A stretch of 34,571 nt of DNA from a virus (taxonomy: Duplodnaviria; Heunggongvirae; Uroviricota; Caudoviricetes): the IMG/VR virus record IMGVR_UViG_2713896785_000021; one strand, given 5' to 3'. The translations under genes and the position numbers were made by a program. Below, in pieces: positions 1 to 34,571 of the stretch. The notes beneath the pieces were generated by a model, which was not told where the DNA came from, ran no database searches, and worked only from the letters and a program-made list of their open reading frames with translations. Numbering within the stretch: the first letter of the stretch is position 1; the number at the start of each line of letters is the position of its first letter.

Positions 1-1362
1 ATGTTTAAACCGGAACTCCTTTCCCCGGCGGGAACGCTGAAAAATATGCGTTACGCTTTCGCTTATGGCGCAGATGCTGTTTATGCGGGCCAGCCGCGTT
101 ATTCCCTGCGTGTGCGCAACAACGAATTCAACCACGAAAATCTTCAGCTCGGCATCAATGAAGCCCACGCGCTGGGGAAAAAGTTTTATGTCGTGGTCAA
201 CATTGCACCGCACAACGCCAAGCTGAAAACCTTTATCCGTGACCTGAAACCGGTGGTGGAAATGGGGCCGGATGCGCTGATTATGTCCGATCCGGGGCTG
301 ATTATGCTGGTGCGGGAGCACTTCCCTGAAATGCCGATCCATCTCTCGGTACAGGCTAACGCCGTGAACTGGGCGACGGTGAAATTCTGGCAGCAAATGG
401 GACTGACCCGCGTGATCCTCTCTCGCGAGCTGTCGCTGGAAGAGATTGAAGAGATCCGCAATCAGGTGCCGGATATGGAGGTAGAGATCTTCGTGCACGG
501 CGCGCTGTGCATGGCCTACTCCGGTCGCTGCCTGCTCTCTGGCTATATCAACAAGCGCGACCCGAACCAGGGCACCTGCACCAACGCCTGCCGCTGGGAG
601 TACAACGTCCAGGAAGGGAAAGAAGATGATGTTGGCAACATCGTACACAAGTACGAGCCGATTCCGGTGCAAAATGTTGAGCCGACGCTGGGTATCGGCG
701 CACCAACCGACAAAGTGTTTATGATCGAAGAAGCCCAGCGTCCGGGCGAGTATATGACCGCGTTTGAAGATGAGCACGGCACTTACATCATGAACTCGAA
801 AGATCTGCGCGCTATCGCCCATGTAGAACGCCTGACCAAAATGGGCGTGCATTCGCTGAAAATCGAAGGCCGTACCAAATCTTTCTACTATTGCGCACGC
901 ACCGCACAGGTTTACCGCAAAGCTATTGATGACGCCGCTGCGGGCAAACCGTTTGACACCAGCCTGCTGGAAACCCTGGAAGGCCTGGCGCATCGTGGCT
1001 ATACCGAAGGTTTCCTGCGTCGTCATACTCACGACGATTATCAGAACTACGAATACGGTTATTCAGTTTCTGACCGCCAGCAGTTTGTTGGTGAGTTTAC
1101 CGGTGAGCGCAAGGGGGACCTCGCGGCGGTAGCGGTGAAAAATAAATTCTCCGTTGGCGACAGCCTTGAGCTGATGACGCCGCAAGGCAACATTAATTTT
1201 ACCCTTGAGCACATGGAAAACGCCAAAGGCGAAGCTATGCCGATAGCACCAGGCGATGGTTATACTGTGTGGCTCCCGGTCCCGCAGGATCTTGAGCTCA
1301 ATTACGCGCTGCTGATGCGTAATTTCTCCGGGGAAACCACGCGTAATCCCCACGGTAAGTGA
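1..1362 (+). CDS. yegQ: Peptidase U32-family protein YegQ/RlhA (23S rRNA 5-hydroxycytidine synthase), full length 453 aa
   Basis: ORF starts at window position 1; translation matches my recollection of E. coli YegQ over its whole length; host-like GC and codon usage. Confidence 0.88.
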   Translation: MFKPELLSPAGTLKNMRYAFAYGADAVYAGQPRYSLRVRNNEFNHENLQLGINEAHALGKKFYVVVNIAPHNAKLKTFIRDLKPVVEMGPDALIMSDPGLIMLVREHFPEMPIHLSVQANAVNWATVKFWQQMGLTRVILSRELSLEEIEEIRNQVPDMEVEIFVHGALCMAYSGRCLLSGYINKRDPNQGTCTNACRWEYNVQEGKEDDVGNIVHKYEPIPVQNVEPTLGIGAPTDKVFMIEEAQRPGEYMTAFEDEHGTYIMNSKDLRAIAHVERLTKMGVHSLKIEGRTKSFYYCARTAQVYRKAIDDAAAGKPFDTSLLETLEGLAHRGYTEGFLRRHTHDDYQNYEYGYSVSDRQQFVGEFTGERKGDLAAVAVKNKFSVGDSLELMTPQGNINFTLEHMENAKGEAMPIAPGDGYTVWLPVPQDLELNYALLMRNFSGETTRNPHGK

Positions 1363-1396
1363 TTAATTTCGATTATTTTTCCCGGATGGAAAATTC

Positions 1397-1412
1397 TTAG
1401 AAACCGATCACA
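1397..1412 (+). promoter_or_regulatory. Putative CRP-binding site (TTAGA-N6-TCACA) centred about 42 bp upstream of the cyaR 5' end, with a -10-like TATCAT at about 1434..1439
   Basis: Sequence resembles the TGTGA-N6-TCACA consensus; position fits a class II CRP promoter; cyaR is a known CRP-activated sRNA. Confidence 0.4.
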
Positions 1413-1446
1413 TACAGCTGTATTTATTAAGGTTATCATCCGTTTC

Positions 1447-1533
1447 GCTGAAAAACATAACCCATAAAATGCTAGCTGTACCAGGAACCACCTCCTTAGC
1501 CTGTGTAATCTCCCTTACACGGGCTTATTTTTT
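1447..1533 (+). ncRNA. cyaR: CyaR (RyeE) Hfq-dependent small RNA, 87 nt, with its intrinsic terminator
   Basis: Matches the CyaR sequence as I recall it (GCTGAAAAACATAACCCATAAAATGCTAGCTGTACCAGGAACCACCTCCTTAGCC...GGGCTTATTTTTT); expected location between yegQ and a P2-type ogr gene. Confidence 0.85.
1507..1533. repeat. Prophage att core copy on the ogr side (27 bp AATCTCCCTTACACGGGCTTATTTTTT), overlapping the cyaR 3' end
   Basis: Exact 27-bp direct repeat with 34068..34094; reverse complement equals the P2 core AAAAAATAAGCCCGTGTAAGGGAGATT as I recall it. Confidence 0.85.
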
Positions 1534-1596
1534 ACGCGTAATACAATGAAATAAAAGGATTTATTTCTGGTCACGTCCACACATTGACCACATCGA

Positions 1597-1628
1597 CAAA
1601 AAAGCCCCTCGACTGAGGGGCTATTTTT
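1597..1628. terminator. Bidirectional rho-independent terminator (GCCCCTCGACTGAGGGGC hairpin with an A-run on one side and a T-run on the other) just downstream of ogr
   Basis: Perfect GC-rich inverted repeat with flanking A and T tracts, seen directly in sequence. Confidence 0.6.
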
Positions 1629-1632
1629 GTGA

Positions 1633-1851
1633 TCACATCCACATAATTTGCTGCCCTGACGGCAACGGGTGCGGCCTCACGGCGTGGACTTCTCCCGGCT
1701 TCACGATGTATCGCTGTACCGACTCATAAGTGATGAACGTGGCGCTGCAATTCACGTTCTGACACTGGTGATAACGCTCTTTTGTCGTGTCAGTGATATA
1801 GCGACTTGTACGCGCATGTGCGGCATGCTGGCATAAAGGACAATGAAACAT
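1633..1851 (-). CDS. ogr: Ogr late-gene transcriptional activator, zinc-finger protein, 72 aa
   Basis: Translation MFHCPLCQHAAHARTSRYITDTTKERYHQCQNVNCSATF... matches P2 Ogr; start taken at the internal Met of the 93-aa track ORF to give the canonical 72 aa. Confidence 0.9.
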   Translation of the reverse strand: MFHCPLCQHAAHARTSRYITDTTKERYHQCQNVNCSATFITYESVQRYIVKPGEVHAVRPHPLPSGQQIMWM

Positions 1852-1932
1852 CGCGAGCACCTCTTCCGGTTTTGTTGATGGTGTCATTTTAGTTAATTTA
1901 TCCTTATAAAACAAACAGATAAAATAAAAATA

Positions 1933-3096
1933 TCACTCATCATCTTCTGTTTCGTACTCCACATCAGAAAGCCTGACCTCAAGCTCTAAGGACGTCGTGA
2001 AGCCGCTATTATTCAGAAAATGTGTCACCTTAGTGATGGTCCAGTCCTGCTCGTCTATGACGCGCTTAAAGCCTGACACTTTAACCGGCGTTTCCGTGTA
2101 AATATCTGCCCGACCAGTGGCAAGGCTGATGGAGAACTCCGCAACGCCCCGTTGCAGTTTGTCCCACTTCGCCTGAGCGGCGCGCATAGCCTGCGCTTTC
2201 GTGGCATATACCGTGGTCAGGGCAAAAACGTTATCAGCCTCACCAGCCATGTATTCACCTTCGCGCGCTTCCGGTACTTTTGGCGCTTTCTTCTGCGTGA
2301 CTGGTTTCGCTTTCGGGTGCTCCAGTGCGCGCAGGTGTTTCTCTTTCTTTTTGCGTTTCAGTTTTACCTTCTGCTTTTGCGGCTTCGGGTCTTTGGTGTG
2401 TAACCACTTTGCCGTTACGCCGGTATAGGCTCCACGGTCAGCAATCGCAAAATGATGGCGGTCGCCGTCGCTGCGGGTTATGGTGACCTGCGGGATTTTT
2501 TTACCACTGGCCGTCACCCCCTGCCCCGCTTTGAGAAACAACAGTTTTCCCATTTTTACCGACACCTCACCGCCGTTGCGTTCTGCAAGACGGGTCAGGA
2601 ATTTCGCATCAGACTCCTGCGACTGGTCGATGTGCGGGATTTTAATTCCGGCCAGTGACGGAGCAACACTGGCTTCCAGCCTGTTACGGGAGGCTATCGC
2701 CTCAACAATCGCACCGAGCGTGGTGTCATGCCATGAGCCTTCACGGCGGGAATTGAGCGTCCCGCGAAAATCTGCACTTCGGGCGCGGATGGTAACCACA
2801 TCCGGCGCGCCCCGGTGTTCAACCTCATCAACGGTAAATTTCCCTTTGCATACCAGGGCAAAACCTTTCCAGCCGATATACACCGTCAGGACAGCGCCAC
2901 GAACCGGTAGCCCTACCTGCCCGTCGGCATCGTTCAGTTCAATATCAAGCTGGTCAGCCTCAAAGCCCCGGTTATCCGTCAGAGTCATGCTCATCAGACG
3001 GTCGCTGATATTGCCGGTAATATCCCTGCTGTCGAGCATCAGCATGTAATCCGGCGTCAGCGTACTGCCTGCATCAAATGTCAGTGCATCCAGCAT
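1933..3096 (-). CDS. D: Tail protein gpD, 387 aa
   Basis: Length and position after ogr as in P2; translation consistent with gpD-family late control/tail protein. Confidence 0.88.
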   Translation of the reverse strand: MLDALTFDAGSTLTPDYMLMLDSRDITGNISDRLMSMTLTDNRGFEADQLDIELNDADGQVGLPVRGAVLTVYIGWKGFALVCKGKFTVDEVEHRGAPDVVTIRARSADFRGTLNSRREGSWHDTTLGAIVEAIASRNRLEASVAPSLAGIKIPHIDQSQESDAKFLTRLAERNGGEVSVKMGKLLFLKAGQGVTASGKKIPQVTITRSDGDRHHFAIADRGAYTGVTAKWLHTKDPKPQKQKVKLKRKKKEKHLRALEHPKAKPVTQKKAPKVPEAREGEYMAGEADNVFALTTVYATKAQAMRAAQAKWDKLQRGVAEFSISLATGRADIYTETPVKVSGFKRVIDEQDWTITKVTHFLNNSGFTTSLELEVRLSDVEYETEDDE

Positions 3097-3575
3097 TATC
3101 CCGCCCCCGTCATACCCGTGAATCTGGTCGCCATACTGCCAGCTTTACCGATGAGCGATTCCGCCTGTTTACCGATATCGCCATAAAGCGCGGCCAGTGA
3201 TTCATCAACGCGGGTGAGCGACAGCGTAAAATCAATTTTCCGGGGTGTGCCGTCTGCAAAGAAAATACTCCCTGTTTCACTCACCCTGCTGATGACATAC
3301 ATGCCGTAAATCATGCCGGTGCCATCCAGCAACGGCCACGCCCGGCCTTCCTCTGCCATCAGCCTGAGCGTGGTCATCGTCAGCTTTCCGCCGGTCAGTT
3401 CGGGATAAAGCACACCGGCAAGCGTGATGTTTTCCTCGCCAACGCCGAGAAACTGGTAGGCATCCCGTTTACCGATACGGGAATTTGACGGCCAGCGATA
3501 ATCTGATTCACGCTGCATGGTCTGGTGTGGCAGCGTCTGGCGCATAAAAACAAACATACCTAACGCGAGCATCAT
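3096..3575 (-). CDS. U: Tail protein gpU, 159 aa
   Basis: Position and length match P2 gpU. Confidence 0.85.
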   Translation of the reverse strand: MMLALGMFVFMRQTLPHQTMQRESDYRWPSNSRIGKRDAYQFLGVGEENITLAGVLYPELTGGKLTMTTLRLMAEEGRAWPLLDGTGMIYGMYVISRVSETGSIFFADGTPRKIDFTLSLTRVDESLAALYGDIGKQAESLIGKAGSMATRFTGMTGAG

Positions 3576-3589
3576 TTTTCGTCACCTCC

Positions 3590-6037
3590 TTAACCGTCAT
3601 GCATCATGCTGGCACGGGCGCGCGCACGTTTATCCCGCTCGTATTTTTCGAGCGCATCCTGTAACTGGCGGTCAAGCTGTGTCCCCGGCGCAGTACCACC
3701 GGTCAGGCTGATGTGATATTCGTTTTTACTCTGGTCCACATAAGAGCGGCCAGCCGGTGCCGTGACCGGCTGATAAGCCTGATAGCCTGCATAAGAGCTG
3801 GTCGCCGGAATATAACCACCGGTGCCATACGTGGCGGCATGAGTCCTTGCGGCGGTCTGGTCAAGTGTGTCTGACTCTTTGTTGATAACACCGAGTTTTT
3901 CCAGTACCCAGTCAATACCACTGCGCAGTTTGTTGAACGCATTAAGCGGCAGCATCAGCGCGTCAGCCAGTGCCTGCCCGAACATGACGCCCGTATCACG
4001 GCAACGGTTCAGGGTGTCCTGGGTGGCTTTGACCGGGGCAATCAGGTTTTTAAACCACTGCCACGCGGCCTGTAACTTTTCGCCCAGCCAGTCAAACACC
4101 GGTTTCAGTGGCGTGAACAGTTCCCCCACCGGCGCAAATGCCGCTTTCAGCCCTTCCACCACACCGCCAAAGAATGCGCTGACAGGCTCCCAGTATTTAC
4201 GGATAAGTAACGCCCCGGCGACAATGGCGGCCACCACGGCCACAACCGGCCAGCTAATCGCCCCGATGGCGGTCATAACAGCACTGCCAACCGTCGTGAA
4301 AATTGCCCCCATTGCGCCTGCTGCCGCGATGATGGCATTAATGCCGGTGATAACCGGCCAGGCTACAAGACCAATGGCACCGATGATGCCAGTAAGCGCC
4401 AGTGCGCCACCGACAATGAGGCCGATGGTTGACGCCAGTGATTTGTTTTTCTGTATCCAGCCGTCGAGTTTTAACACATACTTTGTGGCCGTCTGCGTGA
4501 GCTTACGCAGCGCGCCTTCCTGCTGGTCAAACAGGTCTGTCCCCACCGCCTCATAAGCGGACTGAAACTCCTTAAAGTCACCGCCGAGGTTGTCCTGCAT
4601 GATATTTACCAGCTCGGCGGTCTTCCCGTCTGAGGCTTTAAACGCAGCGGTCAGTTTGTCCAGCTTTCCGGTTGAGGCGGCAGTCATCAGCACGGCGGCG
4701 GCTGAGCTGGCCTCCTCCCCGAAAATGGTTTTCATGTATTCAGCCTGCTGGGCAGTACCGAGCCGGTTTTTCTCAAAACTGGCCTGCATTTCTTTCAGAA
4801 TGGTAAATACTGGCCGGGTGTTTCCCTTGCTGTCTGAGGTTTTCACACCAAGCTCTTTGAGTGCATCCCATGCTTTTCCCGTTGGTGCCTGCAGGCGACT
4901 TAACACGGCACGGCTTCCCGTCCCCGCCATTGAGCCTGTAATTTTTGCATCATGCAGCGCCCCGACCATTGCGGCGGTTTCTTCAATGCTGACACCGGCA
5001 TTTTTTGCCACAGGTGCGGCATAGGTCAGCGCATCGCTCATGCCGTCAAAATCGGCGGCGGTTTTGTTCATCGTCATGGAGAGAACATCCCCGATATGAG
5101 CGACCTTATCGTTTGAAAGCTGAAAGGCGGATTTCATCCCCATCAACAGGGCGGCGTTTTCTTCCATCGTGCGGCGGTTCGCCAGCGCCATGTTCAGCGT
5201 GACCGGCGTTGCCGCCTGAATGGCATCAACATCCCCACCGGCTTTCGCAATAATAATCTGCGCACCGGCTGCATCATCTGCCGAGGCGGCGGTATTGTCG
5301 CCGAGCTGGCGCGCCTGCTTGCGGAGTGCGGCCATTTCGGCGGAGTCTTTTGCCACACCTAGCACGGCCTGCAATTCTGAGTTTTTCTGCGCAAACTCAT
5401 AACCGGGCATCAGTAGCTTAACACCGGCCATCGTTCCCGCCGCCGCAATCCCCACACCGGCAGCGCCCACTGAGGCCATATTTCCGGCCAGTTCCTTTCC
5501 GGCCTGATAACGCTGTTTTACTGCGTTAAGTTTTGCCTGTTGCGCACTGACACGCGCCAGCGCATCACGCTGACGGTTAAGCTGTGCGGTGGTTTCACTG
5601 ATACGGTTTTTCAGTCCCTGCTCATCATGTGCAAGATTGCGGGTATTAATTCCCACAGCGGCCAGTTCCCGCTGCTGGCGTTTAACGGAATCTGTCAGGC
5701 GGTTATATTTCGCCTGTAAGTCCTCCGCCGCACGCTTTGCGGATTCCAGCACTTTCGCCTGAGCACGGGTCGGACGTTCGGTGTTTTTAAACTGTGTGGC
5801 AAGGGCTTCGGCTTCCTGCCGTGCCTTTTCAAGTGCATGACCAGTCACGGCGAGCTGTGCACTGGTCTTGCGGAATCCCTCAATACGGGATGCGTGACCG
5901 TTCAGCTCGCGCAGTGATTTTTGTGTTTCCCGGATATCCCCCGACAGCGACCTGCTCGCTGTACGGATGGATTTAAACGGGCGGGATGCCTGGTCAACAG
6001 CCCTGAGCAATACCTGTAATTTTACATTGTTACTCAT
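3590..6037 (-). CDS. T: Tail tape measure protein gpT, 815 aa
   Basis: Long Ala/Gly-rich coiled-coil protein with hydrophobic glycine-rich central segment; length equals P2 gpT. Confidence 0.9.
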   Translation of the reverse strand: MSNNVKLQVLLRAVDQASRPFKSIRTASRSLSGDIRETQKSLRELNGHASRIEGFRKTSAQLAVTGHALEKARQEAEALATQFKNTERPTRAQAKVLESAKRAAEDLQAKYNRLTDSVKRQQRELAAVGINTRNLAHDEQGLKNRISETTAQLNRQRDALARVSAQQAKLNAVKQRYQAGKELAGNMASVGAAGVGIAAAGTMAGVKLLMPGYEFAQKNSELQAVLGVAKDSAEMAALRKQARQLGDNTAASADDAAGAQIIIAKAGGDVDAIQAATPVTLNMALANRRTMEENAALLMGMKSAFQLSNDKVAHIGDVLSMTMNKTAADFDGMSDALTYAAPVAKNAGVSIEETAAMVGALHDAKITGSMAGTGSRAVLSRLQAPTGKAWDALKELGVKTSDSKGNTRPVFTILKEMQASFEKNRLGTAQQAEYMKTIFGEEASSAAAVLMTAASTGKLDKLTAAFKASDGKTAELVNIMQDNLGGDFKEFQSAYEAVGTDLFDQQEGALRKLTQTATKYVLKLDGWIQKNKSLASTIGLIVGGALALTGIIGAIGLVAWPVITGINAIIAAAGAMGAIFTTVGSAVMTAIGAISWPVVAVVAAIVAGALLIRKYWEPVSAFFGGVVEGLKAAFAPVGELFTPLKPVFDWLGEKLQAAWQWFKNLIAPVKATQDTLNRCRDTGVMFGQALADALMLPLNAFNKLRSGIDWVLEKLGVINKESDTLDQTAARTHAATYGTGGYIPATSSYAGYQAYQPVTAPAGRSYVDQSKNEYHISLTGGTAPGTQLDRQLQDALEKYERDKRARARASMMHDG

Positions 6038-6457
6038 TCGTGTTTCCGCTTCGCCGGAGCGCCTTTTCGCGCCATGTGATGAGTTCGGTCAGGCTCATGG
6101 GATACAGTTCTGATGGCGGCCAGTGAAATATCACTGCCACATCCGCCATCAGGTCATCGACCGACAGATTTTTCGGGAACGTCACTGCACCGAGTTCGGC
6201 GACAAAAAACCGACCACCTTACCGGCCAGCGCCACAAGGTCAGGCAGTTCCAGTGCGGCGACTTCCTGCTCGGTCAGCATCGGTGCAGTCATGCGCGGCA
6301 GCACCTTAATCAGTGCATCGACTTCGGAGTTCGCGACCGCAGCCAGACTGACACCGCGCAGCGTCCCGGCACTGGGTTTCATCAGCGTGACCTGTTCGAT
6401 AACCTGCTCACCACGTTTGACCGGATTGTCCAGGGTAATCACATTTTCTTTGTTCAT
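6030..6457 (-). CDS. E+E': gpE+E' tail assembly chaperone made by a programmed -1 frameshift at slippery site T_TTT_TTG (about 6203..6209)
   Basis: I hand-translated the -1 frame after the slippery heptamer: it stays open for about 57 codons and stops at 6030..6032, overlapping the T start. Total about 143 aa against 142 aa for P2 E+E'. Confidence 0.7.
6182..6457 (-). CDS. E: Tail protein gpE, 91 aa (zero-frame product)
   Basis: Translation MNKENVITLDNPVKRGEQ... and length match P2 gpE; sits between FII and T. Confidence 0.88.
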   Translation of the reverse strand: MNKENVITLDNPVKRGEQVIEQVTLMKPSAGTLRGVSLAAVANSEVDALIKVLPRMTAPMLTEQEVAALELPDLVALAGKVVGFLSPNSVQ

Positions 6458-6513
6458 GGTTTTCTCACTTCTGAATCAGGGTTAACCGGTCAGCCAGGCT
6501 GACCGGATGAAAA

Positions 6514-7032
6514 TCACAGGCCGATATTGCGGCGGTGTTGCTCCAGCCGGTCGACGCCGTTCACCTTCTCAATCATGTTGATGGTGTCGATTTCGACCAG
6601 CTCCTTACCGTCCATCGTCAGCCGGAAATAGGTACAGACCACGGAGATTTTCGACTCGGTGTCTTCTCCCTGTTTACCCTCGCCGGTATCGATTTCTTTC
6701 TGACGTCCACGCATGACCACTTCGACGGCAACCGTTTCGCCGGTATCGTCGCGCTGGTAAGAGCCAGCAAAACGAATCGGCACGGCATCCACGCCGGTTG
6801 CTGCGTAAAGCTCCCAGATAACCGAATCCGGGAAGCCACCGAGCGACCACTCCATTGACAGCGCATCGTCATCAAGGCCGAGGTCTACCGGTGCGCTGCC
6901 GTTCATCCCCGCACCGCGATAGTTTTCGAGCTTACGGGTCAGTTTTGGTAGCGTGACGGACTTCGCGACGCCCTGATAGCTGTAGCCGTTCAGAAAGACG
7001 TTCATTAACTTGAGTTTGCGCGGCATTGCCAT
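6514..7032 (-). CDS. FII: Tail tube protein gpFII, 172 aa
   Basis: Length and position match P2 FII. Confidence 0.88.
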   Translation of the reverse strand: MAMPRKLKLMNVFLNGYSYQGVAKSVTLPKLTRKLENYRGAGMNGSAPVDLGLDDDALSMEWSLGGFPDSVIWELYAATGVDAVPIRFAGSYQRDDTGETVAVEVVMRGRQKEIDTGEGKQGEDTESKISVVCTYFRLTMDGKELVEIDTINMIEKVNGVDRLEQHRRNIGL

Positions 7033-7044
7033 CGGTCAGGCTCC

Positions 7045-8235
7045 TTAATTGCTGTTAACCGAGGTGACCAGATTTGCCAGGTATTTATCGGTAATACGCT
7101 GGCGCAGGGTCAGGTTTTCGAGAGGAGGCACCGGGGTATAGTCGTAGTCGATATACAGTTTTCCGGCCTTGAGGGTTTCCGCATCGTTGGATTCTTCGCT
7201 GAACCAGCAGGTCGCATCCACGATATAGCCGTTTGTTTTCAGCTCACGAAATTTGGCATTGATGCCGTCAACGATGTCGTGAATCAGCGTTGCGGTGATG
7301 GGCTTGTCCACCGCCCACATGTGCGCCTCAGCCATCGTGTCGGCCAGCACCTGCGCGGTGCGGGTGTAGTTTTCAAAGAGGAACAGCGGGTCATCGGAGC
7401 AGGTACGGTTACCCCAGAAGCGGAAACCGTCGCGGCGAATCAGCGTAGTGACGCCTGACTCGTTAAGCAGGTCAGCATCGGTGCCGGACTCCTGCAAATC
7501 CCAGAAGACGGATGCGCTGATGCCGGTAACACCGTTTACCCCGACGTTGGACAGCGTTTTATGCCAGCCCTGCTCCTGGTCGATTTTAGCGCGCAGACCC
7601 AGCGCACGGGCGGTGGCATACGCGGTGGCGGTGGTACTGGTGACCGTATCCCATGCGAGGAAATCCGGCCAGATGACCATCAGCTCACGCTGGCTGAAAT
7701 TCTGGCGGTAGGCTTTCACCTCGGAAATGGTCTTACAGCCCCATGCGCTGATATATCCGAAAGCGCGCAGCTTCTGACAGACTGATGCCAGTGCAACAGC
7801 CACCTCTTTGGTGTCCAGTCCCGGCACGCCGAGAATACGCGGTTTAACACCGGTTACCGACTCCGCCGCCAGCAGGGCTTTCAGTCCGGTGTACTGACCG
7901 TTTTCGTCGGTGGTGCCGATGATATTGGAAACGGTCTGCGCAAGTTTCGTTTCTTCGTCTTCGCCGGTGCCGTCTTCCACACGTACAACAACGGTGACCG
8001 GTTTTGACTGGTCAGCTATGGCCTGCAACGACGCCGCCAGCGTGCCTTTTTTACCGGCCTTTGCAATTGCGCTCTGCACATTGGTAATCAGCACCGGTTT
8101 ATTGAGGGGAAAGGTTTCCGCATCCGCATCGCTGGCCGTGCAGACCATGCCGACAATGGCTGTGGATACGGTGGAAATGACGCGGGTGCCGTCGTTAATC
8201 TCCAGCACCTGCACGCCGTGATGATAGTCACTCAT
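7045..8235 (-). CDS. FI: Contractile tail sheath protein gpFI, 396 aa
   Basis: Length and position match P2 FI; translation begins MSDYHHGVQVLEINDGTRVI as in P2-like sheath proteins. Confidence 0.9.
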   Translation of the reverse strand: MSDYHHGVQVLEINDGTRVISTVSTAIVGMVCTASDADAETFPLNKPVLITNVQSAIAKAGKKGTLAASLQAIADQSKPVTVVVRVEDGTGEDEETKLAQTVSNIIGTTDENGQYTGLKALLAAESVTGVKPRILGVPGLDTKEVAVALASVCQKLRAFGYISAWGCKTISEVKAYRQNFSQRELMVIWPDFLAWDTVTSTTATAYATARALGLRAKIDQEQGWHKTLSNVGVNGVTGISASVFWDLQESGTDADLLNESGVTTLIRRDGFRFWGNRTCSDDPLFLFENYTRTAQVLADTMAEAHMWAVDKPITATLIHDIVDGINAKFRELKTNGYIVDATCWFSEESNDAETLKAGKLYIDYDYTPVPPLENLTLRQRITDKYLANLVTSVNSN

Positions 8236-8328
8236 CCGTTTAACTCCGTGGTTAATGGGTGCAACTATTTTCTGTTGTGCAGAGCATGAGACGCTATTTG
8301 ACCTGGCTGGTCAGTGGATGAAACAACA

Positions 8329-8357
8329 GATAAAGAAAATGCGGGCAATTCGCCCGC
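8329..8357 (-). terminator. Rho-independent terminator (GCGGGCGAATTGCCCGC hairpin followed by a U-rich tract on the minus strand) downstream of the cargo gene 8565..9158
   Basis: Inverted repeat gcgggcaattcgcccgc with minus-strand ATTTTCTTTATC tail, seen in sequence. Confidence 0.5.
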
Positions 8358-8564
8358 CTGTCCTGATTTGTACACACTCATTTTCCGACTGACAGTTTAC
8401 ATAGCCCAAAAGTTATCAAATCTGACAGTCTGCTTTGAGCAAGAAGCGGACATTTGCCTGTCAGGGTATATGCCGCTCTGCGGTTATTATCCAGAATCAA
8501 TAATTCATCTGAGCTGGATTACATATAAAACATAGTTACCCCATGAATAACCATTAGCAGATTA

Positions 8565-9158
8565 TCAATTATGTAAATCTTTTGTTTTATGTTCTTTAGC
8601 GTGTTGTGATAATAAATAGCTATAGCGTTTAAGCAAAATATTAGAAAGATTAAGCTCATTCATGAAGTGTTCTTCTAATAAGTAACCATCAATATCAACT
8701 TTAATATCATTACCACTTTTCATCTTCTGTAACGTAGATTTTACACGCTCCAGCAGGATGCTTTGCTCATGGTAATAGTCCATAAGAAGAGTAACATCCT
8801 CTTTATCAAGCTTACTTAATTCGCTGAAGTATGATTTAAACACTTTATCAGTCTGGTTTAATGCAATCTGTAAGCGAGGTCCCCCTGATGATTTGACATT
8901 AATGGCAAAAGGCTCGCCAACAAAATGCTCCGAATTTTCGTCAAAGCCAATATTTCTCGTTTTATCAAGAAAGGTGAGAGCGCGATGGTTATTAGCGATT
9001 TCATATGCAAACATTGTTCTGATACTGTCTCTCTCAGCCTCCATGCTTATATCATCACGATGATTTGTATAAAATATATTTCCAGCAAAGAGAACCATAG
9101 CAAGAATCACTGAACTTGCCTCCCAGTTAATATTTTTTAATCGTCGCTTAGTAAACAT
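8565..9158 (-). CDS. Hypothetical AT-rich membrane-anchored protein, 197 aa, one N-terminal TM helix, cargo at the P2 Z/fun position
   Basis: Clean ORF with AAGGTG Shine-Dalgarno; strongly AT-rich codon usage against GC-rich tail genes; hydrophobic segment SSVILAMVLFAGNIFYT near the N-terminus; no domain I recognise. Confidence 0.6.
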   Translation of the reverse strand: MFTKRRLKNINWEASSVILAMVLFAGNIFYTNHRDDISMEAERDSIRTMFAYEIANNHRALTFLDKTRNIGFDENSEHFVGEPFAINVKSSGGPRLQIALNQTDKVFKSYFSELSKLDKEDVTLLMDYYHEQSILLERVKSTLQKMKSGNDIKVDIDGYLLEEHFMNELNLSNILLKRYSYLLSQHAKEHKTKDLHN

Positions 9159-9235
9159 ACCGCACCTTAATTATCAAAAATATTCCTTCAGTGTTATCTG
9201 GTTAGCCTAAACCAAATCATTAAAGTCCGCAGGAT

Positions 9236-9264
9236 ATCATATACATAAAATGTATTGTTTAGAA
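9236..9264 (-). promoter_or_regulatory. Putative sigma70 promoter for the cargo gene (-35 TTCTAA, 17-bp spacer, -10 TATGAT on the minus strand)
   Basis: Hexamers read directly from the AT-rich intergenic region upstream of 9158. Confidence 0.3.
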
Positions 9265-9379
9265 TTTGCACTAATAAAATAATGCTTTACTAAAATCTAC
9301 TCCAGACACAGAGCGGCCTGTCAGATTAGGCTTTACTCTGTGCCATAGATATGTAATCTCACACCAGAGCTTATACAAC

Positions 9380-9907
9380 TTATTGCGGCATTTCCGGCCA
9401 TTCAGGATTTGCAGGATCCACACGGCTGACCAGAACGCTGTAGCGTTCCCATGCTTCCAGTCGGCTGCGTTCCTCATCTGTTGCCATATTCAGCCTGACA
9501 GCGCGCTCCAGCGGCAAAATCACGGATTCGGCTTCGGAAAGCAAAGTTGCCTTTTGTGATTCTGCCAGTTGCTGCTGTTCGTCTGCCGTATAAATCCGCT
9601 TAATCACGGCACCATCCTTAAACATCCATTTACCTGAGTCATCAGCACGTCGGTTGGCAGTAATATCAGGAACCTCGACAACGCTAAAACCTTCAGGGTT
9701 AAGCGTTGAAGCATCTCGGGTGATGCCGACAATTATATTATTCTCGTCGTAAACAATCTTTATTGTGTCTGACTGAAAGTTCTTCACTTCCTCATACCAG
9801 TTTTTCCCGTCTTCAGTGTAAAGCCAGATGACTCCATGCTTCTTTGTTAACTCATACTGTTCCAGTGTTTTAACGTTACCCGCTTTTATGTTCTTTAAGT
9901 GCATCAT
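9380..9907 (-). CDS. G: Tail fiber assembly protein gpG, 175 aa
   Basis: Length and position immediately downstream of H match P2 gpG. Confidence 0.85.
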
Positions 9908-9908
9908 A

Positions 9909-12105
9909 TTAAACGCTCGCTACATTATACCATGTGCCATTTATATACTTTTGAACGGGTCTGTAATAAACACCCGCAATATTATCGGCGGAGTTGGAAC
10001 CTGTATCCTGAACATTTATACCAGACAATACATGACCTGAAGGGCACTGAAAGTTCCATGTTTGCCAGTTGTTCACACCATAATATTGCTGTGAGCCAAG
10101 CCGAACATCTTTCACATATCTGGAATCAATGTTATCCCAGTTGCTTGGTTGTATCTGACCGTTTACAGCAAATATCACCGAGTTATCTGTATTTCGCTGA
10201 CTATAGAAATGCCAGCCTGAATCATCACCAAGCTCTGCAACAGTTGGTCTTGACGAATTTCCCCACAAGTTAAATGATGCATTACGGGCAGCGGTATTTG
10301 CACTTGAAAGTGTGAATAACTTACTTTCCCCAGCTTGAATACCTTTTAATGATATTGCTGAGCCATTTTTAAAGCGGAATACATGCACACCATTAGCATA
10401 AGCATCCAGCACCCCATCACCATTTTGTTTAAACCCAGTATCGTTATCTCCTAAAACTATTGAATTCCCCCCCAGGGCATTAACCGTTCCAATCCCCAGA
10501 TTTCCGCTAAAAATGGCATTAATACCGAATATTGAGTGAGAACAATAAAACCCTCGCCCATTGTTAAAATCCAGAATGGCTTGTGCGTTCGTGCTTTCTG
10601 TCGCGGGATTAGTTGCTCCCCACTTATATGTTGTTTGACCGACGGTATAATCCTGAGTTGGAACAATAACCGTTAGCCCTTCTTCGGCAAAAACTCGCAC
10701 AGGAAAAGCCCTGCCTTCAACGTAAAAAACGCTGCATACATCATCTTCTTTCAGGCTTGTTACAATGGAATGGATTGCGCGCTCATTAGTCTGATATGTC
10801 GAAAAATAACCTGCTGCATATGAACCACGATCAGTCCAACCTCCGGGCATTACCATTCCATTAAATTCGCAGTTATTCATTGCGTAATCACCACCGGCAG
10901 ATGTGGTTGTAATAACCACTCTGGAAGCCAGTTCGCCAGTGCTACCAGTGGAACGCCGGAAAATAACTGGATACCACTTTCCACCAACAGCATTAGACGG
11001 CGCGTTAAATACGTACAGCCGCATTCCTTTTTTCTTATCCACCTCGCCTTTGCTGTAAACATTAATGTTACTCAGGAAGCGATCTTTATCAGGAATATCC
11101 GCGCCGTTCTGATCTTTCTGAAGACGTTTTTCAGCATTGTCATAGGCAGACTTCACCGCTTTTGGTGTTGCAGCCAGCGTTTCAGAATCACTGTTGGTGG
11201 CGCTACTGAGCTGGACAAGACCTTTTCGCGCTGTGGTGGCATCCTGTGCAGTGTATTTCCCGTTAGCAAGGTCATACGCTGTCTTAACCGCCTTTGGCGT
11301 TGCCGCAAGCGTTTCAGAATCGCTGTTGGTGGCGCTACTGAGCTGGACAAGGCCTTTTCGCGCGGTGGTGGCGTCCTGTGCAGTGTATTTCCCGTTAGCA
11401 AGGTCATATGCTGCTTTTACCGCTTTNNNNNNNNNNNNNNNNNNNNNNNNNNNNNNNNNNNNNNNNNNNNNNNNNNGCAGTGTATTTCCCGTTAGCAAGG
11501 TCATATGCTGCTTTTACCGCTTTTGGTGTTGCGGCGAGTGTTTCAGACGTGCTGTTGGTCGCACTGCTTAACTGAGTAAAACCTTTGGCGGTCAGCGAGG
11601 CGTCCGGGTGACGTCGTGACTGTTCATGTTCTGCAATTTTGTCATCAACGTAATCCTGCGTTGCCATCACCGTTGTGGTGTCAATGGTCAGCGCCACTGA
11701 GGCCACACTGCTGACGATGATGACCATGCGGCAGGTCTGCGAACGCCCTGAGCCTTCGGCAAGAGCTGGCTTATAACTTTCAGCCATGTTCGCCACGGCA
11801 ATTAACGTTCCAGCATCATCGTACAGGCCAAGCTCACGCATCCAGAAACCGCCCACCTCCGGCGGAATAACCAGCTCTGCGATAATATAATTACTGTTTC
11901 GTTTGTCCTGGCTGATTTTGTTCAGCGCATGTCGCCAGACTTCGTGGATAAGCCCGGTCTGTCCGGCATCCGGGACAGGCAATTTACCACCGCCATCCCC
12001 GACGGCCATCGTGGTAATGTTGACCTTCCGCCCTCCCGGCGCGGTTGCCGCTGCCAGCTTTGCTGCACCAGCAGTGGTGATAACGGTTCTGAATTTTGTG
12101 CTCAT
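9909..12105 (-). CDS. H: Tail fiber protein gpH, interrupted by a 50-N assembly gap, with internal tandem repeats
   Basis: N-terminal part (11404..12105) matches the conserved P2 gpH N-terminus ([25 protein letters not shown]...); the C-terminal part continues after the gap; true length and frame across the gap are unresolved. Confidence 0.8.
11150..11600. repeat. Tandem ~120-bp coding repeats (40-aa unit ...[44 protein letters not shown]...) inside gpH, at least 3 copies
   Basis: Near-identical 120-bp units at about 11157..11276 and 11277..11396, with further copies flanking the gap. Confidence 0.75.
11427..11476. other. Assembly gap (50 N) inside the gpH repeat array
   Basis: Run of N characters in the sequence. 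Confidence 0.99.
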
Positions 12106-12115
12106 TATTCCTCAC

Positions 12116-12646
12116 TTATCCGGGGTAAACCGTAATTACATCGCCGTCATAAGCCACACCACCGGCGAACAGGTAGCCGGGAATGTCCCGGGTAATGTTC
12201 AGACCAATAAGGTGACGGCTTGCAGGTTTGGCATCAGCAATCAGCCGTTCCATTTCCTGATACATTGCCTCTGTGATACCGCTTTCCAGTACACCAATAT
12301 CAAGGCGGAAGGTGCCGGGCGGGTCACTGTTTTCCCACCACTCCGTCACGTTGATGAGATAGCCGAGCGGCTCCACCACACGCCGGATTGCGCCGATAGT
12401 GCCTTTATGACAGTGGATGAAATAGGCATCGCGGATAACGGCGCGTTTTGTCGCTTCCGGCCACTTTTCATCCCACCTGTCGACCGAAAACGCCCACGCC
12501 AGCCACGGCAGCAGATTTGCCGGGCAGGTGTCCGGGTTCCACAGCTCACGAATCCTGACCGGCGTTTTTTCAATTTCCGCACAGGCTTTTGCGGCGGCAA
12601 CTTCAAGCGGTGATGAACCGGTCGGCAGCAGGCGCGAATCACTCAT
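12116..12646 (-). CDS. I: Baseplate protein gpI, 176 aa
   Basis: Length and position match P2 gpI. Confidence 0.85.
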   Translation of the reverse strand: MSDSRLLPTGSSPLEVAAAKACAEIEKTPVRIRELWNPDTCPANLLPWLAWAFSVDRWDEKWPEATKRAVIRDAYFIHCHKGTIGAIRRVVEPLGYLINVTEWWENSDPPGTFRLDIGVLESGITEAMYQEMERLIADAKPASRHLIGLNITRDIPGYLFAGGVAYDGDVITVYPG

Positions 12647-13547
12647 CCGAGCCTCCGGTCACGACGCGGTATTCGGTACAGAAAGACGCCTGCGTACTGT
12701 TGAGCACGATGTCAGCCAGTGGTGCAGCCAGTTCGACACGCTGCACGCCTTCCACATGCAAAGCGGCATAAATGGCAGACAGACGGATGTCGCGCCCCAG
12801 CCGGTGCTGTGCCGTGATGTACGCTTCCAGTTTTTTCACGGCGGCGGCGCGGATGGGTTCGCTTTCGGGGCCAGGGTAAAGGTAAAGCGTGGCGTTTATC
12901 TGATATTCAACAATGGCGGCAGACTGCACGGTCACGCGGTCGGCCACCGGCCTGACGTCCTCGCCATTAAGGGCGTTACGTACCACAGCCAGCAGGTCTT
13001 CGGATGCGACACCGTTATTTTCACGTGACAGCACAGAGATGGTGACGCAGGCCGGAGACGGACTGGTGACAGAGATATCTGCGACGCGCCCGTCGGCACT
13101 GCGACCATGATACTGATAGGCACCCACCGACCCGGCAACGCTTAAACCTTCAAACGCCTGCTGAATACGCAGACGATAATCCGTGTCAGATTCCATCACT
13201 GCCGGTGTCGGCGGGAGGGTCGAATCATCTGCCGGGGTGATAATCAGGCGCGTGGTGTTGTAATTGGCACCAATCACATCAAGGTCATTACCGGCGGCAC
13301 AGGCCAGCATTACCGCCCGTGCGGCCTCATTCACACGCTGACGCCAGATAAGCTCACGATAAGCATTTTCCTCCAGCAGTTTGACGAGAGGCTCAGATTC
13401 CAGCGTCAGGGTACGGGCGACCGCCTCCTGCTGGTCTTCCGGGTAAAGGGAAATCAGTGTCGCCTTGCGTTCGGCGAGAATGGTTTCAAAGTCCAGCTCC
13501 TCGACCACATCCGGTGCGGGTAGCTGGTTCAGGTCGATAATCGGCAT
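12639..13547 (-). CDS. J: Baseplate assembly protein gpJ, 302 aa
   Basis: Length and position match P2 gpJ. Confidence 0.88.
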   Translation of the reverse strand: MPIIDLNQLPAPDVVEELDFETILAERKATLISLYPEDQQEAVARTLTLESEPLVKLLEENAYRELIWRQRVNEAARAVMLACAAGNDLDVIGANYNTTRLIITPADDSTLPPTPAVMESDTDYRLRIQQAFEGLSVAGSVGAYQYHGRSADGRVADISVTSPSPACVTISVLSRENNGVASEDLLAVVRNALNGEDVRPVADRVTVQSAAIVEYQINATLYLYPGPESEPIRAAAVKKLEAYITAQHRLGRDIRLSAIYAALHVEGVQRVELAAPLADIVLNSTQASFCTEYRVVTGGSDE

Positions 13548-13551
13548 GGTT

Positions 13552-13899
13552 TCAACTCACAGGGATGGTTAACGAAAGTGGCTGGCCGGTGTCGTTGTGC
13601 TGGCCGGTTAACGTGACCGTCATTCGCCCGTCAAAACTGCGCGCCGTGGTGACAGATGACAGCGTGACGCGGGGTTCCCATTTCAGCACCGCCATGTAAC
13701 AGGCGACCTTAATCTGCAACTCAAGCGCCGGGGTCTGCGGCTGGTCAATCATTGACGCCAGCAACGAGCCGTAATCACGACGCATCACCCGTGAGCCGAC
13801 CGGTGTGCGCAGGATATCGCCGATACTCTGGCTGATATGCTCAAGGTCAGTGACCGTCAGGCCATCACTGCGATTCATTCCGAGATAACGCGCTGTCAT
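13552..13899 (-). CDS. W: Baseplate wedge protein gpW, 115 aa
   Basis: Length and position match P2 gpW. Confidence 0.88.
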   Translation of the reverse strand: MTARYLGMNRSDGLTVTDLEHISQSIGDILRTPVGSRVMRRDYGSLLASMIDQPQTPALELQIKVACYMAVLKWEPRVTLSSVTTARSFDGRMTVTLTGQHNDTGQPLSLTIPVS

Positions 13900-14531
13900 A
13901 GAGGGCTCCCGGTTGTGCCGCCGCTGTCGCCGGGGTGTTTATGGGTATGCAGTACCTTACCGTTTGATGAGAGTTCACCGCCGGTGTGTTCAATGTTGCC
14001 GTGCATCGTCCCGCCCTTCTGCACTTCCAGCGTGCCGGTAATCAGCCTGTTGGTGCAGACCACCTCCGGTGTGTCCAGGGTGACGCGGGTTGATGCTTTC
14101 ACCATGACCACCGGCACCGTGGCAGTAACAGAATCAGAAGCCGTCACGCTGGCCGTTTTAATTCCGCTTACCGTGAGTGCACTGGTTTCGGGTTCATACT
14201 CAATCACCGCCCCGTCAGGGAAACGGATATGCAGGGCATCCGCCGACGCAGACGGCGCGGGGTTATCGCCGGAATAAATCCCCGGCAGAACGAACGCCGT
14301 GTCGAGTTCACCGCCCACAGCCAGAATCAGCACCTGCTCCCCCACGGAAGGTGCCCACCATGTGCGCGAACGTCCGGCACGATGGGTCAGCCACTGAAGC
14401 CAGTCAGTGCACATGCCACCGGTCTGCACACGGCAGCGACCGGCTTTAAGGTTGGTTTCGACGACAAGGCCGGTACGAATCATGTTGCGCAGTGCGCGCG
14501 CGAGTTCCTGAATATTTGCGAGAGTGTTCAT
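13896..14531 (-). CDS. V: Baseplate spike / assembly protein gpV, 211 aa
   Basis: Start placed at the internal Met (MNTLANIQELARALR...) that gives the canonical 211 aa; the track ORF extends 6 codons further upstream to 14549. Confidence 0.85.
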   Translation of the reverse strand: MNTLANIQELARALRNMIRTGLVVETNLKAGRCRVQTGGMCTDWLQWLTHRAGRSRTWWAPSVGEQVLILAVGGELDTAFVLPGIYSGDNPAPSASADALHIRFPDGAVIEYEPETSALTVSGIKTASVTASDSVTATVPVVMVKASTRVTLDTPEVVCTNRLITGTLEVQKGGTMHGNIEHTGGELSSNGKVLHTHKHPGDSGGTTGSPL

Positions 14532-14614
14532 GCGTGTGAGATTGCACAATATATAAAAGTTATGCTATCTGGATTCATTTGTAGAACGACCATACAACAT
14601 TCGAGGAGAGCGTA

Positions 14615-15400
14615 ATGTTCAGTGATAATGTGACTAATGCGTGGTGGTTTATCTCTTTGTATCTATTTTTATTAATAGCATTAACATTTATTACCTTTGG
14701 TAAAAGTAATCTTATGAGGTTTATTGCACATCATTTCAATTTTGAGTATTCAGACAGAAAGTTAAAAATGCTCGACAAAAAATGGCGCGACATTCAACTA
14801 TTTAAAATAATTAACGGAATCAATGTATCAGGCATCGAAGATGTGAGAATGATACAGCAGGGGCTGATTGATGGAAAACTAAAAACATCGTATTTTTTTC
14901 TTACTCGCTTCTGGGGTGACATAACAAAACCACCACACATAATTAAAACAATAATTGTAATTCTGTCCAGCATTATTTATATTCTCTTCGCATGTTATAT
15001 ACACAACAAACAATCCGTTATAGTAAGAGATGCCATAGGCATACCATATAAAAATATGATGTACTATGTTTATAGTGACAAAGTTCTTTTATCCTTCAAC
15101 AATAAAACAGTTGAATTCAATAAAACTTATAGCCTTGCCGATTGCAAGAGGCTACGAAACCTATTTATAAAAGACACACTTCCTGAGATCGCCTGCAATA
15201 AGCTCTTACAGCTAAACGAGGAGGACTCGGAATGGTTAAGTCAGGAGATTAAAGATAATAACAGCCAAAAAAAAGCATTATTAATAATATCCCTCATCTA
15301 TTTCATTTCAGGTCTGGTTATATTCCTGTCATATACAAAATTCCTTTACGCCAATAAGAAGGTTGTAGAATACAAAGCATCAAATAAAAATCACTCATAA
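14615..15400 (+). CDS. Hypothetical AT-rich integral membrane protein, 261 aa, about 3 TM helices, antisense cargo between V and S (orf30 position)
   Basis: Strong GAGGAGAG Shine-Dalgarno before the ATG; very AT-rich (Asn/Lys/Ile-rich); hydrophobic helices at about aa 9-28, 109-129 and 232-250; opposite strand to all flanking late genes; no domain I recognise. Confidence 0.6.
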   Translation: MFSDNVTNAWWFISLYLFLLIALTFITFGKSNLMRFIAHHFNFEYSDRKLKMLDKKWRDIQLFKIINGINVSGIEDVRMIQQGLIDGKLKTSYFFLTRFWGDITKPPHIIKTIIVILSSIIYILFACYIHNKQSVIVRDAIGIPYKNMMYYVYSDKVLLSFNNKTVEFNKTYSLADCKRLRNLFIKDTLPEIACNKLLQLNEEDSEWLSQEIKDNNSQKKALLIISLIYFISGLVIFLSYTKFLYANKKVVEYKASNKNHS

Positions 15401-15407
15401 ACCTCTA

Positions 15408-15441
15408 AACATTGAGCGACCAGCATGGCCGCTCAATGTTT
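15408..15441. terminator. Stem-loop (AAACATTGAGCG ... CGCTCAATGTTT) between the convergent cargo gene and gpS; possible bidirectional terminator
   Basis: 12-bp perfect inverted repeat seen in sequence; no clear U-tract, so termination function is uncertain. Confidence 0.35.
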
Positions 15442-15471
15442 AATTGCGCATCAGCCTCTGCCTGGATAAAA

Positions 15472-15924
15472 CTAACGCTCAAGGTGAGCCAGGATAATCT
15501 CTTCAATCATCTGCACATCCTCACTGGTAAAGCCGAGCAGAGGACGCGCCGGATAATCAATTTTCTTACCGTCTTTCCGGTTTTCTTCCGACAGACCGAA
15601 CTGATGCACGCTGGCGATTTTCGGTGACTTCCCGCCGTAAAACTCCATTGATGCCTGTTCCGGGCTGGCGCGGATATGCAAAAAACGACTGGTAATAAGT
15701 TTCGCAAACATTTTTCGCTTAACGCGACCGGTCTTTTTTCTGGCGCTCTGCTGCTGGCGTGGCACGTAGGGTGTGCCGTCCGGGGCTTTCTGTGCCATCA
15801 CCCGACGCTGCTGACTCTGCCGCAGACGTTTCGCCAGTTCGGCACTCAGTCGTCGACGCCCTGACGGTGACAGCGACTCAATCAGTCCGGTCAGCCGGTC
15901 TTCAAAACGCTTAAACTCATTCAT
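15472..15924 (-). CDS. S: Tail completion protein gpS, 150 aa
   Basis: Length and position match P2 gpS. Confidence 0.88.
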   Translation of the reverse strand: MNEFKRFEDRLTGLIESLSPSGRRRLSAELAKRLRQSQQRRVMAQKAPDGTPYVPRQQQSARKKTGRVKRKMFAKLITSRFLHIRASPEQASMEFYGGKSPKIASVHQFGLSEENRKDGKKIDYPARPLLGFTSEDVQMIEEIILAHLER

Positions 15925-16384
15925 CCCACTTGCTCACCAGTTCGCCATTGATATAAAGCTCCATCGGGCGGGTGACCGGCTCCGGCGGCGTGGGTTCCGG
16001 GATATTCTTCACATGCAGCGCACCGTCAACCTCACTGACCAGCGTGCGCTCGGTCAGCATCAGGCTGATACTGATATCAAAGCTGCTGTCATTGTTGATG
16101 TCTGCATAAAACGTGAAGCCCTTTTTCTGGCCTGCGTCGGTGGTCATGATGTCGGGCTGATTTTCCCGCAGCCACGCCAGCACCGGCACGATGAGCAGGT
16201 CAAAATCACCGGTAAAGTCGGTCACAATCACATTGAGCGTGTAACGCTTTTCGAATGACAACGACGTCGCCAGCGTGGAGGCAATACTCCCGTTATCAAC
16301 GAATATCCGCAGCATCTCGGGACTGGTTTTCAGCACCGTGACGGCATCAGTCAGCGCCCTGCGCAGGCTGTCGGGTTTGAGCAT
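15917..16384 (-). CDS. R: Tail completion protein gpR, 155 aa
   Basis: Length and position match P2 gpR. Confidence 0.88.
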   Translation of the reverse strand: MLKPDSLRRALTDAVTVLKTSPEMLRIFVDNGSIASTLATSLSFEKRYTLNVIVTDFTGDFDLLIVPVLAWLRENQPDIMTTDAGQKKGFTFYADINNDSSFDISISLMLTERTLVSEVDGALHVKNIPEPTPPEPVTRPMELYINGELVSKWDE

Positions 16385-16637
16385 CGTTTTCGTCCTGACA
16401 GTGTTTAATCATTTTTACCTGGCTGGCACAGCGTGCCAGCGCGTTCTCAAGCTGTCGGATATCAGCACTTAAATCGCCGTTCGTCTGCGGGTCACTGCCC
16501 GGCATCGGGCAAAGGCTCACTTTCGGGCAGGCGTTGGCGACAATCACTGGCGTCAGTGCAGGCCGGGCGCTGGTGCAACCGGCGCACAGCATCAGGCAGG
16601 CCAGCGCCGTACCAGCGGCGAAAATCTTCGTTTTCAT
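16347..16637 (-). CDS. lysC: LysC, Rz1-like outer-membrane spanin lipoprotein, 96 aa, nested across the lysB/R junction
   Basis: Signal peptide with lipobox (LCAGC); alternative frame overlapping the lysB 3' end and the R 5' end, as in P2. Confidence 0.7.
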   Translation of the reverse strand: MKTKIFAAGTALACLMLCAGCTSARPALTPVIVANACPKVSLCPMPGSDPQTNGDLSADIRQLENALARCASQVKMIKHCQDENDAQTRQPAQGAD

Positions 16638-16917
16638 TCAGTAACCTCGTGATGGTTTTCTCGCGCTGTGCTTCACGCTTCGCCGCGTTCTCCAGTTCCT
16701 GACGCAGTGCCACCTGCGCCAGCTCGTTTTTGTCTGCCCTGGTGATGGCAACATGAAGCTGATTTTTCAGCATGGTGATGGTCGTCTGCTGCCCGCTGGC
16801 GACGTTATTCGCCCTGTCCAGCGAGGCGCGCAGGCTGGCATTTTTGTGTTTCACCAGAAACAGACCGGTCACCGCCAGCGATAACAACACGACCAGCACA
16901 ATCATCAGCTTTGACAT
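16492..16917 (-). CDS. lysB: LysB, Rz-like inner-membrane spanin, 141 aa
   Basis: N-terminal TM helix followed by a coiled-coil region; position and length match P2 LysB. Confidence 0.82.
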   Translation of the reverse strand: MSKLMIVLVVLLSLAVTGLFLVKHKNASLRASLDRANNVASGQQTTITMLKNQLHVAITRADKNELAQVALRQELENAAKREAQREKTITRLLNENEDFRRWYGAGLPDAVRRLHQRPACTDASDCRQRLPESEPLPDAGQ

Positions 16918-17330
16918 GGTTCCCGCCCCTCAAGACGCTGACGACAGGCTTTACGTATCAGCCGGAAAAACAGCGACGCCACAAGATAAATCAGCGCGGT
17001 AAAAATCCACCCGGCAGCGACCAGCGAGATAAACGTCGCCACCATCACTACCAGAGCCGCCGCCCGTCTGCGCCACGGCACCGGCTGCAAAAACAGCGAC
17101 GTGACAATCTTCACGGCCAGCGATTCCGGTGGCAGCTCCCGCCCGTAGCGTTCCAGCACATACTCAGTGGCATACACGCCGACACCACCGGCAACCACAC
17201 AGATAACCGTCGCCAGAATCGCCCAGGCGGCGACAAAATTGACGGCCACGCTCTGCGGGTAAATCAGGGACAGTGCCAGCATCAGCGCCAGCGACACATT
17301 CAGCATCAGTGAAAGGGATAATTTCTTCAT
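16905..17330 (-). CDS. lysA: LysA lysis-timing membrane protein, 141 aa
   Basis: Multi-TM hydrophobic protein; position and length match P2 LysA. Confidence 0.8.
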   Translation of the reverse strand: MKKLSLSLMLNVSLALMLALSLIYPQSVAVNFVAAWAILATVICVVAGGVGVYATEYVLERYGRELPPESLAVKIVTSLFLQPVPWRRRAAALVVMVATFISLVAAGWIFTALIYLVASLFFRLIRKACRQRLEGREPCQS

Positions 17331-17344
17331 GGTGTTTACTCCGT

Positions 17345-17842
17345 TTAAGCTGGTACACCGCCGGCGGTACGCCAGACGGTGACCAGTTTTTCCAGTGAAT
17401 GCTCACGCTGACCGTAACCGGCACCCGGCAGGGACGCCCAGATATTGCGACAGCGTGAAATGGCGCGCTCAATGCGTCCCGCCCGGATGTCATCCAGTGC
17501 ACCGCGTTCGCGGATCAACTGAATGGCAAGTCTGTCCTGTGATAACGGACTGAAATCCGGCAGGGCAAGCTGTTTGCGGTAATGCGGCCAGAACAGGTAA
17601 AGTTGCTGATAGCGACCGGAGGCCGTGGATTTTTCACCGCGACGGTTAAACACCTTCGCCGGTCGGCCATGTGCGAACGGGTGGTCACTGTAGTCGGTGA
17701 AAATTTCCGGCTTCCCGTCCAGTCCGGTGACTATCACGTCATAGCCCCGGTTTTTCGTCAGCGGATGATTCGCCGTCCCTTCGGACACGGCCAGCATGTC
17801 GAGAAAGGCGGCGATATTCTGATGCGTGTTAATTACCGGCAT
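17345..17842 (-). CDS. K: Endolysin gpK (lysozyme), 165 aa
   Basis: Length and position match P2 gpK. Confidence 0.88.
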   Translation of the reverse strand: MPVINTHQNIAAFLDMLAVSEGTANHPLTKNRGYDVIVTGLDGKPEIFTDYSDHPFAHGRPAKVFNRRGEKSTASGRYQQLYLFWPHYRKQLALPDFSPLSQDRLAIQLIRERGALDDIRAGRIERAISRCRNIWASLPGAGYGQREHSLEKLVTVWRTAGGVPA

Positions 17843-18123
17843 TACGGTTTCCCCCTGCCCTTAAAGCGGCGCTGAATGGCAATCTCAATCACCTGATAAC
17901 CGGCGATACCCAGCATGGAGCCGATGCCGCACACCGCAGGCAGTGACAGGTCAGGAAACTGCACCAGAACAACACCGGCAACCATCGAGACAAAACCACC
18001 GAGCAACATGCGCCCGATAAACAGACGCGGGGTGATGGGTTCACCACCGGCAAGCACCTTGCCGACAACAATCAGCACCCCAATCATGAAAAGCGACAGG
18101 ACGCTTTTTTCTTCTGCTGTCAT
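17842..18123 (-). CDS. Y: Holin gpY, 93 aa
   Basis: Small protein with hydrophobic helices and a charged C-terminus; position and length match P2 gpY. Confidence 0.85.
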   Translation of the reverse strand: MTAEEKSVLSLFMIGVLIVVGKVLAGGEPITPRLFIGRMLLGGFVSMVAGVVLVQFPDLSLPAVCGIGSMLGIAGYQVIEIAIQRRFKGRGKP

Positions 18124-18126
18124 GCG

Positions 18127-18330
18127 TTACTCCCACAGATTGACAGTTTCAGCCACGGGCGCGGTCTGAACGTCGGGCAGTTCGACGGCGGTGCCGTGTG
18201 GCAGCACCGCACCCAGTTCAGCCAGTCCCGGATTTGCGGCGAGCACGGTCTCAACCACGCCCTCAGTGCGCCCGTAATACCGGACACAAATGGCGTCGAG
18301 CGTGTCGCCCTGTAGCGCAAAGGTCTTCAT
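18127..18330 (-). CDS. X: Tail protein gpX, 67 aa
   Basis: Start set at the internal Met (MKTFALQGDTLDAICVRYYG...), which overlaps the L stop in an ATGA arrangement; the track ORF extends upstream into L. Confidence 0.82.
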   Translation of the reverse strand: MKTFALQGDTLDAICVRYYGRTEGVVETVLAANPGLAELGAVLPHGTAVELPDVQTAPVAETVNLWE

Positions 18331-18839
18331 CAGATTTGACTCACGATGCAGCGCGGCTTGTCCTGGATACGCGCCACCGCCCAGCGCATATCCCGCCACA
18401 GTTCATCAATGGTGCTGTCAATGCTGTCGGCCTTCTTGTCGCCTTTCGCACTGGCATCCACGCCGCGATAACGCTCATAAAGCGACGCGGTCGCCATCGC
18501 ACACACGGCGCGCTCGTAGTAAAAAACTTTGATGCTTTCACCGTCGATGTCGTCCGCCGGGACGTCCGCCAGACGCGCAAAACCAGCAGCAATTTTCTGT
18601 TCGCGGTACTCGTACAGCTCCGCATTCGTCTCCGCCATGCCTGACTTGATGGCCTCACGCAGACGGGCGGGGGCGACGGTCTGCTCAAGGCGCATACGTT
18701 CCCGGACGCGCTTCGGGTCGATATCGGGAAAAAAGAACGTGTTTTTAATCACCGGCTCGTCGCCTGCCGGTTGCGGGATGACCACCGTACCCTCACCGGA
18801 TACAGGAGCCTCCTTTCGCGGAATAATCAGCGTCATCAT
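18330..18839 (-). CDS. L: Head completion/stabilisation protein gpL, 169 aa
   Basis: Start set at the internal Met (MMTLIIPRKEAP...) with an upstream GAGG; length then matches P2 gpL. Confidence 0.82.
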   Translation of the reverse strand: MMTLIIPRKEAPVSGEGTVVIPQPAGDEPVIKNTFFFPDIDPKRVRERMRLEQTVAPARLREAIKSGMAETNAELYEYREQKIAAGFARLADVPADDIDGESIKVFYYERAVCAMATASLYERYRGVDASAKGDKKADSIDSTIDELWRDMRWAVARIQDKPRCIVSQI

Positions 18840-18938
18840 GACTACCTCTGAAAAGTCGGGCGGTGGACGCCGGTACAGCGTCAGGTGATTCACCCTCACT
18901 GACCGGCGTGCCGCCCTGGCGCGGGGCGCATTCGGTTG

Positions 18939-19682
18939 TTAACTGGCTTTCTTTTTCGGGCGTCCACGTTTTGCCGGTGTCACGCTCCGGGTCTTACGCG
19001 GGGTACGGGTGGCTGCTTTGGGCTGCGGCTCCGGCTTCGGTTTCAGCTCCCGCTCCAGTCGTTCAATCTCTTTTTTGACGCCTGCCTGACAGTCGAGCTG
19101 TGTCGCACGTTGCAGGTGAGCCAGCGCACCGGCGGCATCACCACCATCACGCAGAAACAGACCGGTGATTTTGTGCAGCTTTGCGCGCACTTCATCAGGC
19201 ATGTCAGCCGTGGCGGTCAGTTCAAGGGTCTCCGTCAGCAGGCGGGTATCCACAGACTCACCGGCAGCGTGGGCGCGCATGGCCGCGAGCGCCACCTCCT
19301 CGGTGAACATGTACGGCGGGGTGCGGCGGTGTTTACCCGGCATGGTCAGACCGTACTTCAGGGCATAACGGGCAATCTCCAGCGCACCGGCAATATCGCC
19401 GGTATCCAGACGCCACAGCATGACCGTCATCAGAATGTCATCCTGTGCACCTTTGCCCTGCTCCAGCACGCCGTTCACCCACGGCAACCAGAACGGCAGC
19501 AGTTCGCGTTTTTTCGCGGCCTTCAGCTCTTTTGAATAAATCGCTTTCAGTGTGCGCTGGTCTGCGGCCAGCTTGACCAGCATCTGCTCATAGACAGTTG
19601 CATGTCGCAGCGGGGCGGCTTCCCGCTGCGCGGTCATCGCTGCCGAGACCCGCATCATGTGGCGCTGTGCGGGACTCGTCAT
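18939..19682 (-). CDS. M: Terminase small (endonuclease) subunit gpM, 247 aa
   Basis: Length and position match P2 gpM. Confidence 0.88.
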   Translation of the reverse strand: MTSPAQRHMMRVSAAMTAQREAAPLRHATVYEQMLVKLAADQRTLKAIYSKELKAAKKRELLPFWLPWVNGVLEQGKGAQDDILMTVMLWRLDTGDIAGALEIARYALKYGLTMPGKHRRTPPYMFTEEVALAAMRAHAAGESVDTRLLTETLELTATADMPDEVRAKLHKITGLFLRDGGDAAGALAHLQRATQLDCQAGVKKEIERLERELKPKPEPQPKAATRTPRKTRSVTPAKRGRPKKKAS

Positions 19683-19685
19683 CGG

Positions 19686-20759
19686 TTACGCTCCCGGCTC
19701 TGCGGTCGCTTTAGCCGGTGTGGAGAAATCACCGACCTTAATTTTTTCCACCAGACAACCGGCGGCGTAGTCCTCCACCACGTAATCAATGTTCATTGAC
19801 TCGTAGTTCTCCACGCGGTCGAGTTTCGGGTTTTCCTCAATCACGCGGCGATGGCTGTCATCCATGTAGTAGATGGACAGGTTTTCCAGCTTCGTGATGA
19901 GCATCGCATCCGCCGGGAAGTACGGGACGCGTACCGCTGGCAGGTTACCGATGCGTTTCTGGCTGATGATGACGTCAGCGGCCAGCATTTCGCTGTTGTC
20001 CTGCTCCCTGTTGACGATGGGAAAATACTTGTCCGCCAGTAGCTGACGTCCCACAATCACCACAAGGTCAGGGTCTTCCTGATACCACGCCTCAATCAGG
20101 TTGTTGGTCGCATCCATCACCAGTGCATCAAGGCTGGCATAATCACCGCCCTTACCCACGCGGATAACCTCAGAGGTGGTGCGGCCTTCCTCGTCAGTGA
20201 CCTTGCTCATCACGCGCGCCGGGGCTTCATTGCGGTATTTCTGCAGCCAGCCGACCGCCACATCCTGCAGCATCGGATTGCTGCTGCGGTCAGAGGTTTC
20301 GGCACGCTTCACGCCGTTAAAACCGGCCATGATGAAATCAAGGGACTGGCGTTTGATAATGGCGTTACGGATACGGAGCTGGAAATCCTGATAACGCGCC
20401 CACAGGTCCAGCGTTTTGTAGCGGATATAAAAATCGAAGTTAATCTGGTCGCATTCGTACTTGTTTGACGCCAGCTTCGAGAAGTCCTTCGGCTGACGCT
20501 CGGTGCCACCGGCGGTGTCGGTGGTGCTGGCGATGGAGCCGGCGACACCAATACCAATTTTTTCCCCTTTCATTTCGCTGACCGGCACAATGTTGATGCG
20601 GGTCAGAAAATCAGAGGACTCCTGCATGGTGTTCATCAGGGTCTGGGTGACCGACGGTTCAACGGTGAATTTTTTCGACACATCACCGGCGTCGATGCCG
20701 TTCAGTTCGGCAACACGGGACAGGTAAGCATTAAATTTAAAGCGGGTTTCCTGGCGCAT
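19686..20759 (-). CDS. N: Major capsid protein gpN, 357 aa
   Basis: Length and position match P2 gpN. Confidence 0.9.
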   Translation of the reverse strand: MRQETRFKFNAYLSRVAELNGIDAGDVSKKFTVEPSVTQTLMNTMQESSDFLTRINIVPVSEMKGEKIGIGVAGSIASTTDTAGGTERQPKDFSKLASNKYECDQINFDFYIRYKTLDLWARYQDFQLRIRNAIIKRQSLDFIMAGFNGVKRAETSDRSSNPMLQDVAVGWLQKYRNEAPARVMSKVTDEEGRTTSEVIRVGKGGDYASLDALVMDATNNLIEAWYQEDPDLVVIVGRQLLADKYFPIVNREQDNSEMLAADVIISQKRIGNLPAVRVPYFPADAMLITKLENLSIYYMDDSHRRVIEENPKLDRVENYESMNIDYVVEDYAAGCLVEKIKVGDFSTPAKATAEPGA

Positions 20760-20817
20760 AGTTTTTCCTGAAGTTAAGGGTTAATCGTGAAGGTTTTCCC
20801 GGACTGACTGACGCCGG

Positions 20818-21672
20818 TCAGCAGTTCGTCATCAGGGCGTCACCGCCACCACCAGTGGCCTTGCTGCGGCGCTGCTGGGTCAGACTTTCGGTGTGGTCGA
20901 GACTGTTTTTCAGGCGGGTGAATGCCTGGCTGGTTTCATCCGCCCTGTCAGTCACATCCTGCTTAAGTGCGGAAAAGGCGGTTTCCATCTCAGCGAGGCG
21001 CTGCTCAGTGGCGCTCAGTTTTTCCTGCACATGTTCAGCAACAGCGGTCACCGCTTCATGCACGTCATTCAGACGGGCGTCATCGCTGGCCTGTTTGCAG
21101 CCAAAAATGGACTTCACCTTTTCGGTCAGGGCGGTGAACACGGTTTCAGGCAGGTCTTCAAATTCCAGCTCAACGGGCGTTGCCACTGAAATCAGGTTTT
21201 CAGGGCTTAATTTGAAGCGGTTCAGGGGGTTGTGTTTTGCCGTGCGGCAGAATTCCAGGTATTCCGTGCCGAGGCTTGCCGGGTCATCGGTGACGGCCAG
21301 ACCCACCAGATAACATTTGCCGGTATTGGCAAAGTTCGGCTGAATTTCCATTGAGGTATAGACCTTCTGCGCGGCCTTGTTCATCGCGATAAGGTCATCG
21401 GTCGGGGTGATTTTCGCAAACAGCGCCCATTTGCCTTTCAGCGCCGAATCATCGTCAATCTTTTCGGCCTTCAGTTCGGCCACATCGCCATAACGCTTAA
21501 AAATACCGTCAGGCAGGATGCCGCGCAGATGTTCCAGGTTAATGCGGCAACCATAGACTCGCGGGTCAAAGGTTTCGGCCATTTCCTGAATATCCTGCGC
21601 ACTGATGACACGCCCGTCACAGGTGTCACCCTCAACGCCGATACGAAAGAATTTTGAGACTTTTTTTGCCAT
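20818..21672 (-). CDS. O: Capsid scaffolding protein gpO, 284 aa
   Basis: Start set at the internal Met (MAKKVSKFFRIGVEGDTCDGR...) to give the canonical 284 aa; the track ORF is 22 codons longer. Confidence 0.85.
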   Translation of the reverse strand: MAKKVSKFFRIGVEGDTCDGRVISAQDIQEMAETFDPRVYGCRINLEHLRGILPDGIFKRYGDVAELKAEKIDDDSALKGKWALFAKITPTDDLIAMNKAAQKVYTSMEIQPNFANTGKCYLVGLAVTDDPASLGTEYLEFCRTAKHNPLNRFKLSPENLISVATPVELEFEDLPETVFTALTEKVKSIFGCKQASDDARLNDVHEAVTAVAEHVQEKLSATEQRLAEMETAFSALKQDVTDRADETSQAFTRLKNSLDHTESLTQQRRSKATGGGGDALMTNC

Positions 21673-21845
21673 TGTCAGGAGTCCTGAATAGTGATTAGAG
21701 GAGTCACATGTCGGCATCAGTTTCCCGACGATGCGCATCCTCCGCCATCAGTCCCGGATGGCTTATCACTGACACAACAGCACCTTAGCGAATCGCGGGG
21801 CGCGACTCAGTAGCCTTGCCGTGTATTCATCACGGCGAGGTATTC
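21673..21845. promoter_or_regulatory. Divergent O/P intergenic region, expected to hold the Ogr-dependent late promoters for the O and P operons
   Basis: Position by analogy with P2; contains a GTCGG-N9-CCGAC dyad; exact promoter elements not resolved. Confidence 0.35.
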
Positions 21846-23618
21846 ATGACCATCACCACAGACACCACTCTTTTACACGACCCGCGTCGTCAGGCGGCGC
21901 TGCTGTACTGGCAGGGGTTTTCCGTGCCGCAGATTGCCGCCATGTTGCAGATGAAACGCCCGACGGTGCAGAGCTGGAAACAGCGCGACGGCTGGGACAG
22001 CGTTGCCCCCATCAGCCGTGTCGAAATGAGTCTGGAAGCGCGGCTGACCCAGCTCATCATCAAACCGCAGAAAACCGGCGGTGACTTCAAGGAAATTGAC
22101 CTGCTCGGACGCCAGATTGAACGACTGGCACGGGTCAACCGTTACAGTCAGACCGGCAACGAGGCAGACCTTAATCCGAACGTCGCTAACCGCAACAAAG
22201 GCGGGCGTCGCAAACCGAAAAAGAATTTTTTCAGTGACGAGGCCATCGAAAAGCTGGAGCAGATTTTCTTTGAGCAGTCTTTCGAATATCAGTTGCACTG
22301 GTATCGCGCAGGGCTTGAGCACCGCATCCGCGATATCCTGAAATCCCGCCAGATTGGCGCGACGTTTTATTTTTCCCGCGAGGCGCTGCTGCGCGCCCTG
22401 AAAACCGGTCATAACCAGATTTTTCTGTCGGCCAGTAAAACGCAGGCGTATGTGTTCCGCGAATACATCATCGCCTTTGCCCGTCTGGTTGACGTTGACC
22501 TTACCGGTGACCCGATTGTCCTGGGCAATAACGGCGCAAAACTGATTTTTCTCGGCACCAACTCCAACACCGCGCAGAGCCATAACGGCGACCTGTACGT
22601 CGACGAGATTTTCTGGATCCCGAATTTTCAGGTACTGCGTAAGGTGGCATCAGGTATGGCCTCACAGAGCCACCTGCGCTCGACCTATTTCTCCACCCCG
22701 TCCACGCTGGCGCACGACGCCTACCCGTTCTGGTCCGGTGAACTGTTTAACCGGGGACGCGCCAGCGCCGCCGAACGCGTGGAAATCGACGTCAGTCATA
22801 ACGCCCTTGCCGGTGGGCTTCTCTGTGCGGACGGCCAGTGGCGGCAGATTGTCACCATTGAGGACGCCCTGAAAGGCGGCTGCACATTGTTCGACATTGA
22901 GCAGCTTAAACGCGAAAACAGCGCCGACGATTTTAAAAACCTGTTCATGTGTGAATTTGTTGACGACAAGGCATCGGTGTTCCCGTTCGAGGAGCTGCAA
23001 CGCTGCATGGTCGACACGCTGGAAGAATGGGAAGACTATGCGCCGTTTGCCGCCAATCCGTTCGGCTCCCGCCCGGTCTGGATTGGTTACGACCCGTCAC
23101 ACCGTGGCGACAGCGCCGGATGCGTGGTACTGGCACCGCCGGTGGTGGCCGGTGGCAAATTCAGAATACTTGAGCGTCACCAGTGGAAAGGCATGGACTT
23201 TGCCACTCAGGCGGAATCCATCCGCAAACTCACCGAAAAATACAACGTCGAATACATCGGTATTGATGCCACCGGCCTCGGTGTCGGCGTGTTCCAGCTC
23301 GTGCGCTCGTTCTATCCCGCCGCGCGCGATATCCGCTACACGCCGGAAATGAAAACCGCAATGGTGCTCAAGGCAAAAGACGTCATCCGCCGTGGCTGTC
23401 TGGAATATGACGTCAGCGCCACCGACATCACCAGCTCGTTTATGGCTATCCGCAAGACCATGACCAGCAGCGGACGCAGCGCCACTTATGAGGCCAGCCG
23501 CAGCGAGGAAGCCAGCCACGCCGACCTCGCCTGGGCGACCATGCACGCCCTGTTAAATGAGCCACTCACCGCCGGTATCAGCACCCCGCTGACATCCACC
23601 ATTCTGGAGTTTTACTGA
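21846..23618 (+). CDS. P: Terminase large (ATPase) subunit gpP, 590 aa
   Basis: Start at MTITTDTTLLHDPRR... with GAGGT Shine-Dalgarno gives the canonical 590 aa; the track ORF starts 10 codons earlier. Confidence 0.9.
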   Translation: MTITTDTTLLHDPRRQAALLYWQGFSVPQIAAMLQMKRPTVQSWKQRDGWDSVAPISRVEMSLEARLTQLIIKPQKTGGDFKEIDLLGRQIERLARVNRYSQTGNEADLNPNVANRNKGGRRKPKKNFFSDEAIEKLEQIFFEQSFEYQLHWYRAGLEHRIRDILKSRQIGATFYFSREALLRALKTGHNQIFLSASKTQAYVFREYIIAFARLVDVDLTGDPIVLGNNGAKLIFLGTNSNTAQSHNGDLYVDEIFWIPNFQVLRKVASGMASQSHLRSTYFSTPSTLAHDAYPFWSGELFNRGRASAAERVEIDVSHNALAGGLLCADGQWRQIVTIEDALKGGCTLFDIEQLKRENSADDFKNLFMCEFVDDKASVFPFEELQRCMVDTLEEWEDYAPFAANPFGSRPVWIGYDPSHRGDSAGCVVLAPPVVAGGKFRILERHQWKGMDFATQAESIRKLTEKYNVEYIGIDATGLGVGVFQLVRSFYPAARDIRYTPEMKTAMVLKAKDVIRRGCLEYDVSATDITSSFMAIRKTMTSSGRSATYEASRSEEASHADLAWATMHALLNEPLTAGISTPLTSTILEFY

Positions 23619-24652
23619 TGAGCAAGAAAAAAGGGAAAACACTGCAACCTGCGGCAAAAAAAATGACCGCCAGCGCCCCGAAAATGGAGGCATTCACCTT
23701 TGGCGAACCGGTGCCGGTACTCGACCGCCGTGACATTCTGGATTACGTCGAATGCATCAGTAACGGCAGATGGTATGAGCCACCGGTCAGCTTTACCGGT
23801 CTGGCAAAAAGCCTGCGTGCTGCCGTGCATCATAGCTCCCCGATTTACGTCAAACGCAATATTCTGGCCTCGACATTTATCCCGCATCCGTGGCTGTCCC
23901 AGCAGGATTTCAGCCGCTTTGTGCTGGATTTTCTGGTGTTCGGTAATGCGTTTCTGGAAAAGCGTTACAGCACTACCGGTAAAGTCATCAGACTGGAAAC
24001 CTCACCGGCAAAATATACCCGCCGTGGTGTGGAAGAGGATGTTTACTGGTGGGTGCCGTCCTTCAACGAGCCGACAGCCTTCGCGCCCGGTTCCGTGTTT
24101 CACCTGCTGGAGCCGGATATTAATCAGGAGCTGTACGGCCTGCCGGAATATCTCAGCGCCCTTAACTCTGCCTGGCTGAATGAGTCGGCCACGCTGTTCC
24201 GCCGCAAGTATTACGAAAACGGCGCACATGCCGGATACATCATGTACGTCACTGATGCCGTGCAGGATCGCAACGATATCGAAATGCTCCGCGAAAACAT
24301 GGTGAAGTCGAAAGGCCGCAACAACTTTAAAAATCTGTTTCTCTATGCCCCGCAAGGGAAAGCCGACGGCATTAAAATTATCCCGCTCAGTGAAGTGGCA
24401 ACGAAGGACGATTTTTTTAATATCAAAAAAGCCAGCGCCGCAGACCTGCTGGACGCGCACCGCATCCCTTTTCAGTTGATGGGCGGCAAGCCGGAGAACG
24501 TCGGGTCGCTGGGTGATATTGAGAAAGTGGCAAAGGTCTTTGTCCGCAATGAGCTTATCCCGTTACAGGACAGGATCCGCGAGATAAACGGCTGGCTCGG
24601 TCAGGAGGTCATCCGCTTTAAAAACTACTCACTGGACACCGACAACGGCTGA
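23618..24652 (+). CDS. Q: Portal (capsid vertex) protein gpQ, 344 aa
   Basis: Length and position match P2 gpQ; start overlaps the P stop. Confidence 0.9.
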   Translation: MSKKKGKTLQPAAKKMTASAPKMEAFTFGEPVPVLDRRDILDYVECISNGRWYEPPVSFTGLAKSLRAAVHHSSPIYVKRNILASTFIPHPWLSQQDFSRFVLDFLVFGNAFLEKRYSTTGKVIRLETSPAKYTRRGVEEDVYWWVPSFNEPTAFAPGSVFHLLEPDINQELYGLPEYLSALNSAWLNESATLFRRKYYENGAHAGYIMYVTDAVQDRNDIEMLRENMVKSKGRNNFKNLFLYAPQGKADGIKIIPLSEVATKDDFFNIKKASAADLLDAHRIPFQLMGGKPENVGSLGDIEKVAKVFVRNELIPLQDRIREINGWLGQEVIRFKNYSLDTDNG

Positions 24653-24656
24653 ACAT

Positions 24657-24680
24657 CGCCGCCTGCGGGCGGCTTTTTTA
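24657..24680 (+). terminator. Rho-independent terminator after Q (CGCCGCCTGCGGGCGGC hairpin followed by TTTTTT)
   Basis: GC-rich hairpin and T-run seen in sequence. Confidence 0.55.
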
Positions 24681-24821
24681 CACCCCGTCATCACGCCCTC
24701 ACACGCTCACCACCGCACAAAACACCCCGCAGACACACCAACGCCCCGGCGCACAATCCAAACGCCGTCACGACGCGCTGAGACGCTGAAAAAATAAAAT
24801 CAGCACCACCGCCAGCGCGCA

Positions 24822-24840
24822 GTGCTTTCCCCGCCTCGCC
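24822..24840. other. cos site: 19-nt cohesive-end sequence (reverse complement GGCGAGGCGGGGAAAGCAC)
   Basis: Exact match to the P2 cohesive-end sequence as I recall it, at the expected place between Q and the old/tin locus. Confidence 0.75.
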
Positions 24841-24994
24841 CGCCCGCTTCATGGGGCGGTTTTAATGCAGTTGCATATGTCTATCTAAATCACTCTAATG
24901 CCGGTCTAAATTTGTTTTTGAACTCCTCTCAACCTTATTCGAATTAATGCAGATAGATGCACTTATCGTTATCCTATTACATTCTCCCACAAGA

Positions 24995-26863
24995 TTATCG
25001 CCATTCTTGAGAATAACTTGCGTCAGACGATCTCGGACCGGGTACAGCAGGGTGAATTGAAATTCTTACGGGTATATTAAAAGCAGCACCAAACGCTATT
25101 GCATCTCCTCTTGGAAGCCCAGAAATCTGCCGAATCATTAACTCATTTCCACTTTCCATCGCATACCGTAAAGTCTGCAAATCACGCTCATTTGTCAGGC
25201 GCAACGAAAACCAATTTGCACACATTGCTAATACTGTTGATGAAAGCTCTGATGGTCGTTGTGTGCTCACAATAAGTGAACATTTAAATTTACGCCCTTC
25301 TTTAGCAAGTCTTTCATAAGCTTTAATTTGAGCATCAACTTCAGAATAAGGATCTCTTAAATAGTGGTGCGCCTCTTCAAGAAGTAACACGGTTGGAAAA
25401 GCTTTGTTTTGCCCCCTAAGAAAGAGAACTTCAGCAAACATTTCTAATAATGCACTTAACAGCATTGGAGCATGATCTTGTGAAAGATGCTTAAAATTAA
25501 CAATATGAATATTCCAGTCATTCTCCTCTCCCTTTTCTTTACCAAAGAAATAATCAACTTCCTGTCTCATAGCTAATTCCCAATGTTTGCCATCACTTAA
25601 TAATTCACCACCTCCATTTAAATCAACAACATACTTGAATCTAGAATCCTCTGATAACTGTTGAATTATCTTAATCAATGGCAGAACATTACCATAGCTA
25701 AAAGCATCTCGTTTACTAGATCCAGCTTTTCGCGAATCCGCCGCCACGCAACCAAACTCCGCAACCAAGTTAGCAATACTTTTAAACGGCGGCCATTTAT
25801 TTGCCTTACACAGCATCCCTCTTCTTAAGAAACTCAACCACGCAGATAAAAGCTCTTGCCCTTCATCTCTACAATCATCAAAAATATTAAATACGCCCCC
25901 TACTTCATCCTTAAGAAAGAATGAATCATCGGAAAAATGAACACTATTTATAGCATTAAGCGCATTTCTTAATGCAGGTAATTGTGTCTTATCACTAGGG
26001 CGTAGTAATTTTATCAACCCAGCAAATCCCAATGCTTGATAAGGTATTTTTCTATAGTAGTAATGTTCATTCTCAGAAAATATATCTCCTTTCTGTAGAG
26101 GTGGTTTTGGAAACTCTCCTTTTGGTAACTCACCTAAAATAGTATGTTTAACATTAGCAACACCTTCAAAAGCCTGAGAATACTCGCCATTAATATCAAA
26201 AATTACTATTCTTGCATTAGGGTACTGTTCTGAAATGCGGCGTGTAAGTAAAGCATTAAAATTAGATTTACCATATCCAGTACTGCCCAAAACAGCCATA
26301 TGCCTGGTTAGTAATTTATCAATGCTAGCTAAAATTTTAACTGATTTAGTCCTCGAATCTATTCCTAACTCAATTGCTTTATCCAGATCATTTTTATCAA
26401 TACTATATACGATATTTAAAAAATCAGATGTTAACGGGACAGCGGATGCTCCCAGAGCAGGTAACCTCCAGTCTTCCGAAACAAACACACATCCATCTAT
26501 ATCTCGTCTAATAAAACCTATTGCATAGGCTATTATTTGCCTTAACGGCATATCTGCTATATCTGATGTACCTATTTTTGCCTTATGTGCTTTATCAGCC
26601 TCGACAAATGCCATATCTGTAACTCGAGCCACAACCAGAATATTTCCGGCATCAAAACCGATCAAATCTCCAGGCTGAGTAACAGAACTAACACCATCCC
26701 TATGAGAGGCGAGCCTACCTTGCAATCCTTCATGAAGATTTATCCTTATTTTTTCGCCCTCCAGACCAACGACATACCCAATAGCAGATAATTCAGATAG
26801 TTTAAAATGCGACATTCCCTTCCCCTTTAGACAATTTAGAAATAGCTTCAACCAAGTCATCAA
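24995..26863 (-). CDS. herA: HerA-like (FtsK/HerA superfamily) ATPase, about 606-622 aa, partner of the SIR2 protein
   Basis: Walker A (GSTGYGKSN), Walker B (LLLEEAHHY) and TQRP motifs; AT-rich. An alternative start at 26815 (MSHFKLSEL..., preceded by GGGGAAGGGA) overlaps the SIR2 stop by 14 nt. Confidence 0.8.
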   Translation of the reverse strand: MMTWLKLFLNCLKGKGMSHFKLSELSAIGYVVGLEGEKIRINLHEGLQGRLASHRDGVSSVTQPGDLIGFDAGNILVVARVTDMAFVEADKAHKAKIGTSDIADMPLRQIIAYAIGFIRRDIDGCVFVSEDWRLPALGASAVPLTSDFLNIVYSIDKNDLDKAIELGIDSRTKSVKILASIDKLLTRHMAVLGSTGYGKSNFNALLTRRISEQYPNARIVIFDINGEYSQAFEGVANVKHTILGELPKGEFPKPPLQKGDIFSENEHYYYRKIPYQALGFAGLIKLLRPSDKTQLPALRNALNAINSVHFSDDSFFLKDEVGGVFNIFDDCRDEGQELLSAWLSFLRRGMLCKANKWPPFKSIANLVAEFGCVAADSRKAGSSKRDAFSYGNVLPLIKIIQQLSEDSRFKYVVDLNGGGELLSDGKHWELAMRQEVDYFFGKEKGEENDWNIHIVNFKHLSQDHAPMLLSALLEMFAEVLFLRGQNKAFPTVLLLEEAHHYLRDPYSEVDAQIKAYERLAKEGRKFKCSLIVSTQRPSELSSTVLAMCANWFSLRLTNERDLQTLRYAMESGNELMIRQISGLPRGDAIAFGAAFNIPVRISIHPAVPGPRSSDASYSQEWR

Positions 26864-28049
26864 CAGTATTTTCTCTTGGGAACAACACCGGATAAGGAAG
26901 ATGTTTCACAAAACTATCAAAGTAAGCATCTGCCCCCCCACCCACGATAGTCACTTGATTGAATTGCATATTTTTTAAAGCATCAATTGCCTTTTCACCT
27001 TCAGAAGCAACGCCTCTACTAACTTTATCTAAAGCATTCTCCAGATCAGGGTAATAAATAACAACATGAAATGACGGATTTAACAAAGCACCAAAAACAA
27101 TTCTGTTTATATGATAATCACCAAACCCAAACCCATTAATAAACAAAGCGGTTTGAGGTTTTGACAAAAACTCGCCAAAACGTCTAAACATTTCACCGTA
27201 AACAAAACCAATTGTATGGCTATATTTATTAGCCCCCGGATAAATTAAATGTTGACCATAGTAAAAACCGTCACCATTAATAATATTTTTAATGTAATTA
27301 TCATATGCCTGAGATGCACTTATCTCATTAACTATTAAAAAATCATCCTGATACCATGTAAGAGAGCCATGCAATTTATATAGATAAGCGTGATAATGAC
27401 CAAATCTAGCCTCCCCTTTTGCATTGACATTTCTAAATGCCAAATCAAAATTTTGAGGATAAAATTGTCTTGTATGCAATCCTGAAAAACCATTAAATAG
27501 CTGAATTCCTAAATCTTCAGCTGCCCACTCTAATGCCAAATCATAGTTGGTAGTAAAAAGTGCCGGAGCCGATTGTCCCGGCTGCCTATTTGAAATCAAC
27601 TTTGAAATTAATTCTTTATGAGACTTAAACTGTTTTTTCTTCCCTTGATTTTTACAACCAAACTCTTCTCCAGTTAACAATGCAGCCTTTGTTACTTGTT
27701 TATACAAAGCACTTAATATTAAACTAATTTCTTTTTGTTCGTCTTCATTACGTCTTGTTTTGGCCACAGACAAGAATTTAGTTACTTCATCAATTAGAAG
27801 CTCAACATTAACTATATCTTGTTCAGATTCAGTTTTGTCAACCAATAAGTATTTTTCTAGTAACAAATTCAATAGATCAGGATGTTCATATTTAAAAAAC
27901 TGCCATACCTGCTTCATAGTTTGGCCGCCACATCCGACCGATGCTCCCGCGCCTAAAAGAACCCCTACATTATCCAACTGACATAACGAATAAAGATGAG
28001 AATAAAAATCATCTTCAGATATTATCTTACCACCTTGATAAATAACCAT
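26802..28049 (-). CDS. SIR2-family (SIR2_2-like) NAD+-dependent effector protein, 415 aa
   Basis: Gly-rich Rossmann motif GVLLGAGASVGCG, then TTNYD and HGS motifs typical of defence-associated SIR2 domains; AT-rich; AGGGA Shine-Dalgarno. Confidence 0.8.
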   Translation of the reverse strand: MVIYQGGKIISEDDFYSHLYSLCQLDNVGVLLGAGASVGCGGQTMKQVWQFFKYEHPDLLNLLLEKYLLVDKTESEQDIVNVELLIDEVTKFLSVAKTRRNEDEQKEISLILSALYKQVTKAALLTGEEFGCKNQGKKKQFKSHKELISKLISNRQPGQSAPALFTTNYDLALEWAAEDLGIQLFNGFSGLHTRQFYPQNFDLAFRNVNAKGEARFGHYHAYLYKLHGSLTWYQDDFLIVNEISASQAYDNYIKNIINGDGFYYGQHLIYPGANKYSHTIGFVYGEMFRRFGEFLSKPQTALFINGFGFGDYHINRIVFGALLNPSFHVVIYYPDLENALDKVSRGVASEGEKAIDALKNMQFNQVTIVGGGADAYFDSFVKHLPYPVLFPRENTVDDLVEAISKLSKGEGNVAF

Positions 28050-28103
28050 AATTATCCCTTTGAATTGAAGTCTGATTGTTCAAACACCTACAACGGCCCC
28101 ATA

Positions 28104-30416
28104 TTATGTGAAGTTCACACGAGACTCAATACTCCATAAATTCAAAGAGTTAACATCATCATAAAATCGATCATCAATTGGAAATTTGAATGACATATCA
28201 CCATAATTTACTCTCGCTCCTCGAACCAACGCCTCAAGCTCCCATCGCTGAGGCCTGATACCATTCTGAACAAGGTCAACGCGGATACGGGTGATTTGCA
28301 TTCGTTCCGACCTGGTCAGTCTGGCCGACGGTGCTATTTCATGTAGTTTTAACGGGCTTCCGTTTCTTTGCTGACGATTTGGTGTTTTCAGGCCGTGTTT
28401 TAATGCATCCCTGAGCGCCCTCACAACCTCCGGGTCACTCCATTCGATAACACCGTCATCTACCAGATTAAGCACTGCTGCGGCATGTTCAGAAGGTGTG
28501 GGAGCCGGTAACGAAGTATCACTGCTGGCAGGCTTTCCACAGTTATTGACAGGACTCCGAGGCGCGGCGATGCCGCTTTTTAAAGTCAAAGGCTCAAAGA
28601 CCGGCACTTTCGGAACAATGCGCCAGTCCGTCGTTCTGGTGATATGAATATGACGCGCGCCGAGATGCGGCGCGTAAATGCCGACCACTCTCTCGACTTC
28701 TTCCTCATACTCGTTAACGTCATCCGACGGGCTACGGGCGACCCTGACAGTCTGACAATCGCGCGGGACATTTGCCCCACCCTGCGCGCTGATATACAAC
28801 GCAAAATCACCACTGTCTGCGGCGGCGCGTGCAGCCTCGACGCGCTCGTCAAACTCATCAGCAATGCTGACGCCGCGAGGCAATTTGCGTAGTTCACGGT
28901 AAGCCCCCATTGTCGGCAGACCAACCGTTTTAAATTGCGGGATGCGCCACGTTGACGCCCATGCGGTAACAGCCGCGGCAGTGTCTTTCAGCGGTCTGCC
29001 GGTATCATTATCGAGCTGACCATCCAGTGCATATCCGTCGATATTTTTTGAGATGTATTTCGCGATATACCCCGCAGCACCGCCCCGGTTAAGGTGTTTC
29101 GCCTGAAAACGGTTTCGCGCGGCTCCTCTTTCGTCGCCATCCTCTTTGAGCGCGTAGCGACGCATGATTTCAATAATCTGGTTACGCTGGCGTGGATTAC
29201 AAAAAAGCATCATATGCCAGTGCGGCGTTCCGTCGTGGTGTGGCTCGACGACTCGCAAACCGTAGGCCTGTAAATCATTATCCTTGAATGCCGTGCGCAT
29301 CAGGCTCCAGATGCGGCAGAGATAACGCTGAGCATCCTTTGGATTAAATGCCTCATCATTCCAGCCGTGATTTAGCTGGACGGTTTTACTTTCGCCTTTT
29401 CCGACCTGACGTGTCGGGTGATACTTTGACGGCGCGGTCAGCGTGATAAACATCCCCACATCACCCTCTGCGGCGGCGTAACGCTCAATACCGGCAATGG
29501 TGTTCATCAGCTCCATCCGGCGAATTTCAGGATTAGAAATACTGCCCATCACCTTACTGATAAGGTCGATGCGTTCGCCGGTTTCCCTGTTTTCAAGGTC
29601 ACACGATTTAAGAAATTCCAGATTTGCCTGGCGGCGCGCACGCACATCACGAATGGCATGTTTACTGGCATAAGGAGAACGGTCTTTATTGACCTCCCCG
29701 ACAGCAATCAGTAACGCCTCATGCCAGCGCATACGCTGGCCTTTAAGCTGATGAGTCCACCACTCATCGTTAAACAGGCGGGCAATAGCAGAATATGCCT
29801 GCCTCGTGGTCATCTGTCCTTTACGGTATTTTTTCCAGTAGAGAGGGGAAATATTGAAAGCACGTGCAGCGCCAGCAACATGACCATAGAGGTGAGCCTG
29901 CGCCTCATCCGTAAACAGCGATTCTTTCTCGCCATGCGCATCCACCCAGGCATCGCAGAGTTCCTCATACATCATGAAAAGCTGTGATGAGATACGGGCG
30001 GCAAACTTTTTCAGCTCCTTGTCATTCATTCCCGGCAGGCGCGCATAGTGGTCACGCTCTGCCAGAAACAGCAACGACGCGTCGGTGTTCATTTCATGGC
30101 GCTGATTCACACGCTCAATGCGCGGCCATAAACGACGCTGAAAAGTGGATGTGAGGAAATAAAACCCGTGCACCGGGCTTTTATTGCGCCGGATGTAGTC
30201 ATAGCGTGAAGTAAACAGCGAGCGCAAAAAGTAAGGCAGGCGGTTAATCGTGGATAAAACACCTTGCACCTGACGCATCTCGTCACGTGTAAGGGGTCTT
30301 TCGCGCCCGACAGCCTCGCGTGGCGCGTTCCATGCATAAGCACCGGTAAACGCCTTACCGGTGCCTGCAGCAAATGCTGACGGAGGGACAAAACGCCCGG
30401 AGGCTTTAACGGCCAT
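28104..30416 (-). CDS. A: Replication initiation protein gpA (rolling-circle nickase), about 770 aa
   Basis: Start set at MAVKASGRFVPPSAFAAGTG...; long collinear match to P2 gpA as I recall it; the last ~35 codons are AT-rich and differ from what I recall of P2. Confidence 0.88.
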   Translation of the reverse strand: MAVKASGRFVPPSAFAAGTGKAFTGAYAWNAPREAVGRERPLTRDEMRQVQGVLSTINRLPYFLRSLFTSRYDYIRRNKSPVHGFYFLTSTFQRRLWPRIERVNQRHEMNTDASLLFLAERDHYARLPGMNDKELKKFAARISSQLFMMYEELCDAWVDAHGEKESLFTDEAQAHLYGHVAGAARAFNISPLYWKKYRKGQMTTRQAYSAIARLFNDEWWTHQLKGQRMRWHEALLIAVGEVNKDRSPYASKHAIRDVRARRQANLEFLKSCDLENRETGERIDLISKVMGSISNPEIRRMELMNTIAGIERYAAAEGDVGMFITLTAPSKYHPTRQVGKGESKTVQLNHGWNDEAFNPKDAQRYLCRIWSLMRTAFKDNDLQAYGLRVVEPHHDGTPHWHMMLFCNPRQRNQIIEIMRRYALKEDGDERGAARNRFQAKHLNRGGAAGYIAKYISKNIDGYALDGQLDNDTGRPLKDTAAAVTAWASTWRIPQFKTVGLPTMGAYRELRKLPRGVSIADEFDERVEAARAAADSGDFALYISAQGGANVPRDCQTVRVARSPSDDVNEYEEEVERVVGIYAPHLGARHIHITRTTDWRIVPKVPVFEPLTLKSGIAAPRSPVNNCGKPASSDTSLPAPTPSEHAAAVLNLVDDGVIEWSDPEVVRALRDALKHGLKTPNRQQRNGSPLKLHEIAPSARLTRSERMQITRIRVDLVQNGIRPQRWELEALVRGARVNYGDMSFKFPIDDRFYDDVNSLNLWSIESRVNFT

Positions 30417-30681
30417 ATGAGCCAAAAGCCTCTGAACAACGCTTGCTGAGTTGCTCAACCTGCGCGTTTAAATCAGCAAAAGACTTTGCGCTTCCGGTCA
30501 GAATATCGTGATGCATCAGGCCGGAAACGAGCTGGCTTAATTTCGGGTAATAACCAACCACCGCCAGCCATTCCTGACCGGCGTTTTTACCGCTTTCCGC
30601 TCTCTTTTTCTCGTGGAGAATAAACTGGAAGCTGTCACTGGTAACGACATAACGTTCGCCAATTTCAATACGAATACTCAT
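30406..30681 (-). CDS. Small early protein (P2 orf83 position), 91 aa
   Basis: ORF with gene overlaps typical of the P2 early operon; assignment by position. Confidence 0.55.
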   Translation of the reverse strand: MSIRIEIGERYVVTSDSFQFILHEKKRAESGKNAGQEWLAVVGYYPKLSQLVSGLMHHDILTGSAKSFADLNAQVEQLSKRCSEAFGSYGR

Positions 30682-30902
30682 GCCGTTCTCCGGTAATGTT
30701 TGTTTTTTGCTTCAAAGACTGACTGACAGGAAACACAACGCGTGGCTGACGGATAAGCCGCACGACGGGCAGCAGGTATTGGCGCGTCACACTCTTCGCA
30801 AACCAGCGCAGAAGCACCGCAATGTTTTACCCTTGCCGCGTTAATCTGGCGCTCCAGTAATTCAGCCTGTTGTTCCTGAATGAAATCTACGTTGTCCGGC
30901 AT
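30678..30902 (-). CDS. TraR/DksA-family C4 zinc-finger protein (P2 orf82 position), 74 aa
   Basis: CxxC ... CxxC motif (CEECDAPIP...CVSCQ) in a small basic protein. Confidence 0.65.
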   Translation of the reverse strand: MPDNVDFIQEQQAELLERQINAARVKHCGASALVCEECDAPIPAARRAAYPSATRCVSCQSVFEAKNKHYRRTA

Positions 30903-31207
30903 TACCAGTTCCTTTTGTCGTTCAGTTTCTTAAATTCATCAGCGCAATAGCTGGCGAGTTCTGTCGTTAATTTTGTCAGTTCATCCACTGAGGAAATTTG
31001 CTTGTGAAATACAGCGCGTTTCACAAGTAAATTGATCACATCAGACAGGAGGTTTAATTCGCTCTGATAAATCGCGATAACAGATTCAGTTATGTCGCGC
31101 TTTTCTTTATCAAGACCAAGTTGAATAAGAGACAAATCGCCATTTTCCATAACGGCGATTTTTAAGGCGTTATTCAGTAATACAACTGAATGAGAACAGG
31201 ACATCAA
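30902..31207 (-). CDS. Small early protein (P2 orf81 position), 101 aa
   Basis: ORF in operon context; assignment by position. Confidence 0.5.
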
Positions 31208-31461
31208 AGCACCTCCCCACGAGACAATCCGATATTGTGAAATTTTTCCGACTCCTGACTGAGCAGCTCGACTATCTCCACGCGGGATAACTCCGCCTTT
31301 GTGATGTGGCGAATCATGGCGTCAAGATGAGAAGAAAAGCGCGTCGCAGCGTCGGCCTGTGCTTCGGTTCTGGCCTGTTGCAGCAGTAATGCGTATATAC
31401 CGCACTGATTTTCAGAAACTGTATGCATGACTTTCTCCAGGCAAAAAGAAGCCCCGCACAA
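31204..31461 (-). CDS. Small early protein (P2 orf80 position), 85 aa
   Basis: ORF in operon context; assignment by position. Confidence 0.5.
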
Positions 31462-31491
31462 TTAAGTGCGTTAAAAACTCTGGTTAATTAC

Positions 31492-31992
31492 TTAATGCAG
31501 ATATTGCTCTGGTTTTACCGACGTCAGAATTGTCGGTGCATACTCAAACAGACTGAATAATTCACGTAATGCACGGAATAAAGCATCACGCCAGTAACAT
31601 GATTCTTCATTAATTCGCCAGTATGGCTGGTTAAATTCTTTTTCTGTCAGTCGTGCGTGCATAAATAAAGTGCGACGCTGACTGACTGTTAAAAAACTAA
31701 TATATGCATACTCACTTGCGCCAACCTGACGGCGTTTTGAGAATGCCCCACGCAATTCATCAATTGCACATACCAGTCGTTCACGTTCGACGTCGTTCAT
31801 TTCTTCAAAACGCATCGTTGCGTGACGCTGTTTTAACTGCGCATGGAAGCAAACCGTTAGCCGTTCACGTTCCATCATCTGATTATAATAATCGCATGTC
31901 TCCTGCCAGCGAGGGACGGCCAGATGCTTACCAATTATCCGGCGCATAGTTGCTGGCTGTTTTTCAACGAGATTGAGCGTCATCACTGTCAT
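31492..31992 (-). CDS. B: Replication protein gpB (DnaB helicase-loader-like), 166 aa
   Basis: Translation MTVMTLNLVEKQPA...RRIIGKHLAVPRWQ matches P2 gpB; start could also be 31998. Confidence 0.85.
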   Translation of the reverse strand: MTVMTLNLVEKQPATMRRIIGKHLAVPRWQETCDYYNQMMERERLTVCFHAQLKQRHATMRFEEMNDVERERLVCAIDELRGAFSKRRQVGASEYAYISFLTVSQRRTLFMHARLTEKEFNQPYWRINEESCYWRDALFRALRELFSLFEYAPTILTSVKPEQYLH

Positions 31993-32183
31993 TTCCATAC
32001 CCTCCGGCTTTTCAGAAAGGTCAGAGCCTTTTTTAACGGACTCTGTTTTTTGGTGCGGATAATGATTCCCTTACGCCCCTTACCGTGGGTGATGTTGAAG
32101 TCAATCGCCCTGGGGCTTTCGTTACGCAGTAACTGAGCAATACAACGAGGCTCATTCATACGGTTCTCCTTAACGTGGTTCAC
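31989..32183 (-). CDS. Small early protein (P2 orf78 position), 64 aa
   Basis: ORF between cox and B; assignment by position. Confidence 0.5.
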   Translation of the reverse strand: MNHVKENRMNEPRCIAQLLRNESPRAIDFNITHGKGRKGIIIRTKKQSPLKKALTFLKSRRVWK

Positions 32184-32445
32184 CGAGACCTAACCACATC
32201 AACCAGCCGTCACGAATCTCTTTAGGGCGGCTTTCATAAGCCAGTTTTAGTCCGTTATTCCATGCCGGAAGGTATACCCAATATTCACCTGCACGACCTG
32301 AAGCTGATTGTGGATCGGTCATATCAATTACAGGCAGCTTTCCTTTATCGATCATCCGACGAACCGCTCCTGTCGATTTTCCTATTAGTTTTGCGAACTC
32401 CTGATAAGGAATCGCATCAGTCATGAGTGTTACTTGCTTGCTCAT
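32170..32445 (-). CDS. cox: Cox, excisionase and lytic-cycle repressor of Pc, 91 aa
   Basis: Length and position match P2 Cox; GGAGGA Shine-Dalgarno upstream. Confidence 0.85.
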   Translation of the reverse strand: MSKQVTLMTDAIPYQEFAKLIGKSTGAVRRMIDKGKLPVIDMTDPQSASGRAGEYWVYLPAWNNGLKLAYESRPKEIRDGWLMWLGLGEPR

Positions 32446-32559
32446 GTCGTCCTCCAGCCCTCATGAATTGCGTTTAATGCCTTATAATGCCTTTTAGTGC
32501 CCACATCCAAGCACTAAACAATCTACATCTAAACTAAATACTATTGAGATCTAAACACC
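32446..32559. promoter_or_regulatory. Immunity switch region between cox and C: direct repeats TAATGCCTT x2 flanking a perfect TATAAT (about 32474..32493) and CTAAAC repeats
   Basis: Repeats and -10 hexamer seen in sequence; by analogy with the P2 Pe/Pc operator region; individual operators not assigned. Confidence 0.5.
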
Positions 32560-32859
32560 ATGTCAAACACGATAAGCGAGAAGATAGTCTTAATGCGAAA
32601 ATCAGAGTATTTGAGCAGACAACAACTTGCTGATTTAACAGGGGTTCCGTATGGCACGCTGAGTTACTATGAAAGTGGTCGTTCAACACCTCCAACAGAT
32701 GTCATGATGAACATCCTGCAGACCCCACAATTCACCAAATACACTTTATGGTTCATGACCAATCAGATCGCTCCTGAGTCCGGGCAAATTGCGCCCGCTC
32801 TCGCACACTTTGGGCAAAACGAAACAACGTCGCCCCACTCCGGTCAAAAGACTGGTTAA
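32560..32859 (+). CDS. C: Immunity repressor C, 99 aa
   Basis: Length and position match P2 C; small helix-turn-helix-like protein divergent from cox. Confidence 0.85.
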   Translation: MSNTISEKIVLMRKSEYLSRQQLADLTGVPYGTLSYYESGRSTPPTDVMMNILQTPQFTKYTLWFMTNQIAPESGQIAPALAHFGQNETTSPHSGQKTG

Positions 32860-32974
32860 CAATTCATCGTGAATATATTCATCACAAGTGCCTACTATTG
32901 GTGGCTAAATTTCAGCCACCACGAAAAAAGCGATTAGTAGTCGCCAAAAAACACACCACTCGGAGGGTTTTCTG

Positions 32975-33988
32975 ATGGCAATCAAAAAACTCGATGATGG
33001 TCGATATGAAGTGGACATCCGCCCTACTGGACGTAATGGAAAACGCATCCGTAGGAAGTTTGATAAGAAAAGCGAAGCTGTCGCTTTCGAGAAATACACG
33101 TTGTACAACCACCACAATAAAGAATGGCTATCAAAACCAACAGACAAGCGACGTCTGTCGGAGCTGACACAGATCTGGTGGGATTTAAAGGGTAAACACG
33201 AAGAGCATGGGAAATCTAATCTTGGAAAAATTGAAATCTTCACAAAAATAACGAATGACCCATGCGCATTTCAAATTACGAAATCGCTTATCAGCCAGTA
33301 CTGCGCCACCCGAAGAAGTCAGGGTATTAAACCTTCGAGTATCAATCGTGATTTAACATGTATTAGCGGCATGTTTACAGCCCTGATTGAAGCGGAGTTA
33401 TTCTTTGGTGAGCACCCTATCAGAGGGACAAAAAGGCTTAAGGAGGAAAAACCAGACACAGGCTATCTCACGCAGGAAGAAATTGCCTTACTGCTTGCTG
33501 CTCTTGACGGCGACAATAAAAAGATTGCGATTCTTTGCCTGAGTACTGGAGCACGTTGGGGAGAAGCAGCTCGTTTGAAAGCAGAAAATATCATCCATAA
33601 CCGCGTCACGTTTGTTAAAACGAAAACAAACAAACCACGCACCGTCCCGATCTCAGAGGCTGTTGCCAAAATGATCGCGGATAACAAACGAGGTTTTTTA
33701 TTCCCTGATGCTGATTACCCTCGCTTCAGACGAACAATGAAAGCAATAAAACCGGATTTGCCAATGGGGCAAGCCACACATGCACTAAGGCACAGCTTTG
33801 CCACTCATTTCATGATTAATGGAGGAAGTATTATCACGCTACAACGGATACTAGGTCACACGCGGATTGAGCAAACTATGGTTTACGCTCACTTTGCGCC
33901 AGAGTACCTTCAGGACGCCATTTCTCTTAATCCGCTAAGAGGTGGTACTGAGGCCGAGAGTGTCCACACAGTGTCCACAGTAGAGTAA
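32975..33988 (+). CDS. int: Tyrosine integrase Int, 337 aa
   Basis: Translation MAIKKLDDGRYEVDIRPTG... matches P2 Int; C-terminal catalytic residues in HxLRHSFATH and VYAHF context. Confidence 0.92.
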   Translation: MAIKKLDDGRYEVDIRPTGRNGKRIRRKFDKKSEAVAFEKYTLYNHHNKEWLSKPTDKRRLSELTQIWWDLKGKHEEHGKSNLGKIEIFTKITNDPCAFQITKSLISQYCATRRSQGIKPSSINRDLTCISGMFTALIEAELFFGEHPIRGTKRLKEEKPDTGYLTQEEIALLLAALDGDNKKIAILCLSTGARWGEAARLKAENIIHNRVTFVKTKTNKPRTVPISEAVAKMIADNKRGFLFPDADYPRFRRTMKAIKPDLPMGQATHALRHSFATHFMINGGSIITLQRILGHTRIEQTMVYAHFAPEYLQDAISLNPLRGGTEAESVHTVSTVE

Positions 33989-34067
33989 CGTTTAAGGGCT
34001 TTCAGTGGTAATTTATGCCGCTCAAACCCGCATTGTACCGTTGAAAGCCCCTACTGGTGACACCCTA

Positions 34068-34094
34068 AATCTCCCTTACACGGGCTTATTTTTT
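34068..34094. repeat. Prophage att core copy on the int side (27 bp, identical to 1507..1533)
   Basis: Exact 27-bp direct repeat located 80 bp downstream of the int stop. Confidence 0.85.
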
Positions 34095-34253
34095 TATGCA
34101 TAAGCCCTATCTCTGGTAACCGTCTTCCATTGACCACATCGATAGAATCCTCCTTCATAGCACGATGCCTTTCACTTATCGGCATCGTGCTCCCACAGGT
34201 TCCGGCTACGCACAGCCAGAACGCGCATATTTGACGCTTACCAAAAAATATTC

Positions 34254-34571
34254 TCACTCTCCACATTTGAATGTCAGACGAGCGACGCCATGTAATCCTG
34301 CACCTTCTGTCTTCAGGTCAACTATCTGCATTTTTTTGCCCTGAGTAACACAGAAATGGGCTGCATCATTTTTTACTATATTTTCTGCACCAGATATTCT
34401 GCTCCTGGCTAAAGAAGCTTCGGCTTCGGTGTAGTATTGGTTATCGAGTTTACGCTGAATATTACTTTTATATGCAAGACCAAATTTACCGATACTTGTC
34501 TCATCATTATGCACAGCACAACCAGACATAATAAAAATACTAATTAATGATATAGCAGCTATCTTTTTCAT
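34254..34571 (-). CDS. yegR: Host lipoprotein YegR, 105 aa, start codon at the last bases of the window
   Basis: Signal peptide with lipobox (IMSGC); AT-rich; synteny yegQ-cyaR-[prophage]-yegR as at the E. coli K-12 locus that carries the ogrK/yegZ P2 remnant. Confidence 0.7.
   Translation of the reverse strand: MKKIAAISLISIFIMSGCAVHNDETSIGKFGLAYKSNIQRKLDNQYYTEAEASLARSRISGAENIVKNDAAHFCVTQGKKMQIVDLKTEGAGLHGVARLTFKCGE

Follow-up and report, generated by a model that had tools for sequence, protein, structure and literature searches.

ORF197, a single-gene cargo of the P2 Z/fun hotspot predicted to encode a membrane-anchored periplasmic protein and candidate exclusion factor

Our analysis of a P2-like Escherichia coli prophage (a window of 34,571 nucleotides, i.e. 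the whole stretch of IMG/VR record IMGVR_UViG_2713896785_000021) indicates that ORF197, a gene of 197 codons, is the only gene in a small, mobile cassette of cargo DNA located in the Z/fun hotspot. Its product is predicted to be a bitopic inner-membrane protein exposing about 165 residues, organized as a stalk and a four-helix bundle, to the periplasm. We give slightly better than even chances to an anti-phage or anti-MGE function of some kind. The more specific reading that we favour, a superinfection-exclusion-type block of genome entry at the envelope, is put forward tentatively, its chances being somewhat below even. The Z/fun locus and the idea of defence cargo in its slot are already known. 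ORF197 is a cargo of this prophage hotspot that is simple and common in E. coli, and a candidate exclusion protein; nothing in the analysis shows it doing anything unusual.

The minus-strand ORF of 197 codons proposed by an initial sequence-only reading of this DNA was borne out. It starts with an ATG located 4 nt after an AAGGTG Shine-Dalgarno sequence. Stop codons represent about 7% at its composition, and a composition-based estimate of the probability of a 197-codon open run by chance is about 1e-6 to 1e-7. Pairwise dN/dS values, obtained from pairs with unsaturated dS, range from 0.06 to 0.2 and reveal purifying selection. This selection and the existence of full-length homologues indicate that ORF197 is a genuine, selected gene; purifying selection also implies that the protein is in use. 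The strong AT-richness reported for the gene is equally real, the GC content of the CDS being 34.5% vs 56.6% for FI and 50.7% for the window.

The ORF197 region of the prophage is 100% identical to that of strain 2013C-3264. The order of genes on the minus strand is H (which ends at 9909), G, ORF197, the sheath gene FI and the tube gene FII Table 1. As had been proposed, the slot between G and FI is the Z/fun slot of P2, according to the Caudo_TAP match of the upstream flank and to the P2 map. ORF197 thus sits between the V-to-G operon and the F operon and not inside a late operon. The earlier description of an autonomous unit embedded in the late operon is supported by the lone relatives as regards the single-gene module, but it was not right about the embedding. 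In the BLASTN comparison with the G-to-FI region of P2, homology ends at position 9307 of the window and returns at position 8450; variable DNA foreign to the backbone is thus framed on both sides by conserved P2 sequence, as in a Z/fun cargo. Concerning the features expected from a moron, the composition is atypical, a terminator is present but belongs to the P2 backbone, and the candidate promoter fails the consensus scan.

Table 1. Features of the ORF197 locus (positions in the window; strand in parentheses)
Feature	Position	Strand	Evidence
FI, tail sheath, first gene of the F operon	7045..8235	(-)	Downstream flank; RefSeq annotation of the homologous locus; P2 map
Counterpart of the pF activator-binding site, TGT-N12-CCA	8303..8328	(-)	P2 annotation 17555..17583 mapped by alignment; sequence
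Intrinsic-terminator-like hairpin GCGGGC-GAAT-TGCCCGC followed by ATTTTCTTTA	8331..8357	(-)	Scan; kept in P2 and P2-EC58
Right 24-bp palindromic boundary element, GTCCGCT-N10-AGCAGAC	8428..8451	(-)	Comparison with Pantoea, plasmid and P2-EC58
Cassette-specific DNA, no P2 counterpart, 34.1% GC	8451..9306	(.)	BLASTN vs P2 G-to-FI region; GC content
ORF197 CDS, 197 aa	8565..9158	(-)	ORF list; full-length match to PHROG 3829; AF2 model; hydropathy and charge bias; dN/dS
Predicted parts of ORF197: basic tail, residues 1-12; TM, 13-31; helical stalk and four-helix bundle, 32-186; conserved loop, 67-91			
Shine-Dalgarno AAGGTG of ORF197	9163..9168	(-)	Sequence; within TTTTTGATAATTAAGGnG, a block kept in the Pantoea and Enterobacter copies (alignment)
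Candidate promoter TTCTAA-N17-TATGAT, putative	9236..9264	(-)	Sequence-only reading; fails consensus scan
Left boundary element, decayed in the window: GGCCGCTCTGTGTCTGGAGTAGAT	9295..9318	(-)	Alignment; RNA fold
G, tail-fibre assembly, last gene of the V-to-G late operon	9380..9907	(-)	Upstream flank; Pfam Caudo_TAP E 3e-35; RefSeq annotation, same locus

ORF197 had been credited with a terminator (8329..8357) and a promoter of its own. The hairpin and its T-tract do exist, but they are P2 backbone and not a part of the cassette, because they are kept in P2 and P2-EC58, whose cargo differs. This hairpin probably insulates pF from upstream transcription; the counterpart of the pF activator site, which is part of the late promoter of the F operon and not cargo, lies directly downstream of it. 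Judging from the sequence, the transcript of ORF197 would end at this same hairpin, 207 nt past the stop codon. The proposed promoter remains putative: the consensus scan did not report it, and the alignment shows that its TATATGATAT block, kept in the Pantoea island copy, is deleted in the Enterobacter plasmid copy. An alternative promoter found by the scan (9197..9170) is implausible because its -10 element ends 2 nt ahead of the conserved Shine-Dalgarno sequence. About 170-260 nt of upstream DNA, including TTTTTGATAATTAAGGnG and, in Pantoea only, TATATGATAT, are common to the window, the Pantoea island copy and the Enterobacter IncFII plasmid copy, and so are about 140 nt of downstream DNA. 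In the copies carried by P4-like satellites, the gene comes after the strong terminator of the primase gene. The upstream DNA that travels along with the gene and the position of the satellite copies behind a terminator support, indirectly, that ORF197 brings its own expression signals.

Neither the scan nor RNA folding detected a canonical terminator between the G stop codon and ORF197, where a stable hairpin is devoid of U-tract, and late read-through is therefore possible. ORF197 could, by read-through from the V-to-G operon, act as an accessory of the lytic cycle that tunes lysis, blocks re-adsorption or injection of progeny into the dying cell, or excludes superinfecting phages during the lytic cycle only. 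Its orientation, which is that of the late genes whereas P2 fun(Z) is antisense to them, is consistent with such a role, as is a transcript that would end at the backbone terminator ahead of pF. Furthermore, the predicted architecture of ORF197, an N-in TM helix and a periplasmic helical domain, resembles that of i-spanins and of the T4 holin T. However, we consider a lytic role as highly improbable, since relatives occur in contexts devoid of late operon (plasmids, a tra region, chromosomal islets, and P4-like satellites in which a strong terminator precedes the gene), and since P2 already has a full lysis cassette. Moreover, among the 1,019 E. coli genomes that match the flanks of the slot, only about 20% have this cargo, which is therefore dispensable. 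The ORF list contains no embedded lipoprotein partner. A spanin or holin reading is itself weak, no lipoprotein ORF being embedded or adjacent and the gene being also present on elements that lack lysis genes.

The cassette is bounded by 24-bp elements. Across copies, the right element has the form GTCyGCT-yCTyGCTCAA-AGCAGAC, and it also ends the cassette in Pantoea (L006) and on the Enterobacter plasmid (L014). The left element, which overlaps the stable U-tract-less hairpin located downstream of G, is intact as GTCCGCT-yTGTGCCAnn-AGCGGAC in P2, P2-EC58, Pantoea and the plasmid. Both elements also flank unrelated cargo in P2 and P2-EC58, and the GenBank record AJ512683 annotates a ‘left/right inverted repeat’ there, its ‘right inverted repeat’ covering the region of the right element. 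As bounding elements, these sequences would fit a site-specific exchange of cassettes. Such an exchange is reportedly what the title of the work of Nilsson et al. from 2004 implies. In the copies from satellites and from the lambdoid prophage, the DNA in common is the coding region only.

ORF197 had been considered as possibly undescribed, which proved not to be the case. The protein matches a single PHROG, the function-less family PHROG 3829 (E 6.6e-135; residues 1-197 of ORF197 vs positions 1-197 of the 197 of the profile), and many members of the family are named ‘lysogenic conversion protein’ by NCBI; neither label carries a function. We found no experimental basis for this NCBI name, and our literature search found nothing that mentions PHROG 3829 or tests ORF197. 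The family is thus already catalogued, yet without assigned function in any database. The statement that the protein has no recognizable motif was confirmed: the Pfam scan gave 0 matches, the NCBIfam scan nothing meaningful, and no family of PADLOC-DB 2.0.0, its PD-T4, PD-lambda and PDC sets included, matched at E<=1. ORF197 is thus missing from the defence databases that we searched. Extending the Pfam scan to 27 members of the family gave scattered single weak matches only. PDB sequence searches with two family profiles returned nothing below E 0.08.

The family is very small: when 1.84 billion representative proteins were searched exhaustively with its profile, 28 scored at E<=1e-3. Among 5.8 billion proteins, a word-indexed search retrieved 38 related clusters; those with a named organism all belong to Enterobacterales (Escherichia, Pantoea, Pluralibacter, Salmonella, Kosakonia, Enterobacter), and the full-length members have about 195-207 aa and are at least 57% identical. 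Of 5,426 complete E. coli genomes, 201 (about 1 in 27) carry the whole cassette, which amounts to about one fifth of the genomes with matching slot flanks. ORF197 was also found in 13 sequenced P2-like phage records. Among 31 IMG/VR loci, 29 display the order G-ORF197-FI with a fixed spacing (27 with an intact ORF of 197 codons, one reading 212 codons and one cut by the end of the contig), and the cassette is linked with two divergent alleles of G that are about 74% identical to each other. The search of species-representative genomes, with a closer alignment, gave two ORF197-like loci. A plasmid origin of the gene was rejected, as just 3 of 72,556 plasmid records carry it.

Concerning the protein, the single N-terminal TM helix claimed by the sequence-only reading was recovered: ORF197 has one hydrophobic segment (residues 13-31), preceded by a tail with a net charge of +4 and followed by 15 residues with a net charge of -3. 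The positive bias of the N-terminus holds throughout the family. The single TM, this positive-inside bias and the AF2 model predict that ORF197 is an N-in, C-out signal anchor, the bulk of which would be periplasmic. A cleavable signal peptide is unlikely, because small residues are not conserved at positions -3/-1 and no other part of the protein is as conserved as the helix (mean entropy 0.47; invariant N11, W12, E13, S16 and N27). A first AF2 model had a pLDDT of 66.5; after addition of distant homologues, the model based on an alignment of 27 sequences reached a pLDDT of 82.5 and a pTM of 0.71. It comprises a continuous helix (residues 12-66, TM and stalk), an extended loop (67-91) and helices 92-100, 105-116, 119-148 and 151-186. 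The predicted four-helix bundle is a generic fold devoid of catalytic motif. The loop, which ranks second in conservation, carries the motif RNIGFD...GEPFA...G.RL and would, in the model, sit at the membrane-distal tip. The higher conservation of the TM helix and of this loop suggests that ORF197 makes specific contacts both within the membrane and in the periplasm.

Since ORF197 is predicted to leave about 12 residues in the cytoplasm, lacks an enzyme domain and has its best-conserved parts in the membrane and, according to the model, at the tip on the periplasmic side, it would most simply be an envelope-acting factor, and an entry block of the superinfection-exclusion type is therefore the favoured reading. 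The protein would be made in the lysogen; its short basic N-terminus would remain in the cytoplasm, the conserved TM helix would anchor it and the bundle would lie in the periplasm. The TM helix and the distal loop may engage either a host component of the inner membrane or periplasm or the DNA-delivery apparatus of the incoming phage, so that genome entry would be stopped before any cytoplasmic step. The same conservation can be read differently. ORF197 could be an abortive-infection effector that senses an envelope perturbation or a phage product, oligomerizes through its TM helix, depolarizes or permeabilizes the inner membrane and kills the infected cell before phage release. The helix being the most conserved segment, with its invariant Asn, Ser and Glu, agrees with this, and one distant relative is preceded, at 39 bp, by a TIR protein gene, TIR and TM-effector arrangements having been described (Rousset et al. 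2022). However, the predicted topology leaves about 12 residues in the cytoplasm, and a cytoplasmic signal such as the product of a TIR protein could therefore not reach the bundle. Moreover, the TIR neighbour, which matches the stand-alone candidate PDC-S66, occurs in one context only, no partner is conserved, and a regulated pore would be difficult to build from one TM helix. Although the hotspot and defence-neighbour evidence detailed below applies to it as well as to exclusion, we regard an abortive-infection effector as quite unlikely.

All the relatives examined are lone genes located on mobile or variable elements, and no partner gene recurs. In P4-like satellites of Pantoea ananatis and Kosakonia, the relative is directly after the primase gene, a position identified as a minor defence hotspot of P4 (Moura de Sousa et al. 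2026). Other contexts are: (i) the moron end of a lambdoid prophage in Salmonella, (ii) an IncFII plasmid of Enterobacter, where the gene lies beside IS91 and is really full length with a TTG/GTG start, (iii) an AlpA island of Pantoea, (iv) a contig carrying resolvase and ParB genes and another one carrying ParA, (v) the tra region of a conjugative element, (vi) an integrase-proximal island, and (vii) a chromosomal islet beside ahpCF in Proteus mirabilis. Three relatives directly adjoin known defence systems. The Salmonella one has type II methyltransferase and restriction endonuclease genes directly downstream (E 3e-182 and 4e-178), the one on the ParA contig is divergently adjacent to the Lamassu genes lmuA and lmuB (E 9e-154 and 1e-249), and the integrase-adjacent one has the TIR candidate PDC-S66 39 bp upstream (E 2e-112).

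Some of these neighbourhoods point elsewhere. ORF197 could be a factor of lysogenic conversion or host fitness unrelated to phages, such as a periplasm-facing protein that confers immunity to, or protection from, a bacteriocin, a contact-dependent effector or another toxin acting on the envelope, or a modulator of some envelope process to the benefit of the carrier cell. One Pantoea copy is located about 4 kb from an Rhs toxin gene with SUKH immunity genes, and the ahpCF islet of Proteus would also be compatible with such a role. Membrane-anchored periplasmic helical proteins are a common format of immunity proteins, the NCBI name of the family refers to lysogenic conversion, and a target conserved in the host or in a toxin would agree with the high conservation of ORF197 and with the purifying selection on it. 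It should also be emphasized that P2 hotspots hold non-defence cargo as well, e.g. cytolethal distending toxin and partition systems (Rousset et al. 2022). However, no toxin gene is consistently near, the NCBI name has no experimental basis that we could find, the carriers are mostly phages and phage satellites, and the three contexts outside P2 described above adjoin bona fide anti-phage systems. Overall, a host-fitness role appears unlikely.

Returning to exclusion, the slot itself provides arguments by analogy. The initial proposal that ORF197 is a non-structural cargo in a variable P2 slot agrees with the identification of Z/fun as a second defence-enriched locus of P2, with three validated systems (Vassallo et al. 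2022; PMC9519451). In P2 itself, the slot held Fun, and the other (A-Q) hotspot of the same prophage carries SIR2-HerA; together with the precedent of inner-membrane blockers of DNA injection such as P22 SieA (PMC10883804), this would favour exclusion. The autonomy of the lone gene, its defence-system neighbours, the conservation of the TM helix and loop and purifying selection may be taken in the same sense. On the other hand, the work of Rousset et al. 2022 provides the main argument against a broad role in defence. Two of their phages, SIDE7 (OU784746) and AC1 (OV192280), both carry ORF197, and E. coli C lysogens of both were challenged with eight phages (lambda, T4, P1, 186, CLB_P2, LF82_P8, AL505_P2 and T7), a panel without T5-like phages. 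Only AC1 protected, against lambda and LF82_P8, and this protection was reproduced by the cloned TIR locus of AC1. Since SIDE7 gave no protection and that of AC1 is explained by its TIR locus, none is attributable to ORF197 against these eight phages in these lysogens. The lack of likeness to known Sie or defence families, the generic fold and a degree of conservation not typical of proteins whose phage ligands evolve against them in a direct arms race also weigh against exclusion, and the co-orientation with the late genes allows a purely lytic expression.

The most far-reaching version of the defence reading is that the ORF197 family constitutes a single-protein anti-phage/anti-MGE immunity module acting purely from the periplasmic face, whose loop would intercept the DNA-delivery machinery while the TM helix would hold a host partner, and whose hairpin-bounded cassette of about 0.9 kb would be shuttled among P2-like phages, P4-like satellites, plasmids and islands of Enterobacterales. 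As a whole, we consider this version rather doubtful. If ORF197 does act in exclusion or defence, it would represent a compact, enzyme-free mechanism facing the periplasm, in addition to the cytoplasmic nucleases and NADases that predominate among catalogued systems. Such a function would also help to explain differences in phage resistance among otherwise similar strains, with relevance to phage therapy, and provide a tractable probe of DNA passage across the periplasm by contractile or other tails. If it is not defensive, it would be a counter-example to guilt-by-hotspot annotation. In addition, the exchange of cargo in P2 hotspots is a question on which the conserved 24-bp palindromes bear, since they delimit the cassette in phages as well as on plasmids and islands.

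Among known proteins, the ORF197 model is like the periplasmic domains of chemoreceptors and sensor kinases (Tsr, Tar, PcaY, PilJ; 4HB_MCP type), in which a TM helix runs into a four-helix bundle. However, ORF197 is devoid of the second TM and output domain of these sensors; the 4HB_MCP type is defined by two flanking TM helices, a cytoplasmic signalling domain and a Pfam 4HB_MCP match, which ORF197 does not display. P2 Fun(Z), annotated in P2 as a lysogenic conversion blocking T5, is likewise a single gene of the G-FI slot and a non-essential AT-rich cargo. The Fun precedent invoked by the sequence-only reading is therefore valid for the position, but Fun(Z) has 528 aa compared to 197 for ORF197, is encoded in the opposite orientation and shares no sequence similarity with it (hhalign probability 0.06%). 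HK97 gp15, a TM protein, is the product of a moron inserted among tail genes and followed by a terminator; it is small and, as predicted for ORF197, anchored by its N-terminus. It is said, on the account of Cumby et al. in 2012, to be expressed from the prophage and to block DNA entry. It differs from ORF197 by its size (62 aa), by the near absence of an extramembrane domain compared to the predicted 165-aa bundle and by its phage family (hhalign probability 0.4%). The known Sie families (Pfam, PHROGs annotated as Sie, HK97 gp15) have no sequence or profile similarity to ORF197. T4 Sp and Imm are small membrane-anchored proteins that stop DNA injection from the periplasmic face (PMC11436027); they are far smaller than ORF197 and come from a lytic phage, and no similarity was detectable in Pfam or PHROGs. 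P22 SieA has no overlap with ORF197 in PHROG or Pfam; three TM segments are predicted for it and it carries a conserved motif in the cytoplasm, compared to one TM and a predicted periplasmic bundle for ORF197. It is nevertheless encoded by a prophage, similar in size (162-164 aa) and located in the inner membrane, as predicted for ORF197, and its interference with the trans-envelope ejection conduit is sufficient, without any other protein, to block the injection of DNA (PMC10883804).

The cargo of the Z/fun slot, between the tail-fibre assembly gene G and the sheath gene FI, is bordered by 24-bp palindromes of the form GTCCGCT-N10-AGCGGAC (see table). Such elements were also found in P2-like phages carrying different cargo. 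Because they recur both around different cargo in P2-like phages and around the same ORF197-family gene in a Pantoea island (L006) and on an Enterobacter plasmid (L014), the comparison of these loci suggests that the palindromes act as a cassette-exchange site. On the plasmid (Enterobacter cloacae, CP033467), the homologue (L014 5893-6486) was annotated in the source as a 161-aa protein; contrary to this call, the full-length frame of 197 codons is open from a TTG/GTG start. Its upstream region lacks about 95 nt compared to the Pantoea copy, including the TATATGATAT block.

Directly downstream of G, the window also carries a stable hairpin (GGCACAGAG...CTCTGTGTC), located inside a stretch common to P2 by BLASTN (window 9307-9420). 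This hairpin is devoid of a U-tract; an RNA 3′ end stabiliser, a weak terminator or a recombination site are candidate roles.

The same ORF197 cassette accompanies two alleles of G in the IMG/VR loci L029-L057, one showing about 74% and the other about 90-94% identity to the G gene of the window. Since a single cassette is found with two G alleles, the hotspot cargo and the adjoining host-range module recombine independently. The tail-fibre gene H is partly masked by a run of 50 N (window 11427-11476), around which a unit of ~45 aa is encoded in tandem copies (window about 11150-11500).

Other relatives of ORF197 directly adjoin defence genes. One, on a ParA contig that resembles a plasmid, has a Lamassu LmuA/LmuB pair as its neighbour (L023 2372-5247); another lies where a Salmonella lambdoid prophage ends, beside the two genes of a type II restriction-modification system (L010 7040-9188). 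In an integrase-proximal island (L016), a distant member of 218 aa with a C-terminal CxxxxC lies 39 bp downstream of a TIR protein gene, which is itself adjoined by the integrase. The match of this TIR protein to PDC-S66, a PADLOC candidate, is full-length. These two genes could constitute one system or be simple neighbours.

Coordinates of boundary elements, hairpin and cargo genes
Feature	Sequence	Coordinates	Strand	Remark
24-bp palindromes	Window	8428-8451; 9295-9318		
24-bp palindromes	L006	5785-5808; 6709-6732		Border ORF197-family gene
24-bp palindromes	L014	5784-5807; 6606-6629		Border ORF197-family gene
24-bp palindromes	L004	836-859		
24-bp palindromes	L002	223-246; 1874-1897		
Hairpin	Window	~9310-9345	-	
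TIR protein gene and family member	L016	5090-5962; 6001-6657		
261-aa ORF	Window	14615-15400	+	Antisense to late genes; between V and tail-completion genes
SIR2 gene	Window	26802-28049	-	PADLOC SIR2-HerA profile match
HerA gene	Window	24995-26863	-	PADLOC SIR2-HerA profile match

The prophage may carry further uncharacterised cargo, a 261-aa ORF at what we take to be the P2 orf30 position. It has no match in PADLOC, and its sole Pfam match, DUF6535, is sub-threshold. The main hotspot of the prophage, A-Q (old/tin; window 24995-28049, minus strand), holds a SIR2 and HerA pair, which is therefore a known defence system according to its profile matches (E 3e-188 and 7e-272 for the pair).

What the first reader, a model, noticed from the sequence alone, without database searches (positions are those of the whole stretch)
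14615..15400. Antisense AT-rich three-helix membrane protein inserted between baseplate gene V and tail-completion gene S
A 261-aa ORF with a strong Shine-Dalgarno (GAGGAGAG) lies on the strand opposite to every surrounding late gene, at the position of the dispensable orf30 in P2. It is markedly AT-rich, predicts about three TM helices separated by Lys/Asn-rich soluble segments, and is followed by a 12-bp perfect inverted repeat. I recognise no known domain. Orientation and composition indicate independently expressed horizontally acquired cargo. It is a candidate membrane-acting abortive-infection or superinfection-exclusion protein.
Basis: partly seen in the sequence, partly recalled or inferred. 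Interest (0 to 1): 0.7.

Follow-up and report, generated by a model that had tools for sequence, protein, structure and literature searches.

The report
Phage P2 orf30 membrane-protein gene
This is the long-known, dispensable orf30 gene of phage P2: an AT-rich accessory gene for a three-helix inner-membrane protein whose function is still unknown and which sits in a slot where related prophages carry anti-phage genes.

Summary
A 261-aa ORF (14615..15400, +) with a GAGGAGAG ribosome-binding site lies antisense between baseplate gene V and tail gene S. Its GC is 0.32 against about 0.58 in the flanks. It has three hydrophobic helices and is followed by a stable hairpin.

It is not new cargo at the orf30 position. 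It is orf30 itself: same 786-bp length and place, 85% protein identity to P2 Orf30 (annotated 'nonessential'). It occurs in 464 of 5,426 complete E. coli genomes.

New here:
- The gene belongs to PHROG 2407, a family that diverges fast (23-36% identity while gpV stays at 63-83%) and links remotely to Pfam DUF6216.
- All 15 members whose context could be read lie in P2-like prophages of Enterobacterales; 14 are in the V-S slot, all antisense to V and S.
- All 28 aligned members keep three TM helices, a conserved cytoplasmic loop and two cysteines in the predicted periplasmic loop.
- dN/dS of 0.33-0.61 shows a real gene under purifying selection.
- In other species the slot is empty or holds unrelated AT-rich cargo, including known defence genes.

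The function is untested. My best guess (0.4) is a lysogen-expressed protein that excludes a narrow range of phages at the envelope. Recalled P2 and E. coli B biology argues against broad or self-directed exclusion. The gene is already known; interest is modest.

The parts
14615..15400 (+). orf30 orthologue: CDS for a 261-aa, three-TM membrane protein (PHROG 2407)
   Evidence: ORF. 85% aa identity over 261/261 residues to P2 Orf30. Same position and length as AF063097 9439..10224. PHROG 2407 at E 3e-143. dN/dS 0.33-0.61 among 7 intact variants, apart from one near-identical pair (5 differences) at 1.02.
14603..14610 (+). Shine-Dalgarno sequence GAGGAGAG, 4 nt before the ATG
   Evidence: Read directly from the sequence. 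Nearly conserved in P2, which has AAGGAGAG.
14532..14614 (.). 83-bp V-orf30 intergenic region. It holds the late promoter pV (- strand) and whatever promoter drives orf30. The A+T block TATATAAA at 14550-14557 is the only plausible -10 for orf30 and coincides with the pV -10 on the other strand.
   Evidence: P2 annotation transferred by alignment. The consensus scan finds no sigma-70 site upstream of the ATG. My looser scan finds only GTGAGA-19-TATGCT, 8 of 12 matches. The promoter assignment is inference.
14573..14600 (-). Ogr (late activator) binding site of pV, 15-42 nt upstream of the orf30 ATG
   Evidence: P2 feature 'activator binding site; activation of pV promoter' at L001 1624-1651 maps to these window coordinates. 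A related half-site, close to ACTACACAAC, is present in all 11 V-orf30 intergenic regions examined.
14642..14698 (+). TM1 (aa 10-28). Its sequence is nearly free to vary (dN/dS about 1.2) but stays hydrophobic.
   Evidence: Hydropathy. Regional dN/dS.
14699..14938 (+). Loop 1 (aa 29-108), predicted cytoplasmic and helical. It is the most conserved part of the family, with Q61, G68, N70, V71, D76 and G87.
   Evidence: Net charge +6 under the positive-inside rule. Lowest column entropy, 2.0. Alignment A3. Helices in the AF2 model.
14939..14998 (+). TM2 (aa 109-128), with a polar face (K111, S118, S119, Y122)
   Evidence: Hydropathy 2.49. Hydrophobic moment 1.23.
14999..15274 (+). Loop 2 (aa 129-220), predicted periplasmic: four beta-strands plus helices. 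Cys177 (15143-15145) and Cys194 (15194-15196) probably form a disulfide.
   Evidence: AF2 secondary structure. C194 is invariant, and a second Cys sits at 177 (or 174) in all 28 members. The topology and the disulfide are inferred.
15275..15334 (+). TM3 (aa 221-240), part of one long helix (aa 202-260), followed by a Lys-rich cytoplasmic tail (aa 241-261)
   Evidence: Hydropathy 2.58 and tail net charge +4. AF2 helix 202-260. N247 and K254 are conserved.
15406..15442 (.). Hairpin between the convergent genes orf30 and S. It is the putative rho-independent terminator of the P2 O operon and probably also stops orf30 transcription.
   Evidence: Inverted repeat. Stability. P2 annotation 'putative rho-independent terminator for O operon' at the homologous place. 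The pattern scan did not call it. The Rfam hit is far below its gathering score and spurious.
13896..14531 (-). Gene V (baseplate spike), left boundary of the slot
   Evidence: 96% aa identity to P2 gpV. P2 annotation.
15472..15924 (-). Gene S (tail completion), right boundary of the slot
   Evidence: 98% aa identity to P2 gpS. P2 annotation.

Best explanation
The ORF is the orf30 gene of a P2-type prophage. It is a single-gene accessory cassette ('moron') in the gap between the end of the O late operon and the V late promoter.

It encodes an inner-membrane protein with its N-terminus outside and C-terminus inside. The parts are three TM helices, a conserved 80-residue helical cytoplasmic domain, a 90-residue periplasmic beta/alpha domain probably held by a Cys177-Cys194 disulfide, and a basic cytoplasmic tail.

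I think it is most likely made at a low level by the prophage. I think it acts non-enzymatically at the envelope to exclude a narrow set of heterologous phages, or other agents that must cross the inner membrane. It would do this by binding, through its periplasmic or cytoplasmic domain, a phage or host component needed for genome entry. This is how P22 SieA, HK97 gp15 and T4 Imm work.

Shown here: the gene's identity, that it is under coding selection, the family and its fixed location, and the nature of the slot. Inferred: topology, disulfide, expression in the lysogen, and the exclusion function itself.
For: Identity with P2 orf30.

A real, selected gene:
- all 7 phage variants have intact 786-bp ORFs;
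- dN/dS is 0.33-0.61 overall, apart from one near-identical pair (5 differences) at 1.02;
- dN/dS is 0.27-0.35 in the two soluble loops.

Membrane protein with a conserved architecture: three TM peaks and a charge distribution that fits the positive-inside rule. All 28 family members keep three TM helices and two Cys in loop 2. The AF2 model has pLDDT 84.8 and pTM 0.75.

Family tied to one phage lineage and one place: all 28 aligned members match PHROG 2407. All 15 members with readable context lie in P2-like prophages, 14 of them in the V-S slot and antisense to V and S.

Fast divergence of the kind seen in conflict genes: 23-36% identity where gpV keeps 63-83%.

The slot behaves as a defence and accessory hotspot:
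- it is empty in 22 of 63 scorable loci;
- it is occupied by AT-rich cargo in 41, falling into about 33 unrelated families;
- PADLOC matches in that cargo include RT_V, PDC-S06, PDC-S31, PDC-S33, NsnA, mad3 and AriA;
- Pfam matches in that cargo include RelA_SpoT, GmrSD_N and Peptidase_C14.

Close functional analogue: P22 SieA is a three-TM inner-membrane protein (PMC10883804).
- It has three sequence types less than 30% identical and a cytoplasmic conserved motif.
- Its AT-rich gene (GC 0.34) sits antisense next to the genes of the DNA-delivery proteins.
Against: There is no experimental phenotype for orf30 in any paper I could search. It is listed as 'unknown' or 'nonessential'.

There is no homology to any PADLOC model, to annotated exclusion PHROGs or to SieA.

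No convincing promoter was found. The uniform low GC makes H-NS silencing likely.

From my own knowledge, not tested here:
- P4, which uses P2 tails, as well as P2 vir1 and lambda Spi- phages, plate on P2 lysogens. Cognate P2-type injection and lambda entry are therefore not blocked.
- E. coli B is the classical permissive host for T1-T7, yet REL606 has a copy 99.6% identical at the DNA level.

Rousset et al. (PMC9122126) could reproduce the lambda and LF82_P8 protection given by a P2_AC1 lysogen with the cloned TO-region system alone. P2_AC1 carries orf30.
Confidence: 0.4

Rival explanations
1. Abortive-infection effector. Orf30 sits idle in the inner membrane. On sensing an infection cue through its conserved cytoplasmic loop, it oligomerises into a pore, depolarises the cell and aborts the infection.
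Confidence: 0.17
2. A lysogenic-conversion factor unrelated to phages. The membrane protein changes host envelope physiology, for example by modulating a transporter or sensor kinase, conferring stress tolerance, or giving immunity to a colicin or tailocin. That benefits the lysogen.
For: It has moron architecture and is kept intact in the decayed P2 remnant of E. coli B REL606, where S is truncated. It is present in 464 of 5,426 complete E. coli genomes. The slot also holds non-defence cargo such as a fimbrial protein and an ORF6N protein. No phage phenotype was found in decades of P2 genetics (own knowledge).
Against: All members with readable context lie in P2-like prophages, rather than spreading among other mobile elements or chromosomes as host-adaptive genes often do. 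The very fast divergence fits conflict better than housekeeping modulation. No domain points to a host target.
Confidence: 0.2
3. An accessory function in the phage's own cycle. For example, it fine-tunes lysis, DNA injection or establishment of lysogeny, or protects progeny from adsorbing to lysing cells. Its expression would be coupled to the neighbouring Ogr-dependent V promoter.
For: Its position is fixed next to pV, and the Ogr box lies 15-42 nt from its ATG. The family is confined to P2-like phages.
Against: It is annotated nonessential in P2. The slot is empty in 22 of 63 scorable P2-like prophage loci, and PhiR44_1 also lacks the insert. In other loci unrelated genes fill the slot. It is antisense to both late operons, so late transcription would oppose it. 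In other family members the ATG lies 40-100 nt beyond the Ogr box with separate promoter-like sites.
Confidence: 0.13
4. An H-NS-silenced passenger with no current function, kept only because it lies in a tolerated gap.
For: GC is 0.32. No clear promoter was found. No phenotype is known.
Against: dN/dS is below 1 (0.27-0.35) in the soluble loops. All 7 phage copies have intact ORFs of identical length, and the listed E. coli copies are annotated as intact proteins, not pseudogenes. The architecture and the Cys pair are conserved down to about 20% identity.
Confidence: 0.1

Closest known systems
Bacteriophage P2 Orf30 (AAD03281.1; PHROG 2407)
   Same: Same gene. It is 786 bp and 261 aa, with 85% aa identity without gaps. 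It sits in the same place between V and S, in the same antisense orientation, with the same SD region and the same downstream hairpin.
   Different: 40 amino-acid differences, concentrated in the N-terminus and TM1. Closer variants (98-100%) exist in other E. coli prophages.
Pfam DUF6216 (PF19723), uncharacterised proteobacterial membrane proteins
   Same: Divergent members of the orf30 family align to the DUF6216 profile end to end. P0029 from Sodalis scores 28.9 bits against a cutoff of 27.3, covering profile positions 10-265 of 270. Several other members score sub-threshold. P0029 lies in the same V-S slot.
   Different: The window protein itself gives no DUF6216 hit at E <= 1. The link is remote and carries no functional information.
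P22 SieA superinfection-exclusion protein (PMC10883804)
   Same: Works-like candidate. It is predicted to have three TM helices and is shown to be in the inner membrane. It acts as a single gene and is confined to one phage lineage. Its sequence types are less than 30% identical, and its most conserved motif is on the cytoplasmic side. The gene is AT-rich (GC 0.34) and antisense next to late genes for the DNA-delivery machinery.
   Different: No detectable homology: hhalign probability 0.3%. SieA is 164 aa and lacks the large loops. SieA blocks its own phage type, whereas P2 lysogens accept P2-tailed virions (own knowledge).
P2 lysogenic-conversion genes old, tin and fun(Z)
   Same: AT-rich, dispensable, horizontally acquired genes in the three classical variable loci of P2-like phages: the TO region, the Z region and orf30 (PMC3091744).
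   Different: Those three have defined anti-phage phenotypes, against lambda, T-even phages and T5. orf30 has none reported. Recent hotspot studies deal with the TO and Z/fun loci, not specifically with the V-S slot.
CorA/Mrs2/ZntB metal-ion channels
   Different: Not significant by Foldseek. There is no GMN motif. The TM count and order differ. The corresponding domain of Orf30 is predicted periplasmic with a disulfide, whereas the CorA domain is cytoplasmic.

Membership tests
P2 Orf30 / PHROG 2407 | Full-length sequence homology to P2 Orf30 | tested here: met
   BLASTP gives 221/261 identities with no gaps, E 5e-168. PHROG 2407 matches at E 3e-143 over positions 1-261 of 261.
P2 Orf30 / PHROG 2407 | Located between genes V and S of a P2-like phage, antisense to them | tested here: met
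   The same holds for 14 of 15 family members with readable context.
P2 Orf30 / PHROG 2407 | Dispensable for lytic growth and lysogeny | not testable with these tools
   Taken from the P2 record note 'nonessential'. Consistent with empty slots in other P2-like genomes, including the phage PhiR44_1.
Pfam DUF6216 (PF19723) | Score above the Pfam gathering threshold (27.3 bits) | tested here: not met
   No DUF6216 hit for the window protein at E <= 1. Only the distant relative P0029 passes, at 28.9 bits. The relation is remote and at family level only.
P22 SieA-type superinfection exclusion proteins | Sequence or profile homology to SieA | tested here: not met
   hhalign of alignment A3 against P22 SieA gives probability 0.3%, E 0.2, with only a TM stretch aligned.
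P22 SieA-type superinfection exclusion proteins | Inner-membrane protein with about three TM helices | tested here: met
   Prediction only: three hydropathy peaks and three long helices in the AF2 model. Localisation was not measured.
P22 SieA-type superinfection exclusion proteins | Expressed from the prophage and blocks DNA injection of superinfecting phage | not testable with these tools
   No expression or infection data were found.
Known anti-phage defence systems (PADLOC-DB v2.0.0) | Match to any defence-protein model | tested here: not met
   0 families at E <= 1.
CorA/MIT channel superfamily | Significant fold match plus the GMN signature after the pore-lining TM helix and two C-terminal TM helices | tested here: not met
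Moron (independent accessory transcription unit in a prophage) | Own promoter and terminator, atypical composition, absent from close relatives | tested here: inconclusive
   Atypical composition and presence/absence are met. A hairpin is present, but the pattern scan did not call it a terminator. No convincing sigma-70 promoter was found.

The most novel reading that the evidence does not exclude
PHROG 2407 (P2 Orf30 and its relatives) is a previously unrecognised family of single-protein, inner-membrane anti-phage factors that is private to P2-like prophages. Together with the RT, RelA/SpoT-like, GmrSD-like and PDC genes found in the same place, it would mark the V-S gap as a third true defence hotspot of P2-like phages. 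One possible target is the membrane-penetration step of other contractile-tailed phages or tailocins.
Probability: 0.35. Interest if true: 0.55.

Novelty: already known. Interest (0 to 1): 0.3.

Why it matters
orf30 is one of the last P2 genes without a function, and about a quarter of E. coli P2-like prophages carry it: 482 orf30 places against 1,810 gene V places. A function for it would complete the picture of what P2-like prophages give their hosts.

It would also add a membrane-level, single-gene mechanism to a defence catalogue dominated by cytoplasmic nucleases and NADases. The V-S gap would then deserve mining like the two established P2 hotspots.

The present analysis turns a vague 'hypothetical protein' into testable statements:
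- a predicted topology;
- a probable disulfide;
- a conserved cytoplasmic motif;
- a defined family with a fixed genomic address.

As it stands, the finding re-identifies a known gene and is of modest interest.

Tried and rejected
1. Domain searches. Pfam, NCBIfam and PADLOC searches of the protein gave only a sub-threshold TM-segment hit to DUF6535 and nothing else.

2. Fold searches with a good model (pLDDT 84.8).
   - BFVD found nothing.
   - Foldseek against the PDB found nothing significant. The top hits were claudin/TARP-like at E 0.2-0.3 and TM-scores below 0.21.
   - The afdb50 library was unavailable.

3. Word-indexed protein searches found only 5 to 7 close clusters. The exhaustive HMM search was needed to reveal the family.

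4. The search for related loci with the family alignment failed because no stretch was conserved enough.

5. tblastn of divergent members against phage and plasmid records found nothing. The divergent E. coli variant P0042 is absent from complete E. coli genomes.

6. The Rfam scan of the region found only a spurious hairpin match far below threshold.

7. Literature.
   - No paper gives orf30 a function.
   - A September 2026 bioRxiv preprint on H-NS silencing of immunity mentions DUF6216 once but could not be opened.
   - Searches for '8xMP' and for WP_000490543 were uninformative.

8. Rejected readings.
   - Structural virion protein: it is antisense, dispensable, a membrane protein, and absent from many relatives.
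   - Holin or lysis protein: it lies outside the lysis cassette and is nonessential.
   - Non-coding artefact: dN/dS is below 1 and the architecture is conserved.
   - Homotypic superinfection exclusion of P2 itself: P4 and P2 vir plate on P2 lysogens (own knowledge).
Full report
**Observation**

The window is a P2-type prophage. The ORF at 14615..15400 (+) encodes 261 aa and is the only large ORF on the + strand between 1933 and 21738. GAGGAGAG lies 4 nt before the ATG.

GC is 0.322 in the ORF (GC3 0.355), against 0.57-0.61 in the neighbouring 400-nt windows. Hydropathy gives three clear TM segments at about residues 10-28, 109-128 and 221-240. The protein is rich in Ile, Leu, Lys and Asn.

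The ORF is followed by an inverted repeat at 15406-15442. Its arms are 17 nt and include 12 perfect pairs. It folds at -21.6 kcal/mol on the + strand and -26.8 on the - strand, z about -5.

**Identity**

Megablast of 14450-15550 finds 20 phage records that cover the whole stretch. These include Peduovirus P24A7b (99.5%) and bacteriophage P2 itself (92.7%).

In the P2 record the homologous ORF is 'orf30, nonessential'. It is 786 bp, lies between V and S on the opposite strand, has the Ogr binding site of the V promoter just upstream, and has the 'putative rho-independent terminator for O operon' just downstream. The proteins are 85% identical over 261 residues without a gap.

The finding is therefore orf30 itself, not something inserted in its place. 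[quoted passage not shown] It is also listed as one of three loci of P2-like phages where horizontally acquired genes accumulate (PMC3091744).

The gene is common. It occurs in 464 of 5,426 complete E. coli genomes (482 places, all chromosomal). Gene V occurs at 1,810 places in 1,581 genomes. About 27% of E. coli V-S slots therefore hold it.

E. coli B REL606 has an intact copy, 99.6% identical at the DNA level, in its decayed P2 remnant. There, S is truncated and joined to a portal fragment.

**Is it a real gene?**

Seven variants (this window, P2 and five other phages) all have intact 786-bp ORFs. Pairwise dN/dS is 0.33-0.61, apart from one near-identical pair (P2 and P2_AC1, five differences) at 1.02. 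By region it is:
- 0.27-0.35 in the two soluble loops;
- 0.57 in TM2;
- 0.79 in TM3 plus the C-terminal tail;
- about 1.2 in TM1, which changes sequence freely but stays hydrophobic.

This is a protein under purifying selection, strongest outside the membrane.

**The family**

Word-indexed searches see only five close clusters among 5.8 billion proteins. An exhaustive profile search of 1.84 billion representatives finds 44, most of them 250-270 aa.

In a 28-sequence alignment (A3) the members are 17-39% identical to the window protein. All have three TM helices. Conservation is highest in loop 1, at Q61, G68 (invariant), N70, V71, D76 and G87 (invariant). C194 and I212 are invariant, and N247 and K254 are nearly so. 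Every member has exactly two cysteines in loop 2, at position 194 and at 177 or 174.

All 28 match PHROG 2407, 'unknown function'. Several divergent members align end to end with Pfam DUF6216, and one (P0029, Sodalis) passes its gathering score. The family is thus a remote branch of an uncharacterised Pfam family. The window protein itself gives no DUF6216 hit.

Every member that carries a species name comes from Enterobacterales and is called 'hypothetical protein'.

**Genomic address**

Wherever context could be read, the gene lies in a P2-like prophage. It lies between V and S, on the strand opposite to both, in the following:
- the window and P2;
- E. coli L003;
- Yersinia L085-87;
- Pectobacterium L088/89;
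- Cronobacter L090;
- Sodalis L091;
- L099;
- five species-representative genomes, L011, L040, L061, L072 and L078.

In L098 it is V-proximal and antisense, and the contig ends before any recognisable S gene.

The one exception is a pair of metagenome contigs, L100 and L101. There the gene lies beside a stretch similar to the window's 1666-1884 (probably ogr, by position) and fragments matching the window's putative integrase ORF. This is a decayed P2-like element, but a different place in it.

In four loci (L011, L040, L088, L090) extra genes share the slot, so the gene normally acts alone.

Family members are 23-36% identical to the window protein, where gpV is 63-83% identical. All have GC 0.30-0.35 beside V genes of 0.54-0.63.

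**The slot**

I scored 63 of 80 gene V loci from one genome per species. The other 17 had an S gene too diverged to place.
- The V-S distance is 68-85 bp in 22 loci.
- It is 0.8-3.1 kb of GC 0.32-0.48 DNA in 41 loci.
- The large ORFs in these inserts fall into about 33 unrelated clusters. The orf30 family is the largest, with 5 members.

The other cargo includes matches to these PADLOC models: RT_V (E 7e-156), PDC-S06, PDC-S31, PDC-S33, NsnA, mad3 and AriA. It also matches these Pfam families: RelA_SpoT, GmrSD_N, Peptidase_C14, DUF4062, AAA_21, Ion_trans_2 and the membrane family 8xMP. A fimbrial protein and an ORF6N protein are present too.

The gap is therefore an accessory hotspot rich in defence genes. 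Defence-hotspot papers deal with the TO and Z/fun loci, or lump everything 'within the tail genes'.

**Structure and topology**

With the 28-sequence alignment, AlphaFold2 gives pLDDT 84.8 and pTM 0.75. The elements are:
- a helix at 5-40 that includes TM1;
- helices at 48-67, 74-86 and 91-94;
- TM2 within the helix at 109-134;
- four strands at 141-173;
- helices at 174-180 and 189-198;
- one long helix at 202-260 that contains TM3.

Charge distribution is: N-terminus -1, loop 1 +6, loop 2 +2, tail +4. Together with the universal Cys pair in loop 2, this supports an N-out, C-in topology. Loop 1 and the tail would be cytoplasmic, and loop 2 periplasmic and disulfide-bonded.

**Regulation**

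The 83-bp V-orf30 spacer contains the V late promoter. The P2 Ogr site maps to 14573-14600, 15-42 nt from the orf30 ATG. A related half-site, close to ACTACACAAC, is present in all eleven spacers compared.

No sigma-70-like site is found upstream of orf30 at normal stringency. The only A+T block that could serve as a -10 (14550-14557) coincides with the -10 of pV on the other strand.

A reasonable but untested model is weak constitutive transcription in the lysogen, displaced when Ogr activates pV. Other family members have 40-100 nt between the box and their ATG, with separate promoter-like sites.

The hairpin at 15406-15442 lies between the convergent genes orf30 and S and would serve both. 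Empty-slot phages have a different, GC-rich hairpin there.

**Function**

Nothing is known experimentally. The evidence favours a conflict-related accessory protein acting at the inner membrane:
- it sits in a defence-rich hotspot;
- it is a single gene;
- it diverges fast;
- it has a conserved architecture with both periplasmic and cytoplasmic domains.

The closest analogue in behaviour is P22 SieA. SieA is a three-TM inner-membrane protein and has three sequence types less than 30% identical. Its conserved motif is cytoplasmic, and its AT-rich gene lies antisense beside the ejection-protein genes (PMC10883804). There is no homology between the two.

Important counter-evidence comes from established knowledge that I did not test. 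P4, which uses P2 tails, together with P2 vir and lambda Spi- phages, plates on P2 lysogens. E. coli B, which carries this gene, is the classical host for T1-T7.

Separately, the cloned TO-region system alone reproduced the lambda and LF82_P8 protection given by the P2_AC1 lysogen (PMC9122126), and P2_AC1 carries orf30.

Any exclusion activity must therefore be narrow, heterotypic or normally silenced. I give 0.4 to envelope-level exclusion, 0.17 to a pore-forming abortive-infection effector, 0.2 to a non-phage host-envelope function, 0.13 to a role in the phage's own cycle and 0.1 to no current function.

**Verdict**

The object is an already known gene (P2 orf30, PHROG 2407) whose function remains open.

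The added value here is fivefold:
- the gene's identification;
- the definition of its family and the remote DUF6216 link;
- the fixed address of that family;
- a topology and disulfide model;
- evidence that the V-S gap is a defence-type hotspot.

Interest is 0.3.

Noticed in passing
window 24995-28049 (- strand): The TO variable region, between the ORFs I take to be portal gene Q and replication gene A, is an AT-rich island (GC 0.33-0.40). It encodes a SIR2-HerA defence pair: SIR2 at 26802-28049 (PADLOC E 3e-188) and HerA at 24995-26863 (E 7e-272).
   Followed up: partly
window 8565-9158 (- strand): A third AT-rich island (GC about 0.36), at what I take to be the Z/fun position by P2 gene order, holds a 197-aa ORF with no PADLOC or Pfam match. 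It is another uncharacterised cargo gene.
   Followed up: partly
L005-L084 (gene V loci from 80 genomes), region upstream of position 3501: The V-S gap of P2-like prophages across Enterobacterales is empty (68-85 bp) in 22 loci. In 41 it is filled with 0.8-3.1 kb of AT-rich DNA from about 33 unrelated gene families. Many of these match defence models, such as RT_V, PDC-S06/S31/S33, NsnA, a RelA_SpoT toxin-like protein, GmrSD_N and a caspase-like protein.
   Followed up: partly
L010 2734-3399 (-) and L014 2718-3383 (-): A different membrane protein (221 aa, four hydrophobic segments, Pfam 8xMP 'octameric membrane protein', E 1e-40) occupies the same V-proximal antisense position in two genomes. 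In L010 a second membrane ORF of 266 aa is also present.
   Followed up: no
L102 (E. coli B REL606, NC_012967.1 2108119-2113904): In the defective P2-like prophage of E. coli B, orf30 (ECB_RS10570) is intact. The adjacent S gene is truncated and abuts a portal-gene fragment, so the accessory gene has outlived the structural genes next to it.
   Followed up: no
L100 247-1767 and L101 (metagenome contigs): One divergent subgroup of the family (P0016, with its first loop-2 Cys shifted to position 174) lies outside the V-S slot. It sits beside a stretch similar to the window's 1666-1884 (probably ogr) and fragments matching the window's putative integrase ORF, next to a GNAT acetyltransferase.
   Followed up: partly
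window 14532-14614, compared with L002 1583-1648: Phages with and without orf30 share no sequence between the V start codon and the S stop codon except the Ogr half-site. The V core promoter and the O-operon terminator hairpin therefore differ between the two kinds of phage and travel with the cassette.
   Followed up: partly
literature (bioRxiv 10.64898/2026.09.05.749240): A September 2026 preprint, 'H-NS silences antiviral immunity through 3D chromatin compaction', mentions DUF6216 once. It could not be opened, so whether it concerns this gene family is unknown.
   Followed up: no

What the first reader, a model, noticed from the sequence alone, without database searches (positions are those of the whole stretch)
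24995..28049. Two-gene SIR2 + HerA-like ATPase module replaces old/tin at the P2 variable locus
Between gene A and cos, where P2 carries old and tin, the prophage has an AT-rich two-gene operon. The upstream 415-aa protein has the SIR2 signature motifs GAGAS, TTNYD and HGS. The downstream ~606-622 aa protein has HerA/FtsK-type Walker A (GSTGYGKSN), Walker B (LLLEEAHH) and TQRP motifs. The genes overlap or are tightly coupled, and composition contrasts sharply with the flanking phage genes. This matches the SIR2-HerA type of NAD+-depleting anti-phage defence system, here as prophage cargo.
Basis: partly seen in the sequence, partly recalled or inferred. Interest (0 to 1): 0.75.

Follow-up and report, generated by a model that had tools for sequence, protein, structure and literature searches.

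The report
Known SIR2-HerA defence in P2 prophage
The two AT-rich genes between gene A and cos of this P2-like E. coli prophage are an intact copy of the well-studied SIR2-HerA ("Nezha") NAD+-depleting anti-phage system, in the same prophage hotspot where it has already been catalogued, so the finding is correct but ordinary.

Summary
A 415-aa SIR2 gene (26802..28049, -) overlaps a 606-aa HerA gene (24995..26815, -) by 14 nt. Both lie in a 3.3-kb block of 36% GC (24870..28201) between cos (24822..24840) and P2 gene A, where P2 carries old and tin. PADLOC SIR2-HerA profiles match full length (3e-188 and 7e-272). The proteins are 81% and 77% identical, end to end, to the cryo-EM-solved E. coli SIR2-HerA/Nezha complex (PDB 8j4u, 8su9), and all catalytic motifs are intact. 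dN/dS against two other alleles is about 0.06. It is not new. The exact protein pair (WP_000237502 + WP_000017834) is listed at the P2 gpA-gpQ hotspot in Rousset et al. 2022 (Table S5A). That paper ranks the class as system 14, with 188 occurrences, labelled "SIR2 + HerA (Gao et al., 2020)". The reference system from E. coli NCTC11129 sits at the same prophage locus in the same orientation. Forty-six of 5,426 complete E. coli genomes carry this type, in three old allele lineages, and 15 carry the window's lineage. Still untested are this allele's phage range, its trigger and its promoter. Interest is low.

The parts
24995..26815 (-). herA: 606-aa HerA/FtsK-type ATPase of the SIR2-HerA system. 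Walker A is GSTGYGKS at 177-184, Walker B is LLLEEAHH at 477-484, and STQRP is at 517-521.
   Evidence: ORF. ATG preceded by GGGGAAGGGA. RefSeq CDS WP_000017834.1. PADLOC HerA PDLC02185 7e-272. Pfam DUF87 8e-22. 77% identical to 8j4u_M over residues 1-605. Motif positions.
26802..28049 (-). sir2: 415-aa SIR2-family NADase effector. It has GAGAS at 33-37, the TTNYD motif at 166-170 (N168, D170) and the HGS motif at 227-229 (H227). Its last 14 nt overlap the start of herA.
   Evidence: ORF. AAGGGA 7 nt upstream of the ATG. RefSeq WP_000237502.1. PADLOC SIR2 PDLC02186 3e-188. Pfam SIR2_2 2e-09. 81% identical to 8j4u_A, ungapped, residues 1-415. Motif positions.
24870..28201 (-). The whole non-P2 cargo block, 3,332 bp at 36% GC. 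It takes the place of P2 orf91-tin-old.
   Evidence: blastn against P2 NC_001895: homology ends at 24869 and resumes at 28202. GC profile. P2 annotation of the interval.
28050..28201 (-). AT-rich region upstream of sir2 that arrived with the cargo. It is presumed to hold the operon's own promoter. The best candidate is TTGAGT (28129..28124), 17 nt, TAATAT (28106..28101), which matches only 8 of 12 consensus positions. The 3' tail and stop codon of the gene A ORF overlap this region.
   Evidence: Sequence. Weak three-allele homology, including an invariant TAAT at the candidate -10. The consensus scan found no promoter of 9/12 or better on the - strand here, and no terminator between A and sir2. 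The promoter is inferred, not shown.
24822..24840 (.). P2 cos: the 19-nt cohesive end, present as the reverse complement of GGCGAGGCGGGGAAAGCAC. The conserved GC hairpin at 24840..24859 and the TTTTAATGCA that follow mark the cos-side edge of the hotspot.
   Evidence: Exact match. Identical to the annotated cosR of P2. Hairpin. All three alleles join the cos flank at the same point.
28104..30416 (-). Flank: P2 gene A (replication endonuclease). It is 96% identical at the nucleotide level to P2 A down to 28202. Its last ~33 codons (28104..28201) are encoded by the cargo.
   Evidence: In NCTC11129 the corresponding gene A is annotated as missing its C-terminus.
23618..24652 (+). Flank: portal gene (P2 Q), the other edge of the gpA-gpQ hotspot.

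Best explanation
This is a Nezha-type (E. coli cluster 1) SIR2-HerA abortive-infection system, carried as accessory cargo at the cos-proximal gpA-gpQ hotspot of a complete P2-like prophage integrated between yegQ and yegR.

The mechanism below is inferred by close homology to the solved E. coli complex. None of it was measured for this allele.
1. SIR2 forms a dodecamer that docks onto a HerA hexamer, giving a roughly 1-MDa complex.
2. [quoted passage not shown] Physiological ATP holds the NADase and nuclease in check.
3. Infection by another phage lowers ATP or otherwise triggers the complex.
4. SIR2 then hydrolyses cellular NAD+, the infected cell stops growing, and the incoming phage fails to propagate. 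This protects the lysogen population and the prophage.

Shown here: gene identity, intact catalytic motifs, purifying selection and genomic context. Inferred: expression in the lysogen from a promoter in the AT-rich 150 bp upstream of sir2, complex formation, NAD+ depletion and phage range.
For: - Profiles: PADLOC SIR2 3e-188 and HerA 7e-272, both full length. Pfam SIR2_2 and DUF87 are above their gathering scores.
- Solved structures: end-to-end matches to PDB 8j4u, 8su9 and related entries, at 6e-231 and E=0. Identity is 81% and 77%.
- Catalytic motifs are intact: N168, D170 and H227 in SIR2, and Walker A and Walker B in HerA. They correspond to the N/D/H triad of PsSIR2 (PMC11472057) and to N226/H287 of SaSir2 (PMC11514289).
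- dN/dS against two other alleles is 0.06-0.07, with synonymous sites saturated.
- The pair is conserved at 97-100% nucleotide identity in 15 complete E. coli genomes.
- The reference system from NCTC11129 (WP_021577683/2) protects against lambda (PMC11514289). It sits at the identical P2 locus in the identical orientation.
- Rousset 2022 lists this very protein pair at the P2 hotspot and labels the class 'SIR2 + HerA (Gao et al., 2020)'.
- The mechanism summary comes from PMC13434337 and PMC11514289.
Against: - No experiment exists for this allele, which differs from the tested Nezha proteins at about 20% of residues.
- It scores just under NCBI's equivalog cut-offs: SIR2 499.2 against 500, and HerA 701.4 against 800.
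- No convincing sigma-70 promoter was found upstream. The best candidate matches 8 of 12 positions.
- The phage trigger of Nezha-type systems is still undefined in the literature (PMC13434337).
Confidence: 0.9

Rival explanations
1. The cassette is a silent or decaying passenger. The ORFs are intact, but they are not expressed in the lysogen or no longer work as a defence.
For: No promoter matching 9/12 or better lies on the - strand upstream of sir2. NCBIfam scores fall under the equivalog cut-offs. The adjoining gene A has lost its native C-terminus. No cultured phage genome in INPHARED carries a close homologue.
Against: dN/dS is 0.06-0.07 for both genes. All catalytic motifs are intact. 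Both starts have good ribosome-binding sites, and the 14-nt overlap suggests translational coupling. The upstream 120-150 bp travels with the module in all three alleles and has a conserved TAAT. One related genome does show an IS903B-disrupted copy (H34), so decay would be visible, and it is not seen here.
Confidence: 0.06
2. It belongs to one of the mechanistically different E. coli Sir2-HerA subtypes (types I-III). In type III, phage SSB (Gp2.5) triggers a HerA nickase and an ATP checkpoint, instead of the Nezha helicase and nuclease logic.
For: The domain pair is the same. E. coli is known to hold eight Sir2-HerA clusters (PMC13434337).
Against: Types I-III share only about 13-22% identity with Nezha. 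The window's proteins are 81% and 77% identical to Nezha, above the 70% clustering threshold of that study. The best PADLOC models are the same pair that match full length.
Confidence: 0.02
3. The pair serves the prophage's own life cycle instead of defence, for example a HerA-type DNA translocase helping replication or packaging next to cos.
For: It lies adjacent to cos and to the replication gene A and is co-directional with the early operon, with no terminator between A and sir2. HerA/FtsK ATPases are DNA translocases.
Against: P2 itself lacks the pair and carries the exclusion genes old and tin there. The locus is a documented variability hotspot holding 169 alternative systems (PMC9122126). 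The closest homologue is an experimentally validated defence. The composition is foreign.
Confidence: 0.02

Closest known systems
E. coli SIR2-HerA / Nezha (EcSIR2-HerA, WP_021577683 + WP_021577682, strain NCTC11129; PDB 8j4u, 8su9, 8sub, 8suw, 8sxx, 8uae, 8uaf)
   Same: The gene order (sir2 then herA) and the 14-nt overlap are the same. The SIR2 is the same length (415 aa). Alignment is full length and almost gap-free, at 81% and 77% identity. The catalytic motifs are the same, and both carry the C-terminal SIR2 extension. The genomic place and orientation match: the gpA-gpQ hotspot of a P2-like prophage.
   Different: About a fifth of residues differ. The differences cluster in HerA alignment columns ~211-420 and in SIR2 61-90 and 331-360. 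Synonymous sites are saturated, so this is an old sister lineage and not a recent variant. HerA is 606 aa here against 610 aa. The upstream non-coding region is only weakly alignable. This allele has not been tested.
'SIR2 | DUF87' system no. 14 of the P2 gpA-gpQ hotspot catalogue (Rousset et al. 2022, Cell Host Microbe, Tables S5A and S5B)
   Same: It is the same object. The window's protein accessions WP_000237502 + WP_000017834 appear in Table S5A as 'SIR2_2 + DUF87'. The class has 188 occurrences and is labelled 'SIR2 + HerA (Gao et al., 2020)'.
   Different: Nothing structural differs. The representative HerA sequence printed in S5B differs from the window's at several positions. The SIR2 of the ~84%-identical L002-type lineage (WP_016242007) is also listed in Table S5A.
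P2 old-tin exclusion cassette
   Same: It occupies the same slot between gene A and cos. It has the same general role, lysogenic-conversion genes that exclude other phages, and the same foreign composition.
   Different: The proteins are unrelated: Old is an OLD-family ATPase-nuclease, and Tin blocks the growth of T-even phages. The orientation is opposite, because old-tin is transcribed from a cos-proximal promoter towards A. P2 also carries orf91 there.
SIR2-HerA of Paenibacillus sp. 453MF and Staphylococcus aureus; E. coli Sir2-HerA types I-III
   Same: They share the two-gene architecture, NADase activation on assembly with HerA, and ATP inhibition (PMC11472057, PMC11514289, PMC13434337).
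   Different: The sequence relationship is distant. The window's proteins match these chains only over part of their length and far more weakly than 8j4u: the SIR2 chains at 1e-15 (8yhx_G) and 2e-10 (8w9l_A), and the best non-E. coli HerA chain at 2e-34 (8wiv_A). PsSIR2 and PsHerA are 28% and 23% identical to the E. coli pair. Stoichiometries differ (PsSIR2 shifts to a tetradecamer, and SaSir2 is a dimer when alone). Type III uses a nickase and SSB triggers.

Membership tests
SIR2-HerA defence system (PADLOC / DefenseFinder definition) | A SIR2-family protein matching the system-specific SIR2 profile | tested here: met
   PDLC02186, 3.2e-188, residues 1-412 on profile positions 3-408 of 412. 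Pfam SIR2_2, 38.1 bits against a cut-off of 24.5.
SIR2-HerA defence system (PADLOC / DefenseFinder definition) | A HerA-family ATPase matching the system-specific HerA profile | tested here: met
   PDLC02185, 7.1e-272, profile positions 2-580 of 585. Pfam DUF87 (HerA central domain), 78.8 bits against a cut-off of 23.2.
SIR2-HerA defence system (PADLOC / DefenseFinder definition) | The two genes are adjacent, on the same strand and operonic | tested here: met
   sir2 is 26802..28049 and herA is 24995..26815, both on the - strand, with a 14-nt overlap.
Nezha / E. coli Sir2-HerA cluster 1 (Zhang et al. 2026, CD-HIT at 70% identity) | At least 70% amino-acid identity to the Nezha SIR2 (8J4U) and to its HerA | tested here: met
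   SIR2 is 336/415 = 81%. HerA is 464/605 = 77%. The criterion is given in PMC13434337.
Nezha / E. coli Sir2-HerA cluster 1 | Intact catalytic residues: the sirtuin N/D/H triad, and the HerA Walker A lysine and Walker B acidic pair | tested here: met
   TTNYD 166-170, HGS 227-229, GSTGYGKS 177-184 and LLLEEAHH 477-484. All are identical in the ungapped alignment with 8j4u.
Nezha / E. coli Sir2-HerA cluster 1 | SIR2 dodecamer plus HerA hexamer assembly, ATP-inhibited NADase and nuclease, NAD+ depletion and abortive infection | not testable with these tools
   Inferred from 77-81% identity to the solved and assayed complex. The HerA N-terminus (columns 1-90) and the SIR2 C-terminal extension, which form the interface in EcSIR2-HerA, are among the better conserved parts.
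NCBIfam equivalogs NF042942 (SIR2_antiphage) and NF042943 (HerA_antiphage) | Whole-protein score at or above the curated cut-off | tested here: not met
   SIR2 scores 499.2 against 500, and HerA 701.4 against 800. This is an annotation threshold tuned on the other alleles, not a biological criterion. It explains why RefSeq calls these proteins only 'SIR2 family protein' and 'ATP-binding protein', while the other two lineages get 'anti-phage-associated'.
P2 gpA-gpQ (old/tin) hotspot cargo (Rousset et al. 2022) | Located between the replication gene A and the portal gene Q, next to cos, in a P2-like phage | tested here: met
   cos at 24822..24840. Portal at 23618..24652 and gene A at 28104..30416. 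P2 homology breakpoints at 24869 and 28202. The full P2 gene set from ogr to int is present. The exact accessions appear in Table S5A.
E. coli Sir2-HerA types I-III | Sequence membership in those clusters, which are ~13-22% identical to Nezha | tested here: not met
   The window's proteins are 81% and 77% identical to Nezha, so they cannot belong to clusters that distant.

The most novel reading that the evidence does not exclude
The window's allele may be functionally distinct. It is a third, anciently diverged Nezha lineage: synonymous sites are saturated, and protein differences concentrate in HerA columns ~211-420 and in two SIR2 surface segments. It could therefore recognise a different trigger or have a different phage range from the studied NCTC11129 system. 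Separately, the cassette is co-directional with gene A, no terminator was found between them, and gene A reads into the cassette. It might therefore also be transcribed from the P2 early promoter during induction or superinfection by a related P2, which would give an inducible layer of control not described for Nezha.
Probability: 0.2. Interest if true: 0.3.

Novelty: already known. Interest (0 to 1): 0.1.

Why it matters
It matters little beyond correct annotation. RefSeq names the two genes only "SIR2 family protein" and "ATP-binding protein", because they fall just under NCBI's equivalog cut-offs. They can confidently be re-labelled as a Nezha-type SIR2-HerA defence system. The locus is one more example of the established rule that the cos-proximal slot of P2-like prophages exchanges anti-phage cassettes. 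The three deeply diverged alleles sit in nearly identical phage backbones. They would be a convenient natural series for mapping what sets the specificity of SIR2-HerA, whose trigger is still unknown for the Nezha type.

Tried and rejected
- I looked for the module in deposited phage genomes with tblastn of SIR2 against 50,697 INPHARED records. Only three distant hits at 28% identity came back. The module is so far seen only in prophages, and no cultured P2-like phage carrying it was found.
- I scanned for a sigma-70 promoter and a terminator. Nothing matching 9/12 or better lies on the - strand upstream of sir2. I found an 8/12 candidate by eye, and it remains speculative. The only terminator-like hairpin after herA is the conserved cos-flank hairpin, whose T-run is on the other strand.
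- I tried to read Shen et al. 2023 (PMC11418745) for the E. coli mutant residue numbers, but it is not held. Tang et al. 2023 is not in the library either. I took the catalytic residues from the Paenibacillus and S. aureus papers and mapped them by motif.
- I considered type I-III membership and rejected it on identity.
- I did not run structure prediction, fold searches or the large protein and metagenome searches. Identity of 77-81% to a solved complex makes them uninformative, and their cost was not justified.
Full report
**What is in the sequence**

Two ORFs occupy the stated interval on the minus strand.
- The upstream one, 26802..28049, encodes 415 aa.
- The downstream one runs from a TTG at 26863 to a stop at 24995, which would give 622 aa.
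- The real start of the second gene is the ATG at 26815, giving 606 aa. A GGGGAAGGGA stretch precedes it, RefSeq uses it, and residue 1 then aligns with residue 1 of the solved homologue.
- With that start the genes overlap by 14 nt. An AAGGGA lies 7 nt before the SIR2 ATG.

- SIR2: GAGAS 33-37, TTNYD 166-170, HGS 227-229.
- HerA: GSTGYGKS 177-184, LLLEEAHH 477-484, STQRP 517-521.

GC falls to 0.32-0.40 across 25000-28000, against 0.52-0.59 on either side. The figures are 0.34 for SIR2, 0.38 for HerA, 0.36 for the whole insert and 0.52 for the rest of the window.

**Where it is**

The window is a complete P2-like prophage, from ogr to int, integrated between yegQ and yegR. The 3.6-kb stretch around the finding (window 24700..28300) is 100% identical to E. 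coli 2013C-3264.
- The 19-nt P2 cohesive end lies at 24822..24840 and is identical to the annotated cosR of P2.
- Against P2 NC_001895, homology ends at 24869 on the cos side and resumes at 28202 inside gene A, at 96% nucleotide identity.
- The foreign block is therefore 24870..28201. It stands where P2 has orf91, tin and old.

- The operon runs in the same direction as gene A, towards cos. P2 old-tin is transcribed from a cos-proximal promoter back towards A.
- The junction lies inside the gene A ORF, so its last ~33 codons and its stop are insert DNA. In strain NCTC11129 the equivalent gene A is annotated as lacking its C-terminus.

**What it is**

- Pfam gives SIR2_2 (2e-09) and the HerA central domain DUF87 (8e-22), both above their gathering scores.
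- The PADLOC models for the SIR2-HerA system match full length, at 3e-188 and 7e-272.
- Against the PDB, both proteins match the E. coli SIR2-HerA complex end to end (8j4u, 8su9, 8sub, 8suw, 8sxx, 8uae, 8uaf), with E-values of 6e-231 and 0.
- Identity is 336/415 (81%, ungapped) for SIR2 and 464/605 (77%) for HerA.
- Zhang et al. 2026 (PMC13434337) clustered E. coli Sir2-HerA systems at 70% identity into eight clusters. Cluster 1 is Nezha/8J4U, and types I-III are only 13-22% identical to it. The window's system is therefore a cluster-1 (Nezha-type) member and not one of the divergent types.
- It scores marginally under NCBI's equivalog cut-offs, 499.2 against 500 and 701.4 against 800. This explains the bland RefSeq names.

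**Is it functional?**

Two other allele lineages exist at the same prophage slot.
- One is about 77.6% identical at the nucleotide level (L002; 84% protein identity for both proteins).
- The other is the NCTC11129 reference type, at about 73.6% nucleotide identity.

Between lineages dN/dS is 0.06-0.07 for both genes, with synonymous sites saturated. These are old lineages under strong purifying selection, not decaying passengers.

Differences concentrate in HerA alignment columns ~211-420 and in SIR2 61-90 and 331-360. The catalytic cores, the HerA N-terminus and the SIR2 C-terminal extension are better conserved.

In all, 46 of 5,426 complete E. coli genomes carry a Nezha-type module. All copies are chromosomal, and 15 are of the window's lineage at 97-100% identity.

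**How it most likely works**

This is inferred by homology and was not measured here. The literature describes the following for the E. coli system.
- ATP at sub-physiological concentration inhibits the NADase.
- Infection is accompanied by a fall in ATP, which releases NAD+ hydrolysis and causes abortive infection (PMC13434337; PMC11514289; PMC11472057).
- The NCTC11129 system protects against lambda.
- The sirtuin N/D/H residues and the HerA Walker A lysine are required in the homologues studied. All are present here.
- The trigger of the Nezha type is still undefined.

**Expression**

The P2 early operon is repressed in a lysogen, so the cassette needs its own promoter to defend the lysogen.
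- The consensus scan found nothing matching 9/12 or better on the minus strand upstream of sir2, and no terminator between A and sir2.
- By eye, the best candidate is TTGAGT, 17 nt, TAATAT at 28129..28101, which matches 8 of 12 positions and overlaps the gene A stop codon.
- The three alleles share weak homology over the ~120-150 bp upstream of the ATG, including an invariant TAAT at that candidate -10. The upstream region therefore seems to travel with the cassette.
- This step is inference only.
- On the other side, all three alleles join the conserved cos flank at the same nucleotide.

**Novelty**

There is none of substance.
- Rousset et al. 2022 (PMC9122126) analysed exactly this gpA-gpQ slot in 18,150 E. 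coli P2-like loci and curated 169 systems.
- Their Table S5B lists 'SIR2 | DUF87' as system 14, with 188 occurrences, labelled 'SIR2 + HerA (Gao et al., 2020)'.
- Their Table S5A contains the window's own accession pair, WP_000237502 + WP_000017834.
- The reference system used for the defence assays and the cryo-EM structures (WP_021577683/2) lies at the same locus of a P2-like prophage, in the same orientation.
- The finding is thus a correct reading of a known system in its known native context. What remains untested is this allele's phage range, trigger and promoter.

**Rivals**

- A silent or decaying cassette is disfavoured by the dN/dS values, the intact motifs, the ribosome-binding sites and the conservation across genomes.
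- Membership of types I-III is excluded by identity.
- A role in the phage's own life cycle is disfavoured, because P2 lacks the genes and the slot is a documented exchange hotspot.

**Seen in passing**

- Two further AT-rich orphan genes sit at the other classical P2 variable positions: 8565..9158 (-) and 14615..15400 (+). Neither has a Pfam hit above the curated cut-off (the second gives only a sub-threshold DUF6535 match) or any PADLOC assignment.
- No deposited phage genome carries a close homologue of this SIR2.
- One related genome has an IS903B insertion in the cassette (H34).

Noticed in passing
window 8565..9158 (-): An AT-rich orphan gene (GC ~0.34-0.39 against ~0.55 in the flanks) of 197 aa, with an N-terminal hydrophobic segment. 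It lies between the tail-fibre assembly gene and the sheath gene, which is the position of P2 Z/fun (T5 exclusion). It has no Pfam or PADLOC hit, and RefSeq calls it hypothetical WP_001443367.1. It is a candidate uncharacterised exclusion or defence moron.
   Followed up: partly
window 14615..15400 (+): An AT-rich orphan gene (GC ~0.33-0.36 against ~0.6 in the flanks) of 261 aa, with several hydrophobic, membrane-like segments. It is on the opposite strand to the surrounding tail genes and lies between S and V, the P2 orf30 position. Pfam gives only a sub-threshold DUF6535 hit, and PADLOC gives nothing.
   Followed up: partly
window 28104..28201 (-): The last ~33 codons and the stop codon of the gene A (replication endonuclease) ORF are encoded by the AT-rich cargo and not by P2-homologous DNA, replacing the last ~24 codons of P2 gpA. 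In NCTC11129 the same junction leaves gene A annotated as 'missing C-terminus'. I did not assess whether the prophage can still replicate.
   Followed up: partly
window 24995..28049 compared with L002 and L005: Three SIR2-HerA allele lineages have saturated synonymous divergence (dS of 1.7 or more), yet they sit in P2 backbones that are ~96-97% identical at the nucleotide level right up to the junctions. This indicates cassette exchange from an old allele pool. The variable positions cluster in HerA columns ~211-420.
   Followed up: partly
H34, NZ_CP142710.1 2956136..2960250: In E. coli T16R the L002-type SIR2-HerA cassette matches in two pieces spread over about 4.1 kb. An IS5-like IS903B transposase is annotated under the match, so this looks like a copy disrupted by an insertion sequence.
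   Followed up: no
window 1..34571 compared with NZ_CP027544.1: Coordinates mapped from the 100%-identical region drift by 35 nt between about window 9158 and 14615, relative to the E. coli 2013C-3264 record. The window therefore carries a small indel relative to that record, or it comes from a closely related strain.
   Followed up: no
phages collection (INPHARED, 50,697 records): No deposited phage genome encodes a close homologue of this SIR2. The best hits are 28% identical over about half the protein. Nezha-type SIR2-HerA is so far documented only in integrated P2-like prophages and P4-like satellites.
   Followed up: yes
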